Shown here in pieces: positions 1 to 64,000 of a stretch of DNA of 64,000 bases. The notes beneath the pieces were generated by a model, which made no database searches, was not told the origin of the DNA, and saw nothing but the letters and a program-made list of their open reading frames with translations. Position 1 is the stretch's first letter; every line of letters begins with the position of its first letter. Source of the DNA: Gemmatimonadales bacterium (GTDB lineage: Bacteria > Gemmatimonadota > Gemmatimonadetes > Gemmatimonadales > GWC2-71-9); the NCBI GenBank assembly GCA_035601235.1, contig DATNOR010000076.1, forward strand, positions 29,275 to 93,274. Direction: 5' to 3'. The position numbers were made by a program, and so were the translations under genes.

Positions 1-546
1 CAGGTAGTCGGCGTGCATGTGGGTGTCGATCACGGCTGCGGGCGTGGCGTCGAGGGCACGCAGGAGGGTCTCGTACGGCTCGAGGTGGCGACCCGGGTCG
101 ACCACCACGGCATCGCCGTCGCTCGCCAGCACGTAGGAGAGAGCGCCCTTCCCGACGCGATCGAGCTGCACCACGTGCTGCAGCGCCGCCGTGGGAGCGA
201 GGCGGCGCGGCAGGTATACCGTGTCCCACGCGGCCATCCCGCCGGTCACGGAGAACGCGTCGAAGCCGCGCTCCCGCAGGTATTGCGTGGCCTGCTGACT
301 CGAGTTGCCATGGCCGCACATCACCGCCACGGGGGCCGTCGGATCGAGTCGCAGCGACTCGAGCGTGGGGAGCTGGTACATCGCCGACGCCGGCAGGGTG
401 CGAAAGTCGAGCGTCGCGCCCAGCGTGACGCGGCCGCGGGCGACGCGCTCGGGGGTGCGGATGTCGAGCAGCTGCACGCGCTCTCCCTGGTCGAGGCGGC
501 GCGCCAGGTCGGCGGCGGGAATACGCGGGACGGATGCGTGCGGCAT
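1..546 (-). CDS. Rhodanese-domain / MBL-fold metallo-hydrolase fusion protein (N-terminal part only; gene runs off the left edge)
   Basis: Absent from the ORF track because no stop lies in the window. The reverse-strand ATG at 546..544 opens a stop-free frame of 182 codons down to position 1. It reads MPHASVPRIPAADLARRLDQGERVQLLDIRTPERV...VAVMCGHGNSSQQATQYLRERGF (rhodanese-like, active-loop Cys). This is followed by SYVLASDGDAVVVDPG...VIDTHMHADYL (HxHxD metallo-beta-lactamase motif). Codons are GC3-rich. Confidence 0.7.
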   Translation of the reverse strand, partial: MPHASVPRIPAADLARRLDQGERVQLLDIRTPERVARGRVTLGATLDFRTLPASAMYQLPTLESLRLDPTAPVAVMCGHGNSSQQATQYLRERGFDAFSVTGGMAAWDTVYLPRRLAPTAALQHVVQLDRVGKGALSYVLASDGDAVVVDPGRHLEPYETLLRALDATPAAVIDTHMHADYL

Positions 547-585
547 GGCGGTTCAGGACTCCCGTTTTCCGGGTACGCGAATATA

Positions 586-603
586 TTGTGAACGCGTTCA
601 CAA
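586..603. promoter_or_regulatory. 18-bp perfect palindrome TTGTGAACGCGTTCACAA (TGTGA-N6-TCACA, Crp/Fnr-family-type operator)
   Basis: Positions 586-603 are self-complementary over all 18 nt. The site lies in the 93-bp gap between divergent starts at 546 (-) and 640 (+), next to the only AT-rich stretch there (GAATATATT). Confidence 0.5.
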
Positions 604-639
604 GCACTATCTCGTCTATCGTCCCGGAGGGAGCTCGCG

Positions 640-1122
640 ATGCGGTTCACCCTGCTCACCACGCTCGTCGCATTCACGGCCGTCGCCTGCGGCGGCGAGA
701 AGAAGTCGGCGGCGTCTCAGGCCGAGGCTGCGACACCGACACCGGCCGCCCCGTCTGCGGCGCCGGCCAGCGCCGAACCGGCGGGCGCCGTGGTCGAAGT
801 GAAGATGACCGGCAACGGCACGTCTCAGGCCGCGTTCGAACCCAGCAAGCTGACGATCAAGACCGGCACGACCGTTCGGTTCATGAATGTCTCGGGCGGT
901 CCGCACAATGTCGCCTTCTACGGCGACTCCGTGCCGAAGGGCGGCGTCGACGCGTTGAAGAAAGGCATGCCGAATCCGATGGGTGACCTCACGGGACCGT
1001 TCCTCACGCAGCCCAGCGAGAAGTACGACGTGTCCTTTGCGGGCGCCCCGGCCGGCGTGTACAAGGGCTACTGCATGCCGCACGTCGCGCTCGGCATGCA
1101 CATTACGATCACGGTGCAATAA
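640..1122 (+). CDS. Plastocyanin/azurin-family type-1 copper protein (cupredoxin), lipoprotein
   Basis: ATG 640 is preceded by GGAGGGAG (626-633). Lipoprotein-type signal MRFTLLTTLVAFTAVAC/G. Type-1 Cu ligand pattern: GGPHNV upstream, then YKGYCMPHVALGMH (Cys-x2-His-x4-Met) at the C-terminus. Confidence 0.85.
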   Translation: MRFTLLTTLVAFTAVACGGEKKSAASQAEAATPTPAAPSAAPASAEPAGAVVEVKMTGNGTSQAAFEPSKLTIKTGTTVRFMNVSGGPHNVAFYGDSVPKGGVDALKKGMPNPMGDLTGPFLTQPSEKYDVSFAGAPAGVYKGYCMPHVALGMHITITVQ

Positions 1123-1147
1123 CCGGTCACCACGACCGCATGGTGAA

Positions 1148-1174
1148 ACGGCCCCGGCCAACCCCGGGGCCGTT
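1148..1174 (+). terminator. GC-rich hairpin after the cupredoxin gene (possible intrinsic terminator/attenuator)
   Basis: ACGGCCCCGG (1148-1157) pairs perfectly with CCGGGGCCGT (1164-1173), with loop CCAACC. Only a short T run follows, so termination efficiency is uncertain. Confidence 0.45.
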
Positions 1175-1192
1175 CGAGGATTCCCCCACGCC

Positions 1193-2272
1193 ATGACCCA
1201 CCGCCTGCTCCTGAGTGTCGCGCTGCTCGCTGTGTCGAGCGACGGCGCCGCGCGGGTGCCGCCCGCCGCGGCCGCCCGCATCTTTCGCGATCCGGGCGCG
1301 GGAACGCTCGTGATCGATCTCGCGCCGATGGATCTACCGGCCAACACGCCGCATCACATGATCGCGCAGCCGCCCGTCGCGACGCTCGAGATTCCGGAAA
1401 CGGGCTTCATCTACGGTTTCCGCGTGCAGGTGGTGGACAGCGCGGGGCATGCGCTGCCCGATGAGCTGATCCATCACTTCAATCTCATCGACCCCGACCA
1501 CCGCGAGCTGTTTCTCCCGATCTCGCGCCGTCTGCTCGCGGCCGGACACGAGACCGGCGCGATTCGCCTGCCGCGCCTGCTGTTCGGCCTGCCGCTGCGG
1601 CGCGGCGAGCACGTCGTCGCCAGCGCGATGGTCGAGAACCTCACGGCCACGACGTATGGAGGGGCGCGCGTGCGGCTCACGATGAATTTCACGCCCACCG
1701 GCCGCCCGTGGCCGCTGTTCAGCGCCTCGCCCTGGCAGATGGACGTGGCCTTCCCGGTCGGGGACAAGTCGTTCGCGCTCCCGCCCGGTCACTCCGCGCG
1801 ATCCTACGAAGGGAGCCCGGCCGTGCCGGGCAGCATCGTCGGCCTCGGGGGCCACATGCACGACTTCGGCCGCTTGATCGAGTTCGCGGACGCGACGACG
1901 GGCGAGGTGATCTACCACGCGGCTCCCGTAGCCGACTCGGGGGGCCACATCGAGTCGGTTCCCGTCGCATTCCTGTACGGATGGACCCGTCTCGGCGTCC
2001 ACATCGTGCCCGCGCACCGCTACCGCGTGACCGTGTCGTACGACAACCCGACGGGTCAGCCGATTCCGGACGGTGGCATGGGCGTGGTGGGCGGCCTGTT
2101 CGTGCCCGACCGTGGCGTCGCGTGGCCGGCCGCCGACCCGCGCGACTCGCTCTACCACGAGGATTACCTCCACTACATGCGCCTCGCGGGCGGGCACGAC
2201 ATGAACATGGCCGGAACCGCCATGCCCATGAGAATGGCCGGGCACGAGCACCCAGCGCACGGTCACCGCTGA
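1193..2272 (+). CDS. Secreted His/Met-rich putative copper protein (HH / HxH / Met pattern reminiscent of PHM/DBH-type copper monooxygenases)
   Basis: The track ORF 983..2272 starts inside the cupredoxin gene. The in-frame ATG at 1193 gives a Sec-type signal, MTHRLLLSVALLAVSSDGAA. Candidate metal ligands are ELIHHFNL, GGHMHDFG and DGGMGVVG. The C-terminal tail is Met/His-rich: DMNMAGTAMPMRMAGHEHPAHGH. The stop (2270-2272) lies 1 nt from the next start. Confidence 0.6.
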   Translation: MTHRLLLSVALLAVSSDGAARVPPAAAARIFRDPGAGTLVIDLAPMDLPANTPHHMIAQPPVATLEIPETGFIYGFRVQVVDSAGHALPDELIHHFNLIDPDHRELFLPISRRLLAAGHETGAIRLPRLLFGLPLRRGEHVVASAMVENLTATTYGGARVRLTMNFTPTGRPWPLFSASPWQMDVAFPVGDKSFALPPGHSARSYEGSPAVPGSIVGLGGHMHDFGRLIEFADATTGEVIYHAAPVADSGGHIESVPVAFLYGWTRLGVHIVPAHRYRVTVSYDNPTGQPIPDGGMGVVGGLFVPDRGVAWPAADPRDSLYHEDYLHYMRLAGGHDMNMAGTAMPMRMAGHEHPAHGHR

Positions 2273-2273
2273 G

Positions 2274-2963
2274 GTGGCGGCCGACGCCGTGCTGCTGGAC
2301 TTCGGCGGCACGCTCGACGCGGACGGCGTGCATTGGAGCCCGCGCTTTCACACGGCCTACCGCGCCGAGGGCGGTACCCTCGACCTCGCGGCGTTCGAGC
2401 CGCTCTTCAAGATCTCCGACCAGGCCCTGGCGCGCTTGCCGGGCATCGCGACGCTCGGGTTCCGGGCCGCGATCGAGACCCAAGCCCGCCTGCTCGCCGA
2501 GGCCCTTCCCGACCGTGAGCGCGTGAATCCGGCGGCGATCGCCCGCCGCTTGCACGGCGACGCCCTGGCCGCCGTCGCGCGTAACCGTCCGGTCTTGGAG
2601 CGGCTGGCCCGGCGCTACCGGCTGGGTATCGTATCGAACTTTACGGGCAACCTCGAGCCTTGTTTGGAAGAGCTCGGTGTGGCGAGATTGTTCGCTGCCG
2701 TCAGCGATTCCGCGGTGGTGGGATGCAGCAAGCCCGATCCACGCATCTTCCTTGGCACGCTCGCCACGCTGGGAGCGCGCCCGGAGCGCGCCTGGATGGT
2801 GGGGGACAACTTCGAGGCGGATATTCGCGGCGCCGCGGCGCTCGGCCTGCGGACCTGCTGGCTCGCTCCGTCGGAGCGACCGTTGCCCCCCAGTGAGGGA
2901 CCGGGACAGGTCCCCACCGCCCGCATCGCACGTTTCGTGGACATCGAACGGGTGCTCGTCTAA
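2274..2963 (+). CDS. HAD-superfamily hydrolase (phosphatase-type, IA-like)
   Basis: GTG 2274. Motif I LLDFGGTLD, motif II IVSNF, motif III Lys in GCSKPDPRIF, motif IV VGDNFEADI. Confidence 0.85.
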   Translation: MAADAVLLDFGGTLDADGVHWSPRFHTAYRAEGGTLDLAAFEPLFKISDQALARLPGIATLGFRAAIETQARLLAEALPDRERVNPAAIARRLHGDALAAVARNRPVLERLARRYRLGIVSNFTGNLEPCLEELGVARLFAAVSDSAVVGCSKPDPRIFLGTLATLGARPERAWMVGDNFEADIRGAAALGLRTCWLAPSERPLPPSEGPGQVPTARIARFVDIERVLV

Positions 2964-2966
2964 CAG

Positions 2967-3677
2967 GTGCACGGGCTCATCCTCGCGGGAGGCGAGGGGT
3001 CGCGGCTCGCGGCGGGGGGGATTGCCGTTCCTAAGCCCCTCGTCGAAGTGGCGGGCCGGCCCCAGATCGTGGGCCTGCTCGAGACGTTCGCCGCGCTGGG
3101 GTGTTCCAGCCTCACGTGTGCCGTTCGTGCGGATTTCCCGGAAGTCCTGCGCTTGCTTGACGGGAGGCGGTTCGGCCCGCCCCTTACAGTGGTGCCCTGT
3201 CGCACGCCCTCTTCGCTGCACACGTTGGTCGAGGGGCTGCGGGGGATGGCCGGCGGGCCGGTGTTCTGCAGCATGGTGGACAGCGTGATGCGGCCGGAGG
3301 ACTGGGAGGCGGTCTACCGCGCGGCGGGGCGATATCTCGAGGAGGGTGCCGAGCTGGTGCTCGCTGTGACGCCGTACGTGGACGACGAGTCTCCGGTGTA
3401 CGTGAGCCGGCGCGGGGACGGCACGGTGTGCGCCGTCAGCGACCAGCCGGCGACGCCCGTGTGCGTGACCGGCGGGGTCTACGGACTGAGCGAGGCCGCC
3501 TGCCTTGCCGCGGCGGGCGCCGTCGCCCGCGGCGTGCACAAGATGCGCGCCTTCCTCAAGGCGCTGGTGGTGGAGGGGCGGCGGGTGGCGGCCGTCGAAG
3601 TGCCGCGCATCATCGATATCGATCGGCCATCGGATCTTCAGACTGCGAACGCGTGGCTTGCCGCGCGCGAAAGGTAA
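2967..3677 (+). CDS. Nucleotidyltransferase (sugar-/polyol-phosphate NTP-transferase fold)
   Basis: GTG 2967, 3 nt after the previous stop. The N-terminus carries LILAGGEGSRL...VPKPL, the signature of the NTP-transferase family. Single domain, 236 aa. Confidence 0.85.
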   Translation: MHGLILAGGEGSRLAAGGIAVPKPLVEVAGRPQIVGLLETFAALGCSSLTCAVRADFPEVLRLLDGRRFGPPLTVVPCRTPSSLHTLVEGLRGMAGGPVFCSMVDSVMRPEDWEAVYRAAGRYLEEGAELVLAVTPYVDDESPVYVSRRGDGTVCAVSDQPATPVCVTGGVYGLSEAACLAAAGAVARGVHKMRAFLKALVVEGRRVAAVEVPRIIDIDRPSDLQTANAWLAARER

Positions 3678-3680
3678 ACC

Positions 3681-4526
3681 TTGGCCCAACTGGTCGCGAT
3701 TTACCGCAGCCCGTCGTACTCGCCGCTGCAGCACGGCGTGAACGACACGGCCATCCTGGATGCTACGGTCGGGTTGCTCGAAGCGACCGGCTGGCGCGCC
3801 ACCAAGACCACGGAGCTCGAGGTGGCGCAGGGCCGGCTTCCGGCGGCGGAGCTCTACCTCAACATGTGCCAGGGCTCGCTCGCGGCGGAGCAGCTCATGC
3901 CGCTCGAGTCCGACGGTATCGTCGTGGTGAACCGGCCGTCGAGCGCGCTGAATTGCCACCGCTATCGCCTGGTCCGGCGACTGGGCGACAGCACGCTGCC
4001 GTTTCCCCGAACGCTCATCCTTGCCAGCTCGGCGCCGCTGCCGCCGCCCGCGCAGCTCGGCGCGCTCGGTCGCGATCACCAGAAGGTCTGGATCAAACGC
4101 GGCGACGTGCACGCCGAGCGTCCGGAGGATGTGGTCGCTACAACGCTGGACGCGCTGCCGGAAGCGCTGCGCGCCTTCACGGGTCGCGGGATCCCCTGGG
4201 TGGCGCTGCAGGAGCACGTGCCGGGGCCGGTGGTGAAGTTCTACGGCGTGACCGACGGTCGGTTCTTCAACTGGTACGGCGCGGACGCCGGGTTCGCGGG
4301 CGAGCGTCCCCAGGTGGATGAGAACCACCTCAAGGCGCTCGCCTTCGAGGCGGCGGCCATCCTCGGACTCGAGGTGTTCGGCGGCGACGTCGCGTTCCCC
4401 GAGCCCGACCGGCCGGTGCTGATCGACATCAACGACTGGCCCAGCTTCGCCCCGTTCCGCGAGCCGGCGGCGCGGGCCATCGCGGCTTACATCACTCACC
4501 GTTTCGCCCATCGGAAACATTCGTGA
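3681..4526 (+). CDS. ATP-grasp fold protein (ligase or polyol-phosphate kinase; substrate unknown)
   Basis: TTG 3681, 3 nt after the previous stop. Contains KVWIKRGDVHAE and LQEHVPGPVVKFYGV. The C-terminal GGDVAF...VLIDINDWPSF resembles the Mg-ATP loop (D/E-x-N) of ATP-grasp enzymes. Confidence 0.65.
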   Translation: MAQLVAIYRSPSYSPLQHGVNDTAILDATVGLLEATGWRATKTTELEVAQGRLPAAELYLNMCQGSLAAEQLMPLESDGIVVVNRPSSALNCHRYRLVRRLGDSTLPFPRTLILASSAPLPPPAQLGALGRDHQKVWIKRGDVHAERPEDVVATTLDALPEALRAFTGRGIPWVALQEHVPGPVVKFYGVTDGRFFNWYGADAGFAGERPQVDENHLKALAFEAAAILGLEVFGGDVAFPEPDRPVLIDINDWPSFAPFREPAARAIAAYITHRFAHRKHS

Positions 4527-5857
4527 CGCACACCTTACGCCGTCTCCAGATCCCCGGCCCGAAGTCCAAGGCCCTGTTCGATGCGGAATCCGCGTACCTG
4601 GCGCCCGGCACGCAGAGCGTGGCCCTGTTCAGCCAGCTGTCGATCGATCGCGGCGAAGGCGCCGTGCTGTACGACGTGGACGGCAACCGCTACATCGATC
4701 TCCTCGCCGGCGTGGGCGTGGCGAGCCTGGGCTACGCGCATCCCAAGTACGTGGCCGCAATGCAGCGGCAGATCGCCCGGGTGCATGTGGGGAGCTTCAC
4801 GACCGAGCACCGGGCGGCGCTGGTCAAGCTGCTCGCCGAGCTCGCGCCCGGGGACCTGAACCGCACCCAGTTCTACTCGAGTGGGGCCGAGGCCGTCGAG
4901 GCGGCACTGCGGCTCGCGAAATCGCGCACGGGGCATACGGAAGTGATCGGGTTCTGGGGCGGGTTCCACGGCAAGACCGGGGGCGTGCTCCCGGTCCTGG
5001 GATCGAGCTTTAAGCACGCGCTCGGACCGCTCATGCCCGGCGCGTACCTCTCTCCATATGCGTCGTGTGCCCGGTGCGCGTTCGGGAAGACGTTCCCCTC
5101 GTGCCAGTGGCACTGCGTCGACTTCCTGCGCAAGAAGATCGAGCTCGAGACTACCAAGGACGTCGCGGCGATCATCGTCGAGCCGATCCAGGGCACGGCC
5201 GGCAACGTCGTGCCGCCGCCCGGCTACCTGCAATTGCTGCGTGAGCTCGCCGACGAGCTGGGCGCGCTGCTGATCTGCGACGAGATGATCACGGGATTCG
5301 GACGCACGGGCAAGATGTTCGCGATCGAGCACGAGGGCGTCCTCCCGGACATCCTGACCGTCGGAAAAGGGTTCGGGGGCGGCTTCCCGATGAGTGGTGT
5401 GATCGCGCGCGAGGAGCTCGCCTTCTCGAAGCCGTGGGCCAATCCCAGCGGCAGCTCGTCGTCGTACGGCGGCAATCCGCTGGCGGCCGCGGCGGCGCGC
5501 GTGACGGTGGAGACGATCCTCGCGGAGAATCTGGTGGAGCACGCGCGCCGCGTGGGCGACCGCATGCTCGCGGAGCTCAAGCGCTGGCCGGCGACGCTGC
5601 CCATCGTGTCGGACGTGCGGGGCCGCGGCCTGCTGCTCGGCATGGACCTCGTCGTCCCCGGCACCCGCACGCTGCTCGACAAGAAGACCACCCGCTGGAT
5701 TTTCGACACGCTGTTGTCGCGCGGCGTGCTGGCGATGATCTACAACCCCGAGGTCCGCATCAACCCGCCCCTGGTCATCGAGGAAGACCAGGCGATGGGC
5801 GCCCTCGCCATCATGAAGGACGTGCTCAGTGAAGCCACCGAACGACTTGTCGCATAA
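4523..5857 (+). CDS. Class-III PLP-dependent aminotransferase
   Basis: GTG 4523 overlaps the previous stop (GTGA). Contains GNRYIDLLAGVGVASLGYAHP and CDEMITGFGRTGKMFA. PLP-lysine context is LTVGKGFGGGFP. Confidence 0.9.
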   Translation: MTHTLRRLQIPGPKSKALFDAESAYLAPGTQSVALFSQLSIDRGEGAVLYDVDGNRYIDLLAGVGVASLGYAHPKYVAAMQRQIARVHVGSFTTEHRAALVKLLAELAPGDLNRTQFYSSGAEAVEAALRLAKSRTGHTEVIGFWGGFHGKTGGVLPVLGSSFKHALGPLMPGAYLSPYASCARCAFGKTFPSCQWHCVDFLRKKIELETTKDVAAIIVEPIQGTAGNVVPPPGYLQLLRELADELGALLICDEMITGFGRTGKMFAIEHEGVLPDILTVGKGFGGGFPMSGVIAREELAFSKPWANPSGSSSSYGGNPLAAAAARVTVETILAENLVEHARRVGDRMLAELKRWPATLPIVSDVRGRGLLLGMDLVVPGTRTLLDKKTTRWIFDTLLSRGVLAMIYNPEVRINPPLVIEEDQAMGALAIMKDVLSEATERLVA

Positions 5858-6731
5858 GGGGCGGTCGGTCGAGGAGTGGGTGGATCTCCACTTCTTCCGG
5901 CCCATTGGGATCCGGATCGCCCGGGCGCTGCAGCCTACCGGCATCTCCGCCGACCAGGTGACCCTGTGGTCGCTCATGATCGGGCTCGTCGCCGGTCACC
6001 TGTTCGCCTACCGGGACCGCTGGACGAACTTGATCGGCTTCGCGCTGTTTATCGTGTCCGACGTGTTCGACTCGGCGGACGGGCAGCTGGCGCGGCTGCG
6101 GGGCACGTCCACGCGTTTCGGCCGGGCCCTGGATGGGATCAACGACAACCTGCGCTTCGTCAACCTGTACTTCCATCTGATGTACCGACTCATCGCGTCG
6201 GGTTTCTGGTGGCCGGGCGCCTGCTTGCTGGTCGCGGCCGCCGGGCTCGCGCACACCTTCCAGAGCGCGGCCATCGACTTCGTGCGCAACGCGTACCTCT
6301 ACATCGGCGTGGGCGGCCGCGGGGAGCTCGACCTCCCCGAGGACTTGGACCCCGCGCCGCGCGGCTCGTGGCTGGAGCGGTTCGGGGCGCGCGTGTACCG
6401 CGATTACATCGTGCGACAGGTACAGCTGTTCCCTCGCTCGGTGAAGCTCATCCGCGCGTTGCGGCAGGGGGGGGTGTCGCCGCAGTTCCGGAGGCAGTAC
6501 CGCGCCCGCCAGGATGCGGTGCTGCCCCTGTGCGCCTGGTTGGGGCAGAACATCCGGTTCGTCGTGCTGGGCATCGCGGGGCTGGCGGGACGCCCGTCCG
6601 CGTTCCTGTGGACCGAGGCGGTGTGGATGAGTCTGGTGCTCGTGGTGCTGCTGTGGATGCACGAGTGGAATGCCACGGCGCTGGGCGGCCTGCTCGACGC
6701 GGAGCACAATGCCTACGCCCGCGTCACCTGA
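5829..6731 (+). CDS. CDP-alcohol phosphatidyltransferase family protein (long form, about 300 aa)
   Basis: Family signature D-x2-DG-x2-AR-x8-G-x3-D-x3-D is read as FDSADGQLARLRGTSTRFGRALDGINDNL. Several hydrophobic helices. Start is either GTG 5829 (29-nt overlap with the aminotransferase) or GTG 5880 behind GAGGAG. Confidence 0.85.
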   Translation: MKPPNDLSHKGRSVEEWVDLHFFRPIGIRIARALQPTGISADQVTLWSLMIGLVAGHLFAYRDRWTNLIGFALFIVSDVFDSADGQLARLRGTSTRFGRALDGINDNLRFVNLYFHLMYRLIASGFWWPGACLLVAAAGLAHTFQSAAIDFVRNAYLYIGVGGRGELDLPEDLDPAPRGSWLERFGARVYRDYIVRQVQLFPRSVKLIRALRQGGVSPQFRRQYRARQDAVLPLCAWLGQNIRFVVLGIAGLAGRPSAFLWTEAVWMSLVLVVLLWMHEWNATALGGLLDAEHNAYARVT

Positions 6732-7758
6732 GCCGCGCCGCCGCTACCGCGGAGCCCTGATCGGCGCGGGGGGCATCGCGCGGCAGTCTCATCTCCCCGC
6801 CCTGCGTGGCGCCGCCGCGCTACGCGCCCGCGTCGACGTCGTCGCGGTCGTGGACAGCGCTCCCGGCGTTCCGCCGGTGGACGGGATCCCGCTGCTGCGC
6901 GACCACGCGGCGCTGCGCGACTTCGCTCCGCTCGACTTCATCGACATCTGCACTCCGACCGCCTCCCATCTCGAGCTCACCGTGTGGGGACTGGAGCAGG
7001 GGTACCACGTGGTGTGCGAGAAGCCGGTGGCGCTCACGCGCGTAGAGGCCGAGCGGATCGCCGCGGCGTCGCGGGCGAGCGGCCGCATCGTGATGCCGTG
7101 TCACCAGTACCGCTACAACCCGGTGTGGCTGCGGGTGAAAGAGTGGCTCGCGACCGGTGCCATCGGTCGCTGGCACCTGGCGGAATTCTCGGTCCACCGG
7201 CTCGCAGCCGACCCCGGCCGGGCCGCGGGGGGGGCGAGCACGCCGTGGCGCGGCACGAGCGCGGCGGGACGGGGCGGCGTGCTGCTCGATCACGGCACGC
7301 ATCTCGTCTACCAGCTCCTCGACGTCGCCGGCATGCCGTCCGCGGTGAGCGCCTGGACCGGCCGGCTGCGGCATGCGGGCTACGACGTCGAAGACACGGC
7401 GGCCCTGCGGTTCGAGTATCCCGACCGGCTCGCGACGATGTTCTTCACCTGGGCGGGGCGCGCGCGTGAGAACCGCATCCGCTTCGTCGGGGATGCCGGA
7501 ATGATCGAATGGGTGGACGGTGAGCTGCGGCTCGAGCGGGGCGGGGCAGTCGAGCGGCTGGACTTCGCGGCCGAGCTCGAGAAGACGGCGTATCAGCGGT
7601 GGTTCGCCTGCCTGTTCGAGACGTTCGTCGCCGCACTCGACGCGGGCGACGCCGGCACGCGATTCCTGGACGATATCGGCCGTGTGGCGAGCGTCGTGGA
7701 GCACGCGTATGCGGCGGCCCGGAGCGGCGCGACGGTGGCGATCCCGGACGGCGTGTGA
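6709..7758 (+). CDS. Gfo/Idh/MocA-family NAD(P)-dependent oxidoreductase
   Basis: ATG 6709 (the track ORF starts at 6670). Rossmann motif YRGALIGAGGIARQSHLPAL. The EKP motif occurs in HVVCEKPVALT. Confidence 0.85.
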   Translation: MPTPASPEPRRRYRGALIGAGGIARQSHLPALRGAAALRARVDVVAVVDSAPGVPPVDGIPLLRDHAALRDFAPLDFIDICTPTASHLELTVWGLEQGYHVVCEKPVALTRVEAERIAAASRASGRIVMPCHQYRYNPVWLRVKEWLATGAIGRWHLAEFSVHRLAADPGRAAGGASTPWRGTSAAGRGGVLLDHGTHLVYQLLDVAGMPSAVSAWTGRLRHAGYDVEDTAALRFEYPDRLATMFFTWAGRARENRIRFVGDAGMIEWVDGELRLERGGAVERLDFAAELEKTAYQRWFACLFETFVAALDAGDAGTRFLDDIGRVASVVEHAYAAARSGATVAIPDGV

Positions 7759-8756
7759 GTCGCCGGCTCCAGGCCCTGCTGTTCGTCGTCGGCTCCGCCG
7801 TGTTCGCTTACCTGGTGGCGCGCATCGGAGTGGGGGCGCTGCTCGCGGACGCGCGCCACACGGGCTGGATGTTCGTCCCCATCCTGCTGCTGTACGGCAC
7901 GGTGTGCGCGTGCAACGCCGGCGCGTGGTGGCTCGTGATGGCCGGTGAGCCGAGCCGCCCGCCGTACTGGCGGGCGTGGGCCATCACGGTGGCCAGCTTC
8001 TCGCTCAACTTCATGACCCCGCTCGTCAATGTGGGAGGCGAGCCGTTCAAGATCGCCGCCGTCGCACCCTGGCTCGGGCTGCGGCGTGCCGCCGGGTCGG
8101 CGGTGATCTATCAGATGCTGCACACCTTCGGGATGCTGCTGAGCTTCCTCACGGCGGTGGTGCTGGGCATCATCTTCCTGCCCCGGTCCCCGGTCATCGT
8201 CGCGCTCCTGGCCGGCGCGTTCCTGGCGCTCGCCGCCCTGACGCTGCTGCTCCTCACGGGTCACCAGCGTGGCATGCTCGCGGGCGCACTCGACCTGCTG
8301 CACCGGGTCCCGCTGCTCGACCGGCTGGCCCGGCGACTCGAGCCCAAGCGCGCCACGCTGGCCTCGATGGACGAGCAGATCACCCAGTTTTACCACTCGA
8401 GCCCACGCCGCTTCCTGCTGGCCCTGGCGCTGGAATACGCCAGTCGTTGCCTCTTCATGGCCGAGTACCTGCTGATCGCCTTGTCCGTGGGACTCGACAT
8501 CGGGTACGCGCGGGCCTACGTCATCGGCGGTCTCACGCAGCTCGTCCAAAACGTGTTGTTTGTCGTGCCGTTCGAGGCCGGCACGAAGGAGGGCTCGCTC
8601 TACCTCCTGTTTCAGCTCCTGGGCCTCGACCCGGCACTCGGCGTGTACACCGCCATCGTGAGCCGGGTGCGCGATCTCGTGTGGATCGGCGCGGGCGTCG
8701 GCCTCGTCTGGCTCTCCGGCCGCCGGCCGGCCCCGGCGGGCGCCGCAACGCCATGA
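7755..8756 (+). CDS. Flippase-like integral membrane protein (lysyl-phosphatidylglycerol-synthase TM-domain / UPF0104 family)
   Basis: GTG 7755 overlaps the oxidoreductase stop (GTGA). About 8 hydrophobic segments. Contains NVGGEPFKIAA and VPFEAGTKEGSLYLLF, typical of MprF-flippase-domain homologues as I remember them. Confidence 0.7.
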   Translation: MSRRLQALLFVVGSAVFAYLVARIGVGALLADARHTGWMFVPILLLYGTVCACNAGAWWLVMAGEPSRPPYWRAWAITVASFSLNFMTPLVNVGGEPFKIAAVAPWLGLRRAAGSAVIYQMLHTFGMLLSFLTAVVLGIIFLPRSPVIVALLAGAFLALAALTLLLLTGHQRGMLAGALDLLHRVPLLDRLARRLEPKRATLASMDEQITQFYHSSPRRFLLALALEYASRCLFMAEYLLIALSVGLDIGYARAYVIGGLTQLVQNVLFVVPFEAGTKEGSLYLLFQLLGLDPALGVYTAIVSRVRDLVWIGAGVGLVWLSGRRPAPAGAATP

Positions 8757-9196
8757 CGGTCTTCACGCACTTCCTCGCCACCACGCTGGGCGTGCAGGCG
8801 ATGGGACTCGAGGGGCGCGACAGGGTGCTTGCCTACGCCTTCGGGATGGGCGTCGACATCGACCACGTCGTCAAGGCACCGTTCTATCTCCGCGCCGTGG
8901 GGCTGCGGGACAAACGCGGCTACTACTGGCGCTCGTCACTGCAGGAGCCGGTGGCCCTCTTGTGGATCGTGCCGCTGTGCGTGTTTCTCGGCAGCGTCGT
9001 GCCGCTGCTGTTCTTCGCGATCCACGTCGCGATGGATTACAGCGTGCGCTTCGAGAAGATGCCGCTGTACCCCTACTCGACGTGGGTGACGCGCGGGTGG
9101 CTCGTCACGGTGCCCGACAAGCTCAAGGAAGGCACGCTGTTCGTGCTGCTGCTCGCGGGCTACGCGGCCCTGTACTGGTACCGTCACCGTGTTTGA
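8753..9196 (+). CDS. Small membrane-bound metal-dependent hydrolase-like protein (YdjM/DUF457-like)
   Basis: ATG 8753 overlaps the previous stop (ATGA). 147 aa. Has an N-terminal [13 protein letters not shown], a GVDIDHV motif and a later HVAMDY. Three or four hydrophobic helices. Confidence 0.5.
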
Positions 9197-9791
9197 CTTC
9201 GCGCCCGCGATCGGACGGGGCGCCGACCGCGCGATCCGCCCGCTGCTGCGGCTGTGTCACGAGACACTCGGTCTGTCGCCCGCGCAGGTGACGTGGGCCG
9301 CGTTCGGGGCGAGCGCGGCAGCCGGCGTGGCGCTCGCGGCCGGACGCCTCGGCGTGGGGCTGGCCCTCATGGCGCTGGGACAGGTTGTGGACGGGATCGA
9401 CGGCGGGATCGCGCGGGCGTACGGCCTCGCGTCGGCTGCCGGGCGGCGGCTCGACACGCAGCTCGACCGCGCCTCCGAGGCGGCGATCTTCGCGGGGCTC
9501 GCCGCGGCCGGCCTGGTCTCGTGGCGGCTGGTGCTGCTCGCGCTCGCCGCGATCCTGCTGATGACCAGTATCGCCGATCGCTCGAAGCTCGACCCCGGGG
9601 TGAAGCGGTTCGCGCTCTACTTCGGAGTGTGGCTGCCGTACCCGCTCATTTTCAGCGTGATCTTCCTGGTCAATCTGACGGCGTACGTGGTCGGGCTGCT
9701 GATCATCGACTGTCGGTTTCAGCGGAAGATGGACGCCCTCGGTGGGGACCTCGACACGGTCGCCTCGCGCGCGGCGGCCCTCTCCGGCTAG
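9189..9791 (+). CDS. CDP-alcohol phosphatidyltransferase family protein (short form, 200 aa)
   Basis: GTG 9189 with an 8-nt overlap. Full signature [31 protein letters not shown] (D-x2-DG-x2-AR-x8-G-x3-D-x3-D). Confidence 0.85.
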
Positions 9792-10750
9792 GCCCGGCCG
9801 GTTTCGAGCCCGCGCTCGGCGAGCGCCGGCGTGGGGACGGGCGCGGTCGCGTAGTAGATGGTGTGGGAGGCGAGCACCGCGCCTGCCACGATCAGGCCCG
9901 CGACCGCATCCACCGCGTAGTGAAACTGCCCGTACACCACCGACAGCACCAGCCCGATCGTAAACGGCGTGAGCACCAGTCCCAGGCGTCGCCAGTAGCG
10001 CAGCGCGCACACGGCCGCCACCACCGCGGCCGCGACGTGCGACGACGGAAACGCCGCGCCCCACGAGTCGCCGCGGTCGAGCAGCCACTGCGTCGCCCGC
10101 GCCGGCCACACGTCCGTCGCCGCGTTGTGCGCGAGATCGAACGCGTAGCGCGGTCCCGCCACCGGGAAAAACAGAAACACCACGTAGCACAGATAGAACG
10201 TGATCATCACGGCGAAGATGGTGTGCCGTGCCGCGGCGCGGCGACCGCTCAACCACAGCCCGAGCGGCGAAGCGTACAGAATGGCGTAGTAGGCGAGGTA
10301 ACAGCCGTGGAGAAACCACGACAGCAGCGGGTTCGGCATCTCGCGGATCCAGCGATACGAGAGCTGAGAGCCGAACGCCCACAGCTCGAGCCGCTGGACG
10401 GCCAGGTCGTGCTGGTAGGCGAGGTCCACGTTGAGGACGCCGACCTCTGCGTACAACCCGCCCAGCAGCAGCATGGGGTACCAGTCGCCCAGGAACTGAC
10501 CCACGGGGCCCGCCTGCCGCGCCGCGGGGGCGATCAGCACCAGGACCAGGATGAGGGCGTGCGCCGTGAGCAGCAGGTTCCAGCCGGCGTGATCGTGGCC
10601 GGAGAACGCCAGTACCGCGGCGGTCGCGACGGCGATGTAGACCAGGGTGACGACGTCCACGGCTGCGAACCGCTGTACGACGCTACGACGCCACGTTGCC
10701 TGTAACGACGTAAGACGTAGCGTCGTAGCATCGTACCACGATCTCGTCAC
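9788..10750 (-). CDS. PAP2-superfamily membrane protein of the Aur1/sphingomyelin-synthase-like type (candidate phosphosphingolipid synthase)
   Basis: GTG at 10750 overlaps the upstream SDR stop (GTGA) and follows GAAAGAGGGG. Multi-pass membrane protein. Contains [11 protein letters not shown] and [12 protein letters not shown] (S-x-H and H-Y-x2-D catalytic motifs). The canonical KxxxxxxRP of soluble-substrate PAP2 phosphatases is absent. Confidence 0.7.
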
Positions 10751-11712
10751 AACCACCCCTCTTTCCGGTACCACTGCGCGGTTCGTCGCAGTCCGGTTTC
10801 GAGGTCGGTCTCGGGGCGCCATCCCGTGTCGCGCATCAGCGCCTCGGGGCGGCAGGTCCACGCCGGGGCGAGGAACTCGGCCGCCTTGTCCGACGAAAGC
10901 AGCGTCGCCCGGCCTGCCAGGTGGGCGACCGAGCCGATCATCCACAGCAGGCCGCGCACCACGGCGGCGGGCAGCGGGACGACGCGCGGCTCGCGGCCGA
11001 CCGCGCGCCCGATCGCCCGGACCAGCCCGCCGCTGGTGGTCACCGTGGGGTGAGCGGCGTAGTACACGCGATTCGCCGTGGCGGACGCGGCGGCCGCCAC
11101 CAGCGCGCGCGCCAGATCCCCTGCGTAGATGACCGACAGCTCCTGGGATCCGTCACCGAACACCGGGGCGAGCCCGAGCCGCGCCAGCTTGAACAGCTTG
11201 AGGACCTCGCGATCCCGCTCGCCGTATACGGTCGGCGGGCGCACGATGGTCCAAGGAAACGCCATCGCCCGCACCAGCACCTCCGCCGCGAGCTTGCTCT
11301 GGCCGTACGGCGTGACCGGGGACGGCGGCCGGGTCTCATCGATCGGGGCTCCCGGGCGCGTCGGGCCGGCGGCCGCGAGCGACGACACGAGCACGAACCG
11401 CCGCGGCGGCTGTTCGGCCGCGGCCTCGAGCACGTTGGCCGTGCCGTCGCGATTGGCCCGCATGAACTCGTCGAGACCGCGCGCGCTGATGCGTCCCGCG
11501 ACGTGGTAGATCACCTCCGCGCCGGCGCAGCCGTCGCGCAGGGCGCGCGCGTCGTCCAGGTCGCCCTGCACCAGCCGAATGTCGGTCCACCCCAGCGCCC
11601 TCGCTTTGGCGGGTGTACGAATCAGACACGTCACCGCGTCGCCCTGGGCCCGGAGCGCCCGCACCAGGTGCGCTCCGACGAAGCCTGTCCCGCCGGTGAC
11701 GAACGCCCTCAC
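10747..11712 (-). CDS. NAD(P)-dependent epimerase/dehydratase-family SDR (CerR-like candidate ketoreductase)
   Basis: GTG 11712 overlaps the GNAT stop (GTGA). Rossmann motif FVTGGTGFVGAHLV. Catalytic Y-x3-K in TPYGQSKLAAE. Confidence 0.8.
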   Translation of the reverse strand: MRAFVTGGTGFVGAHLVRALRAQGDAVTCLIRTPAKARALGWTDIRLVQGDLDDARALRDGCAGAEVIYHVAGRISARGLDEFMRANRDGTANVLEAAAEQPPRRFVLVSSLAAAGPTRPGAPIDETRPPSPVTPYGQSKLAAEVLVRAMAFPWTIVRPPTVYGERDREVLKLFKLARLGLAPVFGDGSQELSVIYAGDLARALVAAAASATANRVYYAAHPTVTTSGGLVRAIGRAVGREPRVVPLPAAVVRGLLWMIGSVAHLAGRATLLSSDKAAEFLAPAWTCRPEALMRDTGWRPETDLETGLRRTAQWYRKEGWL

Positions 11713-12920
11713 AGCGACTTGTCGTAGATCCGGTACGTCTTGTACGGACGAAAGCCGAGCTGCAGCGCGGCGTTCACCATCGGGACGTTGTCCTCGAGGA
11801 TCCAGCCGCCTTCGCCCCAGTGATAGCCGTGGATCGCGCCCTTGGTCCAGATCCAATGGTACATGAGGGCGTCCACGCCGCTCATGCGGTACTCTTTCAG
11901 CGTGCCGAGCAGCAGGATGCGGCAGCGATGAATCGTACGCGCGTACCAGAGAATCTTCGGCAGCCCGTACAGGCGCCCCGAGGGATTGTGCTTCAAGGCC
12001 ACGTTGAAATCGGGGAGCGCCACGGCGAATCCGATCACGTCACCCTCGCGCTCCGCGAAGCACACTAGGTCTGGCTCCACGATCGCCTTGAGCTGCTTGG
12101 CCAGGTGATCGATCTCGGCGTCGGTGAGGGGAACGAAGCCCCAGTTTTTCTCCCAGGCCCGGTTGTAGAGCGCCTTGACCAGCTCCACTTCTTGCTTGAA
12201 GCGCTTCATGTTCAACGGCCGCAGTGTGATGTGCTTGCGCTCGGCGATCACGGTGGCCGCGCGCGCGATGCGCTCGGGCATCCGGGCGTCGGGGCTCTCG
12301 AAGGCGAGCAGGTCTTTCGCCTTGGCGAAGCCGTAGCTGTCGTGCAGGCCGACGTAGTACGGCGGGTTGTGGGGCATCATCAGGGTGGGCGGCGTGTCGA
12401 AGCCCTTGACCAGCAGGCCGCACTCGTCGTTGACCGAGGGACTCATGGGCCCGCGCATGACCCGCAGGCCACGCTCGCGTAGCCAGGTGGCGGCGGTGTC
12501 GAACAGGGCCCGCGCCACCGCCGGATCGTCGATGCATTCGAAGAAGCCGTAGAAGCCGACCCGGTCGCCGTGTTCACGCGTATGCGCGTCGTTCTTGATG
12601 GCCGCGACTCGCCCGACGGTCCGACCGTTGACCCGCGCCAGAAAATACTGCGCCTGGGCGTGCTGGAAGAACGGGTTCTTAGCGGGCGTGAGCAGGGTGC
12701 GGACGTCCATCCGCAGCTGCGGGACCCACAGCGGATCGCCGCGGTAGTGGTCGTAAGGGAAGGCGATGAACTGCGAGAGACCGCGCCCGTCGCTGACGGG
12801 CGCGATCTCCGGAAGGCTCAGATGACCCCCAGCTCTTTGCCGAGCCGGGCGAACACCTCCAACGCGTGGTCGATCTGCTGCGCCGCGTGCGTCGCCATCA
12901 GGCTGGTGCGGAGGCGGCAA
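11709..12920 (-). CDS. GNAT-fold acyl-CoA N-acyltransferase, about 370-400 aa (bacterial-ceramide-synthase-like candidate)
   Basis: The conserved-looking N-terminus [21 protein letters not shown] begins just after the Spt stop. The only canonical start upstream of it is TTG 12920, which gives a 103-nt overlap with spt. The alternative is CTG 12821, overlapping the spt TGA. The C-terminal half ([18 protein letters not shown]...) looks GNAT-like. Confidence 0.65.
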
Positions 12921-14023
12921 TGCGACGGCGGCACCGCGGGCGGCACCACCGGATTGGTGAACACGCCCGCTTCGAACAGCTTGCGCCAGAACAGGAACGT
13001 CTTCTCGAGCGGGCCGATGAGCACCGGCACGATCGGCGTCTGGCTGGGGCCGATGTCGAACCCGATGGACCGCAATCCCTCCTGCAGCCGCCGCGTGTTG
13101 GCCCAGAGGCAGTCGCGGCGCTCGGGCTCACGCTGTAGCAGGTGGAGCGCCGCGAGCACGCCCGCCGTGTTGGCGGGCGGCAGCGCGGCCGTGAAGATGA
13201 GCGGCCGCGAGTGGTGCTTGAGGAAGTGGATGACGCTCTCGGAGGCCGCCGCAAAGCCGCCGATCGAGGCGAGCGACTTGGAGAACGTACCCACGATGAT
13301 GTCGACCTCATCGGTGAGGCCGAAGTGCGCCGCGGTGCCGTCACCGCGGGGGCCGAGTACGCCCACGGCGTGCGCGTCGTCGATCGCGAGCGCGGCGCCG
13401 TACTTCTGCGCGATCTTGAGCAGATTCGGAATGTCGGCGATGTCACCTTCCATCGAGTAGACGCCGTCGACGATGATCATCATGCCGGTACCCGGGGACG
13501 CGTGCTGCAGCTTGCGCTCGAGGCTGCCCAGGTCGCCGTGGTTGAAGCGCACGGTCTCACCGTAGGACATCTTGGCGCCGTCCACGATCGACGCGTGGTC
13601 GAGCTTGTCGAGGAACACCACGTCGCCCCGACCCACGAGCCCAGAGATCAGGCCGAGGTTCGCTTGGTAGCCCGTCGAGAAGACGAGACACGCTTCCTTC
13701 CCGAAGAACTCGGCCAGCTCCTGCTCCAGCCGCTCGTGCAGATCGAGCGTGCCGTTCAGGAGCCGGCTGCCAGTGCAGCCCGACCCGTAGCGCTCGAGCG
13801 CCTGCTTGGCGGCCGCGAGCACCTCCGGATGATGGGTGAGCCCCAGGTAGTTGTTGGAGCCCATCATGATCCGCTCTTTGCCCTCGATGACGACGACCGT
13901 GTCTTCGGAGTGCGAGATCGGCCGGAAATACGGGTACAGGCCGGCAGCCTGCAGCTCCCGGGCCTTGGTGAAGGTTTTGCACTTATCGAACAATGCGACG
14001 TGCTGCAGGGTCTCGGTGTGCAC
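12818..14023 (-). CDS. spt: Alpha-oxoamine synthase family enzyme, serine palmitoyltransferase-like
   Basis: GTG 14023. Contains [23 protein letters not shown] and [14 protein letters not shown]-lysine context is [14 protein letters not shown]. By recollection, GTFSKS and the LYPYFRP N-terminus are closer to characterised bacterial Spt than to BioF or Kbl. Confidence 0.8.
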
Positions 14024-14148
14024 GGGGCCCCCAGGGCGGTGATGGGAAAATGCAGCCTACATGCTAGTGGCGGTGGCCTAAAACCGCAAGGGCACGAGAG
14101 ATGCGACGCGTCAGCACGCCCTCCCCTCGGAACGTAAGTTGAAGGGCG

Positions 14149-14856
14149 ATGCGCCCGCTGGCCGTGGCGATCACTTTGTTGACCGTCGCCGCGCAACCGG
14201 CGGCGACACAAGACCGGTATCACGTCGCCTGGTGGGATGCGGCGTCGGTGCTGGTCGCCGGTGGGCTGTCCGTCATTCCCGAAGTCGCGGGGCTGCCCCG
14301 CGGCGCACCGCCCTGCGCGCCGTGCGACCCCGCCTCGCTGTCCGGCATCGATCACGCGGCGCTGCACACCTTCTCGGGGTCCGCCGGGACCGCGAGCAGC
14401 GTGCTGCTCGCGGGCGTCGTCGCCGGCTCGGGGCTAGCGTCGCTCGCGGGAGCCACGCCGGCCCAGGTGCGGGGTCACGCGGTCGTGTACGCCAACGCGC
14501 TGGCATGGACGCTGGCGGCGTCCGAATGGCTCAAGGTGCTGGCGCACCGCAGCCGGCCGGTGCTCTACACGGCTGACGCGGCGGCGGCCGCTACCGACGT
14601 CGACAGCCGGCGTTCGCTTCCCTCGGGGCACGCGGCGCTCGCCTTCGCCGCGAGCACCGCGTACGTGGTGATGGCCGGCCGGGAGCGGCTGCCCCACCGC
14701 ACCCGCAACGCCGTCTTGTTGTATGCGGCATCGCTGGGCGTCGCGGCACTGCGGGTCTCCGCCGGCAAGCACTTTCCGACGGACGTCGCGGGCGGCGCGG
14801 CGCTCGGCGTGGGCGTCGGCTGGCTGGCGGCGCGCGTGCATCCCACCGGTCCGTGA
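14149..14856 (+). CDS. PAP2-family phosphatase (membrane/periplasmic)
   Basis: ATG 14149 with signal MRPLAVAITLLTVAAQPAA. Canonical acid-phosphatase motifs KVLAHRSRP, PSGH and SAGKHFPTDV. Confidence 0.85.
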   Translation: MRPLAVAITLLTVAAQPAATQDRYHVAWWDAASVLVAGGLSVIPEVAGLPRGAPPCAPCDPASLSGIDHAALHTFSGSAGTASSVLLAGVVAGSGLASLAGATPAQVRGHAVVYANALAWTLAASEWLKVLAHRSRPVLYTADAAAAATDVDSRRSLPSGHAALAFAASTAYVVMAGRERLPHRTRNAVLLYAASLGVAALRVSAGKHFPTDVAGGAALGVGVGWLAARVHPTGP

Positions 14857-14857
14857 C

Positions 14858-16246
14858 GTGAGCCAGCAGCTCCCCCGCGTGATGCGGCTGCGCGACGTGG
14901 TGCTCTTCAACATCAGCGCCATCGTTGGGCTGCGCTGGCTCACCACCGCCGCGAGCCAGTTCGGGCTCGCCAGTCTCGGCCTCTGGCTCCTGGCGATGAT
15001 CGTGTTCTTTCTGCCCTCGGCGGTCGCCGTGCGGGAGCTGGCCGATATCGATCCCGCGGCGGGTGGGATCTACCGCTGGGTGCGGCGGGCGTTCGGACCG
15101 CTGCACGGGTTCGTAGCGGGGTGGGGATACTGGGTGAACAACCTGTTCTACTTTCCTTCGCTGCTCGTCGCGACGGCGGCGATCGCCGCCTACGCCGCCG
15201 GCCCGCGCTTCGTGCACCTGGGCGACGATCCCGCGTTCATCGCGGCGCTGTCGCTCGCCGGACTGTGGCTCGCCGTGGGCGTGAACGTGGTCGGCCTGCA
15301 GGTCGGGAAGCGGTTGCAGAACCTGGGGGGATACGGCACCTGGCTTCCCGCGCTGATCTTCGTGCTGCTCGCCGTCTGGTCCCTGGTGACGCGCGGCAGC
15401 GCGACGCCGCTCGCCGCGCGCGGGCTCGTCCCCGCGCGATTCGACCTCCCGTCGATCAACCTGTTCGCGACCATGACGTTCGCCTTCGCGGGACTCGAGC
15501 TGGCGCCCACGCTGGGCGACGAGATTCACGACGCCGCGCCGACCTTGCGACGCGGCGTGCTGCTCTCCGGATTCGCGATCGTGGCGATGTACGTGCTCGG
15601 CACGGGGGCCATGCTGGTCGCCCTGCCTCCGGACACGGTGAGCATCACCAACGGCATGCCGCAGGCGACGGCCGCGCTGGTGCAGCGGCTGGGCGCGGGG
15701 TGGCTGGCCCCGGTGGCGGGGCTCGTGGCGATCCTCCTGGTGCTCGGCAATCTCGGCGGGGTGGGCGCGTGGCTCGCTGGCTCGGCGCGGCTGCCGTACG
15801 TCGCCGGCGTGGACGGGGCGCTGCCCGCGGCGTTCGGCCGGATCCATCCGCGCTGGCAAACGCCGCACGTCGGGCTGCTCGTCCAGGGCGCGATCGCGAC
15901 CCTCTTCGTGATCGCGAGCCTCGTCGGCTCAAGCGTCAAGAGCGCCTACCTCGTGCTCACGCAGACCACCTTGATCCTGTATTTCATTCCGTATCTCTAC
16001 CTGTTTGCGACGTATCTGCGGCTGCGTCGCGAGCGGACGCCCGGCACCGCGCTGCTGGGGCTGGTCGGTCTCGCCGCGGTCCTCTTGTCCATCGTGCTCG
16101 GGTTCGTGCCTCCCGCCGACGAGGCGCATCCGTGGCTGTACGAGGGGAAGGTCGTGGGGGGCGTGATCGGATTCATGCTGCTTGGGGTAGTACTCGCGAA
16201 GCGCGGTGTGAGGAATCACACAGCCGCCGCGTCGGCCGCGCTCTAA
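14858..16246 (+). CDS. APC-superfamily amino acid permease
   Basis: GTG 14858, 1 nt after the PAP2 stop (alternative ATG 14882). Twelve hydrophobic segments. N-terminus MRLRDVVLFNISAIVGLRW and GGIYRWV. Confidence 0.85.
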   Translation: MSQQLPRVMRLRDVVLFNISAIVGLRWLTTAASQFGLASLGLWLLAMIVFFLPSAVAVRELADIDPAAGGIYRWVRRAFGPLHGFVAGWGYWVNNLFYFPSLLVATAAIAAYAAGPRFVHLGDDPAFIAALSLAGLWLAVGVNVVGLQVGKRLQNLGGYGTWLPALIFVLLAVWSLVTRGSATPLAARGLVPARFDLPSINLFATMTFAFAGLELAPTLGDEIHDAAPTLRRGVLLSGFAIVAMYVLGTGAMLVALPPDTVSITNGMPQATAALVQRLGAGWLAPVAGLVAILLVLGNLGGVGAWLAGSARLPYVAGVDGALPAAFGRIHPRWQTPHVGLLVQGAIATLFVIASLVGSSVKSAYLVLTQTTLILYFIPYLYLFATYLRLRRERTPGTALLGLVGLAAVLLSIVLGFVPPADEAHPWLYEGKVVGGVIGFMLLGVVLAKRGVRNHTAAASAAL

Positions 16247-16294
16247 AATGGAAGGTCGCGCCCGACCCTTTTCGAGGATCCCAGGAGTATCCGC

Positions 16295-18412
16295 GTGAAG
16301 TCTGGTCACACGCTGTTTCTGACAGTGCTCGCCGCGGTGTGCCTCCCCGCCGCCGGCCGGGCCCAGCAGGGCCCGCCGCGCGTGCGCCGCGAGATTCGCG
16401 GGTTCGATTTCCGTAAGGACGGCGTGTGGCGCAAGCAGGCGCGCGCCGTGCGGAGCGCCCGCCAGCAGCTGCTCGGGCAGCGGAACTTTCCGGCGTTGAA
16501 CGCGCCGCTCGTGACCGAGGGACGCGCTCCCCGGGTGCAGGGCGCGCCGCTCGCGGCCGGGCCCGTCGTCTCCGGCGTGCTGCGCGTGCCGGCCATCCTG
16601 TTTCGGTTCAAGAACACGCCGGCGAGCGAGATCCGACCCACCAGTCAGTTCGACGACGTCCTGTTCGCGCCCGCGCCCACCGGCGCTTCCGCCGGCCGCC
16701 CGTACACCTACGCGTCGTACTACGCGGAGCTGTCCAACGGCTTGCTGACCGTGCAGGGGCAGACCTACGGCTACGCCGCGCTCGACTCCAACGAGGTGAA
16801 TTACACGGGCGTGCCCGGTACCTGCAGCGGTAACCCGTACCCAGGCTCGACCGACTGCAACGGCCTGTTCTCCCCCAATGCGAGGGCGCGCATGCAAAGC
16901 GGGCTGACCGAGGCGCTGCGCAAGCTGGACAGCCAGATCGACTGGACGCTATACGACAGCGATGGCGACGGCTTCGTCGATCTGGTGGCGTTCATGCAGC
17001 CGGCGCTCGACGGAGCGTGCGGCCCGAAAGGCAACAATCATCTGTGGTCACATCGCTTCGCCCTGGGGCCGTATGTCACGCACTCGACCACCGTGGTGAA
17101 CGGGCAGACCGTGAACGTGAAGGTGGCCGACTACATCCTCGAGAGCGGCGTGGGGGGCGCGAGCGGATGCGACACCACCGCGATCATGCCGATCGGCACG
17201 GTGGCGCACGAAACGGGACACGGATTCGGGCTCCCCGACCTGTACGACACCGACGGCGCGAGCGAGGGCGTCGGCGAGTTCAGTCTGATGGGGAGCGGGA
17301 ACTACACGTCTCCGTCCAGTCCCTCGCGCATGGATGTGTGGTCGCTCAACGAGCTTGGCTGGGTGATTGTCACGCCGCTGACCACCGGCGGGGCGTACAG
17401 GTTCGGTCCGGCGAAAGCGGGCGTGGACACCGCCCTGTTCGTCCCCGTCGGCGGATCGAACCCGCGCGGCGAATACTTCCTGCTGGAAAACCGCCAGGGC
17501 GTGCTGTCGGACAGCGCGATGATTCGCTACCACTGCCGGGTCTGGTACGCCTCCGCGAATCCACCCACGTCGTGCGGCGGCGGCTTGATCGTCTGGCACG
17601 TGGACTCGGCGCAGGTGGCCGACGGTCTCAACACACCGGGCCCCAACAACGATTTCAACCATGTGAACGTGGGCTCGATTCACGGCCTCGAGCCGGTCCA
17701 GGCGGATGGATTCGGCAACCTCGACGCGGACCCCGCGAGTCGCTGCTATCCGGGGGCCCCGCTCGTCGGCTGCTCGGATCGCGGCGACGCGGGGGATCTG
17801 TATCCCGGCACGACCGGGAACACGACGCTCTCCAACACCACGCTGCCGAGCGACGACCTCAACTCGACCGGCTGTCCCGGCTTCAGCCTCGACACGATCA
17901 GCCAGATCGCGCCCAACGGCGCCGTCCGCTTCGTGTTGAACACGGGTCCCCAGTCGCTGGCGGTGACCACGGCGTCGCCGCTTCCCGGGGGCCTGTGGGG
18001 ATACGCGTACAACACCGTCATCACCGCGGCGTGTGGCTCGGGCACCTACACGTGGACGGTGACGTCCGGTGCGCCTCCGCCGGGCGTGACGTTCTCACAG
18101 GGCGGCGTGTTGAGCGGCTGGCCCACCGACACGGGGACATACACGTTCCAGGTCGGCGTGACCGACGGGACGCAGACGACGGGGCGGGGAATGACCCTGC
18201 ACATCGCGGAACCAGCCCTCACGCTGCAGCAGGTGCTGAATCTCGAGTTCCAGGGTCAGGTGCCGGCCAATGACGACCAGACCCGCTACCTCGATTTGCA
18301 GGGCAATCACAACAACACATTCGACATCGGCGACTTCCTGCGCTGGCTCGTGCGCACCGGGCAGGTGGCAGCGGCAGGCCCGGCCGTCACGGCCGCGAGG
18401 GTACGACCATGA
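16295..18412 (+). CDS. Secreted M6-family (immune inhibitor A-like) zinc metalloprotease with C-terminal Ig-like domain
   Basis: GTG 16295 behind AGGAG. Signal peptide ...LPAAGRAQQ. Zinc site VAHETGHGFGLPDLYD (HExxH). The C-terminal TYTWTVTSGAPPPGVTF...TGTYTFQVGVTDG resembles the putative-Ig repeat. Confidence 0.85.
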   Translation: MKSGHTLFLTVLAAVCLPAAGRAQQGPPRVRREIRGFDFRKDGVWRKQARAVRSARQQLLGQRNFPALNAPLVTEGRAPRVQGAPLAAGPVVSGVLRVPAILFRFKNTPASEIRPTSQFDDVLFAPAPTGASAGRPYTYASYYAELSNGLLTVQGQTYGYAALDSNEVNYTGVPGTCSGNPYPGSTDCNGLFSPNARARMQSGLTEALRKLDSQIDWTLYDSDGDGFVDLVAFMQPALDGACGPKGNNHLWSHRFALGPYVTHSTTVVNGQTVNVKVADYILESGVGGASGCDTTAIMPIGTVAHETGHGFGLPDLYDTDGASEGVGEFSLMGSGNYTSPSSPSRMDVWSLNELGWVIVTPLTTGGAYRFGPAKAGVDTALFVPVGGSNPRGEYFLLENRQGVLSDSAMIRYHCRVWYASANPPTSCGGGLIVWHVDSAQVADGLNTPGPNNDFNHVNVGSIHGLEPVQADGFGNLDADPASRCYPGAPLVGCSDRGDAGDLYPGTTGNTTLSNTTLPSDDLNSTGCPGFSLDTISQIAPNGAVRFVLNTGPQSLAVTTASPLPGGLWGYAYNTVITAACGSGTYTWTVTSGAPPPGVTFSQGGVLSGWPTDTGTYTFQVGVTDGTQTTGRGMTLHIAEPALTLQQVLNLEFQGQVPANDDQTRYLDLQGNHNNTFDIGDFLRWLVRTGQVAAAGPAVTAARVRP

Positions 18413-18810
18413 AGCGATACCTGACGGCGCTGGGCGTGGCCTGGGCGATGGCCGCGACCGGCTGCAGCGAACCCGCCGCCCCCGCCTCCGTGACCTTCTC
18501 CGCACAGCTCGCCAACGCGGGATCAACGGATCGGGCGATGCTGGTGCAGCTCGTCGGAGCCGACACGAGCGCGCGCATCGACAGCGTGCTGGCGCCGGCT
18601 GGTTCGACTTATCGACTGTTCACGCAACGACTGTCCTCCACCCGGTGGCGTGCCATCATCACCGGGCATCTCTCCGATGGAGCCTTGCTGCGCCTTGCCG
18701 TCCCCGGCAAGGCCCAGCCGAGCGCCTACACTGCGGCGATCCTGGACGTTGCGGACGCGTCGTTTGCCACGCTGCTGCCGGGAAGCCGCGCCGTCACCAT
18801 TGCCCGGTAG
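18409..18810 (+). CDS. Hypothetical lipoprotein
   Basis: ATG 18409 overlaps the protease stop (ATGA). Lipobox AMAATGC. No recognisable domain. Confidence 0.6.
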   Translation: MKRYLTALGVAWAMAATGCSEPAAPASVTFSAQLANAGSTDRAMLVQLVGADTSARIDSVLAPAGSTYRLFTQRLSSTRWRAIITGHLSDGALLRLAVPGKAQPSAYTAAILDVADASFATLLPGSRAVTIAR

Positions 18811-19597
18811 CGACCGCCGCGCATCCGCTCGCTAGGGGGTCGAACGCGGGCCTGCCGTCGGGGAGGCGCAATCCCACGATCGCCGCCCGGCCTGCCTGTG
18901 TCGCCCAGCGCGCGAACGCGCCCGCGGCCGCCGCGGCGCTCGGATGGCGCGTTACGTACAACGTGTAAGGATTGGTGAGCGCCGTATCGGCCACGAAGAG
19001 AACCCGCAGGCTCAAGTCCCGGAGCTTGGCGTATGTGGGGAGGTCGGCGAGGGCGTAGGCGTCGCGCTCGTCGGCGAGGTGAAGCGTGGCCGCCTGGTCG
19101 GCCCCTGATTCGATGCGCCAGCGCGCTGCGGGCGTCACTCCCGCCGCCTGCCACAGGGCCAGCTCTTTCACGTGCGTTCCGGACGAATCGCCGCGCGACA
19201 CGAACGGCCCGCCCGCGGCGGCGATGCGGCGGAATGCCGCGGCGGCCGACGGGGCCGCGGCCACGCGCGCGGGATCCGCCGCCGGTCCGACGATCGCGAA
19301 CCGGCTGGCGACGAGGGGGCAGCGGAGCAGGGCGTGTCCGGGGTCGACCAGCACGCGCTGCTCCAGCGCCGGAGCGTGCGTGATCACGACGTCGAGATCC
19401 CCGTTCGCCGCGGCGCGCAGGATCTGGCCCGAGGGCGCGACGACGGTGGTGAATCGCGGGCCGGTCCAGAGCGACTCGAGCACGGCGAGGACGCCGGATT
19501 GTTGGACGGTGTAGGTGGTGCCGAGCCGGAGGGGGGGAGGGCTGGAGTGACAGGCCATGAACGGACCGCCGACCAGGATCGCGAGCTTGAGGCGCAT
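18794..19597 (-). CDS. Periplasmic substrate-binding protein, tungstate/oxyanion TupA-like (orphan; no permease adjacent)
   Basis: ATG 19597. Contains RLGTTYTVQQSGVL and SRGDSSGTHVKELALW, which resembles the TupA-type anion-binding SGTH motif. Its 3' end overlaps the convergent gene by 17 nt. Confidence 0.65.
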   Translation of the reverse strand: MRLKLAILVGGPFMACHSSPPPLRLGTTYTVQQSGVLAVLESLWTGPRFTTVVAPSGQILRAAANGDLDVVITHAPALEQRVLVDPGHALLRCPLVASRFAIVGPAADPARVAAAPSAAAAFRRIAAAGGPFVSRGDSSGTHVKELALWQAAGVTPAARWRIESGADQAATLHLADERDAYALADLPTYAKLRDLSLRVLFVADTALTNPYTLYVTRHPSAAAAAGAFARWATQAGRAAIVGLRLPDGRPAFDPLASGCAAVATGQW

Positions 19598-19742
19598 GGC
19601 GGAGTGTAGTCGCGAGACGGCGAGCCGGACAGGCAGATGCCGAGACGCCGAGACGGCTAGCGGGTTGGAGGATTGAGTGTAAAGAGGCGTCTACCTGTCA
19701 GTCTGCTCACTTTCCGCCCAATCCCCGCTAGGTTGTAGGGGC

Positions 19743-19815
19743 GGGGCGGTAGCTCAGCTGGGAGAGCACCTGGTTTGCAACCAGGGGGTCGTGGGTTCGA
19801 ATCCCATCCGCTCCA
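19743..19815 (+). tRNA. tRNA-Ala (anticodon UGC)
   Basis: The cloverleaf was read directly. Acceptor GGGGCGG/CCGCTCC includes the G3:U70 alanine identity pair. D arm GCTC-AGCTGGGA-GAGC. Anticodon arm CCTGG-TTTGCAA-CCAGG. T arm GTGGG-TTCGAAT-CCCAT. Discriminator A. CCA is not encoded. Confidence 0.95.
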
Positions 19816-19833
19816 CGTTCCGGAGGTGATCAC

Positions 19834-20412
19834 GTGGTGCTTACGACGAAGGGTGCAGTGCCGGCCTGGCTGGCCCTGATGCTGCTGGGCGCGGGCGCCG
19901 CACCCGCGCAAACGTCCGCTCCCGCGGCTCGACCGACAGGATGGCATCCTATGGACTTCAAGAAGGCGAGCGACGGCGATCTGCGGCGTACGCTCACGCC
20001 GCTGCAGTACGAGGTGACGCAGCGTGATGCCACCGAGCGGGCGTTCAACAACGAGTACTGGGACAACCACCAGCCCGGGATCTACGTGGACGTCGTCTCG
20101 GGCGAGCCGCTCTTCAGCTCCCTCGACAAGTACGATTCCGGGACCGGCTGGCCCAGCTTCACCAAGCCGCTCGACCCCGGGAACATCCGCGAGAAAACGG
20201 ATCGCTCCCTCTTTACGGTGCGCACCGAAGTCCGCTCGGCGCACGCCGATTCCCATCTCGGACATGTGTTCGACGACGGGCCCGCTCCCACCGGGTTACG
20301 CTACTGCATGAACTCCGCGGCGCTGCGGTTCATTCCCCTGGAGCGGCTCGAAGCGGAAGGGTACGGGCAGTACCTCCCGCTGTTCCAGCCGGCGAAGATT
20401 CGGCGTCCCTGA
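19834..20412 (+). CDS. msrB: Peptide-methionine (R)-S-oxide reductase MsrB with N-terminal signal peptide
   Basis: GTG 19834. Signal [19 protein letters not shown]. Contains GTGWPSF and the catalytic RYCMNS. The Zn-binding CxxC pairs are absent (DVVSGEPLF). Confidence 0.9.
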
Positions 20413-20416
20413 CCCG

Positions 20417-20719
20417 GTGCGGCCCAGCGACTGGCTCCCCCTGCTCGGCGACATCGCCGATCGCGCCGACGAGATCGCCCTTACATTCTTCGGCACGAAG
20501 CGGCTGCGCGTTGAGCAAAAGCCCGACGCGAGCCCGGTCACCGAAGCCGACCGGGCGGACGTCGCCGCGCTCCACATGATCGTGGAGGAGGCAGGCGGCC
20601 GCGCCACCGGGTTGGGTGGTGAGCGCTCGATCTACACCGGGAGCCTCGTGACCTCGAACGGCGCGCTGCACGAGGCGATGCTGGACACGCTGTCCCGCGC
20701 CACGGAGGCAGTCGCATGA
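20417..20719 (+). pseudogene. In-frame internal-deletion remnant of an inositol-monophosphatase/HisN-family gene (100 aa)
   Basis: The N-terminal 45 aa (LGDIADRADEIALTFFGTKRLRVEQKPDASPVTEADR) look like the IMPase N-terminus. They are joined directly to an IMPase C-terminus (DVAALHMIVEEAGGRATGLGG...LVTSNGALHEAML). The central section of about 160 aa, which carries the metal/substrate motifs (DPIDGT etc.), is missing. Confidence 0.5.
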
Positions 20720-21171
20720 TCGGTCCACGCCACTGGGGCGCTCTGGCGCTCGCCGCGACCGTGATCGGCGTCGCGGGCCTCGCCGTCGCGGCGCCGTCGC
20801 CCGGACCGGAAGTCGTTGTGTACAAGAGCCCGAGCTGCGGCTGCTGCAAGAAGTGGGTGGAGCACGTGCAGGCCGCGGGATTCCGGGTGACGGTGCACGA
20901 TACGTCGAGCCTCGCCGGCGTGATGGAGCGCTACGGGGTGCCGCGCAAGCTGACCGCGTGCCACACGGCCATCGTGGACGGCTACGTTGTCGAAGGGCAC
21001 GTTCCCGCCGACGTGATCCAACGCCTGCTCAAGGAGCGGCCCGGGATTGCGGGAGTGGCCGTTCCGGGCATGCCGGCCGGGTCGCCGGGGATGGAATCGG
21101 ACGCGCCGGCCAAGTATTACATCCTGACCTTCGACAAGAACGGTACGACCTCGGTGTTCGGCTCGCGGTGA
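20716..21171 (+). CDS. DUF411 (CopG-like) periplasmic metal-binding protein
   Basis: ATG 20716 overlaps the previous stop (ATGA). Signal/TM segment. Contains the SCGCCKKW cysteine motif, CHTAIVDGYVVEGHVP and MPAGSPGME. Confidence 0.8.
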   Translation: MIGPRHWGALALAATVIGVAGLAVAAPSPGPEVVVYKSPSCGCCKKWVEHVQAAGFRVTVHDTSSLAGVMERYGVPRKLTACHTAIVDGYVVEGHVPADVIQRLLKERPGIAGVAVPGMPAGSPGMESDAPAKYYILTFDKNGTTSVFGSR

Positions 21172-21425
21172 CGCCTCCCCCCGATCCGGACGGCGATCCG
21201 CTCGATGACGAAGACTTGCCGCTCGGCGACGGCACGGCCGAAAGCGAGGTGCTGGTCGTGTGCCCGCACTGCGGGGAGGCCAACGAGCTCGGGCTCGACC
21301 CTGGAGGGGGCTCGGTGCAGGAGTACGTGGAGGACTGCCAGGTGTGCTGCCGCCCCTGGCGGGTCACGGTGCGCTACGCCGAAGATGGGACGGCTGAGGT
21401 GTTCACCGAGGCGCTGGACGAGTGA
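21168..21425 (+). CDS. CPXCG-motif cysteine-rich small protein
   Basis: GTG 21168 overlaps the DUF411 stop (GTGA). 85 aa with CPHCG ... CQVCC (a four-Cys zinc-ribbon-like arrangement). Confidence 0.75.
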   Translation: MTPPPDPDGDPLDDEDLPLGDGTAESEVLVVCPHCGEANELGLDPGGGSVQEYVEDCQVCCRPWRVTVRYAEDGTAEVFTEALDE

Positions 21426-22468
21426 AACGCGGGGGCCGCGACCCCCGTAGGACGCCTGATCCTCCACCGCACTGGACCGCCGTGACGACCGGATTCCGCC
21501 GGGTGTGCCTCGTCATCGCTTCTCTCTCCACTCCGCTCGTCGCGCAGGACTCGAGCGCCACCGGTCACTTCCATGTCGGCCTCACGATCCACGATTGGGG
21601 CATCAGCATCGGCAACGCGCCGCGGGTAAACGGGCTGCGCATCAACATCCAGGACGCCGGGCTCGAGCGCGTGAATGGCATCAACGTCACCCTGTGGAAG
21701 CCGCGCGAGCCGCTGACCGGCACCGTCAACGGTATCCAGGCGGGTCTCGTCCCGGGCTCACAGATCGTGAACGGCATCGCTCTGGGCGTCGGCGGGGTCG
21801 TGGCCGAGCGACGGGCGCGCTGGGTGACCGTGGGCGGGCTGGGCGCCGTGTCGAACGGCGATTTCGGCGGCCTCGTGGTGGGGGGGCTCGGCACCGTCGC
21901 GAACCGCGACATCAGCGGTATCGCCGTGGGCGGTCTCGGGACCGTGGCGAACCGGCGCATCACGGGCATCGCCGTCGCCGGCCTCGGCACGGTGGCGAAT
22001 GCGGACATCGTCGGGGTGGCGGTCGCGGGCCTCGGCACGGTCGCCAATCGTGACATCACCGGTGTGGGCGTCGCGGGGCTCGGCCTCGTCGCCAACGACG
22101 CGGTCCGGGGAGTCGCAGTCGGCGGTCTCGGCACGGTGGCGAACGGCTCGATCAGCGGTATCGCGATCGGAGGTCTTGCCGTGGTCACGAACGGCCGCCT
22201 CACCGGTGTCGCGATCGGGGGGCTGGCAGTCGTGGCGAACGCCGCGGTGCGCGGGGTCGGGATCGCCGGATACAGTGTGGACAGTCGCGCGCTGACCGGG
22301 CTGGCCGTCAGCGCCTACAACCGGGTGCGCGGCCCCCAACGCGGGCTGACGATCGGACTCTATAACTCCGCGTACGAGCTGCACGGTGTACAGATCGGGA
22401 TCGTGAACCGGGCCAAGAACAACAGGGCGCCCTTCAAGATCCTCCCCGTTGTCAATCTCCACCTGTGA
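21422..22468 (+). CDS. Secreted repeat protein with nine tandem 16-residue Gly/Val/Asn-rich repeats (GLGTVANRDITGIAVG type)
   Basis: GTG 21422 overlaps the previous stop (GTGA). Hydrophobic signal VCLVIASLSTPLVAQ. Repeats span aa 139-282. The C-terminus GVQIGIVNRAKNNRAPFKILPVVNLHL is like the Leptospira LA_2272-type surface-repeat proteins, as far as I recall. Confidence 0.75.
   Translation: MKRGGRDPRRTPDPPPHWTAVTTGFRRVCLVIASLSTPLVAQDSSATGHFHVGLTIHDWGISIGNAPRVNGLRINIQDAGLERVNGINVTLWKPREPLTGTVNGIQAGLVPGSQIVNGIALGVGGVVAERRARWVTVGGLGAVSNGDFGGLVVGGLGTVANRDISGIAVGGLGTVANRRITGIAVAGLGTVANADIVGVAVAGLGTVANRDITGVGVAGLGLVANDAVRGVAVGGLGTVANGSISGIAIGGLAVVTNGRLTGVAIGGLAVVANAAVRGVGIAGYSVDSRALTGLAVSAYNRVRGPQRGLTIGLYNSAYELHGVQIGIVNRAKNNRAPFKILPVVNLHL
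21836..22267 (+). repeat. Intragenic tandem repeat, 9 x 48 bp (16-aa units)
   Basis: The periodicity was read from the translation: GLGAVSNGDFGGLVVG / GLGTVANRDISGIAVG / GLGTVANRRITGIAVA / GLGTVANADIVGVAVA / GLGTVANRDITGVGVA / GLGLVANDAVRGVAVG / GLGTVANGSISGIAIG / GLAVVTNGRLTGVAIG / GLAVVANAAVRGVGIA. Confidence 0.8.
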
Positions 22469-22471
22469 GCG

Positions 22472-22505
22472 ACGAGGGGCCAGGCGTGTCTTCCTGGCCC
22501 CTCGT
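22472..22505. terminator. 13-bp perfect hairpin between convergent genes (bidirectional terminator candidate)
   Basis: ACGAGGGGCCAGG (22472-22484) pairs with CCTGGCCCCTCGT (22493-22505), with an 8-nt loop. It lies between the stops at 22468 (+) and 22541 (-). There is no clear U-tract. Confidence 0.55.
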
Positions 22506-22540
22506 ACTGTTCACCGCTGGCCGTCTCGACGTCTAGCCAT

Positions 22541-23161
22541 CTATTTCTTCGCCGCCTCGTACCTCTTTCCCACCTCAGGCCAGTTGACCACGTTCCACCA
22601 CGCCGTCACGTAATCCGGCCGGCGGTTCTGGTACTTGAGGTAGTAGGCGTGCTCCCACACATCGAGGCCGAGCACCGGAGTCTTGCCGTCCATGAGCGGG
22701 CTGTCCTGATTCGCGGTGCTGAACAACTCGAGCTTCCCACCCGCGAGAGCGAGCCAGGCCCAACCGCTGCCGAACCGGGTCGTCGCGGCGCCCGCCAGCT
22801 GCTCCTTGAACTTGGCGACGTCGCCAAAGCTTTTCTTGATCGCATCGGCGAGTGCGCCGCTCGGTTCGCCGCCGCCGCCCTTGCCGGCCGGCGCCATGAT
22901 CGTCCAGAACAGCGAGTGATTGTGATGGCCGCCGCCGTTGTTGCGCACCGCCGTGCGGATGTCCTCGGGGATGCCGTTGATGCCGCGCAGCAGGTCCTCC
23001 AGTGTCTTGTTGTGCAGCTCGGGGTGCTTGTCGAGCGCGGCGTTCAAGTTGTTGACGTACGCCTGGTGATGTTTCCCGTGGTGGATCTGCATCGTCTGGG
23101 CGTCGATGTAGGGTTCGAGCGCCCCGAAATCGTACGGCAGTGGCGGCAGGGTATGCGCCAT
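22541..23161 (-). CDS. sodA: Fe/Mn-family superoxide dismutase (Mn-type residues)
   Basis: ATG 23161 behind AAGGAG (the track ORF extends spuriously to 23578). Contains [33 protein letters not shown] and DVWEHAYYL. Confidence 0.9.
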
Positions 23162-23402
23162 GGTCCGCTCCTTGGCGGTCTGACCGGTCGTGCGATCCTT
23201 TACGCTCTGTGCCATTGGTCGGCCACTCCTTTCGTGGCGGGGTGGCGGGCCGCGGGAAAGATGCACGGCCCGCATGCCGATTTCAAACCGACACGCCCGC
23301 GGGTTGCCCGCCGAGTCTTGCGCGATGACATTGTGTACTGTCGTAACCCCAGAGCGTCGCGATCCGTTCCGCGTCCCGAGCCGGAGCCAAGGAGCCCGCG
23401 TT

Positions 23403-23894
23403 GTGACCGTCACCTCCCCCTCCCCCTCCCCCTGCCCAGCCGGCCCCCGTGTGGGGACCACCGCCCCCGACTTCACGCTTCCGTCCACCGCGGGGAGTGA
23501 CGTCACGCTCTCGAGCTTCCGTGGCCGGCGCCACGTGCTGCTGGCGTTCTTCCCGCTCGCGTTCACGAGCACCTGCACGGCGGAGAATTGTGCGTTCAGC
23601 GAGGACTACGCGGCATTCGAGCGCGCGGACACGGTGGTGCTGCCCATCAGCGTGGACTCGGTGCCCACGCTCAAGGAGTACAAGGCGAAATACGCCATGC
23701 GCCAAGACCTGTTGAGCGACTTCAAGCGGGACGTGAGCCGTGCGTACGGGACGCTCCTGGTGGACCGTTTCTTTTCGACGCGGGCCTACTTCCTGGTCGA
23801 TAGACAGGGGATCCTGCGCTGGCGCCACGTCGAAGCGGAGCTCGGGGCCAGGCGCGACGACGCCGAGTTGCTCCGCCAGATCGCGTCGCTGTGA
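23403..23894 (+). CDS. Peroxiredoxin (AhpC/TSA-family, 1-Cys/AhpE-like)
   Basis: GTG 23403 behind AAGGAG (23389-23394). Contains TAPDFTLPS and the peroxidatic Cys context [11 protein letters not shown]. Confidence 0.85.
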
Positions 23895-24148
23895 GTGGCG
23901 GGCGCGGCCTCGCCCTGATCGCCCTCGCGCTCACGAGGCTGTCGTGCGGAGCGCCGGCCGTCATCGACACGACCGGCCGGGTCGAGGAGGGGTCGATCCG
24001 GGTGATCGAGAGCACCGACCCGCGCTTCAACGAGGCGGCGAAGAGTTACGTCGGCGGCGCGCGCTTCTCCGCCGGCCGCGTGGCCGGGCGCGCCGTGCGC
24101 GTCCGCTTCCAGATCCCCGTCGATTTCAGGCTTCCGAGCCGGCATTAG
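23891..24148 (+). CDS. Small lipoprotein consisting of a TonB-C-terminal-like domain
   Basis: GTG 23891 overlaps the previous stop (GTGA). Signal ...[44 protein letters not shown] matches the C-terminal fold pattern of the TonB paralogues at 36-40 kb. Confidence 0.55.
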
Positions 24149-24160
24149 GACCGCCCGGGC

Positions 24161-25237
24161 ATGGCGTCCGTCACACTGCGCGGTCTCGCCAAAACGTACG
24201 ATCCCGGCGGCACGCAGGCGGTCGCGGACGTGTCGCTCGACGTACGCGACGGCGAGTTCTTCGTGTTGCTCGGGCCTTCGGGATGCGGCAAGACGACCGT
24301 GCTGCGCTGCATCGCGGGACTCGAAAGCCCCAGCGCGGGCGAGATCCTCATCGGCGACCGCGACGTCACGCAGCTGTCCCCCGGCGACCGCGATGTCGCC
24401 ATGGTGTTTCAGAGCCACGCCCTCTACCCCCACCTCTCGGTGCGGGGCAACATCGCGTTCGGCCTGGAGGTGCGCGGAGTCGCCGCAGCCGAGATTGCGC
24501 GCCGGGTGGAGCAGGCCGCCCACCGGCTCGGCATCACGGCAACGCTCGAGCGCCGGCCGGGTGCGCTCTCGGGTGGAGAGCGCCAGCGGGTGGCCCTGGC
24601 TCGAGCCATCGTGCGCGAGCCGCGCGTGTTCCTCTACGACGAGCCGCTGGCACACCTCGATCCGACCCAGCGCGGCGAGCTGCGCGCCGAGCTGCTCGCG
24701 CTGCACCGCGCCCTCGGTGTCACCGTCGTGTACGTCACGCACGATCAGGTCGAGGCGATGACGATGGGCCAGCGCATCGCCGTGCTCGCCGCCGGGCGGC
24801 TGCGACAGCTGGGCTCGCCCGCCGAGGTGTACGGGCAGCCCGCCGACGTGTTCGTCGCGCGCTTCATCGGCAACCCCGGCATGAACGTGCTCAAGGGGCG
24901 CGGACGAGGAACGGGCCGGGGCGGGGGCGGGGGAGTGGTCGACTGCGGTGCCTGGTCGATCGCGGTCCCCCTGGAGCATTACGAAGGTGAGATCCATCTG
25001 GGCGTGCGCCCCGAGCATGTGCGCGTGTGCGCCCCCGACCAGGGCACGGTGACGGCGGAGGTTCGCGTGGTCGAGCCGCTCGGCGCGGACACGCTGATCC
25101 ACCTCGACACGGGCGGCCAGCGCGTCATCGCACGGGTAGCCGGCTTTCCGGACTTCCGGCCGGGCGACCAGGTCGGCGTCACGCTCGACCAGAAGCATCT
25201 CCACCTGTTCGACGCGGGCGGCGCGCGACTGGGATGA
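24161..25237 (+). CDS. Sugar ABC transporter ATP-binding protein (MalK/UgpC type)
   Basis: Walker A GPSGCGKTT, signature LSGGERQRVALARA, Walker B VFLYDEPLAHLD, plus a C-terminal regulatory domain. Confidence 0.9.
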   Translation: MASVTLRGLAKTYDPGGTQAVADVSLDVRDGEFFVLLGPSGCGKTTVLRCIAGLESPSAGEILIGDRDVTQLSPGDRDVAMVFQSHALYPHLSVRGNIAFGLEVRGVAAAEIARRVEQAAHRLGITATLERRPGALSGGERQRVALARAIVREPRVFLYDEPLAHLDPTQRGELRAELLALHRALGVTVVYVTHDQVEAMTMGQRIAVLAAGRLRQLGSPAEVYGQPADVFVARFIGNPGMNVLKGRGRGTGRGGGGGVVDCGAWSIAVPLEHYEGEIHLGVRPEHVRVCAPDQGTVTAEVRVVEPLGADTLIHLDTGGQRVIARVAGFPDFRPGDQVGVTLDQKHLHLFDAGGARLG

Positions 25238-26517
25238 GACGCGTCCTCGGGCTGTGCCTCGCGTGCTGGACCTGCGGCGGCCGGGCAGACGGCGGCCCGG
25301 GCGCGCTGGGCCTCGCCGATCGAATCGACTCGGGGGCCGCCGAGCTTCAGGAGCGGCTGCTCACGCCCTATCTCGCCCGCCACCCCGGGCTCGAACTCGT
25401 GCGGCGGCCCGTCGTGGTCGCGGCGCGCGACGTGTACCGCCGCGAGCTGCTCACGGCGCTCGCCGGTGACGATCCGCCCGACGTGTTCCTGCTGGACGAC
25501 GAAGACGTGCCGCGGATCGTGGACCGGGGCGGTGCGCTCGATCTGGCTCCCTATCTCGGGCGGGTCGGCGTGGAGACTGCGCGCTACGACCAGATGCTCG
25601 TGGCGGTGTTCCGGCGCGGCGCCGGGCTCTACGGTCTGCCCCGTGGCTATACGCCCGTGGTCGTCGCCTACAACAAGGATCTGCTGGATCGTGCCGCGAT
25701 TCCCTATCCGACCGACGACTGGACGTGGGACGACTTTCTCCGTGTCGCGAAACAGCTCACGCGCGACACCGACGGCGATGGGTCGATCGATCAGTGGGGA
25801 AGCGCCTTCGACCCCCGGCTCGCGCTGTGGCTCCCGTGGATCTGGTCGGGTGGCGGCGACGTGTTGTGCGCCGATGGCCGTCGCGCCTCGGGGTGTCTCG
25901 ACTCGCGGGCCACGATCGAGGCCCTGCGCTGGTACGCCGGCTGGAGCACGAGCGCCGGGCTCGCGCCGCGGATCCACGACGCGCGTGACGCGCCGGGGGC
26001 CATCGCGCGCCTGTTCGCAAGCGGGCGCCTCGGACTCATGACGACGGGTCATTGGGCGATTCCGCGGCTGCGGGCGAGCGTGGCGGCGGGCCGGCTGCAC
26101 GTGGGATTCGTCGCGATCCCGCACCGTGCCGGCGTCGCGCCCGCCACCGTGCTCTACGTCTCGGGCTACGCCGTACCGGCACTGACGCCGCGGCGCAAAG
26201 CCGCGGTGGAGCTCGTGGCCGACCTGACCGATTCCGCCGCCGCGATGGCGCGGGCGGAGGCGGGCATGGAGCTGCCGGCGGTCGCGGCGGCGGCGCGGGC
26301 CGTGGCGGAGGCGGACACGCTCGGCTGGGACGCGGCGTTTCTGCGCGCGGCCGCGCACGGCCGGCCGTCCTGGGGCGCGCGGGTCGGGGCGTGGCGCGAC
26401 GTGGCGGATCGGCTCGCCGATCTCATGGACCGCATCGTGATCACGCGCGTCGACCCGGCGCGCGCCGCGGGCGTCACGGCGCGCGAGCTCGACCGTCTCC
26501 TGGGCGCTACGCGATGA
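25234..26517 (+). CDS. ABC transporter extracellular solute-binding lipoprotein (family 1, sugar type)
   Basis: ATG 25234 overlaps the malK-like stop (ATGA). Signal MRRVLGLCLACWTCGG. Contains PDVFLLDDEDV and YGLPRGYTPVVVAYNKDLL...DDWTWDDF. Confidence 0.8.
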   Translation: MRRVLGLCLACWTCGGRADGGPGALGLADRIDSGAAELQERLLTPYLARHPGLELVRRPVVVAARDVYRRELLTALAGDDPPDVFLLDDEDVPRIVDRGGALDLAPYLGRVGVETARYDQMLVAVFRRGAGLYGLPRGYTPVVVAYNKDLLDRAAIPYPTDDWTWDDFLRVAKQLTRDTDGDGSIDQWGSAFDPRLALWLPWIWSGGGDVLCADGRRASGCLDSRATIEALRWYAGWSTSAGLAPRIHDARDAPGAIARLFASGRLGLMTTGHWAIPRLRASVAAGRLHVGFVAIPHRAGVAPATVLYVSGYAVPALTPRRKAAVELVADLTDSAAAMARAEAGMELPAVAAAARAVAEADTLGWDAAFLRAAAHGRPSWGARVGAWRDVADRLADLMDRIVITRVDPARAAGVTARELDRLLGATR

Positions 26518-28337
26518 CGCCACGCGCACGCGCCCGCCGGGGCGCCGTCCTCGGCCTCGCGGCGGCCGCCCTGCTTCCGCCCGCTGCCGCGCATTGGACG
26601 CGCGCTCGCTGGCAGCGGGAGCTCGCCGCTCGCGACGCCAGCGCCGCGGCGGGGTACCTGGCGATCGTCACACCGATGGCCCGCGGCGGGGGCGGGTACG
26701 ACCTGCCGCAGCTCCTGATCCGGGCGCGCGCCCTGGCCGGGCTCCCGGGACTCGCCGTCGACTTCGAGATCTACGACCGCACCGCGCCCCTGGTGCACGC
26801 CACGGCACCGCCTCTCCAGCCCGCGGAGCTCGAGCGGCTGCGGCGGGAGGTCGCGGTGCGCTGGACCGGAGAGGCGATGCTCGCGCCGCTGCTCGATCGA
26901 GACGGCTGGGACGTCGTGGGTGCGGTCGCGGCCGAGCCGCGGGGAGGAGCCTGGCCCGTGTCCCCGTGGTCCCTCGCGGCGCTGGTCCTGCTGCTGGTGG
27001 CCGGGACGCAGGCGGTGCGGGCGATGGGCGCGGCAGGCGAGCCGTGGCGCCAGGTGCTCGGGCGCTACGCGGCGGCCGCCGGCCTGCTCGGGGCGGCGAT
27101 GTTCGCCGACGTGCGCCTGGCCGGAGGCGCCGCCACGGATGACTGGCTCTCGGACGCCCGGCTGCTCATGCAGGAGGCGATGGCCCGAGTGCCCGATACC
27201 CGCAGCGCGCCCGCCAGCCTCGCGCCCATTGCCCGAGGTGCCGAGGTGGTGCCCGCGGAGTCGCTCGGCGCGGGCGTCGTGCGGCGCGATGTCGCCGGCG
27301 TCGTGCGAGCCGTGGTCGCCGTGCGTCTCGGGCCCGGACGCTGGATCGAGCTGCGGGCCCGCCCCGTGGAGGCCGACACGGCGCCCTGGCTTGTGCTCCT
27401 GCTCGGCCTGGCTGCGCTCGGTCCGGTCGCGGCGCTGCTCGCCGGTTGGAGCCTCACCGCATCGCCGCGGCAGCGGCGCGAGACCGTGGCGGCCTGGGGG
27501 TTTCTGGCGCCGTCGGCGCTGCACCTCGTCGCGTTCACCGCCGGTCCGGTGCTGTTCGCCGTGTATCTATCCGTGCATCGGTTCAGCCCCGTCGAGCCCG
27601 CCCGACCCTTCATCGGACTCGCAGGCTACGCCCAGGCGCTCGCGAGCCCCCAGCTCTGGGCGGCGCTCGGGCGTACGCTGCTCTACGCCTGCTACGTGCC
27701 GGTCACCATGGGGCTCGCGCTCGCGCTCGCCCTGCTCGTGCGCGGCCGCTCGCGCGGTGCGAGGCTGCTGCGGGCGCTGTTCCTCCTGCCCGCCGTCTCG
27801 TCGGTGGTCGCGGTCGCCCTCGTGTGGCGGTGGATGTATCACCCGGACGCGGGGGTGATCAATCAGCTGCTCGCGCGCGTCGGAGTGAGACCGGTGGACT
27901 GGCTCGGCGACCCGGGCGTGGCGCTGCTCGCGGTGATGATCGTGTCGATCTGGACGCAGCTCGGGTATCAAATGGCCGTGTTCCATGCCGGGCTCGAGCG
28001 CATCCCGCGGGCGTACGTGGACGCCGCCCGGGTCGACGGCGCGAATGCGTGGCAGCGGTTCCGGCGCGTGACACTCCCGCTGCTCCGCCCGGTGATCCTG
28101 TTCGTGCTCGTGACGGGGGTGTTGGGCGCGTGCCAGGTGTTCCCGCTGGTCGTGGTTCTCACCGGGGGAGGCCCCATCGGCAGCACCGACGTCGTGGTGT
28201 ATCGCATCTACCGGACCGCGTGGCAGCAGCTCCAGTTCGGCGAGGCCAGCGTGCTGTCGCTGCTGCTCTTCGTGCTGTTGCTGGTGGCGACACGGACGCA
28301 GCTGAAACTGCTCGACCGGCGGGTCGAGTATGCGTAG
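26514..28337 (+). CDS. ABC transporter permease (MalF/UgpA type) with an N-terminal extension of about 320 aa and unknown function
   Basis: ATG 26514 overlaps the SBP stop (ATGA). The C-terminal half has AWGFLAPSALHLVAFTAGPVLF and the EAA loop DAARVDGANAWQRFRRVTLP. The N-terminal half has 2-3 TM helices and no motif I recognise. Confidence 0.8.
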   Translation: MTPRARARRGAVLGLAAAALLPPAAAHWTRARWQRELAARDASAAAGYLAIVTPMARGGGGYDLPQLLIRARALAGLPGLAVDFEIYDRTAPLVHATAPPLQPAELERLRREVAVRWTGEAMLAPLLDRDGWDVVGAVAAEPRGGAWPVSPWSLAALVLLLVAGTQAVRAMGAAGEPWRQVLGRYAAAAGLLGAAMFADVRLAGGAATDDWLSDARLLMQEAMARVPDTRSAPASLAPIARGAEVVPAESLGAGVVRRDVAGVVRAVVAVRLGPGRWIELRARPVEADTAPWLVLLLGLAALGPVAALLAGWSLTASPRQRRETVAAWGFLAPSALHLVAFTAGPVLFAVYLSVHRFSPVEPARPFIGLAGYAQALASPQLWAALGRTLLYACYVPVTMGLALALALLVRGRSRGARLLRALFLLPAVSSVVAVALVWRWMYHPDAGVINQLLARVGVRPVDWLGDPGVALLAVMIVSIWTQLGYQMAVFHAGLERIPRAYVDAARVDGANAWQRFRRVTLPLLRPVILFVLVTGVLGACQVFPLVVVLTGGGPIGSTDVVVYRIYRTAWQQLQFGEASVLSLLLFVLLLVATRTQLKLLDRRVEYA

Positions 28338-29118
28338 ACCGAGCGCGACCTACGCCGTCGGCCTGCCGATCGCGCTCCTCGTGCTCGCACCTTTCCTTTA
28401 TATGGTCGCGACGGCGCTGCTGGGAGAGGGCGACACGCTGCGCCGCGTGCATTGGGAGACGTTCCCTGCCGCGCTCGCCGCCGCGCCGTTCGGCCGGTTC
28501 TTCCTGAACAGCGCGATCTTCTCGGTCGCCGTGGCGCTCGGCCAGGTCCTCACCAGCACGACCGCCGCCTACGCCTTCGCGCGACTGCGATTTCCCGGAC
28601 GCGACCGCGTGTTCGTCGTCTATTTGTCGGCGCTCATGATCCCGGCCGTTCTACTGCTCGTCCCCCGGTTCCTGCTCATCAGTGCGCTCGGCTGGGTGGA
28701 CAGCTACGAGGGGTTGATCTCGACCGAGCTGGTTTCAGTGAGCGGGATCTTTTTCCTGCGGCAGTGCTTTCTCGCGATTCCACGCGATCTCGAAGACGCC
28801 GCGCGGCTCGAAGGCGCGGGGGAATGGACGGTCTTCCGGCGCATCGTACTGCCGCTGTCCGGGCCGGCGCTCGCAACGCTCGTCGTGCTGGCGCTCGCCG
28901 ACCAGTGGAAGAGCTTCTTCTGGCCCCTCGTCGCGACGTCCTCCCCCGACATGCAGGTGTTGGAGGTGGGGATCGCACACCTGCACGGCGCGTACGACCT
29001 GAACTGGCCCTATCAGATGGCGGCGGCGACCACGGCGGTGATCCCGATGGTCGTTCTGTATTTCGTCGCCCAGAAGTACTTCCTACGAGGTGTTGAGGCG
29101 CTCTCCTCACACTGTTGA
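28330..29118 (+). CDS. ABC transporter permease (MalG/UgpE type)
   Basis: ATG 28330 with an 8-nt overlap. EAA loop EDAARLEGAGEWTVFRRIVLPLSGPA. Confidence 0.9.
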   Translation: MRRPSATYAVGLPIALLVLAPFLYMVATALLGEGDTLRRVHWETFPAALAAAPFGRFFLNSAIFSVAVALGQVLTSTTAAYAFARLRFPGRDRVFVVYLSALMIPAVLLLVPRFLLISALGWVDSYEGLISTELVSVSGIFFLRQCFLAIPRDLEDAARLEGAGEWTVFRRIVLPLSGPALATLVVLALADQWKSFFWPLVATSSPDMQVLEVGIAHLHGAYDLNWPYQMAAATTAVIPMVVLYFVAQKYFLRGVEALSSHC

Positions 29119-29145
29119 CTGTTCTCCCCTGTGCGTCTCTCGCGT

Positions 29146-31917
29146 CTAGTCTTTGCCTTTCCTGGTCGTCGCCGATCGGAAGCTCAATTCCCACTTGATG
29201 TCCCGCCCGTCGCCTCCGGCGGCCCATTCGATCACGGCATGCCCCGTCTCCAACCTCCGGACCGTGCACGGCACGTCGGCTTTGCACGTCCCGGGCCGCA
29301 TCCCCTTCGGGACGGCGACGGTGACCGCGTATGCGCGACCGTCGAGGTTGGTCGACCTCGCGGCGAGCGTGCGTGCTGCGGCATCCCAGGTCTCTTCCGT
29401 GACGTCGATTGCCCCCTGCACGACATGCCGCGTCGTCCCGATCACCAGAGGTCGCGCCGCGGCGGGCCGCACCCCCAGTGTGAGCGCGCTGTGCGGCTCG
29501 AGCGTGACAGTGATCGCGTCTTTGAGATCGGCCAGCGGGGTATCGCGCCACACGTCATAGGCGGTGAACCGGGTGCCGGTGAGGCCCAGCGCGCTCAGGG
29601 GAATCGACGTGGGGAGCGGCTCGTCCTCCCAGTTCACGAGCACCACGGTCCACCAGCGCGGCAGGCCTTCGACCACCCAGGCACGCGGCGGCATGTCACG
29701 ACGCACGCTCCAGAGGCCACCACCCGCTCCCGCGGCGCTGAACACGCGTACGGCGAGCACGTTGTCGCCGCCCCAGTTCAGCGTCTCCGATGGGACGCGA
29801 TAGCGGCGGTACGCTTGTGCGGCGCCGCGCTCGGCGGGCGGGAAGTCGCCGGTCTGGCCGACCTTCACACCGTTGACGAACGCCTCGTCGGCGTCCGCGA
29901 TCTTGCCGAGCTCGAGATACAGCGACCGCCCGGGGGCGGCCGGCGGCAGCGAGAAACGCGTCCGATACCAGGCGACGCCGGTGTAATCCCGATGCCCCGC
30001 CTCGCTCCACCGCTGGGGCACGGGGATCGTCTCCCACGCCGCCTCGTCGAATTCCCGAGCGCGGTACGCGGCGTCGTCCCCCGTTCGGAAGCGCCAGGGC
30101 CCCTTGAGGGGAAATACGTCGCTACCGGCGACGATGGCCGGTGCGACGTCCCGCTCCACGGCCGCCGCGTCGATCGGGCGGCCCGCCACCGGGGCGACGG
30201 GCAGGGTGCGTTGCAGCAAGGGGAGCCGCTCGGGCGGGAGCTTCGGGAGGTTGTCCGAGAAGAGGGTGAGTCCGCCCGTCACCGCGACGAGCGAGGCCCA
30301 CACCTGCGCTTCGGCGGGTGTGAGGGGCGGCCGCACCACCAGGCAGTCCGGATCGTCGAGCCACGCCGAGCGCTGGTAGAAGCTGCGCAGCCCTGCGGCG
30401 CGCGCCGCGGGCTGGAGCCCACCCCAGCTGGCGGCCACGTCCGGGGCGATCCGCATGCCGTTCACGAGTCCCACGGCGTGCTGCAGCGGCGCGGCGCTCC
30501 CCACGACGAACGCTTCGGTGCCGAGTCCATCGCGAATCGCGCCCAGCCCGCCACGATACGCCTCCGCGTGCGTCAGGCCCCCGTAGTGGCCCGTCCCGAG
30601 CGTGGCCCAGCGGAGGGCGTCGATTCTGACGTAGTCGTAGCCCCAGTCGCGCACCACGCGGCGGGCCAGGTCGAACAGCCACTGCTGCACCTTGGGATGC
30701 GCCCCGTCGAGCGCGTAGATCGGACCGCCCCACGACTCGCGCGTGTCGCACACGACCGGGCCGGTGGCATCGCGCAACAGCCAGTCGGGGTGCTCGGCCG
30801 GAACCCCCGATCGCTCCGCGACCGCGAACGGCGCCAGCCACAGACCCGCCTTGAACCCCTTGGCGTGGATCTGATCGGTCAGCCAGGCGTGGCCGTGCGG
30901 GAACTTGTCGTTGGTATCCCACGCGCCGGCCGCCCGTTGATATCCGTCGTCGAGCTCGATGGAGCGGAAGAACCTGCGGTCGAAGCTGGCGGCGCAGAAT
31001 TCCGTGTTCGCCACCACGTCCGCTTCACTCACGCCCCCCGCCAGCTCCTGCCGCGAGCACCAGCCTGCGGGTGCCACCGCTTGCGCCAGCCGCTCCTGAT
31101 CGACCGGCGACGAAGGGACGAACAAGGCTCGGAGGGCGGTCAACCCGTCGCCTTGCGGGTCGAACGCCAACCGCATGCGCGAGGCGTCACCCTCGGGCCG
31201 GAGCGGTCGTGTCGGGAGCCACTGGCTTGCCGCCTCGAGCCCCTCCGGGCCCAGGTGGACGCGGGCCTCGCCGGGCTCGCCCGGATCGAAGGCGATCGCC
31301 AGGCCCCGACCCGCCCGGGCGAGCCCGAGCGCCCCGTGGCTGGCCAGGTCCGCCGCCTCCGGTGCCCCCACGGCCACGACGCGACACGGGTCGAGCGAGT
31401 GATAACCGTTCACCAGGGCGACCAGCGGGCCGGGCCCGCCCAGCACACCGGACTCGGGGAGCTGGAAGAAGCGTACCCCTTTGACGCTGGGCAGGAGGCG
31501 ATCGGGGAAAACCGTGACGGTGACCACGGCCTGGGGGGTCTCGGCGGCGCCCGCGGTGAGAAACTCCGCCTCCACCCAGACGCCGGCGGCTCGGCCGCGC
31601 ACCACCACGGCGTCGCCGCCCGGGGGTCGACGGCTTCCCACGGTGCTATCTTCCAAGTCGGCGAGGCCGATGGCGCGGTCGGCGAGCCAGGTCACGACGT
31701 CCGCGTCACGGATGAGCGGAACGGGAGCGCCGTCGCCGTAGTACCACAGGGACCAGCGACGGCGGTCGTCCAGCTCGAAGCGCAGCCGGCCGACCGCCCG
31801 TCCGCCCTTCCGCCCGTCCGTCCGGGGCGGACCGTCGGACAGGCGGTCGGGCGGACGGATGAGGGCCGCCGAACCGGCCCCGGTGAGGAGCACAAACGTG
31901 CGTCGGTCCATGCTCAC
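29146..31917 (-). CDS. Tat-exported alpha-galactosidase-like glycoside hydrolase (melibiase/GH36-like core plus a galactose-binding-like jelly-roll insert)
   Basis: Start is GTG 31917 or ATG 31911. Twin-arginine signal MDRRTFVLLTGAGSAAL. Core motifs SIELDDGYQ, DKFPHGHAWL, GFKAGLWLAPF, GYDYVRIDAL and DDPDCL. The insert YTGVAWYRTRFSLP is typical of GH2-type sugar-binding domains. Confidence 0.8.
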   Translation of the reverse strand: MSMDRRTFVLLTGAGSAALIRPPDRLSDGPPRTDGRKGGRAVGRLRFELDDRRRWSLWYYGDGAPVPLIRDADVVTWLADRAIGLADLEDSTVGSRRPPGGDAVVVRGRAAGVWVEAEFLTAGAAETPQAVVTVTVFPDRLLPSVKGVRFFQLPESGVLGGPGPLVALVNGYHSLDPCRVVAVGAPEAADLASHGALGLARAGRGLAIAFDPGEPGEARVHLGPEGLEAASQWLPTRPLRPEGDASRMRLAFDPQGDGLTALRALFVPSSPVDQERLAQAVAPAGWCSRQELAGGVSEADVVANTEFCAASFDRRFFRSIELDDGYQRAAGAWDTNDKFPHGHAWLTDQIHAKGFKAGLWLAPFAVAERSGVPAEHPDWLLRDATGPVVCDTRESWGGPIYALDGAHPKVQQWLFDLARRVVRDWGYDYVRIDALRWATLGTGHYGGLTHAEAYRGGLGAIRDGLGTEAFVVGSAAPLQHAVGLVNGMRIAPDVAASWGGLQPAARAAGLRSFYQRSAWLDDPDCLVVRPPLTPAEAQVWASLVAVTGGLTLFSDNLPKLPPERLPLLQRTLPVAPVAGRPIDAAAVERDVAPAIVAGSDVFPLKGPWRFRTGDDAAYRAREFDEAAWETIPVPQRWSEAGHRDYTGVAWYRTRFSLPPAAPGRSLYLELGKIADADEAFVNGVKVGQTGDFPPAERGAAQAYRRYRVPSETLNWGGDNVLAVRVFSAAGAGGGLWSVRRDMPPRAWVVEGLPRWWTVVLVNWEDEPLPTSIPLSALGLTGTRFTAYDVWRDTPLADLKDAITVTLEPHSALTLGVRPAAARPLVIGTTRHVVQGAIDVTEETWDAAARTLAARSTNLDGRAYAVTVAVPKGMRPGTCKADVPCTVRRLETGHAVIEWAAGGDGRDIKWELSFRSATTRKGKD

Positions 31918-32452
31918 AATGTTGGTAGCCCTGACGGGTTTGTCTACGCCGCTCGCGGCGCAGGAGACGTACGGCGGGATCTTGATGCTCGGTCTGGCCT
32001 ACACCGTCGGGAGCGGATGGCAGGTGCAGGGCTTCGATGTGGGCTACGGGCGCACGCTGCGCGCCGGACCATTCGCGGCGGTGTCGCTCGGCGCGCGGGT
32101 CGGCGAATTCATCGACCAGCGCGCGATCGTCGGCGGCTCGCAGGGGTTTGTCTTCGGCGCCACGCTCGCCGCCCGGACCCGCGCTCTGACCGTCGCCGAG
32201 TTCGGGTCGGACACGGCGCCAAGCCGCATGGGCGTCGACGTCACGATCGAGACGACGGGCTACGCCGGCGTGCACTCGCCGCTCGGGATCGGGTCTCCGT
32301 GGGGAGCGGGCTCCGCCCTCCTGGGCCTGCGAGTCGGCAATTTCGGGCTCGTGTTCGGCCCCACGGCATTTTTCGGCACCGCCACCCTGGTCCGGCCGTT
32401 CCTGGGCGTGCGCTTCGACGTGCCGCTGGCGCGGCGGGAGCGGCATCCCTAG
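31898..32452 (+). CDS. Hypothetical secreted Gly-rich protein (possibly a small beta-barrel/outer-membrane protein)
   Basis: GTG 31898 behind GAGGAG gives the signal MRRSMLTMLVALTGLSTPLAAQ (track start 31859; alternative ATG 31910). Codons are GC3-rich. Its 5' end overlaps the divergent alpha-galactosidase start. Confidence 0.55.
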   Translation: MRRSMLTMLVALTGLSTPLAAQETYGGILMLGLAYTVGSGWQVQGFDVGYGRTLRAGPFAAVSLGARVGEFIDQRAIVGGSQGFVFGATLAARTRALTVAEFGSDTAPSRMGVDVTIETTGYAGVHSPLGIGSPWGAGSALLGLRVGNFGLVFGPTAFFGTATLVRPFLGVRFDVPLARRERHP

Positions 32453-32462
32453 CTTAGCGCCG

Positions 32463-34019
32463 ATGGCCGTCCCCTCCCTCGATACCGAGCACCCCGGTAT
32501 CCGGGTCATCGCGGAAGTAGCGTCGGTGCTGCAGGCGGGCCTTGCGTCCGGCGAGGCCCTGCACGGCGTGGTGAGCGCGCTGCGACGCGGTCTCAACCTG
32601 CGTCGCTGCCGCCTCTGGCTCCGCACCCCCGACGGCACTCGCTACGCACCCGTGACCACCTCGGGCGACGAGGCGGATGTGCCGGGCTACCTGCCCCCGG
32701 TGGCGGAGTGGGTGCGACAGGGGCCGCAGCGCGAGAATGTTCCGGGCGGCGCGGTGATCCGGCTGCCGCTGATTCACGACGACGAGCCGCTCGGGGCGCT
32801 CGAGGTCGTCGTCCCCACCGGTCGCTACGAAGGGATCGCGCACGACGTGGTGGTCGTGGTGGCACGCATCCTCGCCCCCATGATCGCCGCGACGGAGCTG
32901 TCGCAGGACCTCGCGTCCGAGGTGGCGCTGCGCACCCATGAGATGGAGGCGCAGCGGAGCTTCGCCGCTCAGATCATCGATTCCCTCCCCGTGGGCCTGT
33001 ACGTGATCGATCGCACCTACCGGATCCGCGCCTGGAACCGGAAACGCGAGACTGGGATGCAGGGTGTGTCGCGCGAGGACGCCGTGGGGCGCGAGATCTT
33101 CGACGTGCTCGACCGCCAGCCACGCGACCTCCTGAAGCGGGAGTTCGACCGCGTGTTCGACACCGGCGAGCTGCAACAGGTCGAGATGGAATCGCAGGCG
33201 ACCGGCGAAGCGCGTCACTACCGGATCACCAAGATCCCGATGCATCAGGACGGGGGCGCCATCTCGCATGTCATCACCATCGGCGAGGACATCACCGAGT
33301 GGCGCCAGGCGCAGCAGCGGCTCACCGAGACGGAGAAGCTCGCCGCGGTGGGCCAGCTCGCGGCCGGCGTGATGCACGAGATCAACAACCCGTTGGCGAC
33401 GATCCTCGCCTGCAGCGAGGCGCTGGCGCTCCGCACCGCGGACCTGGCGCCGCCCGACCGCCACGGCTACGACGAGTATCTGAAGATCATCGACACCGAA
33501 GTGCAGCGCTGCCGACGCATCGTGGAGAGCCTGCTGGACTTTTCGCGGCCCAAGCGCGGCGACATGAAGCTGACGGACGTGAACGGCGTGGTGGAGCGCA
33601 CGCTGTTCCTGCTCAAGCACCACGCGCGGTTCAAGCGGTTGAACGTGGCGCGCGAGCTGGCGACCGGTCTGCCGACGGTGCTCGCCGACCACGAGCGGCT
33701 GATCCAGAGCTTCATGGCGCTGATGCTCAACGCCATGGACGCGATGGACTCGCGCGGCACGCTCACCGTGCGGAGCCGCATCAACCCGGACCGTAGGGAC
33801 GAGATCCTGCTGGAGTTCATCGACACGGGCACCGGTATCAAGCGGGAGGATCTGCCCAAGATCTTCGAGCCGTTTTTTACGACCAAACCCCAGGGTCGGG
33901 GCACCGGCCTGGGTCTCTCCATCTGCTACGGCATCATCGCCGAGCACCGGGGGCGGATCGACGTCGAATCGCAGGTCGGCGTCGGCTCGAACTTCAGGGT
34001 ATATCTCCCCATCGGTTGA
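32463..34019 (+). CDS. Soluble GAF-PAS sensor histidine kinase
   Basis: No TM segment. The N-terminus looks GAF-like. The PAS region is IIDSLPVGLYVIDRTYRIRAWN. H-box GVMHEINNPL. HATPase N/G boxes are NAMDAM and DTGTGI...GTGLGLS. Confidence 0.85.
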   Translation: MAVPSLDTEHPGIRVIAEVASVLQAGLASGEALHGVVSALRRGLNLRRCRLWLRTPDGTRYAPVTTSGDEADVPGYLPPVAEWVRQGPQRENVPGGAVIRLPLIHDDEPLGALEVVVPTGRYEGIAHDVVVVVARILAPMIAATELSQDLASEVALRTHEMEAQRSFAAQIIDSLPVGLYVIDRTYRIRAWNRKRETGMQGVSREDAVGREIFDVLDRQPRDLLKREFDRVFDTGELQQVEMESQATGEARHYRITKIPMHQDGGAISHVITIGEDITEWRQAQQRLTETEKLAAVGQLAAGVMHEINNPLATILACSEALALRTADLAPPDRHGYDEYLKIIDTEVQRCRRIVESLLDFSRPKRGDMKLTDVNGVVERTLFLLKHHARFKRLNVARELATGLPTVLADHERLIQSFMALMLNAMDAMDSRGTLTVRSRINPDRRDEILLEFIDTGTGIKREDLPKIFEPFFTTKPQGRGTGLGLSICYGIIAEHRGRIDVESQVGVGSNFRVYLPIG

Positions 34020-34684
34020 AGATTCTCGTCGTCGAGGACGACAAGACGGTCGGGCAGTACGTCAAGCGCGGCCTGACCGAGGCCGGGTTCCACGCGGATC
34101 TGGTAGGCGACGGCGCCGAGGGGCTCCGCCTCTCGGGGGGCGGGCACTACGACATGCTGGTGCTGGATCTCCGCCTGCCCGCGCTGTCGGGGCTCGAGGT
34201 GCTGCGCACGCTGCGGGATCGGGGCGAGGGGATGCCGGTGCTGGTGCTCACCGCGCAGGACGCGGTGGACTTCAAGGTCCAGGCGCTCAAGATGGGCGCC
34301 GATGACTACGTGACGAAGCCGTTCTCCCTGGAAGAGCTGCTCGCCCGGGTGGAAGCGCTGGGCCGGCGTCCCAAGGCCATCGCGCCGCCGGTGCTCCGGG
34401 TCGCCGACCTGACGCTCGACACCGGGAGCCGCGAGGTGCGGCGCGGCGGCAGGCCCATCGAGCTCACCCCCAAGGAGTACGCGGTGCTCGAGTACCTGAT
34501 GCGCCACCACGGACGGGTCATGTCGCGGACCCTCATCACGGAGTATGCCTGGGACTATCACTTCGATCCCGGTACCAACATCGTGGACGTCGTGATCACG
34601 CGGCTGCGCAAGAAGATCGACCATGCGCGCGAGCCGAAGCTGATTCACACGGTGCGCGGGGTGGGCTACGTCGTGAAGGCCTGA
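34016..34684 (+). CDS. OmpR/CusR-family response regulator
   Basis: TTG 34016 overlaps the kinase stop (TTGA). Receiver domain MKILVVEDD...MLVLDLRLP...TKPF. Winged-helix domain LTPKEYAVLEYL...IHTVRGVGY. Confidence 0.9.
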   Translation: MKILVVEDDKTVGQYVKRGLTEAGFHADLVGDGAEGLRLSGGGHYDMLVLDLRLPALSGLEVLRTLRDRGEGMPVLVLTAQDAVDFKVQALKMGADDYVTKPFSLEELLARVEALGRRPKAIAPPVLRVADLTLDTGSREVRRGGRPIELTPKEYAVLEYLMRHHGRVMSRTLITEYAWDYHFDPGTNIVDVVITRLRKKIDHAREPKLIHTVRGVGYVVKA

Positions 34685-34685
34685 G

Positions 34686-36149
34686 ATGCAGACCATCCGC
34701 GGCCGGCTCACCGCCTGGTACTCGGCGGCTCTCGTGCTCACGCTCGCCGCGTTCGCCGCGGTGCTGTACCTGGACCGGCGCAGTGCATCCTACCACGACC
34801 TGGACCAGCGGATGCGCTCGGAGGCTTCGCTCACCGCCGGCATCCTGGCGGAAAGCTACCGGGCCCGCGGGGTGCTGGTGCGGCCGGACACCGCCAACCG
34901 GCCGGTGCTCATCCCCGACGTCGCCGCGCTGCTCGAGGCGGTCCCCGACATCCTGATCGTCACCGCGCGCGACGGCAGTCTCTTGTTCGCGTCGTCGGAT
35001 GCCCGGGCGCTCACGTTCCAGCAGGTGGAACAACTGCACCGCATCGCGACTGGTCCCCCCTCCGGCGGGTCCCCGGGCAGCTTCCACATCGAGCCCGACG
35101 GGCCGACGATTCATTACGCGGTCCGCTCGCTCAGCGACGCGGGGCCCCAGTTCGGCGCCATCCTCGCCGCGGCGAACGTGCGCACGGCCGAGCTCGGCCC
35201 CGATCAGCTGCTCTCCACGTTCGCGCTCGTGCTGCCCTTCGGCGTCGCCGTCGCCCTCCTCATGGGCTCGTGGATCTCCCGACGCGCGCTCGGCCCCGTG
35301 GACCAGATCATCACGGAGGTCCGCGAGATCACGGACGGTCGGAGCCTGCATCGCCGGCTGGCGGAGCCGCTGGTGAAGGACGAGCTCGGCCGCCTTGCCG
35401 AAACCCTGAACCAGATGATGACCCGGCTGGAGCGGAGCTTCGCCGCCCTGCGACGCTTCACCGCCGACGCCAGCCACGAGCTCAAGACGCCGTTGACCGT
35501 ACTGCGCGCCGGCGTGGAGCGCGCCATCACCACGCCCAACCTCCCGCAGGACACCCTCGCCACGCTGGAGGAGACGATGCAGGAGATCAAGCGCATGACC
35601 GAGCTGGTGGAGGCGCTGCTCACGTTGGCGCGCGCGGACGAGGGGATCGCGCCGCTGCACCGCGAGCCCGTGGACCTGTGCGGCATCGTCGAGGAGGCGC
35701 GCGAGACCGGCGAGCTGCTGGCGGAGGAGGCGGGGGTGCGCATGGAAGTGACGACGCCCGCCGAGCCGGTCGTGGTGTCCGTCGACGCGACCCGGATTCG
35801 CCAGCTGATCCTCAATCTCCTCACCAACGCCGTGAAGTACACGCCGGCGGGCGGAAGCGTGCGCCTGCGGCTCGGGCCCGCCAACGGCAGACTCACCCTC
35901 AGCGTCGCCGACAGCGGGATCGGCATCGCCCCCGGCGATCTGCCGCACATCTTCGACCGCTTCTGGCGCGCCGACTCGGCACGCACCCGCACCGGTGAGC
36001 GGCCGGGGGCGGGCCTGGGGCTCGCCATCTGCAAATGGATCGCCGAAGCGCACGGCGGACAGATCGACGTCGTGAGCCGTCCGGGACGCGGCACGACGTT
36101 CACCGTCACCCTGCCGTGGGAGGCCCCCCTCTCGGCGGGCAACTCCTAA
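34686..36149 (+). CDS. Membrane sensor histidine kinase (two TM, HAMP; CusS/heavy-metal-sensor-like architecture)
   Basis: ATG 34686, 1 nt after the regulator stop. Has TM1, a periplasmic loop of about 150 aa, TM2 and HAMP. H-box FTADASHELKTPL. The HATPase domain contains GLGLAICKWIAEAHGG. Confidence 0.9.
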   Translation: MQTIRGRLTAWYSAALVLTLAAFAAVLYLDRRSASYHDLDQRMRSEASLTAGILAESYRARGVLVRPDTANRPVLIPDVAALLEAVPDILIVTARDGSLLFASSDARALTFQQVEQLHRIATGPPSGGSPGSFHIEPDGPTIHYAVRSLSDAGPQFGAILAAANVRTAELGPDQLLSTFALVLPFGVAVALLMGSWISRRALGPVDQIITEVREITDGRSLHRRLAEPLVKDELGRLAETLNQMMTRLERSFAALRRFTADASHELKTPLTVLRAGVERAITTPNLPQDTLATLEETMQEIKRMTELVEALLTLARADEGIAPLHREPVDLCGIVEEARETGELLAEEAGVRMEVTTPAEPVVVSVDATRIRQLILNLLTNAVKYTPAGGSVRLRLGPANGRLTLSVADSGIGIAPGDLPHIFDRFWRADSARTRTGERPGAGLGLAICKWIAEAHGGQIDVVSRPGRGTTFTVTLPWEAPLSAGNS

Positions 36150-36238
36150 CCCGCTCGTCATCGTCCCTTCACGTCCGCTCCATCGCACCGAAAGCCGGAT
36201 GTGCCAGTGTGTGGGAGACCGCTTATTGGAGGATCTCC

Positions 36239-36901
36239 ATGCGCGACCTGCTGATCGAGTCCGGCGCAAGGGCAACCGCCCATCGCCCTTGGCTGCCGAG
36301 CGGACTGATCGCTGTAGTGGCACACGTCGTAATCGTCGCGGGCGCCGTGTGGGCGACGCTCGACCCGGCACGTGCGGTTGGATCAGAGCAGTCGCCCGTC
36401 GTCCTGACGTGGCCCGAGGAGACCCCGCGCGACCCACGGGGCGATGCGCGCGACGCGATTCCGGGACCGCCGGAGCCCGTGGTCGACGCGCCATCGCTGC
36501 CACCCGTCGGGCTTCCGCCCATCGACCCGGGAGGGCGCATCGAGCCCTTCTTGCCGGTGCCAGGTGTGGCTGGTACGGCACCTGCAAACGAAAGCGACGC
36601 GGCCGTGGACTGGCGGTCGGTCGAGGAGCCCCCCGCGCTGCTCGCCGGCCCGCCACCCGCGTACCCCGAGCTGCTTCGAGCCGCCGGCATCGAGGGCCGG
36701 GTGGTGTTTCAGGTCGTGATCGATACGCTCGGGCGGGCGGAGCCCGCGGCGCGAGTGGTCGAGAGCGCCAACCGGGGCTTCGACGCCGCGGCCCTCGCCT
36801 TCGTGCGGGGAGCCCTGTTCCGGCCGGGGCGCGTGCGGGGCCGCGCCGTGCGCGTGCTCATCCGCCTGCCGATCGATTTCACGCTGCGGGGGGTGCGGTG
36901 A
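36239..36901 (+). CDS. Energy transducer TonB paralogue
   Basis: ATG 36239 behind GGAGG. Has an N-terminal anchor helix and a Pro-rich spacer. The C-terminal domain is YPELLRAAGIEGRVVFQVVIDTLGRAEP...GRAVRVLIRLPIDFTL. Confidence 0.8.
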   Translation: MRDLLIESGARATAHRPWLPSGLIAVVAHVVIVAGAVWATLDPARAVGSEQSPVVLTWPEETPRDPRGDARDAIPGPPEPVVDAPSLPPVGLPPIDPGGRIEPFLPVPGVAGTAPANESDAAVDWRSVEEPPALLAGPPPAYPELLRAAGIEGRVVFQVVIDTLGRAEPAARVVESANRGFDAAALAFVRGALFRPGRVRGRAVRVLIRLPIDFTLRGVR

Positions 36902-37023
36902 GGCATGGGCGCCTCAAGCTCCCCCAGCTGTCATCGTTTTGTAATGCGTGTTGCACTAGCGAGCTAACCGTCCTGGCCGCTATTTCATATGGAGACACCG
37001 ATCACGCCGGAGGGCGACTACCC

Positions 37024-37701
37024 GTGTTCGACCACCTGATCGAGTCCAAGCGCACCAAGAACCGCAAGCGGACGTTCGGGCTGAACGCCGTTTCCTTGAT
37101 AGCGCACACCGTGCTTATCGCGGCGGCCGTGTACGCGACCCTGAACGCCGGTCAGACGGACAACTCCGTCAAGGTCGACACGGCGCTCGTGTTCGTCGAT
37201 CAACCGAAGCAGGAGAAGCCGCCCGAGCAGCAGCCGGTCCAGCTCGACGTGCCGTTGAAGGGATTCCAGACCGTCGTCGCGCCCGATGTAATCCCCACCA
37301 ACATTCCGCCGGTGAACCTCCAGGAGCACTTCGATCCCAAGGATTATTCCGGAACGGGCGTGGAGGGCGGCGTCGCCACGGGAATCGTGCCCACGGGCAA
37401 TGAAGTGTTCATGGAAGCGATCGTGGAAGAAAAACCGGCGGTGCTGTCGGGGCCGGTGCCCGTGTACCCCGAGCTCTTGAAGCAGGCGCAGATCACGGGC
37501 CGCGTGCTGGTGCAGGCGATCGTCGACACGCTGGGCCGCGCCGAGCCGACCTCCGTGAAAGTGCTGCAGAGCCCGAACCCCGGGTTCGATCAATCCGCGA
37601 AAAACTACGTGCTCAAGTGTCTGTTCCGGCCCGCGCGCGTACACGGCCGCGCGGTCCGCGTGCTGGTGCAGATCCCCATCGATTTCCGCCTCAAACAGTA
37701 G
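37024..37701 (+). CDS. Energy transducer TonB paralogue
   Basis: GTG 37024 (MFDHLIESKR, parallel to MRDLLIESGAR in the upstream paralogue). The C-terminal domain is YPELLKQAQITGRVLVQAIVDTLGRAEP...GRAVRVLVQIPIDFRL. Confidence 0.8.
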   Translation: MFDHLIESKRTKNRKRTFGLNAVSLIAHTVLIAAAVYATLNAGQTDNSVKVDTALVFVDQPKQEKPPEQQPVQLDVPLKGFQTVVAPDVIPTNIPPVNLQEHFDPKDYSGTGVEGGVATGIVPTGNEVFMEAIVEEKPAVLSGPVPVYPELLKQAQITGRVLVQAIVDTLGRAEPTSVKVLQSPNPGFDQSAKNYVLKCLFRPARVHGRAVRVLVQIPIDFRLKQ

Positions 37702-37722
37702 CGCCCAAAGGAGCCTGCGCAC

Positions 37723-38472
37723 ATGAGTCTCTCGCTTTACGACCTGTTCGTGACGATGGGGCCGTTCGCGAAGTTCATCGTCGTCGTCCTGGCGGTCATG
37801 TCGGTCATTTCGTGGGCGAACGCGGTTCAGAAACTGGTCCAGATCGTTCGGTCGGAGCGGCAAACGCGGAAATTCGCGCCCGAGTTCTCGCGCTTCCTCC
37901 AGGAGGAGCAGCTCGACGGCGCGATCAAGCTGGCCGAGAAGCAGAACCGGAGTCACGTGGCTCGCGTGGTGGGCGAGGCTCTCTCCGAGGTGAAGCCGCT
38001 GCTGCGCGATCGCGCCACCATCACCGCGGCCGACATCAATTCGGTGGAGCGCGCCGTGGAGCGCGAGATCCTCATCGTGGCGGCCGAGCTGAAGCGCGGC
38101 CTCGGCATCCTGGCCACCACCGGCTCCACCGCGCCGTTCGTGGGACTGCTGGGCACCGTGATGGGCATCGTGAACGCCTTCACCGGCATGGCGGCCTCGG
38201 GCGGCGGCGGCTCGCTCGCCTCGGTGTCGGCCGGTATCGCCGAGGCCCTGATCACCACGGCGTTCGGACTCATCGTCGCCATTCCCGCGGTATGGCTCTA
38301 CAACTACTTCACCACCAAGATCGACTTCCTCTCCGTCGAGATGACCTACACCTCGAAGGAGCTGATCGACTACCTGATCAAGAGCGTGGGGTCGGAGTTC
38401 GGTCGCTCGATCTTCACGAAGGAATTCGCGACCCAGAAGGCTTCGCAGACCAGTGGCCCTATCAGCCACTAG
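37723..38472 (+). CDS. exbB: MotA/TolQ/ExbB proton-channel protein
   Basis: ATG 37723 behind AAAGGAG. Three TM helices. Contains GSTAPFVGLLGTVMGIVNAF. Confidence 0.9.
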   Translation: MSLSLYDLFVTMGPFAKFIVVVLAVMSVISWANAVQKLVQIVRSERQTRKFAPEFSRFLQEEQLDGAIKLAEKQNRSHVARVVGEALSEVKPLLRDRATITAADINSVERAVEREILIVAAELKRGLGILATTGSTAPFVGLLGTVMGIVNAFTGMAASGGGGSLASVSAGIAEALITTAFGLIVAIPAVWLYNYFTTKIDFLSVEMTYTSKELIDYLIKSVGSEFGRSIFTKEFATQKASQTSGPISH

Positions 38473-38908
38473 CGCCCGCGCGGCCGTCAAGGCGGACATC
38501 AACGTCACGCCGCTCATCGACGTGATGCTGGTGCTGCTCATCATCTTCATGATCGTCACGCCCCTGATCGCCGCCGGCTTCCAGGCCACCATCCCGCGCT
38601 CCGCGAACCCCGAGAACCGGCCGGAGGGACAGGACGAGGTCAAGCTCGGGATCGACAAGGATGGCAAGTTCTGGCTCGACCTGGGACCGGGACCGAGGCA
38701 GATACCGGACGACCAGTTGCCCGGGCGCCTGCAGGCGATCTATGATAGCCGCACCAAGGACAAGGTCCTGTTTCTCAAAGCCGACCAGAACATCGAGTTC
38801 GGCCGCGTCCAGCAGGCCATCGAAATCGCCCGGCGGGCGGGCGTGCGCGTGGTCGGCGCGATCACGGAGCAGAAGCAGACGCTCACCAAGAAGAAAGAAG
38901 GGGACTGA
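38453..38908 (+). CDS. exbD: ExbD/TolR biopolymer transport protein
   Basis: GTG 38453. Contains DINVTPLIDVMLVLLIIFM. Confidence 0.85.
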   Translation: MALSATSARAAVKADINVTPLIDVMLVLLIIFMIVTPLIAAGFQATIPRSANPENRPEGQDEVKLGIDKDGKFWLDLGPGPRQIPDDQLPGRLQAIYDSRTKDKVLFLKADQNIEFGRVQQAIEIARRAGVRVVGAITEQKQTLTKKKEGD

Positions 38909-38911
38909 CCC

Positions 38912-39331
38912 ATGGCGATGGGATCCTCCGGCGGCGGCGAGGGGCTCAGCTCCGACATCAACGTCACGCCGTTGATCGACGTCCTGCTCGTGCTGCTGAT
39001 CATCTTCATGATCACCCAGCCCCTGTCGCGCAAGGCATTCGACGTTCAGGTCCCGCCCGAGCAGCAGAACAAGCAGAAGCAGCAGCAATCGAGCCAGATC
39101 GTGCTCGAGCTCAAGGCCGACGGCTCGTACGCGATCAACGGCCAGCCGTACGCCGTGAACCAGCTCGACCAGGCGTTCCATCAGATCTACGACCCGCGAC
39201 CGGCCAAGCTGCTGTTCATCAAGGCAGCCCCGAGCCGCAAGTATCTCGACGTGATGCAGGCGATGGACATCGCGCACGGCGCGGGCGTCCAGGTGATCGG
39301 CTTCACGCCGCCCGAGCAAGCCAAGAAATAG
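38912..39331 (+). CDS. exbD: ExbD/TolR biopolymer transport protein (second copy)
   Basis: ATG 38912. Contains DINVTPLIDVLLVLLIIFM. Confidence 0.9.
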   Translation: MAMGSSGGGEGLSSDINVTPLIDVLLVLLIIFMITQPLSRKAFDVQVPPEQQNKQKQQQSSQIVLELKADGSYAINGQPYAVNQLDQAFHQIYDPRPAKLLFIKAAPSRKYLDVMQAMDIAHGAGVQVIGFTPPEQAKK

Positions 39332-39353
39332 GCCCGCCCGTAGGGCGAGATGA

Positions 39354-39385
39354 ACGTAGGGGCGCAGCATGCTGCGCCCCTACGT
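39354..39385. repeat. 32-nt perfect palindrome ACGTAGGGGCGCAGCATGCTGCGCCCCTACGT (REP-like element / terminator hairpin), copy 1
   Basis: Self-complementary over 32 nt, 23 nt after the exbD stop. A near-identical 28-nt core recurs at 45097-45124. Confidence 0.7.
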
Positions 39386-39411
39386 CGCTGTCGGGGTATA
39401 CCTCAGGCACC

Positions 39412-40122
39412 GTGAACCCCCCCGCCCCGGACCGACCCCCCCTCCCCGGGCTCCGCCTGCCGCTCCCGTCCCGGGGCGTGGCGCCGGGCGCCGTACTCGC
39501 CGTGCTCGTCCACGCGAGTGTGATCGGTGCGCTCGTCATCCAGGGGCGTGAGCCGGCGAGCGGGGCGCTGCGGTCCGCGGCGCCCGACGCGGTGAACTTC
39601 TTCGTGCTGTCGCGGGGCACACCGGCCCCCGTCGATGTCGCTCTCGCGCCCCACGTGCCCCTGGCCGACCTGTCCGGGCTGCGCCGCATCGCCATCGAGC
39701 TGCCACCCCTCGACCTGCCGCGCCCGACCCTCCCGCTCCCCGTGACGCCGGTGTCCGGTGGCACGGGTGGTGCTGAGGGAGCGAGGGCGGGTGGCGGTCC
39801 GGCGACGGGGACGGGGGGCGGGACGGGGCCTGGAACGGGCGACGAAGGCGGTTACATTTTGCACGCCGCGCCGCGGACGGCGATTCTTCCGCCCCTGGCG
39901 CAGGTGCCCGGCTCAGTGGCCGGCCGCACCCTGCGGGTGTCGTTCTGGGTGGCGGCCGACGGACGCGTCACTCGCGTGCAAGTGGATCCCCCGATCGCCG
40001 ACGCGGCGTACAACCGGGAGTTCCAGCGGCGCATGATGGCGTACCAATTCTACCCGGCGCACACGCGGGGTGGACGGACCCTGGCGGACGTCGTGATCGT
40101 CCCCCTGCGCATCGGCAACTGA
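39412..40122 (+). CDS. TonB-like membrane protein (anchor helix, Pro- and Gly-rich spacer, TonB-C-like domain)
   Basis: GTG 39412. Contains AVLAVLVHASVIGALVI and a PLDLPRPTLPLPVTP spacer. The C-terminal domain is GRTLRVSFWVAADGRVTRVQV...YPAHTRGGRTLADVVIVPLRI. Confidence 0.55.
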   Translation: MNPPAPDRPPLPGLRLPLPSRGVAPGAVLAVLVHASVIGALVIQGREPASGALRSAAPDAVNFFVLSRGTPAPVDVALAPHVPLADLSGLRRIAIELPPLDLPRPTLPLPVTPVSGGTGGAEGARAGGGPATGTGGGTGPGTGDEGGYILHAAPRTAILPPLAQVPGSVAGRTLRVSFWVAADGRVTRVQVDPPIADAAYNREFQRRMMAYQFYPAHTRGGRTLADVVIVPLRIGN

Positions 40123-40165
40123 CCCGCCCGCCCCTTGGGCGGGCTCCAAGGAGTCACAAGGCACT

Positions 40166-42301
40166 ATGCTCATTGCTCTCGTCCTGGGCCTCTCGGTCCT
40201 CGCCCTGGTCGTCGCCTGGGGTCTGCGAAGCTACGTGCTGCGGCAGGACACCGGCACCGCCGACATGCGCAAGATCTCCGACGCGATCCAGGAAGGCGCC
40301 GAAGCGTTCCTGCGGCGGCAGTACCGCACGATCGGCCTCCTGAGCATCGCGCTGGGCGTGCTCATCTACGTGCTGTACGCGTTCTTCCGCAAACCGCATC
40401 CGGACGAACCCGCCGCCGCGACCTTGGCGCTCACCACGACCCTGTCGTTCCTGTTCGGCGCCCTCTGCTCGGGGGTCGCCGGCATCGTCGGCATGTACGT
40501 CGCCGTGCGCTCGAACATCCGGAGCGCCAGCGCGGCCCGCTCGAGCCTCAACAAGGCGTTGCAGATCGCGCTGCGCGGCGGAGCCGTGAGCGGGTTGTTC
40601 GTGGTCTCCATGAGCCTGTTCGGCGTGGGGCTGCTCTACACGGTGCTCGAGGCGCTGCATTTCGAGCCCACCAAGATTCCCCTCATGATCGTGGGCTACG
40701 GCTTCGGGGCGTCGTTCGTGGCGCTGTTCGCACAGCTGGGTGGGGGCATCTACACGAAGGCCGCCGACGTCGGCGCCGACCTGGTCGGCAAGGTCGAGGC
40801 GGGGATCCCGGAAGACGACCCGCGCAACCCCGCCGTGATCGCGGACCTGGTGGGCGACAACGTGGGGGACTGCGCCGGGCGCGGCGCCGATCTGTTCGAG
40901 TCCACGGCCGCGGAGAACATCGGCGCCATGATCCTGGGCTCGGGCCTCGCGCTCGCGAATACCGGGGTGTTCAGCCCGACCCAGGTGGTCGGCCTGATGC
41001 TGTTCCCGCTCGTGGCCCGCGCGTTCGGCCTGGTGGCGTCGATCATCGGAGTGCTGGTGGTGAAGGCTCGTGAGGACGAAGACCCGATGCAGGCGCTCAA
41101 CCGCGGCTACATGTGGACCGCCCTGCTCGCGGCGGCCGGGTTCGTGGGGGGGACCTACTGGCTGCTCAATCCGGCGGCCCACCCCGCCGCCTGGTGGCAC
41201 TTCGCCCTGTGCGGCGTCATCGGCATCGCCACCTCCATCGCCTTCGTCTACATCACGCAGTACTACACCGAATACCGCTATCGCCCCGTCAAGAGCATCG
41301 CCGCCGCCTCGGTCACCGGACCCGCGACCAACATCATCGCGGGGTTCGCCGTGGCGCTCGAGTGCACGGCCTTGCCGACGTTCACCATCTCGGCCGCCAT
41401 CATCGCGTCGTACAAGCTCGGTGCGTCGAGCGGCCTCGCCCACTCGGGGCTGTTCGGCACCGCAGTGGCCACGATGGGGATGCTCGGCACCGCGGCCTAC
41501 ATCCTCGCCATGGACACGTTCGGACCCATCACCGACAACGCCGGCGGCATCATCGAGATGTCGCATCAGCCCGAAGACATCCGCCGGCGCACCGATCGGC
41601 TCGACGCCGTCGGCAACACCACCAAGGCGCTCACCAAGGGATATGCCATCGGGTCCGCGGCGCTGGCCGCGTTCCTGCTGTTCTCCGCGTACCTGGACGA
41701 GGTCGCGGCGCTGGGCTCGCCGCTCGCCTCCGTCGATATTTCGAAGCCCGAGGTGTTCGTGGGCGGGCTGTTCGGCGCCATGCTCGTGTTCTGGTTCTCG
41801 GCGCTCGCCATCAGCGCGGTGACGAAGGCCGCCGTCAGCGTGATCCAAGAGGTACGGCGGCAGTTCAAGGCCGACCCTGGGATTCTCAAAGGGACGTCGC
41901 GGCCCGACTACGGTCGGGCGGTGGATATCGTCACCGTCGGGGCGCTGAAGGCGATGGTGGCTCCCGGTCTGCTCGCCGTGGGCATGCCGATCGCCGTGGG
42001 ACTGGTCTTCAAGCTGTTGTTCCATGTCGGCGCCGAGACTGTGGCGTCGTTCCTCATGGTCGGCACGATCGCGGGGATCCTCATGGCGACGCTGCTCAAC
42101 AACGGTGGTGGCGCGTGGGACAACGCCAAGAAATTCATCGAGACGGGTGAATACGGCGGGAAGGGCAGTCTGCCCCACAAGGCGGCCGTGGTCGGCGACA
42201 CGGTGGGCGATCCGTTCAAGGACACGGCGGGGCCGTCGTTGCACGTGCTGATCAAGCTCTTGAGCACGGTCACGCTGGTGCTGGCGCCGCTCTTTGTCTA
42301 G
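40166..42301 (+). CDS. hppA: Membrane-integral H+-translocating pyrophosphatase (K+-independent type)
   Basis: 711 aa. Contains GGGIYTKAADVGADLVGKVE and DNVGDCAGRGADLFES. GNTTKALTKGYAIGSAAL has Lys at the position that distinguishes K+-independent enzymes. Confidence 0.95.
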   Translation: MLIALVLGLSVLALVVAWGLRSYVLRQDTGTADMRKISDAIQEGAEAFLRRQYRTIGLLSIALGVLIYVLYAFFRKPHPDEPAAATLALTTTLSFLFGALCSGVAGIVGMYVAVRSNIRSASAARSSLNKALQIALRGGAVSGLFVVSMSLFGVGLLYTVLEALHFEPTKIPLMIVGYGFGASFVALFAQLGGGIYTKAADVGADLVGKVEAGIPEDDPRNPAVIADLVGDNVGDCAGRGADLFESTAAENIGAMILGSGLALANTGVFSPTQVVGLMLFPLVARAFGLVASIIGVLVVKAREDEDPMQALNRGYMWTALLAAAGFVGGTYWLLNPAAHPAAWWHFALCGVIGIATSIAFVYITQYYTEYRYRPVKSIAAASVTGPATNIIAGFAVALECTALPTFTISAAIIASYKLGASSGLAHSGLFGTAVATMGMLGTAAYILAMDTFGPITDNAGGIIEMSHQPEDIRRRTDRLDAVGNTTKALTKGYAIGSAALAAFLLFSAYLDEVAALGSPLASVDISKPEVFVGGLFGAMLVFWFSALAISAVTKAAVSVIQEVRRQFKADPGILKGTSRPDYGRAVDIVTVGALKAMVAPGLLAVGMPIAVGLVFKLLFHVGAETVASFLMVGTIAGILMATLLNNGGGAWDNAKKFIETGEYGGKGSLPHKAAVVGDTVGDPFKDTAGPSLHVLIKLLSTVTLVLAPLFV

Positions 42302-43805
42302 CGCGCGGCAGCTCCTGCGGCGCAAGCCGATCTCGGAGCTGCTGGTCGAGGGAGAAAGTCCGTATGCGCTGAAGCGGGCGCTCGGAGCGGGCGACCTCAT
42401 CATGCTGGGCATCGGCGCGGTGATCGGTGCCGGCATTTTCGGGGCGATCGGCACCGCCGCGGCGGGCCAGTACGACGCCGCCGGTCACCTGGTGCGGAGC
42501 GGGGCAGGGCCCGCGTTGGTGCTGTCCTTCCTGCTGCTCGGCGTGGCATGTGCGCTGGCGGGCCTGTGTTACGCCGAGCTTGCCGCGATGATCCCGCAGG
42601 CCGGCAGTGCCTACGCGTACTCGTACGCGACCCTCGGAGAGTTGGTCGCGTGGATCATCGGGTGGGACCTCATTCTCGAGTACGCGGTCGGCAACGTGGC
42701 CGTCGCCATCTCGTGGGGCGATTACTTCACGTCGCTGCTCGGCAGCTTCCACGTTCACCTGCCGGCCTGGCTCGTTACCGGGTACCGCACGGCGCTCCTG
42801 TCTCCCGATGCCGGGGTGCACGGCTTGCTGCAGACCGCTCCACACGTCCTGGGCGTACCGATCCTGGTGAACCTGCCGGCCTTCGTGATCGTCGCGCTCA
42901 TTACTTGGCTGCTCATGCTCGGCGTGCGCGAGAGTGCCACGGCCAACAACATCATGGTGACGATCAAGCTGGTCGTACTGGGGCTGTTCATCGTCGCCGG
43001 GCTCACGCACCTCAATGCCGCTAACTACCACCCGTTCGCTCCCAACGGGTTTCGCGGCGTCCATCAAGGCGCCGCGATCGTGTTCTTCGCGTACATCGGT
43101 TTCGACGCCATCTCCACCGCGGCGGAGGAAACCAAGAACCCGCAGCGAAACCTGCCGATCGGCATTCTGGGTGGACTCGCCATCTGCACCGTGATCTACA
43201 TGATCGTCGGTGCGGTACTCACGGGGATGGTCCCGTACAGCGAGTTGGGTGTCGCCGATCCGCTGGCGAAGGCGCTCAACAGCGCCGGCTTTACGACGGT
43301 CGGCTGGATCGTCGCCCTGGGCGCGATCGTCTCCATGTCGGCGGTGCTGCTCGTGTTCCAGTACGGGCAGCCGCGGATTTTTTTTGCGATGGGGCGCGAC
43401 GGGCTGCTGCCACCCTGGGCGGCCCGGGTGCACCAACGGACCCGGGTCCCGTACATCACGACGCTCATCACGGGCATCTTCGTGGGCCTGTGGTCCCTGA
43501 TCGGCGATGCCGGCGAGACCTACAACCTCACCAACATCGGGACCCTGTTCGCGTTCGTGCTGGTGTGCGTCGGTGTCCTGGTGCTGCGCCATACGGACCG
43601 CGATCGCCCGCGACCGTTTCGCGTGCCGCTGGTATGGGTCGTCTCGCTCACGGGCGCTGCGCTCTGTGTGTTCGTGATGGTCGGGCTGCCCGGTGAAACC
43701 TGGTGGCGGTTCGCGATCTGGCTCGCGATCGGCCTCGCCCTCTACGTCTTCTACGGCTTCCGCCACAGTCGCCTGCATGCCCCCCCCTCGGACCTTGGGC
43801 GGTGA
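42294..43805 (+). CDS. APC-family amino acid permease (cationic amino acid transporter-like)
   Basis: TTG 42294 with an 8-nt overlap. Contains LGAGDLIMLGIGAVIGAGIF. About 12-14 TM segments. Confidence 0.9.
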   Translation: MSSARQLLRRKPISELLVEGESPYALKRALGAGDLIMLGIGAVIGAGIFGAIGTAAAGQYDAAGHLVRSGAGPALVLSFLLLGVACALAGLCYAELAAMIPQAGSAYAYSYATLGELVAWIIGWDLILEYAVGNVAVAISWGDYFTSLLGSFHVHLPAWLVTGYRTALLSPDAGVHGLLQTAPHVLGVPILVNLPAFVIVALITWLLMLGVRESATANNIMVTIKLVVLGLFIVAGLTHLNAANYHPFAPNGFRGVHQGAAIVFFAYIGFDAISTAAEETKNPQRNLPIGILGGLAICTVIYMIVGAVLTGMVPYSELGVADPLAKALNSAGFTTVGWIVALGAIVSMSAVLLVFQYGQPRIFFAMGRDGLLPPWAARVHQRTRVPYITTLITGIFVGLWSLIGDAGETYNLTNIGTLFAFVLVCVGVLVLRHTDRDRPRPFRVPLVWVVSLTGAALCVFVMVGLPGETWWRFAIWLAIGLALYVFYGFRHSRLHAPPSDLGR

Positions 43806-45097
43806 AGCTCCACACCAAGATCTTCGTTGGCCTGCTGGCCGGCGGGCTGTCCGGCCTCGCGGTCAACTGGGCGGCGAGCGGGGCGCCCTGGGTGAAGTGG
43901 GTCGACACGAACATCGCTGGCCCGCTGGGCCAGATCTTCCTGCGGCTCTTGCTGATGACCGTCGTGCCCCTCGTCTTCACGTCCATCACGCTCGGCGTGG
44001 CGCAACTCGGGGACATCCGTAGGGTCGGTCGCATTGGAGTGCGGTCGCTTGGCTACTTCTTTCTGTCGACGCTCATCTCCGCCGTGATCGGCATCGTGCT
44101 TGTCAATCTGGTACGCCCCGGCGTCGGTGTCCCCCTGGAGGTGCGCCAACAGCTGCTCGACGCCTATCGCGGGCAGGTCGCCGGTACCAGCGGCGGGGGC
44201 GCCCCCGGCTTTGGAGTCGATTTCTTCGTGAAAATCGTGCCGGCGAACCCGATCCAAGCGGCGGCGAATCTCGACATGCTCGGGATCATCTTCTTCGCGT
44301 TGGTCTTCGGCGCGGCGCTGACGCTGATCCCCGAAGAGAGAGCGCGGCCGCTGGTCCGGGTGCTCGACGCCGTCGGCGACGCGATCGCGAAGATCATCGG
44401 CCTGGCGATGCACCTCGCACCAGTCGGCGTGTTCGGGTTGATCTTCGTCGTCACGTCGCTCCTGGGATGGGACATCGTGCGAAAGTTGCTCAGCTACGTC
44501 CTCGTGGTGCTCACCGGATTGCTGATCCACGGTGCCGTGAGCCTGTCGTTGCTGGTCCGCTTTCTGGGGGGGCTAAACCCGCTCGTCTTCTGGCGTCGGA
44601 TAACGCCGAGCATCATCACGGCGTTCACGACCAGCTCGAGTAATGCGACGCTCCCGACGAACATCGCCGTTGCCGAGGAGGAGCTGAAGATCCCGCCCAA
44701 GATCGCGGGTTTCGTGTTGTCCCTTGGCTCCACCATGTGCCACAACGGGACGGCCTTGTATGAGGGCGTCACCGTGCTGTTTCTCGCGCAGTTGTTCGGT
44801 GTGAACCTCACGCTGGGCCAACAGGTAATCGCGATCGTGCTGAGCGTCATGACGGCGGCGGGCACGGCCGGCGTGCCAGGCGGCTCTCTGGCGCCCCTGA
44901 TGATCGTGTGTGTGGCGGTCGGCATCCCGCCCGAGGTGGTCGGAGTGGTCTACGGCGTCGAGCGCATCCTCGACATGAGCCGGACCACGCTCAACGTGTG
45001 TGGCGACCTCACCGCGGCCGTGTACGTCGCGAGAACGGAGAGCGACTGGGATCCCCGGGCCGTCACGGGTGACGTGGGGTTGGCGCCGGCGGCCTAG
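43802..45097 (+). CDS. Dicarboxylate/amino acid:cation symporter (DAACS family)
   Basis: GTG 43802 overlaps the previous stop (GTGA). Contains TSSSNATLP and CGDLTAAVYVA. Confidence 0.9.
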   Translation: MKLHTKIFVGLLAGGLSGLAVNWAASGAPWVKWVDTNIAGPLGQIFLRLLLMTVVPLVFTSITLGVAQLGDIRRVGRIGVRSLGYFFLSTLISAVIGIVLVNLVRPGVGVPLEVRQQLLDAYRGQVAGTSGGGAPGFGVDFFVKIVPANPIQAAANLDMLGIIFFALVFGAALTLIPEERARPLVRVLDAVGDAIAKIIGLAMHLAPVGVFGLIFVVTSLLGWDIVRKLLSYVLVVLTGLLIHGAVSLSLLVRFLGGLNPLVFWRRITPSIITAFTTSSSNATLPTNIAVAEEELKIPPKIAGFVLSLGSTMCHNGTALYEGVTVLFLAQLFGVNLTLGQQVIAIVLSVMTAAGTAGVPGGSLAPLMIVCVAVGIPPEVVGVVYGVERILDMSRTTLNVCGDLTAAVYVARTESDWDPRAVTGDVGLAPAA

Positions 45098-45124
45098 TAG
45101 GGGCGGGGCATGCTGCGCCCCTAC
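45097..45124. repeat. REP-like palindrome copy 2, GTAGGGGCGGGGCATGCTGCGCCCCTAC; bidirectional terminator candidate
   Basis: Differs from the 39356-39383 core at 2 positions. Its ends include the last base (G, 45097) of the TAG stop of the + gene (45095-45097) and the whole TAG stop of the convergent - gene (45121-45123). Confidence 0.65.
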
Positions 45125-46035
45125 ACGAGTTCAGCCGCGAGCTTCAGGGCCCCGATCGCCGCATCGATCCGCTCGGGCACGAGTCGCGCCCGCTTGAAGT
45201 CGGCGGCGAGCCGATCGCGGAACGCGGCGGTGAGCGGAGACTGCGGCAGCAGCAGGCCGCCAGTGATCGCGACGGGGACGGGGCTCGTCGCGGGGAAATG
45301 GCGCCCCAGCATCACGACCAGCTGCACGAGCTCACGCGCTGCTTCGTCCACGGCCCGCTGCGCGACCACTTCGCCCTCCCGGGCGGCGTTGAGCACATGC
45401 GGCGCGAGCGCCGCCACCTGGGCCGGCGTCGCCGTCGCCGTCCAACGCACCAGGTCGTCGAACTGTTGCAGGCCGAGGGCCGCAAGCAGCCGCGCCAGCA
45501 GGGTCGAGCCCTCGCCCCGGCCGTCATGTGCTCTCCCCGCCAGGTCGAGCGCGCGGCGACCGAGCCAGTAGCCGCCGCCTTCATCGCCGAGCTGCCACCC
45601 GTACCCGCCCGCGCGGTGAATCTCCCCGTCCGGCACGCGCGCGTACGCAATCGAGCCGGTGCCGGCGTTTACGAGCACGCCGGGGCCGCGCGCGAATGCC
45701 GTAGTCAGGGCCACCTCGCCATCGGCGAGCACCCGCACCCGGCGCGCGACGCCGGCGTCCACCAGCGCCGCTTCGAGCTCCGCCTGCTCCTGCCGCCGCC
45801 CGGCGCCGGCCGCGCCGACCACGGCCGCGTCGCCCGGGAGCGCGACGCCGGCCTGGGCCGCCGCCCGGCGGGCGGTCTCCACCAGCACCGCAGCGGATCG
45901 GGCCGCTCCCGCCGGCCGCATGGCCGCACCCGGCCCGTCCGCGCGGCCGAGGATCTGCGCCGGCGACCCGAGGACGACGGTGGTATGGGAGCCACCGGCG
46001 TCGGCACCGAGAAAGACGGCGGACGGCGGAGTCAC
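45121..46035 (-). CDS. BadF/BadG/BcrA/BcrD-type ATPase, N-acetylglucosamine-kinase-like
   Basis: GTG 46035 overlaps the upstream symporter stop (GTGA). Contains FLGADAGGSHT, VNAGTGSIAY and WQLGDEGGGYWLG. Confidence 0.8.
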   Translation of the reverse strand: MTPPSAVFLGADAGGSHTTVVLGSPAQILGRADGPGAAMRPAGAARSAAVLVETARRAAAQAGVALPGDAAVVGAAGAGRRQEQAELEAALVDAGVARRVRVLADGEVALTTAFARGPGVLVNAGTGSIAYARVPDGEIHRAGGYGWQLGDEGGGYWLGRRALDLAGRAHDGRGEGSTLLARLLAALGLQQFDDLVRWTATATPAQVAALAPHVLNAAREGEVVAQRAVDEAARELVQLVVMLGRHFPATSPVPVAITGGLLLPQSPLTAAFRDRLAADFKRARLVPERIDAAIGALKLAAELV

Positions 46036-47465
46036 GCGGGGAGTGTACGCTGTCCGACGAGCGACGAAACCATGCCTACCAGCACCGTCACCGCCGTCCC
46101 CAGCGGCACGTACCACGGCCAGGCGAGCCCCGGCAGCAGGCGCCACGGCACGCCGAGCACGACGGGGGTCATGACGAGCACGCTCGCGATGATCGCCACG
46201 ATGACGTCGCGCTGGCGCGCCCGCGGCCACCATCCGCCCAGCAGATAGGTGCCGAGCAGGGCGCCGTAGGTGATCGACGCGACGCTCAGGGCGAGCTGCA
46301 CGACGGGCGTGTTCTGATTGCGGAACGCCATCGCGCCCGCGACCAGCACCCCCGTCCACAGCAGGGTGAGCCAGCGGCCCACCCACAGCAGGTGTATCGG
46401 CTCCTGGCGCCGCGCGAGCGGCGCGTAGAAATCGTGCGTGGACGCCGAGGCGAGTGAGTTGACGGCCGACGCGTGGCTGCTCATGGCCGCGGCCAGAATG
46501 CCCGCGACGACGAGCCCCGCAAGCCCGGCCGGGAGCCGCGTGATCACGAAGCTCGGGTAGATGGCGTCACTCCGGCCGCCCTGATCCGCGCCCGCGAGCC
46601 ACAGGCTCGTGCCCACGAGCAGGAACAGCGCGAACTGGACGATGATGAACGCGCCCGATCCGATGAGGGCGCGCTGTGCGTCCTTGAGCCCGCGTGCGGC
46701 GAGCAGACGCTGCACGATCAAATGGTCGGTGCCGTGCGAGGCGCCGGCGAGCAGTGCTCCGCCCAGGACTCCGCCCCAGAACGTGTACAGCACCTTGAAC
46801 GAAGGTGTGAAGTCCAGTGTCACGAGCTTTCCGGCATCCCAGGCGCGGGCGAATGCACCGGCGCCTCCCGCGAGCCGGGTCGCGACGACGAGCGTCGCCA
46901 CACCGCCCAGCAGATACACGCCCAGCTGGATCACGTCCACCCACACGACGGCCCGCAGCCCGCCCACCCACGTGTAAATCACGGTGACGAGGCCGATGGC
47001 CAGGATGCCGGCCGGCAGGCTCCAGTGCGTGATGATCGCGAGCGGGATGGCCGTGGCGAAGATCCGCACGCAGTCGGCGAGCGCGCGCGTGAGCAGAAAC
47101 ACGCCCGACGCGGCGCGTCGCGCTCCGGGGCCGAAGCGGTGCTCCAGCCGCTGATAGGCGGTGTCCTGGGTGCCTTCGAAATAGCCGGGGAGTAGCAGCG
47201 CGGCGACCCCGATCCGCCCCGCGAGGTAGCCGAACGCGAGTTGCAGGAAGGTGAGATCGCCGCGGGCCGCGATGCCGGGGATCGAGATCACCGTGAGAGC
47301 CGACGTTTCGGTGGCCACGATGGACAGCATGATGGCCCACCAGGGGAGCCCGCGGTGGCCGAGGAAATAATCGCTCGCGTCGCGCTGGCGCCCCGACAGC
47401 ACCAGGCCGAAGACGACGACGGCGGCGCAGTAGGCCGCGATGACGGCTACGTCGAGCGGGCGCAC
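46032..47465 (-). CDS. Sodium:solute symporter (SSS) family transporter
   Basis: GTG 47465. Contains SDYFLGHRGLPWWAIMLSIVATETSALT. About 13 TM segments. Confidence 0.85.
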   Translation of the reverse strand: MRPLDVAVIAAYCAAVVVFGLVLSGRQRDASDYFLGHRGLPWWAIMLSIVATETSALTVISIPGIAARGDLTFLQLAFGYLAGRIGVAALLLPGYFEGTQDTAYQRLEHRFGPGARRAASGVFLLTRALADCVRIFATAIPLAIITHWSLPAGILAIGLVTVIYTWVGGLRAVVWVDVIQLGVYLLGGVATLVVATRLAGGAGAFARAWDAGKLVTLDFTPSFKVLYTFWGGVLGGALLAGASHGTDHLIVQRLLAARGLKDAQRALIGSGAFIIVQFALFLLVGTSLWLAGADQGGRSDAIYPSFVITRLPAGLAGLVVAGILAAAMSSHASAVNSLASASTHDFYAPLARRQEPIHLLWVGRWLTLLWTGVLVAGAMAFRNQNTPVVQLALSVASITYGALLGTYLLGGWWPRARQRDVIVAIIASVLVMTPVVLGVPWRLLPGLAWPWYVPLGTAVTVLVGMVSSLVGQRTLPA

Positions 47466-47480
47466 CGGCGCGGAGGAGCA

Positions 47481-47507
47481 ACAAAAAGCCCGCGCCGTGC
47501 GCGGGCT
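47481..47507 (-). terminator. Rho-independent terminator of the iscA/erpA-like gene
   Basis: On the minus strand, a 9-bp stem AGCCCGCGC/GCGCGGGCT (47487-47495 / 47499-47507, 3-nt loop) is followed by TTTTTGTTG. Confidence 0.65.
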
Positions 47508-47538
47508 CGGACATCCGATGGGAGGAGGGGCAACCGCC

Positions 47539-47898
47539 TCAGACCGTGAAAGACGATCCGCAGCCGCAGCCGCCGGTGGCGTTCGGGTTTTCGAAGGCGA
47601 ACCCGGACTCCTGGAAGTTGCTCTTGTAGTCCAGGGTCACGCCGTTCAGGTGCTGCGCGCTGAACCCGTCGACGAAGCAGCGCACGCCGGCGCTCTCGAT
47701 GACGATGTCGTCATCGGCGGGCTTGTCCTCGATGCTGAGGCTGTACTTGAAGCCCGAGCACCCGCCCGGCAGCACGCCGATGCGCAGCCCGGCGGTCTCG
47801 GGGGACACCTTCTCCTCCGCCATGAACTTGCGCACCTCGACCGCCGCCTTGTCGGTCAGGGTCAGGGTGATGGGAGCCGAACGTTGCGTCGTCGCCAT
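47539..47898 (-). CDS. Iron-sulfur cluster insertion/assembly protein (HesB/IscA/ErpA family)
   Basis: ATG 47898 behind GGAGG. Contains GGCSGFKY and the C-terminal GGCGCGSSF. Confidence 0.9.
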   Translation of the reverse strand: MATTQRSAPITLTLTDKAAVEVRKFMAEEKVSPETAGLRIGVLPGGCSGFKYSLSIEDKPADDDIVIESAGVRCFVDGFSAQHLNGVTLDYKSNFQESGFAFENPNATGGCGCGSSFTV

Positions 47899-47976
47899 TG
47901 CGATCCTCCAGTCACATGCGAAGTTAGAAAGTCCCGACGGCCCTGTCAACTCTCGCTCCGCGAGGCCCGCGCGCTC

Positions 47977-49758
47977 ATGCGACTTACGCTCGCCGATTGG
48001 TTGGTCGTCGCCCTGTATTTCCTGTTCAACATCGCGGTCGGCCTCTACTACAAGCGGCGGGCCGGCAAGAGCACCGCGGAATACTTTCTTTCCGGCCGCA
48101 ATGTTCCGTGGTGGCTCGCCGGCACGTCGATGGTCGCCACGACGTTCGCCGCCGACACCCCGCTCGTCGTCACCGGCTTCGTGGCGCGCAACGGCATCGC
48201 GGGCAACTGGCTGTGGTGGAACCTGCTCGCGAGCGGCATGCTCACCGTGTTCTTCTACGCCCGGCTGTGGCGTCGCGCCGGTGTGATGACCGACATCGAG
48301 TTTTCGGAGATCCGCTACAGCGGTCCACCGGCCGCGTTCTTACGCGGGTTCCGAGCGGTCTACCTGGGTCTGCTCATCAACTGCATCATCCTCGGCTGGG
48401 TGAACCTCGCGATGGCGAAGATTCTCGGGCTGGTGTTCGGCATCTCGAAGGGGCAGGCCTTGTGGATCGTGGTCGGGATGATCCTGCTCACCTCCGCGAT
48501 CTCGACGCTGTCGGGGCTATGGGGCGTGCTCGTGACCGACCTGTTTCAGTTCATTATCAAGATGGGGATGGTGATCGTGCTGGCGGTGTTCGCTGTGAAC
48601 GCCGTGGGCGGCATCGAGGCGATGCGGGTCAAGCTGGCGGCAATCGATCAAGTGCGCGGCGCCACCGCCGGCGGCCAGGGATCGGTGCTCGATTTCGTGC
48701 CCGACCTCGGCTCGGCGTGGATGCCGATGATCACGTTCTTCGTCTACATCGGCGTGAACTGGTGGGCCACGTCGTACCCCGGGGCCGAGCCCGGCGGCGG
48801 CGGCTACGTCGCGCAACGGATGTTGAGCGCGAAGGACGAGAAGCATTCCCTGCTCGCCACCCTGTGGTTCAACATCGCGCACTATGCCGTGCGGCCCTGG
48901 CCCTGGATCCTGGTGGCGCTCGCCTCGCTGATCTTGTTCCCCAACCTCAAGGACCCGGAGACGGGCTACGTGCGGGTGATGATCGACTACCTGCCCTCGT
49001 CGCTCCGCGGCCTCATGGTCGCCGCGTTCGCGGCGGCTTTCATGTCGACGATCGCGACGCAGCTCAACTGGGGCGCGAGCTACCTCGTGAACGATTGCTA
49101 TCGACGCTTCCTGCGCCGGCAGGATAGCGAGGCGCACTACGTCCTGGCGTCGCGAGTTGTGACGGGCCTGCTCACCGTGGTCTCGGCCGCGGTCGCGTTC
49201 CGCATCGAGTCGATCGGCGGTGCCTGGAAACTGCTGATCATCACCGGGGCTGGAACCGGGGCGGTGCTGCTGCTGCGCTGGTACTGGTGGCGGATCAATG
49301 CCTGGAGTGAAATCTCGGCGATGATCGCCGCGTTCGTTGTGTCGGTCCTGTTGCAGACCGTGTGGGGGCTCGACAGCGATCGGCCCCTCGACTTCGCGCA
49401 CATCGTGCTCATCACGGTCGCCGTCACGACCGCGGTGTGGCTCGCGGTCACCTTCCTGACGCGCCCCGAGTCCGACGCGACCCTCGTCGCGTTCTACCGC
49501 CGCACCCGGCCGTCGCGCACGGGGTGGGGGCCCGTCGCCGCGCGGGCGCCCGACGTGCAGCCGTCGCGCGACGGGCTCGCCAATCTGCTGGACTGGGTAG
49601 CCGGGTGCGTGCTGGTGTACGGCGCACTGTTCGGCGTCGGCAAGCTGCTGTTGCACGACACGGTGCCGGGCCTGCTGCTGCTCGCGCTCAGCGGCGTCGC
49701 GGGCGCCGTCATCTACCGCGACTTGTCACGCCGCGGGTGGAGTACGGTCGTAGAGTGA
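47977..49758 (+). CDS. Sodium:solute symporter (SSS) family transporter, 593 aa
   Basis: ATG 47977 (the track ORF starts far upstream at 47440). Contains AEYFLSGRNVPWWLAGTSMVATTFAADTP. Confidence 0.85.
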   Translation: MRLTLADWLVVALYFLFNIAVGLYYKRRAGKSTAEYFLSGRNVPWWLAGTSMVATTFAADTPLVVTGFVARNGIAGNWLWWNLLASGMLTVFFYARLWRRAGVMTDIEFSEIRYSGPPAAFLRGFRAVYLGLLINCIILGWVNLAMAKILGLVFGISKGQALWIVVGMILLTSAISTLSGLWGVLVTDLFQFIIKMGMVIVLAVFAVNAVGGIEAMRVKLAAIDQVRGATAGGQGSVLDFVPDLGSAWMPMITFFVYIGVNWWATSYPGAEPGGGGYVAQRMLSAKDEKHSLLATLWFNIAHYAVRPWPWILVALASLILFPNLKDPETGYVRVMIDYLPSSLRGLMVAAFAAAFMSTIATQLNWGASYLVNDCYRRFLRRQDSEAHYVLASRVVTGLLTVVSAAVAFRIESIGGAWKLLIITGAGTGAVLLLRWYWWRINAWSEISAMIAAFVVSVLLQTVWGLDSDRPLDFAHIVLITVAVTTAVWLAVTFLTRPESDATLVAFYRRTRPSRTGWGPVAARAPDVQPSRDGLANLLDWVAGCVLVYGALFGVGKLLLHDTVPGLLLLALSGVAGAVIYRDLSRRGWSTVVE

Positions 49759-49767
49759 GCGCGCCGG

Positions 49768-50976
49768 CTACAGCTCGGGGTGGGTGAGCGCGTCGGCCAC
49801 GAGGTCCGCCACCTGCGACCGGACGTGGAGGATCGCAACGTTGGCGCGCGTGGGATTGACGCGGTTCGTGAGCAGGATGATGAACAGATCGCGCTCGGGG
49901 TCCATCCAGATCGACGTTCCCGTGAAGCCGGTATGCCCGAACGCGCGGCGCGACAGCTTGGTCCCGGCGCTCGAGTATCCGGAGTCGGAGGGTGTGTCCC
50001 AGCCGAGGGCACGCGTCGAGCCCGCCGGGAGGTTCTGACGCGCGGTGAACTCCGCGACGGTCTCGGCGCGGATCAGCTGCAGCGTGTCCCAGGCGCCGCC
50101 GTTCAACAGCATTGCCGCGAAGCGCGACAGATCGAGGGCGTTCGAGAACAGCCCGGCGTTCCCCGACACGCCGCCCAGGCGCGCCGCACTCTCGTCGTGC
50201 ACCTCTCCCACGAGCAGGCGATGGCGGAACACGGTGTCGTTCTCGGTGGGCGCGATACGGTCCCGCCACGCCGCTGGGGGCAGGAACCGGGTCGCGGGCA
50301 TGCCCAGCGGTCCGAACACGCGCCTGGCGAGGAAACGGTCCAGCGCCTCACCGGTGATCCGCTCGACTGCCTGCATCAGGACGATGGCGCTCAAGTCGGA
50401 GTAGCGGTACGTCACGCCGGGTGGGGAGAGCAGGGTGGTCGTATCCACGGCGTGGAGCGCCGCGGCGCGCGTGGCCGTCGAGTCGTAGAGCGGCAAGTCC
50501 GCGGCCAGGCCGGCGGAATGGGTGAGCAGGTGGCGGATCGTGACGCGGTCCTTCATGGGCCCGGTGAACTCGGGCACATAGCGCTGTACCGGCGCATCGA
50601 GCGCGAGCTTTCCTTCGTCCACCAGCAGCATGCACGCGGTGGTCAGCGCGACGACCTTGGTGAGCGAGGCGAGGTCGTAGATCGTGCCCGCCTGTGCGGG
50701 GCGGTGGTCGCTCACGGCGTAGAACCCCACGGGTGCGAGCAGCGCCAGACGGCCGTGTCGTCCGACCGCCAGGACGGCGCCCGGAAACGCGCCGCTGTCG
50801 ACTTCGGCCCGGAGGTAGGCGAGCACGCCCGCCAGGCGCGTGCTGTCGAAGCCGAGGGATGCGGGTGCGGCGGCCGGGATAGCGGCGCTCACCGGCGGGG
50901 GCGGTGCCGCCGCGCCGCGGCAGGCGCCGGCGAGCCCTCCGACCCAGACGACCGCCAGCGCGGCCCGCGCCGTCAC
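49768..50976 (-). CDS. Beta-lactamase-family serine hydrolase lipoprotein (AmiE/AmpH-like)
   Basis: GTG 50976 overlaps the nagZ-like stop (GTGA). Signal MTARAALAVVWVGGLAGAC. SxxK motif in DLASLTKVV. Contains HLLTHSAGL and GHTGFTGTS. Confidence 0.85.
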   Translation of the reverse strand: MTARAALAVVWVGGLAGACRGAAAPPPPVSAAIPAAAPASLGFDSTRLAGVLAYLRAEVDSGAFPGAVLAVGRHGRLALLAPVGFYAVSDHRPAQAGTIYDLASLTKVVALTTACMLLVDEGKLALDAPVQRYVPEFTGPMKDRVTIRHLLTHSAGLAADLPLYDSTATRAAALHAVDTTTLLSPPGVTYRYSDLSAIVLMQAVERITGEALDRFLARRVFGPLGMPATRFLPPAAWRDRIAPTENDTVFRHRLLVGEVHDESAARLGGVSGNAGLFSNALDLSRFAAMLLNGGAWDTLQLIRAETVAEFTARQNLPAGSTRALGWDTPSDSGYSSAGTKLSRRAFGHTGFTGTSIWMDPERDLFIILLTNRVNPTRANVAILHVRSQVADLVADALTHPEL

Positions 50977-52727
50977 GGCTGTGAGTCGGGAATCACGACC
51001 CCCCAGCCGAGCGGATAGGCCGGCGGGATCCGGATCGGGAGGTGTCCGGTGATCGGAACCTTCCCGAGCACGGCGAGCGCCGCGGCACGCTCCGACGCCC
51101 GCACGCCGCTCCATGCCACGAGATACGACTTCACCGTGGGCGCCTGGCCCAACAAATACGGGCTGCCGAGCGAGACGAGGACGGTAGGGCGGGCGGAATC
51201 GGTGGCGGTGATCAGGGCGGCGAGCGAGTCGGGGAGAGCGATGGTGCCGCGGCCGGACAGCGGGCGCACGTTGGCGGCGAACACCGTCGCCGGTGCCCGC
51301 GCGATCACGGCGCGCGCGGAGTCGTACGAGAGCGTGCCCGACATCGGCCACAGGCGGAAATACTCGACCGTGTCGCCGCCCTGGCGCAGCAGCTGAGCCA
51401 TGGTCTGCCCCACGCCCCCGTTGTTCTCGTCGGCGTAGGCGATCAACGCGAGGCGGCCGCGGTGGGCGCGCAGCGCGTGCAGCCGTCCGCCCATATCGCG
51501 CACCAGGGCCAGGGCGCGCACCGCGAGGTCGTTCGCCTGGTCCTGGAAACGCCGGGCGCCGACCACGAGCATGATCGAATCGAGCGACACCGTGCGCGCC
51601 TGGAACAGCCCGATCCGACGCTTGATCTCGAGCACGCGGCGCACCGATTGCTCGAGTCGCTGCGGGGTGATTCGACCGGTCGCCACGGCCGTCGTCATCG
51701 CGGCGATCGCGGAATCGGGGTCGGCCGGCATCAACAGCAGGTCGGAGCCCGCGAGAAACGCGCGCACGGTGGCCTCCCCGGCGCCATACTTCGCCACGAT
51801 GGCGCCCATCGTCAGCGCGTCGGTCACCACCAGGCCCGGAAAACGCAGTGAGTCGCGCAGCAAGCCGGTGAGCACGGCGGCCGAGAGGGTACCCGGCTCG
51901 TCCGAGCCCGTGAAGGCGGGGAAGGCGATGTGGGCGCTCATCACCACGTCCGCCCCGGCGGCGATCCCAGCGCGGAACGGCACGAGCTCGATCGAGTCGA
52001 GCCGCGCGTACCCCGACGGAATTAACGGGAGACCGATGTGCGAGTCGATCTGGGTGTCGCCGTGACCGGGAAAATGCTTGAGGGTGGCGAGCATGCCGTG
52101 GTCGTGCAGGCCGCGCACGTATTCGGTCACGAGCCGCGACACGGTGCGCGGGTCCTCCCCGAACGAGCGGATGTTGATGATCGGGTTGGCGGGATTGTTG
52201 TTGACATCCGCGTCGGGCGCGAAATTGACGTGGATGCCGACCGCGCGGCCTTCGGCGGCCGCGGCGGCCCCGATGGTATAGGCGTCCCGGGGGTCGCCGG
52301 TGGCTCCGACGGCCATGATCTGTGGGAATGCCGTGGCGCCCACCACCCGCATCGCGGCGCCCCATTCGAGGTCCGCCGAGACGAGCAGGGGCAGGCGGGA
52401 GCGCCGCTGCAGGGCGTTCAGCTTGGCCGCGATGTCGAACGGCGACCCGACGGAGATGATCAGGCCGCCCACCTCGAGGGAGTCGACCCAGCGCGCCGCG
52501 ACTTGGAAAAGCGAATCGTCCAGCGCGGTGTAGCTTCCCAGGAGCCAGGGAACGACGAGCTGGCCCACGCGCTGCCGGACCGTGAGCGCGGCGAAGATGG
52601 AGTCGGCGGAGACCGACGTCGAGGGCCGGGGGCCGGGGGCGGGGGCGGGGGCGGGGATCGGCCTCGCCGCGTGTCCGCTGGCACAGCCGAGCACCGCCGT
52701 CACGATCAGGAGTCTATGCGCCCGCAT
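50973..52727 (-). CDS. nagZ: Glycoside hydrolase family 3 beta-N-acetylhexosaminidase-like lipoprotein
   Basis: ATG 52727. Lipobox AVLGCASG. Contains VSADLEWG and KHFPGHGDTQIDSH, with an additional C-terminal domain. Confidence 0.85.
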   Translation of the reverse strand: MRAHRLLIVTAVLGCASGHAARPIPAPAPAPGPRPSTSVSADSIFAALTVRQRVGQLVVPWLLGSYTALDDSLFQVAARWVDSLEVGGLIISVGSPFDIAAKLNALQRRSRLPLLVSADLEWGAAMRVVGATAFPQIMAVGATGDPRDAYTIGAAAAAEGRAVGIHVNFAPDADVNNNPANPIINIRSFGEDPRTVSRLVTEYVRGLHDHGMLATLKHFPGHGDTQIDSHIGLPLIPSGYARLDSIELVPFRAGIAAGADVVMSAHIAFPAFTGSDEPGTLSAAVLTGLLRDSLRFPGLVVTDALTMGAIVAKYGAGEATVRAFLAGSDLLLMPADPDSAIAAMTTAVATGRITPQRLEQSVRRVLEIKRRIGLFQARTVSLDSIMLVVGARRFQDQANDLAVRALALVRDMGGRLHALRAHRGRLALIAYADENNGGVGQTMAQLLRQGGDTVEYFRLWPMSGTLSYDSARAVIARAPATVFAANVRPLSGRGTIALPDSLAALITATDSARPTVLVSLGSPYLLGQAPTVKSYLVAWSGVRASERAAALAVLGKVPITGHLPIRIPPAYPLGWGVVIPDSQP

Positions 52728-53942
52728 TCTCTCTCGCTGTTGCTGGGGCTGGTGTGCGCCGCACCCGCGGCCGCGCAGGTGCGGCCGGGGATCGAGGTGC
52801 TGCTCTCGGATTCGATCGGGCTCGTGGCCGGCAAGCGCGTCGCGCTGCTCACGAACCAAACCGGGGTGAACCGCCTGGGTCAGCGCGACATCGATCTCGT
52901 GCGCGGTACCCCAGGCGTGCGCCTGCTCGTGATCCTCAGTCCGGAGCACGGGTTGCGCGGAACCGAGGACCGTCCGGGGCTCCCCGACGCGGTCGACTCC
53001 GCTTCCGGACTACCAATCTACAGCCTCTACGGCGGGACGCCCCTGTCCGCGATCGCGGGTCTCGATAGCGTGGACGTCGTGCTGGTGGACCTGCAGGACA
53101 TCGGCGCCCGCTACTACAGCTATCCCACGACGGCCGTCCTGCTGCTGCAGGAGGCCGCGCGCCGCGCCAAGCCGCTGGTGGTGCTCGACCGGCCCAACCC
53201 CGTCGGCGGCGTCGCGGTGCAGGGAAACGTACCGGCGACGGCGCGTACGGTCGAGCGCATCGGGGACTTCCTGCCGGTTCCGATGCGCCACGGGATGACG
53301 ATGGGCGAGGTGGCGCGACTCGCGAACGAGGTGTACGGCATCCATGCCCGGCTCGCGGTGGTGCCGGCCGCGGGGTGGCGGCGCGCGATGTATTACGACG
53401 ACACCGGCCTGCCGTGGGTGCGCCCGTCGCCCAACATGCCGGACCTGGAAAGCGCCCTGCACTATCCCGGGACCTGCCTGTTCGAGGGCACCAATCTCTC
53501 GGTGGGACGCGGCACGCCGCTCGCGTTCAAGGTGATCGGCGCGCCCTGGCTCGATACCGGCGCGGTGTTACCGCGGCTGCGCGGCGCCGGCAGGTGGGCC
53601 CAGGAAGGATTGAACGGCGTGGAGGTGTCGGGGGTCGTGTTCACGCCGAGGGCGCCGACCGACGGGAAGTACGACGGGGTGGAGCTGCGCGGCATCCGGC
53701 TGCGCGTCACCGACCGGCGGCGCTACGATCCGACGCGCGCCGCGGTGCTGGTCCTCACGGCGATCGAGGCGGCGCACCGCGACTCGCTGCGCTTCGACGC
53801 GGCGCGCTTCGACCGGTTGGCCGAGGGTGGTGAGCTGCGTCGGGCGATCCTCAGCGCCCGCGCCGCGGACGCCGTGTGGCGCAGCTGGGAGCCGGCGCTC
53901 GCGCGGTTTCGCCGGCTGCGCGCCAAGTACTTGCTCTATTGA
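52716..53942 (+). CDS. DUF1343 protein (exo-beta-N-acetylmuramidase NamZ-like)
   Basis: ATG 52716 behind AGGAG. Signal MRPHSLSLLLGLVCAAPAAAQ. Contains GKRVALLTNQTGV, SPEHGLRG and DLQDIGARYYSY. Confidence 0.8.
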   Translation: MRPHSLSLLLGLVCAAPAAAQVRPGIEVLLSDSIGLVAGKRVALLTNQTGVNRLGQRDIDLVRGTPGVRLLVILSPEHGLRGTEDRPGLPDAVDSASGLPIYSLYGGTPLSAIAGLDSVDVVLVDLQDIGARYYSYPTTAVLLLQEAARRAKPLVVLDRPNPVGGVAVQGNVPATARTVERIGDFLPVPMRHGMTMGEVARLANEVYGIHARLAVVPAAGWRRAMYYDDTGLPWVRPSPNMPDLESALHYPGTCLFEGTNLSVGRGTPLAFKVIGAPWLDTGAVLPRLRGAGRWAQEGLNGVEVSGVVFTPRAPTDGKYDGVELRGIRLRVTDRRRYDPTRAAVLVLTAIEAAHRDSLRFDAARFDRLAEGGELRRAILSARAADAVWRSWEPALARFRRLRAKYLLY

Positions 53943-53975
53943 GACTCCGTCCCCCTCCCGCTACTTTCCCCGGCC

Positions 53976-54674
53976 ATGATCGTGATCCCGCAGAAGGTGC
54001 GTGACGGCTTTGGAAACCTGCTCGATCCGCTCGCCCTGCGACTGATTCGCCTGCACGTTCGGCCCAACTTCATCACCACCATCGGCACGCTGGTGATCGT
54101 CGCATCGGCGGTCGCGTTCGCGCTCGGCCGGGCACGCTGGGGCGGGCTGTTGCTCCTCTTATCCGGTCTGTGCGACATGGTGGACGGCCGCGTGGCCCGG
54201 CGCGGGGGTATGGTCACGACCTTCGGCGCGTTCTTCGACTCGACGCTCGACCGGCTCGGCGAAGCGGCGCTGTTCTCAGGCATCGCGATCTATTTCCTGC
54301 GCGGCGGCGTCGCCCCCGCGCGCGTCACCCTGGCGGTCGCCGCGTGCCTCGTCGCCCTGACGGCGTCGCTGCTCGTGTCGTACACGCGGGCCCGAGCCGA
54401 AGGGCTGGGCCTGAGCGTCAAGGTGGGCATCGCGCAGCGCGCCGAGCGCGTGCTGCTGCTCGGCGCTCCGACCCTGTTTTTCGGCGCCGGGAACCGCGGC
54501 GCGTTGTTGTTCTGGATCGTCGTGGTGCTGGCGCTCGCGACCGCCGTGACCGTGGTGCAGCGCGTGCTGTACGTGGCGCGCGTGGCCCGCGAGCCGGCCA
54601 TGCCGCGGCCGCCGCGTGTCCGGGAGACGCTGCCGGGGCACGCGCCCGCGCTGCAAACTCGGAAAGGACCGTAA
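53976..54674 (+). CDS. CDP-alcohol phosphatidyltransferase (phosphatidylinositol-phosphate-synthase-like by context)
   Basis: Signature CDMVDGRVARRGGMVTTFGAFFDSTLDRLGE. Its stop lies 2 nt before the inositol-3-phosphate synthase start. Confidence 0.85.
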   Translation: MIVIPQKVRDGFGNLLDPLALRLIRLHVRPNFITTIGTLVIVASAVAFALGRARWGGLLLLLSGLCDMVDGRVARRGGMVTTFGAFFDSTLDRLGEAALFSGIAIYFLRGGVAPARVTLAVAACLVALTASLLVSYTRARAEGLGLSVKVGIAQRAERVLLLGAPTLFFGAGNRGALLFWIVVVLALATAVTVVQRVLYVARVAREPAMPRPPRVRETLPGHAPALQTRKGP

Positions 54675-54676
54675 TC

Positions 54677-56005
54677 GTGGCACAGCCGTCCGGCCGGGAG
54701 ATCGCGCCCGCCAGAGGAAAGCTCGGCGTCATGCTGGTGGGGCTCGGGGCCGTCTCGACGACGTTCGTGGCGGGCGTCGAGAACGTGCGCCGCGGAACGG
54801 GCATCCCGATCGGATCGCTGTCGCAGATGGGAACCATCCGGCTCGGGAAGCGCACCGAGAAGCGGAGTCCCAAGATCAAGGACTTCGTGCCCCTGGCCGA
54901 TCTGAAGGACCTGGTCTTCACGGCCTGGGACCCGATTCCGGACGACGCCTACGCTGCGGCGGTGAAGGCGGGCGTGCTGGACCGGCACGAGCATCTGGAG
55001 CCCATCAAAGACTTCCTCCAGGGGATCAAGCCGCTGCCGGCCGCCTTCGACCAGCATTACGTCAAACGGCTGCACGGCACCAACGTGAAGACCGGCAAGA
55101 ACAAGCGCGATCTCGCCGAGCAGCTGCGACAGGACATCCGCGATTTCAAGAAGCGCTCGGGGGCCGACCGCCTGGTGATGATCTGGGCGGCCTCGACCGA
55201 GGTGTTTCTCACCATCGGGCCGGCGCACCAGAGCCTGCAGGCGTTCGAGCAGGCGATGGAGCAGAGCGATCCCGCCATCGCGCCCTCGATGCTCTACGCG
55301 TACGCCGCGCTGATGGAGAACGTGCCGTTCGCCAACGGCGCCCCCAATCTCACCGTCGACGTTCCCGCGCTCCAGCGCCTGGCGGAGGAGCGCAGGCTCC
55401 CGATCGGCGGCAAGGACTTCAAGACCGGGCAGACGATGATGAAGACCGTGCTGGCGCCCGCGTTCAAGGCGCGCATGCTGGGCCTGGCCGGCTGGTATTC
55501 CACCAACATCCTGGGCAACCGCGACGGCGAGGTGCTGGACGACCCCGAGTCGTTCAAGACCAAGGAGGAGTCAAAGCTCGGAGTGCTCGAATACATCCTC
55601 CAGCCCGACCAGTATCCCGAGCTGTACGGCAACGTGTTTCACAAGGTGCGAATCAACTATTATCCGCCGCGGGGGGACAACAAAGAAGGCTGGGACAACA
55701 TCGACATCTTCGGGTGGCTCGGCTACCCGATGCAGATCAAGGTCGATTTCCTGTGCCGCGATTCGATCCTCGCAGCCCCCATCGTCCTCGACCTCGCGCT
55801 GTTCTTCGATCTGGCGCAGCGGGCGCGTCTCTCGGGCATCCAGGAGTGGCTGTCGTTCTACTTCAAGAGTCCCCAGACCGCGCCTGGGCTGTACCCCGAG
55901 CACGATCTGTTCATCCAGCAGACCAAACTGAAGAACACCCTCCGTTGGCTCATGGGCGAGGAACAGATCACCCACCTCGGCATCGAATACTACGAGAAGG
56001 CGTGA
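54677..56005 (+). CDS. ino1: myo-Inositol-3-phosphate synthase
   Basis: GTG 54677 behind GGAAAGGA. Contains KLGVMLVGLGAVSTTFVAG, NGAPNLTVD and LSFYFKSPQ. 442 aa. Confidence 0.85.
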   Translation: MAQPSGREIAPARGKLGVMLVGLGAVSTTFVAGVENVRRGTGIPIGSLSQMGTIRLGKRTEKRSPKIKDFVPLADLKDLVFTAWDPIPDDAYAAAVKAGVLDRHEHLEPIKDFLQGIKPLPAAFDQHYVKRLHGTNVKTGKNKRDLAEQLRQDIRDFKKRSGADRLVMIWAASTEVFLTIGPAHQSLQAFEQAMEQSDPAIAPSMLYAYAALMENVPFANGAPNLTVDVPALQRLAEERRLPIGGKDFKTGQTMMKTVLAPAFKARMLGLAGWYSTNILGNRDGEVLDDPESFKTKEESKLGVLEYILQPDQYPELYGNVFHKVRINYYPPRGDNKEGWDNIDIFGWLGYPMQIKVDFLCRDSILAAPIVLDLALFFDLAQRARLSGIQEWLSFYFKSPQTAPGLYPEHDLFIQQTKLKNTLRWLMGEEQITHLGIEYYEKA

Positions 56006-56419
56006 GCGCCGCGCAGTACGCTGTCACGGCCGCCGGGGTCGCCGCCATCGTCTGGGTCCTGTGGTACTTCCTGCGCTCCAAGGGGTCGGCCGTGCCCGCC
56101 GCCACCAAGGACGGCGTGCAGGAGGTGCGGATCACGGTCAAGGGCGGCTATACGCCGGACACGGTCGTGGTCCAGGCGGGGAAGCCGGTGCGCCTGCAGT
56201 TCTACCGCGACGAGACCGCGGACTGCTCGGAGCGGATCGTGCTCGAAGACTTCGGAATCGACGCTGCCCTGCCCGCGTTTCAGACGACCGATATCGAGTT
56301 CACGCCGGCTGAGCCGGGGGAATTCCGGTTCCGCTGTGGTATGAACATGCTGAAGGGTCTGCTGGTGGTCGAGCCGGCGACGGCGGAGCGTCGGCCCGCG
56401 GCGTCACCCCACACGCTCC

Positions 56420-56427
<8 letters not shown>
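56002..56427 (+). CDS. Membrane-anchored cupredoxin-like domain protein
   Basis: GTG 56002 overlaps the ino1 stop (GTGA). One TM helix, then [26 protein letters not shown]...[18 protein letters not shown]. This type is commonly found next to copper ATPases. Confidence 0.65.
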
Positions 56428-58965
<2,538 letters not shown>

Positions 58966-58969
<4 letters not shown>

Positions 58970-59256
58970 GATACTTCCACCGAACGAGCCTGAGCCCCGA
59001 TGATGCGCTCGCGCAGGCCAAGGTGTTTTTCGGCGGCCGCCTGGCGCCGGCCGACGAGGGCGCCCGGCGGCGCAGCTACGCCGGCGCGCTGGGCCGTATC
59101 ACGGTCGCGGCCCGGCCCGAGGGCGGACACTATACGCTGGTGCAGGTCACGACTGATCAGGTGGGCGAATCGGAGCTCGACCGTCTCGCCAAGCGCTTTC
59201 TCGCGGAGCTGCACAAACAGGTCGAGCCGGGCCACGACCTGCGGGGCGCGTACTAA
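58966..59256 (+). CDS. Hypothetical protein (96 aa) coupled to copA
   Basis: ATG 58966 overlaps the copA stop (ATGA). Codon usage is GC3-rich. No motif recognised. Confidence 0.5.
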
Positions 59257-59468
59257 CCCGCCACGCGTGCGCGGTAGCCGGCCCGCTCGATAGCCGCGAT
59301 CAGCTGGTCGGTGGTCGCGGCGTCGTCGTCGAAGTCGACCTCGGCCTCCCCGGCCTGGAGATCCACGATGGCGGAATACACGCCGCCCGCGTGCTTGAGC
59401 GCCTGCTCGACTTTCGCCTGACAATGCCCGCACGTCATACCGCTCACGCGCAGTTTCAACGTCGCCAT
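59253..59468 (-). CDS. copZ: Heavy-metal-associated copper chaperone
   Basis: ATG 59468 behind GGAGGAGG (the track ORF starts at 59495). MATLKLRVSGMTCGHCQAKVEQAL carries the MxCxxC motif. Confidence 0.85.
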   Translation of the reverse strand: MATLKLRVSGMTCGHCQAKVEQALKHAGGVYSAIVDLQAGEAEVDFDDDAATTDQLIAAIERAGYRARVAG

Positions 59469-59530
59469 ATGGCCTCCTCCATGACCCCGGGGCATGGCCC
59501 CGGAGTTGGCCGCCCACTACAATTTACCTC

Positions 59531-60598
59531 ATGGCCTCCCGCGCCGCTCCGACCACGCACTCACGGCCCCCCTCCGCCACCGCCCCCGGCGGTCTCACGC
59601 GCGTCCAGCTGCTCGAGATCTATCGGTACCTGCGACTCACGCGCACCCTGGAGGAGCGGCTCGTAGCCCTGTACCGGCAGAGCAAGGTCATCGGAGGCCT
59701 GTTCCGTTCGCTCGGCCAGGAGGGGGAGTCCGTCGCGTCGGCGTATGCCCTCGACCGGGGCGGTAATCGGGATATCCTCTCCCCCCTCATCCGTAACCTG
59801 GGCTCGATGCTGGTGATGGGCGCGCAACCGATCCAGATCTTGCGCCAGTACATGGCCAAGGCCGAAGGCCCGACGCACGGGCGCGAACTGAACGTCCATT
59901 TCAACGACCTCGAGCGGGGCTATCTGGGCCAGATTTCCCACCTGGGCGACATGGTTCCCGTCATGGCGGGCATCGCCTTGACCTTCAAGCTGCGCGGGGA
60001 ACGGCGGGTGGGGCTGGTCTACATCGGGGATGGGGCGACCTCCACGGGGACCTTCCACGAGGGCCTGAACTTCGCGGCCGTGCTGCGGGTGCCCCTGGTG
60101 GTGATCGCGGAATACAACCGCTGGGCGTACTCGACGCCCCCCGAGAAACAATTCGCGGTCAAGGACCTGGCCGAGAAGGCGAAGGCTTACGGCGTCCCGG
60201 GGGTGACGGTGGATGGGAACGACGTGCTGGCGGTGTACGAGGCGACCAGGTTCGCGGTTGAGCGGGCGCGCGATGGCCACGGCGTGCACGTCATCGAGGT
60301 GAAAACGTACCGTCGCAAGGGCCACGCCGAGCACGACGACCAGCACTACGTCCCCAAGGATGAGCTCGACTGGTGGGCGAAGGAGAACGATCCGGTCGAC
60401 CGTTATGTGAAGCGGCTGCTGCAGAGCGAATGGGTCGAGGAGCGCGAGCTGCAGGCGATCGACCAGCAGACGAAGGCGGAGATCGACCAGGCGACGGACG
60501 CATGCGTCGATGAGCCCCTGCCGCCCGGCGACTCGGCCCTGGAGGGCGTGTACGCCAATCCGGCGGTCCTGACGGCACACTGGTATCGGAGCCTGTGA
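59531..60598 (+). CDS. 2-oxoacid dehydrogenase E1 component alpha subunit (TPP-dependent; PDH/BCKDH type)
   Basis: TPP motif YIGDGATSTGTFHEGLNFAAVLRVPLVVIAEYN. No SD before ATG 59531. Confidence 0.9.
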   Translation: MASRAAPTTHSRPPSATAPGGLTRVQLLEIYRYLRLTRTLEERLVALYRQSKVIGGLFRSLGQEGESVASAYALDRGGNRDILSPLIRNLGSMLVMGAQPIQILRQYMAKAEGPTHGRELNVHFNDLERGYLGQISHLGDMVPVMAGIALTFKLRGERRVGLVYIGDGATSTGTFHEGLNFAAVLRVPLVVIAEYNRWAYSTPPEKQFAVKDLAEKAKAYGVPGVTVDGNDVLAVYEATRFAVERARDGHGVHVIEVKTYRRKGHAEHDDQHYVPKDELDWWAKENDPVDRYVKRLLQSEWVEERELQAIDQQTKAEIDQATDACVDEPLPPGDSALEGVYANPAVLTAHWYRSL

Positions 60599-61578
60599 TG
60601 GCCGAGGTCACCTATTTGGAGGCGCTGCGCCAGGGCCTGTGGGAGGAGATGGAGCGCGATCCGCGCGTCTTCATCCTGGGGGAGGACGTCGGCGCCTATG
60701 GGGGCGCCTTCAAGGTGACCGAAGGCTTTGCGAAGCAGTTCGGCGAGGAGCGGGTGATCGACACGCCGATCTCGGAAGCGGCGATCGTCGGCGCGGCGGC
60801 GGGCGCGGCCCACATGGGAATGCGCCCCGTGGCGGAGATGCAGTTCATCGACTTCATCTCGTGCGCCTACGACATGCTCACCAACTATGTGGCGACCGCG
60901 CGCTACCGCGCCGGGCTCGCGACCCCGATGGTGGTGCGGGGGCCGTGCGGCGGCTATGTGAGGGGCGGTCCGTTCCACTCGCAGAATCCGGAGGCGGCGT
61001 TCCTGCACACGCCGGGTTTGAAGATCGTCTATCCGGCCACCGCGCGCGACGCGAAGGGCCTGATCAAGGCGTCGATCCGCGACGATGACCCGGTCATCTA
61101 TCTCGAGCACAAGTGGCTGTATCGCCGGATCAAGGAGCAGCTCCCGGAGGGGGAGGACCTGCTCACGCCGATCGGCGAGGCACGGCTTGCCCGTGAGGGG
61201 AAAGACCTGTCGATCGTCACCTACGGGGCGACTGTGTGGAAGGCGCTCGAGGCCGCCGAGCAGCTCGCCAAGGACGACGGGCTGTCGGTCGAGGTGCTCG
61301 ACCTGCGGACCCTGGTGCCGATGGACGACGCCGCGATCATGCGGACGGTTGAGAAGACGAATAAGGTGTTGATCGTGCACGAAGACACCCGCACCGGGGG
61401 TGTGGCCGGCGAGATCGCGGCCCGCATCAACGAGCAGGCGTTCGCGTGGCTCGACGGGCCGATCATGCGCGTGACGGCGCACGACGTGCCCCTGCCGTAC
61501 GCGCCGACGCTCGAGGACTTCGTGCTGCCGCAGACGGAGGATATCGTCAAGGCGGCGCGCTGGCTGGCGGCGTACTGA
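60598..61578 (+). CDS. 2-oxoacid dehydrogenase E1 component beta subunit
   Basis: ATG 60598 (TGATG junction; the track uses GTG 60595). Contains FILGEDVGAYGGAFKVT and RVIDTPISEAAIVG. Confidence 0.9.
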   Translation: MAEVTYLEALRQGLWEEMERDPRVFILGEDVGAYGGAFKVTEGFAKQFGEERVIDTPISEAAIVGAAAGAAHMGMRPVAEMQFIDFISCAYDMLTNYVATARYRAGLATPMVVRGPCGGYVRGGPFHSQNPEAAFLHTPGLKIVYPATARDAKGLIKASIRDDDPVIYLEHKWLYRRIKEQLPEGEDLLTPIGEARLAREGKDLSIVTYGATVWKALEAAEQLAKDDGLSVEVLDLRTLVPMDDAAIMRTVEKTNKVLIVHEDTRTGGVAGEIAARINEQAFAWLDGPIMRVTAHDVPLPYAPTLEDFVLPQTEDIVKAARWLAAY

Positions 61579-61587
61579 GGAGACCGC

Positions 61588-62898
61588 ATGGCTCGGATTG
61601 ACGTGTTGATGCCGCAGATGGGAGAGTCGATCGCGGAAGGGACCCTCTCCAAGTGGCTCAAGAAGCTGGGCGACGAAGTGAAGCGGGACGAGCCGCTGTT
61701 CGAGATCTCCACCGATAAGGTGGACGCCGAGATCCCGGCCCCTACTGCCGGGGTCTTGGCCGAGATCAAGGTGCAGGAGGGGCAGACGGTCCCGGTGCAG
61801 ACATTGGTGGCAGTGATCGAGACCGACAAAAGCGCTGCGACGACTGGGGCCCCCTCCGCGGCAGCCCAGCGGGCGCCCGCCGCTGCGGGGGCCCCAGCCG
61901 CCGCAGCGCCGGCTGCGGTAGCACCCGTCCCTCGTCCCTCGTCCCCCGTCCCCCCCAAGGGCGACGGTGCCGAGACCGCCGAGGAGCGTCTCCGCCGCAA
62001 ATCGACGCCGCTGGTGCGCAAGATCGCCGCCGAGCACCGCGTCGACATCTCGACGATTCCGGGAACAGGCTTCGCGGGCCGGGTCACCAAGCAGGACATC
62101 CTGGGCGTCATCGAGCGGGCACCGACTGCTGCGGCGGTCCCGGCAGCCCCAGCCCCTAGCCCCCAGCCCCTAGCCCCCGCCGTTGAGCCCTGGCCCGGCG
62201 ACCGGGTCGAGCCATTCTCCAAGATCCGCAAGATCACGGCCGACCACATGATCATGTCGCGGCGCGTGTCGGCGCACGTGACGAGCTTCTTCGAGGTCGA
62301 TTACAGCCGCGTCGCGGAGCTGCGCAGGAAGCACAAGGCGGCCGGCGCGGAGCGCGGCGTGAACCTCACGTATCTCGCCTTCATCGCGAAGGCGTGCGCC
62401 GAGAACCTGCGGAAACACCCCGTCGTGAACGCGGCGGTCTCGGGCGACAGCATCATCTACCGCCAGGACGTGAACATCGGGATCGCGGTGGCGCTCGACT
62501 GGGGGCTGATCGTCCCGGTGGTGAAGCGCGCGGACGAGCTGTCGCTGTCCGGGCTCGCGCGCGCGATCAGCGATCTGGGTGAGCGGGCACGCACCAAGAA
62601 ACTGTCGCCCGACGAGATCCAGCGCGGCACCTTCACCATCACCAATCCCGGCGTGTTTGGATCGTACGCCGGGGCGCCCATCATCAATCAGCCCCAGGTC
62701 GCCATCCTCGGGGTGGGCGCCATCGAGAAACGTCCCAAGGTCATCACGCTGGCCGACGGCACCGACACGATCGCGATCCGCACCATGGGAATGGTGTCCA
62801 TGTCCTACGACCACCGGGTCGTGGACGGCGCCGACGCGGATCGGTTCCTCGCCGACGTGAAGCGGACGCTCGAGAACTTCCCCGACGGAGCGATCTAG
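61588..62898 (+). CDS. Dihydrolipoamide acyltransferase E2 component
   Basis: Lipoyl domain EISTDKVDAEIPAP. Ala/Pro linker. Subunit-binding domain PLVRKIAAEHRVDIS. Catalytic SYDHRVVDGADA. Confidence 0.9.
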   Translation: MARIDVLMPQMGESIAEGTLSKWLKKLGDEVKRDEPLFEISTDKVDAEIPAPTAGVLAEIKVQEGQTVPVQTLVAVIETDKSAATTGAPSAAAQRAPAAAGAPAAAAPAAVAPVPRPSSPVPPKGDGAETAEERLRRKSTPLVRKIAAEHRVDISTIPGTGFAGRVTKQDILGVIERAPTAAAVPAAPAPSPQPLAPAVEPWPGDRVEPFSKIRKITADHMIMSRRVSAHVTSFFEVDYSRVAELRRKHKAAGAERGVNLTYLAFIAKACAENLRKHPVVNAAVSGDSIIYRQDVNIGIAVALDWGLIVPVVKRADELSLSGLARAISDLGERARTKKLSPDEIQRGTFTITNPGVFGSYAGAPIINQPQVAILGVGAIEKRPKVITLADGTDTIAIRTMGMVSMSYDHRVVDGADADRFLADVKRTLENFPDGAI

Positions 62899-62899
62899 C

Positions 62900-63214
62900 A
62901 TGCCCAAGGTGCTCACGGCGGCGCGCGTGCGCGTGGCGCCGACCAACGAGGCGGACTACCTCGCCACCTTGCGCGAGCTGTGTCAGTTCGCCGAGGCCCG
63001 CGGCCAGCGCATCTGGCTGTTCCGCAACGCCAAGGATCCGCAGCTGTTCACGGAGTTCTCCGAGAGCCAGACGGAGATGTCGCACCGGGCCCAGGCGTCC
63101 CGGCTCCCTGAAGAGATCAAGCTCGAGAAGCGCCTGCAGGGGCTCGGCACGTACGCCGCCGACGCCTGGGAGCTCTGGACCGAAGTGTCGCTCGTGGCCG
63201 GGGCGGAAGCGTAG
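62900..63214 (+). CDS. Hypothetical protein (104 aa)
   Basis: ATG 62900, 1 nt after the E2 stop. Coding-like GC3. No motif recognised. Confidence 0.5.
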   Translation: MPKVLTAARVRVAPTNEADYLATLRELCQFAEARGQRIWLFRNAKDPQLFTEFSESQTEMSHRAQASRLPEEIKLEKRLQGLGTYAADAWELWTEVSLVAGAEA

Positions 63215-63223
63215 GCGCGGGCG

Positions 63224-63493
63224 ATGGCACGGGGCCAGGTCGTCATAGACGGCGGCACGTGGGAGGTGTATCCGTCGGGGCGGGTCACCGTGTACGGCCG
63301 CGACCAGTTCGGGATCGTGTTCCAGCAGGGCACGGGCCCGGAACGGCGCCGCCGCTTCACCCGCTTCGCGCCCGTCGGCAGCCGCAGCCCCGACGCGGCG
63401 CTCGCCGAGCTGTCCGAGCGCGACCTGGTCCAGCTGTTCCACCAGTCGCAGCCGGCGTGGACGGCGCCGGAGAGTGCCTACGGCGCACGTTGA
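63224..63493 (+). CDS. Hypothetical protein (89 aa)
   Basis: ATG 63224. Coding-like GC3. No motif recognised. Confidence 0.45.
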   Translation: MARGQVVIDGGTWEVYPSGRVTVYGRDQFGIVFQQGTGPERRRRFTRFAPVGSRSPDAALAELSERDLVQLFHQSQPAWTAPESAYGAR

Positions 63494-64000
63494 TCTGCAC
63501 TGTCATTCCACGGCGTCGGACGGGGAGTACCCGCCGGCCGAGGTTGCGCAGCGCGCCCACGTTGCTGGCCTCGCCGCCATCGCCCTGACCGATCATGACA
63601 CGACCGGCGGCGTTCCCGAAGCCGCGCGTGCCGGCGCGGCGCTGGGCGTGCGCGTCGTCTCGGGATGCGAGTTCAGCGTGAAGGCGCCCTGGGGCGAGCT
63701 GCACCTGCTCGGCTACTTCCTGCCGCCCGGGCACGAGCGGCTGGAGGCGTTTCTCGCCACCACCCGCGCCGCGCGCCAGCGCCGTGCCGAGCAGATCGTC
63801 GCGCACCTGCGCCGGCTCGGCGTGGCCATCGAGCTGGCGGACGTGCTGGCGGCGGCGGACGGCGGCGCGCTCGGCCGCCCCCATGTGGCCCGCGTCCTGG
63901 TCGAGCGTGGCGTGAGCAGCGACATCAACGACGCGTTCGGCCGCTACCTCGGTCGGGGGCGTCCGGCGTATGTGGAGAAGCCCCTGCCCACCCTGCGCCA
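63474..64000 (+). CDS. PHP-domain phosphoesterase (TrpH/YciV-like), 5' part; runs off the right edge
   Basis: Absent from the track because there is no stop in the window. GTG 63474 opens MPTAHVDLHCHSTASDGEY...ALTDHDT...GCEFS...GRPHVA, the PHP-domain His/Asp motifs. Confidence 0.75.
   Translation, partial: MPTAHVDLHCHSTASDGEYPPAEVAQRAHVAGLAAIALTDHDTTGGVPEAARAGAALGVRVVSGCEFSVKAPWGELHLLGYFLPPGHERLEAFLATTRAARQRRAEQIVAHLRRLGVAIELADVLAAADGGALGRPHVARVLVERGVSSDINDAFGRYLGRGRPAYVEKPLPTLR

Follow-up and report, generated by a model that had tools for sequence, protein, structure and literature searches.

A phosphatidylinositol gene pair abutting a copper-export module in a Gemmatimonadales genome, probably joined by gene-order history

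Why should genes for an inositol lipid run directly into genes for copper export? In a 64,000-nucleotide stretch of a Gemmatimonadales genome (the window), a CDP-alcohol phosphatidyltransferase gene of the phosphatidylinositol phosphate (PIP) synthase type (PIPS) is followed on the forward strand by a gene for myo-inositol-3-phosphate synthase (MIPS) and, through overlapping reading frames, by cupA, copA and a short gene that we call orf96. A preliminary description of this DNA considered the coupling to copA unexpected and unexplained. Our analysis offers an ordinary explanation: PIPS-MIPS is a standard two-gene phosphatidylinositol (PI) module and cupA-copA a known copper-export module, both of already known kinds, and the position of the copper genes is lineage-specific and variable. 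We consider it probable that the five genes form one unit in which the two modules were joined by gene-order history; in a compact genome, such history is a better explanation of the lipid-copper link than a shared function.

The joining itself is real. Read directly in the sequence, the transferase gene (53976..54674, forward strand, 232 aa) runs from an ATG at 53976 to a TAA at 54672-54674, and a spacer of 2 nt (tc) separates this stop from the GTG (54677) of the MIPS gene (54677..56005, forward strand, 442 aa), which has a Shine-Dalgarno-like sequence, GGAAAGGA, 9 nt before its start. The MIPS stop TGA (56003-56005) overlaps the GTG of cupA (56002-56004) as GTGA, the cupA stop TAA (56425-56427) gives an 8-nt overlap (ATGAGTAA) with copA, whose ATG lies at 56420, and the start of orf96 (58966) overlaps the end of copA by 4 nt (ATGA). 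The 2-nt gap and the overlaps at either end of cupA, as reported earlier, are exact to the base, and six public contigs with an identical MIPS, their genes called independently, yield products of the same lengths (232, 442, 141, 849 and 96 aa). Gene overlaps as such are not distinctive in this genome: among the same-strand neighbour pairs listed for it, about half overlap (16/33), and overlaps also join unrelated genes, such as those for an H+-PPase and an amino-acid permease, or for the permease and an SDF symporter.

The copper genes are recognizable at the level of family and residue. The cupA product (56002..56427, forward strand, 141 aa) matches PF13473 at 5e-19, above the gathering score, and Streptococcus pneumoniae CupA (PDB 2MRY/4F2E) at E 2e-23, with the Cys of ADC/SPC and the C-G-M-N-M stretch aligned; these correspond to the copper ligands reported for CupA by Fu et al. 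2013 (a Cys...Cys-x-Met-x-Met site). It has an N-terminal hydrophobic segment (18 aa) and is a homologue of CupA, a Cu(I) chaperone, with the predicted function of a membrane-anchored cupredoxin-fold Cu(I) chaperone; because it is of the CupA type, cupA-copA is an already known module. CopA (56420..58969, forward strand, 849 aa) scores 617 bits against TIGR01511 (cut-off 397), as expected for a P1B-1 Cu(I)-exporting ATPase, and carries E1-E2_ATPase, HMA and Hydrolase Pfam domains, all above gathering scores, together with the motifs CPC486, DKTGT530, GDGIND733, YN798 and MAWSS827; one HMA domain has GMSCAAC and a second, HMA-like, lacks CxxC. As in the pneumococcal copY-cupA-copA operon, the gene for an anchored cupredoxin-fold protein with Cys...C-G-M-N-M directly precedes and overlaps that for a Cu(I) P1B ATPase. 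Here, however, a CopY repressor and a dedicated promoter are both missing, the N-terminal domains of CopA are of HMA type whereas pneumococcal CopA has a cupredoxin-type domain (4F2F), and CopZ has a gene apart, on the opposite strand. This CopZ-type HMA copper chaperone (59253..59468, reverse strand, 71 aa; PF00403, 1e-16) converges on orf96 (58966..59256, forward strand), the conserved last cistron of the unit, whose product has no match in Pfam, NCBIfam or PDB. The copZ gene has a leader of its own with a GGAGGAGG Shine-Dalgarno sequence, and its 5' region contains an imperfect palindrome, ATGACCCCGGGGCAT (59481-59495); an inverted-repeat search found no operator-like palindrome around the MIPS/cupA junction.

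Where would transcription of these genes begin? A promoter-like element of the operon lies at 53939..53967 on the forward strand: TTGAGA (53939-53944) overlaps the stop codon of NamZ and is separated by 17 nt from TACTTT (53962-53967), which lies 8 nt before the transferase ATG. In 29 related loci (PIPS identity 58-95%) a TA[CG]NTT box stands at a constant spacing from the ATG, with a C-rich tract behind it, and L089, which has a different upstream gene, keeps the element as well; in the window, TANNNT at -13/-14 recurs at three further genes that open operons. The element probably acts as the promoter of the unit, and its placement predicts a leaderless or near-leaderless mRNA. This signal emerged only from comparing relatives: a generic sigma-70 scan over 52400-59700 detected no promoter, this one included. 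An operon start at NamZ was considered and rejected, since the element is kept where other genes replace NamZ, although read-through is possible. Downstream, no conserved promoter-like element precedes cupA, copA or orf96; a terminator scan of 52400-59700 returned one terminator-like site, inside the PIPS gene and below chance expectation, and no intergenic terminators among the genes of the unit, and 52000-60000 contains no Rfam elements (E <= 0.1). Because start signals of the PIPS kind are absent before cupA and copA, co-transcription is likely, and PIPS, MIPS, cupA, copA and orf96 (53939-59256) most likely form one transcription unit. Given the abutting genes and overlapping codons, transcription of cupA and copA would start at the PIPS promoter, and coupling or re-initiation would account for their translation.

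Could cupA and copA instead be expressed independently of the lipid genes, from a promoter of their own, possibly copper-responsive, within the 3' portion of the MIPS reading frame, so that the overlap is a matter of packing only? Copper exporters are normally metal-regulated, and the genes for GH3 and NamZ are divergent with only ~21 nt between them, a spacing which means that some promoters of this genome have to lie within coding sequence, and hence that a copper-responsive one could lie inside MIPS. A TATTAT hexamer does occur there, at 55658, but a -35 partner is missing and the hexamer is part of the codons for NYYPP, a motif conserved universally. Neither a -35/-10 pair nor a PIPS-type element is found anywhere in 55400-56450, the window showed no gene for a copper sensor (CueR, CsoR or CopY), and in sister genomes a different gene, for an H+-PPase, lies upstream of cupA across a gap of only 8-20 nt. 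We regard a promoter inside MIPS as unlikely, though worth keeping in mind, and prefer the single unit.

The comparison of gene orders bears most directly on how such a unit came about. Across 80 genomes/loci of Gemmatimonadota, MIPS lies directly downstream of PIPS in at least 61 of the 80 loci, and the pair occurs across the phylum, Longimicrobiales and Kutchimonas included; since most of the loci examined keep it, the adjacency is far beyond chance. The copper genes, by contrast, follow the pair in only one Gemmatimonadales clade among the 80 genomes, and most Gemmatimonadota have PIPS-MIPS without copper genes nearby. In Gemmatimonadaceae, MIPS is followed by orf96 and E1a, with orf96 just upstream of the E1 dehydrogenase genes and the copper genes absent; in one locus (L037) orf96 comes directly after MIPS, and in more distant members the pair sits between PrfA-PrmC-YlbF and Tmk-CtpA. 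Where copper genes do follow, an H+-PPase gene with its own Shine-Dalgarno sequence stands between MIPS and cupA in 14 loci, and in 4 loci copA follows after gaps of 192-1027 nt and without cupA. We also considered whether the H+-PPase gene had merely moved, in the window, to 40166, and rejected this, the two PPases being only ~29% identical. The position of the copper genes behind MIPS is thus specific to one lineage and variable within it. On the reading that we favor, the genes for the CupA-type chaperone and the CopA exporter would have arrived downstream of MIPS within a single Gemmatimonadales clade, and in the sub-lineage of the window cupA would have come to abut MIPS, with stop and start codons overlapping.

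Might the coupling nevertheless be functional, with PI or inositol-phosphoceramide (IPC) needed for the activity or membrane insertion of CopA and CupA, or with envelope inositol lipids buffering copper? The copper genes lie downstream of MIPS across the whole Gemmatimonadales clade, in three variants; the 4-nt MIPS/cupA overlap (GTGA or ATGA) is kept in eight loci, namely seven from the genome collection and L089; and neither cupA nor copA has a recognizable promoter or Shine-Dalgarno sequence of its own. That the MIPS-to-copper order spans a fairly broad clade could reflect selection, beyond inertia. However, the intervening content varies, with the H+-PPase gene inserted, cupA absent or gaps of up to 1 kb, a variability that implies separate promoters in such loci; the pair occurs without nearby copper genes in most of the phylum; the third copper gene, copZ, runs in the opposite direction behind a leader of its own; overlaps of unrelated genes are routine in this genome; and no link between inositol lipids and copper export was found in the literature. 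We therefore consider a functional coupling very unlikely, and we give slightly less credence still to copper export being slaved to the inositol-lipid promoter, such that CupA and CopA would be made constitutively, in step with PI and IPC and with no dedicated sensor, and the lipids would be needed for, or part of, an envelope copper defense. Gene-order history remains our preferred account of the juxtaposition.

What would the lipid half of the unit make? The MIPS product matches PF07994 (324.5 bits, 1e-96; cut-off 25) and PF01658 (116.8 bits, 6e-34; cut-off 27), and residues 7-433 of its 442 align at E 7e-167 to an inositol-3-phosphate synthase, PDB 7NWR, which we take to be the structure of the Bacteroides BT_1526 enzyme. 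BT_1526 MIPS has been characterized structurally (Heaver et al. 2022, PMC9246714), and the protein encoded here is a close homologue. It is 72-95% identical to the MIPS of other Gemmatimonadota loci and is predicted to convert glucose-6-phosphate to 1L-myo-inositol-1-phosphate. The transferase exceeds the gathering score for PF01066 (59 bits), and its top NCBIfam model is NF045883 PIPSynth at 156.1 bits, ahead of models for archaetidylinositol phosphate (AIP) synthase (145 bits, cut-off 180), the BT_1523 type (125 bits, cut-off 350), DIPPS (47 bits) and PgsA (31 bits); because 156.1 bits falls below the equivalog cut-off of 170, we file it as a member of the PIPS family in a separate Gemmatimonadota subgroup and not as an equivalog. 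Among PDB entries it is most similar to Renibacterium PIPS (5D92, E 4e-33) and next to Mycobacterium tuberculosis PgsA1 (6H53, 1e-20). The CDP-alcohol signature, D67xxD70G71xxA74R75...G84xxxD88xxxD92, and the TM1 motif P(D/N)xx(T/S), here P30-N31-F-I-T34, are invariant or nearly so among 81 sequences, and the arginines of R155-A-E-R158 together with R196 are invariant in 81/81. In the alignment to 6H53, R158 and R196 fall on R155 and R195 of the mycobacterial enzyme. In that enzyme R155, within RxxR, and R195 bind the phosphate of inositol phosphate, their mutation cripples inositol-phosphate use, and both are conserved in all PIPS and absent from eukaryotic PI synthases (Clarke 2015, PMC4634129). 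The PIPS-like homologues have 231-232 aa at 100% coverage, and such full-length matches, with the alignment of MIPS to 7NWR from residue 7, support both start codons. Model ranking, structural matches, signature and arginines thus agree with the pairing of MIPS and a PIP-synthase-type transferase that had been proposed. We infer that the transferase condenses CDP-diacylglycerol with 1L-myo-inositol-1-phosphate to phosphatidylinositol phosphate and CMP.

That it is no PIPS at all but a DIPPS, joining CDP-inositol to inositol-1-phosphate to make an osmolyte, or an enzyme using another donor from the NTP-transferase cluster at 2274-9791, is extremely improbable: the score falls below the PIPS equivalog cut-off, an NTP_transf_3 gene is present in the window, and the DIPP synthases share the inositol-phosphate acceptor, so that the two arginines leave the donor unsettled by sequence, but we reject the DIPPS identity on score (47 against 156 bits, structures at 1e-5 against 4e-33) and on architecture, no cytidylyltransferase being fused or adjacent to the transferase gene and the NTP-transferase lying 50 kb off in a cluster with two CDP-alcohol transferases of its own. 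Di-myo-inositol phosphate is a compound known from hyperthermophiles, whereas the host here belongs to a mesophilic, soil-type lineage; and although the IPCT/DIPPS of such organisms (Archaeoglobus AF0263, PDB 4MND) likewise belong to the CDP-alcohol transferase superfamily, share the predicted acceptor and often have MIPS as a neighbor, the similarity is weak (47 bits; E 1e-5) and their cytidylyltransferase domain is missing here. The closer parallel is the actinobacterial pathway of Ino1 and PgsA1/PIPS, since the Renibacterium and Mycobacterium enzymes are the top structural-sequence matches and share D1xxD2GxxAR...GxxxD3xxxD4, P(D/N)xx(T/S), RxxR and a C-terminal Arg. In contrast to that pathway, the MIPS here is longer and Bacteroides/eukaryote-like (the actinobacterial/archaeal type has ~360-390 aa), there are no PIM glycosyltransferase or acyltransferase neighbors, and the transferase is below the NCBIfam equivalog threshold.

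It had further been proposed that the pair completes an in-window route to IPC, with PIP dephosphorylated by a HAD protein (2274) or a PAP2 protein (14149) and the resulting PI passed to ceramide by a second PAP2 protein (9788) acting like Aur1. Completion overstates the case: ~40 kb of DNA carrying unrelated genes separates the pair from the sphingolipid genes, and throughout the phylum the pair is conserved in housekeeping contexts. (In the window, a small ORF at 20417-20719 gave no record on exact look-up.) The window does hold a sphingolipid operon. On the reverse strand, three genes spanning 10747..14023 encode a serine palmitoyltransferase (Spt; 12818-14023), a 403-aa GNAT-like protein that is a candidate bacterial ceramide synthase (11709-12920) and an epimerase-type reductase (10747-11856 as the maximal ORF), assigned by Pfam, and for Spt also by NF047600, its top NCBIfam model at 537 bits (cut-off 640) and well above BioF/Kbl; the last gene (9788..10750, ~320 aa, start approximate) encodes a PAP2_3 protein. 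The latter scores 69.8 bits against PF14378 (cut-off 27), and its SSH (S236/S237/H238) and HYAVD (H277...D281), the C2 (S-x-H) and C3 (H-x-x-x-D) catalytic motifs, are invariant in 15 homologues of ~320 aa that bear generic names only. The gene order recurs in another locus (L088) with PAP2_3 at the same position, and a second genome with the sphingolipid operon and PAP2_3 also has the PIPS-MIPS-cupA-copA block. Neither the sequence nor a 15-member profile of PAP2_3 gave a meaningful match to solved structures, and an AlphaFold2 model from the 15-member alignment (pLDDT 53) was too poor for a fold search. The protein could be tied to Aur1 or BT_1522 at the level of the Pfam family and no closer, and family membership and operon context make PAP2_3 a candidate for phosphoinositol transfer from PI to ceramide. 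Of the proposed PIP phosphatases, the HAD protein at 2274 is part of a different conserved cluster, the PAP2 protein at 14149 is a candidate only, and no PIP phosphatase, nor any PgpA-family protein, was identified in the window.

With a PIP-synthase-type pair and a sphingolipid operon containing PAP2_3, an IPC route in this organism is plausible. Inositol-1-phosphate from MIPS would be joined to CDP-diacylglycerol by the transferase, a phosphatase would release PI, and PAP2_3 may then make IPC. For Bacteroides thetaiotaomicron the same chemistry has been proposed, from MIPS through PIPS and a phosphatase to PI and phosphoinositol ceramide, and Aur1 homology was reported for BT_1522 (Heaver et al. 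2022, PMC9246714). The window resembles the BT_1522-BT_1526 cluster in its type of MIPS, its PIP-synthase-family transferase, a PAP2-superfamily enzyme tied to sphingolipid synthesis and the proposed chemistry. The genes here do not, however, form one cluster, the pair being ~40 kb from the PAP2_3/spt operon; an equivalent of the PgpA-like PIP phosphatase BT_1525 is lacking in the window; the transferase resembles actinobacterial PIPS more than the BT_1523 model (156 versus 125 bits); and the pair is joined to a copper-export module.

Gemmatimonadota are abundant in soils and their membrane lipids are barely characterized; our literature search found no lipid data on inositol lipids in the phylum and likewise nothing on its ceramide synthase. 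A phylum-wide PIPS-MIPS pair, with, in this lineage, a complete-looking ceramide operon that includes PAP2_3, predicts PI and probably inositol sphingolipids in these bacteria. Inositol lipids were once thought rare in bacteria, and the route would add a further phylum to those with the Bacteroides and actinobacterial pathways, making PI and inositol sphingolipids a concrete target for lipid-biomarker work. The copper coupling, for its part, is a caution that overlapping genes in compact, high-GC genomes may share no function.

The MIPS and PIP-synthase-type transferase pair named in the preliminary description is upheld. The myo-inositol-3-phosphate synthase (MIPS, 54677-56005, + strand) carries both Pfam MIPS domains and matches the solved inositol-3-phosphate synthase 7NWR over its whole length (E 7e-167); in Bacteroides thetaiotaomicron, genetic evidence shows that every inositol lipid depends on the MIPS BT_1526 (Heaver et al. 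2022, PMC9246714). The 232-aa CDP-alcohol phosphatidyltransferase before it (PIPS, 53976-54674, +) scores best against the NCBIfam model for phosphatidylinositol phosphate (PIP) synthase (156 bits), ahead of archaetidylinositol phosphate synthase (145), the BT_1523 type (125), di-myo-inositol-phosphate-phosphate synthase (DIPPS, 47) and PgsA (31 bits), every one of these scores lying below its curated equivalog cut-off. Its closest solved structures are the PIP synthases of Renibacterium (E 4e-33) and Mycobacterium (E 1e-20), and DIPP synthase and PgsA structures match far more weakly. Residues were mapped through an alignment in native numbering to M. tuberculosis PgsA1, together with functional results from Clarke et al. 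2015 (PMC4634129). The catalytic signature (D67xxD70G71xxA74R75...G84xxxD88xxxD92) and the TM1 motif (P30-N31-x-x-T34) are intact, and both arginines that bind inositol phosphate at its phosphate group are present (R158 and R196, equivalent to Mt R155 and R195) and invariant across the window protein and 80 homologues. They favour an inositol-phosphate acceptor and do not discriminate between donors, because DIPP synthases use the same acceptor; the model and structure rankings and the absence of a cytidylyltransferase partner point to CDP-diacylglycerol as the putative donor.

Does this pair feed inositol-phosphoceramide (IPC) synthesis, as had been proposed? A minus-strand sphingolipid operon is indeed present, encoding a serine palmitoyltransferase (best NCBIfam model Spt, 537 bits, below the 640 cut-off and well above BioF/Kbl), a 403-aa GNAT-like protein, an epimerase-type reductase and, last, a PAP2_3 protein (9788-10750) that keeps its S-x-H and H-x-x-x-D motifs. 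The enzymatic links suggested around it fared less well: sequence and profile searches against solved structures and an AlphaFold model (pLDDT 53) gave no specific link of PAP2_3 to Aur1 or BT_1522, and no member of the PgpA family, to which the Bacteroides PIP phosphatase BT_1525 belongs, occurs among the window genes scanned or with precomputed Pfam calls (parts of 16-24 kb by sampling). Of the two phosphatases proposed, HAD 2274 is the first gene of a nine-gene cluster, and PAP2 14149, a candidate, is conserved beside spt. A route in which MIPS and PIPS would supply a putative phosphatase, yielding phosphatidylinositol (PI) for a candidate PAP2_3 step to IPC, is plausible.

Equally possible is a CDP-inositol-type route encoded beside the sphingolipid operon. 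The nine-gene cluster (2274-9791, +; counterpart at 10964-18532 in comparison locus L088) converges on the operon with a 4-nt overlap and encodes, in order, the HAD protein, an NTP_transf_3 protein, an unknown 281-aa protein, a class-III aminotransferase, a CDP-alcohol transferase, a GFO/IDH/MocA oxidoreductase (weak inositol 2-dehydrogenase match), an LPG_synthase_TM/flippase-like membrane protein, an unknown gene product and a second CDP-alcohol transferase. It is similar to the 'alternative' NTP-transferase/CDP-alcohol-transferase/HAD cluster that Heaver et al. (PMC9246714) put forward for Prevotella, with the oxidoreductase and the aminotransferase in addition, which is suggestive of a modified (amino?)cyclitol headgroup. 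The whole arrangement of cluster and operon is kept in a second genome, with PIPS-MIPS-cupA-copA ~60 kb away on the same 271-kb contig.

The copper genes directly follow MIPS. Gene order was taken from codon-position GC analysis (window G+C ~70%) and from independent gene calls on metagenome-assembled contigs that encode an identical MIPS protein; the annotation of the window's relatives places them in Gemmatimonadales or Gemmatimonadota. A GH3 glycosidase gene (~50973-52700, -) and a NamZ-type exo-muramidase gene (~52716-53942, +) precede PIPS; together with a BadF/BadG-type kinase, SSF transporters and a beta-lactamase-family protein, the NagZ-like GH3 and NamZ make ~45000-53942 a peptidoglycan/MurNAc-recycling-like neighbourhood. 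The sequence bears out the tight junctions first described: PIPS ends (TAA 54672-54674) 2 nt before the MIPS GTG at 54677, the MIPS TGA (56003-56005) overlaps the GTG (56002-56004) of the cupredoxin-like gene cupA (56002-56427, +), and the cupA TAA (56425-56427) falls 8 nt within copA (56420-58969, +). Equal-length homologues back the start codons, and so does PDB 7NWR, to which the N-terminus of the MIPS aligns. Such overlaps are nothing unusual here, since 16 of 33 same-strand neighbour pairs in this genome's gene tables overlap, functionally unrelated ones included.

Aligning relatives' sequence 5' of the transferase gene revealed a conserved non-coding element, in the window TTGAGA (53939-53944), a 17-nt spacer and TACTTT (53962-53967), 8 nt before the PIPS ATG. 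Across 29 loci (PIPS identity only 58-95%), the TA[CG]NTT box and the C-rich tract after it keep a constant distance to the ATG, and both, with ATTGAGAC, are kept in locus L089, which has a gene other than NamZ upstream. The element fits a predicted sigma-70-type promoter that would give a leaderless or near-leaderless mRNA. TANNNT also begins 13-14 nt before the start codon of three other first-in-operon genes, those for E1alpha (box at 59518-59523), a PAS histidine kinase (box at ~32450) and PAP2 14149 (box at ~14135). These have no Shine-Dalgarno sequence, whereas internal or leader-bearing genes do, which suggests that leaderless mRNAs are widespread in this Gemmatimonadales genome. MIPS has a Shine-Dalgarno-like GGAAAGGA; a TANNNT box is absent upstream of cupA, copA and orf96 (58966-59256, +), as is any well-spaced Shine-Dalgarno sequence. 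Because there is also no -35/-10 pair between 55400 and 56450, no terminator between the operon genes and no Rfam element, the simplest reading is a single unit, PIPS-MIPS-cupA-copA-orf96, whose distal cistrons would be translated by coupling. A promoter inside the MIPS coding sequence could possibly drive the copper genes instead: GH3 and NamZ diverge from start codons only ~21 nt apart, so this genome must embed promoters in coding sequence elsewhere.

Beyond the single-unit reading, the comparison of 80 loci with transferase relatives from species-representative genomes (tblastn, ORF clustering, Pfam scans and a rough neighbour-joining tree) bears on whether the junction has a function. PIPS and MIPS are adjacent in most Gemmatimonadota loci and in single Actinomycetota (L075, 2971-6707) and Chloroflexota (L087, 2392-5470) loci, there with a GT4 glycosyltransferase, reminiscent of phosphatidylinositol-mannoside synthesis. 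Lnt-L31-PrfA-PrmC-YlbF and Tmk-CtpA flank the pair in Longimicrobiales, Kutchimonas and others; Gemmatimonadaceae have NamZ...PIPS-MIPS and then, after ~450 nt, orf96-E1alpha, without copper genes. In one Gemmatimonadales clade copA lies 192-1027 nt beyond MIPS and cupA is missing, and its sister has cupA-copA. In fourteen of the cupA-copA loci, MIPS and cupA are separated by an H+-pyrophosphatase gene that has a Shine-Dalgarno sequence of its own and small gaps to its neighbours. At only ~29% identity to the window's H+-PPase (40166-42301), it is not that gene relocated but a second, divergent paralogue, seen in sister genomes (L017, L019, L022-L035; for example L024, ~12070-14531), and the window lineage has none at this site. 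MIPS abuts cupA with the conserved GTGA/ATGA overlap only in the window, seven genome loci and L089. Where the copper module lies relative to MIPS thus varies and is specific to the lineage, and the long gaps imply independent copA promoters, which together favour a neutral history of gene order rather than a functional link; a deliberate tie of copper export to inositol-lipid expression seems very improbable.

The copper genes themselves form a known export module. The cupredoxin-like protein, with an N-terminal hydrophobic anchor, is homologous to Streptococcus pneumoniae CupA (PDB 2MRY/4F2E, E 2e-23), whose Cys and C-G-M-N-M motif align, and CopA lies above the Cu-ATPase subfamily threshold with its CPC, YN, MxxSS and DKTGT motifs. 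In the pneumococcal cop operon, as here, cupA immediately precedes copA. The CopA N-terminus (region of residues ~73-140) has two HMA-like domains, with a CxxC metal site (GMSCAAC) in the first and its loss in the second. The conserved 96-aa orf96 product has no family or structure match; its gene is associated with E1 dehydrogenase genes in Gemmatimonadaceae, directly follows MIPS in locus L037, and in the window lineage is flanked by cupA-copA and by a convergent HMA/CopZ gene (59253-59468, -), beyond which lie E1alpha, E1beta and E2 of a 2-oxoacid dehydrogenase. The divergent copZ and E1alpha genes are 62 nt apart, and in this interval, within the copZ leader, lies an imperfect GC-rich palindrome, ATGACCCCGGGGCAT (59481-59495), which may be an operator for a copper-sensing repressor; no copper-sensor gene was seen in the window. 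Elsewhere, a plastocyanin/azurin-type gene (640-1122) heads the block with the nine-gene lipid cluster, a position kept in L088, and a copper-related DUF411 gene (20716-21171) lies near superoxide dismutase and peroxiredoxin genes.

Since PIPS-MIPS is phylum-wide and found in housekeeping contexts, its primary product is probably PI, independent of sphingolipids. No publication on Gemmatimonadota inositol lipids emerged from our literature search. The underlying chemistry is already known, as are the PIPS-MIPS and cupA-copA modules; the novelty lies in their presence across Gemmatimonadota and their local fusion.
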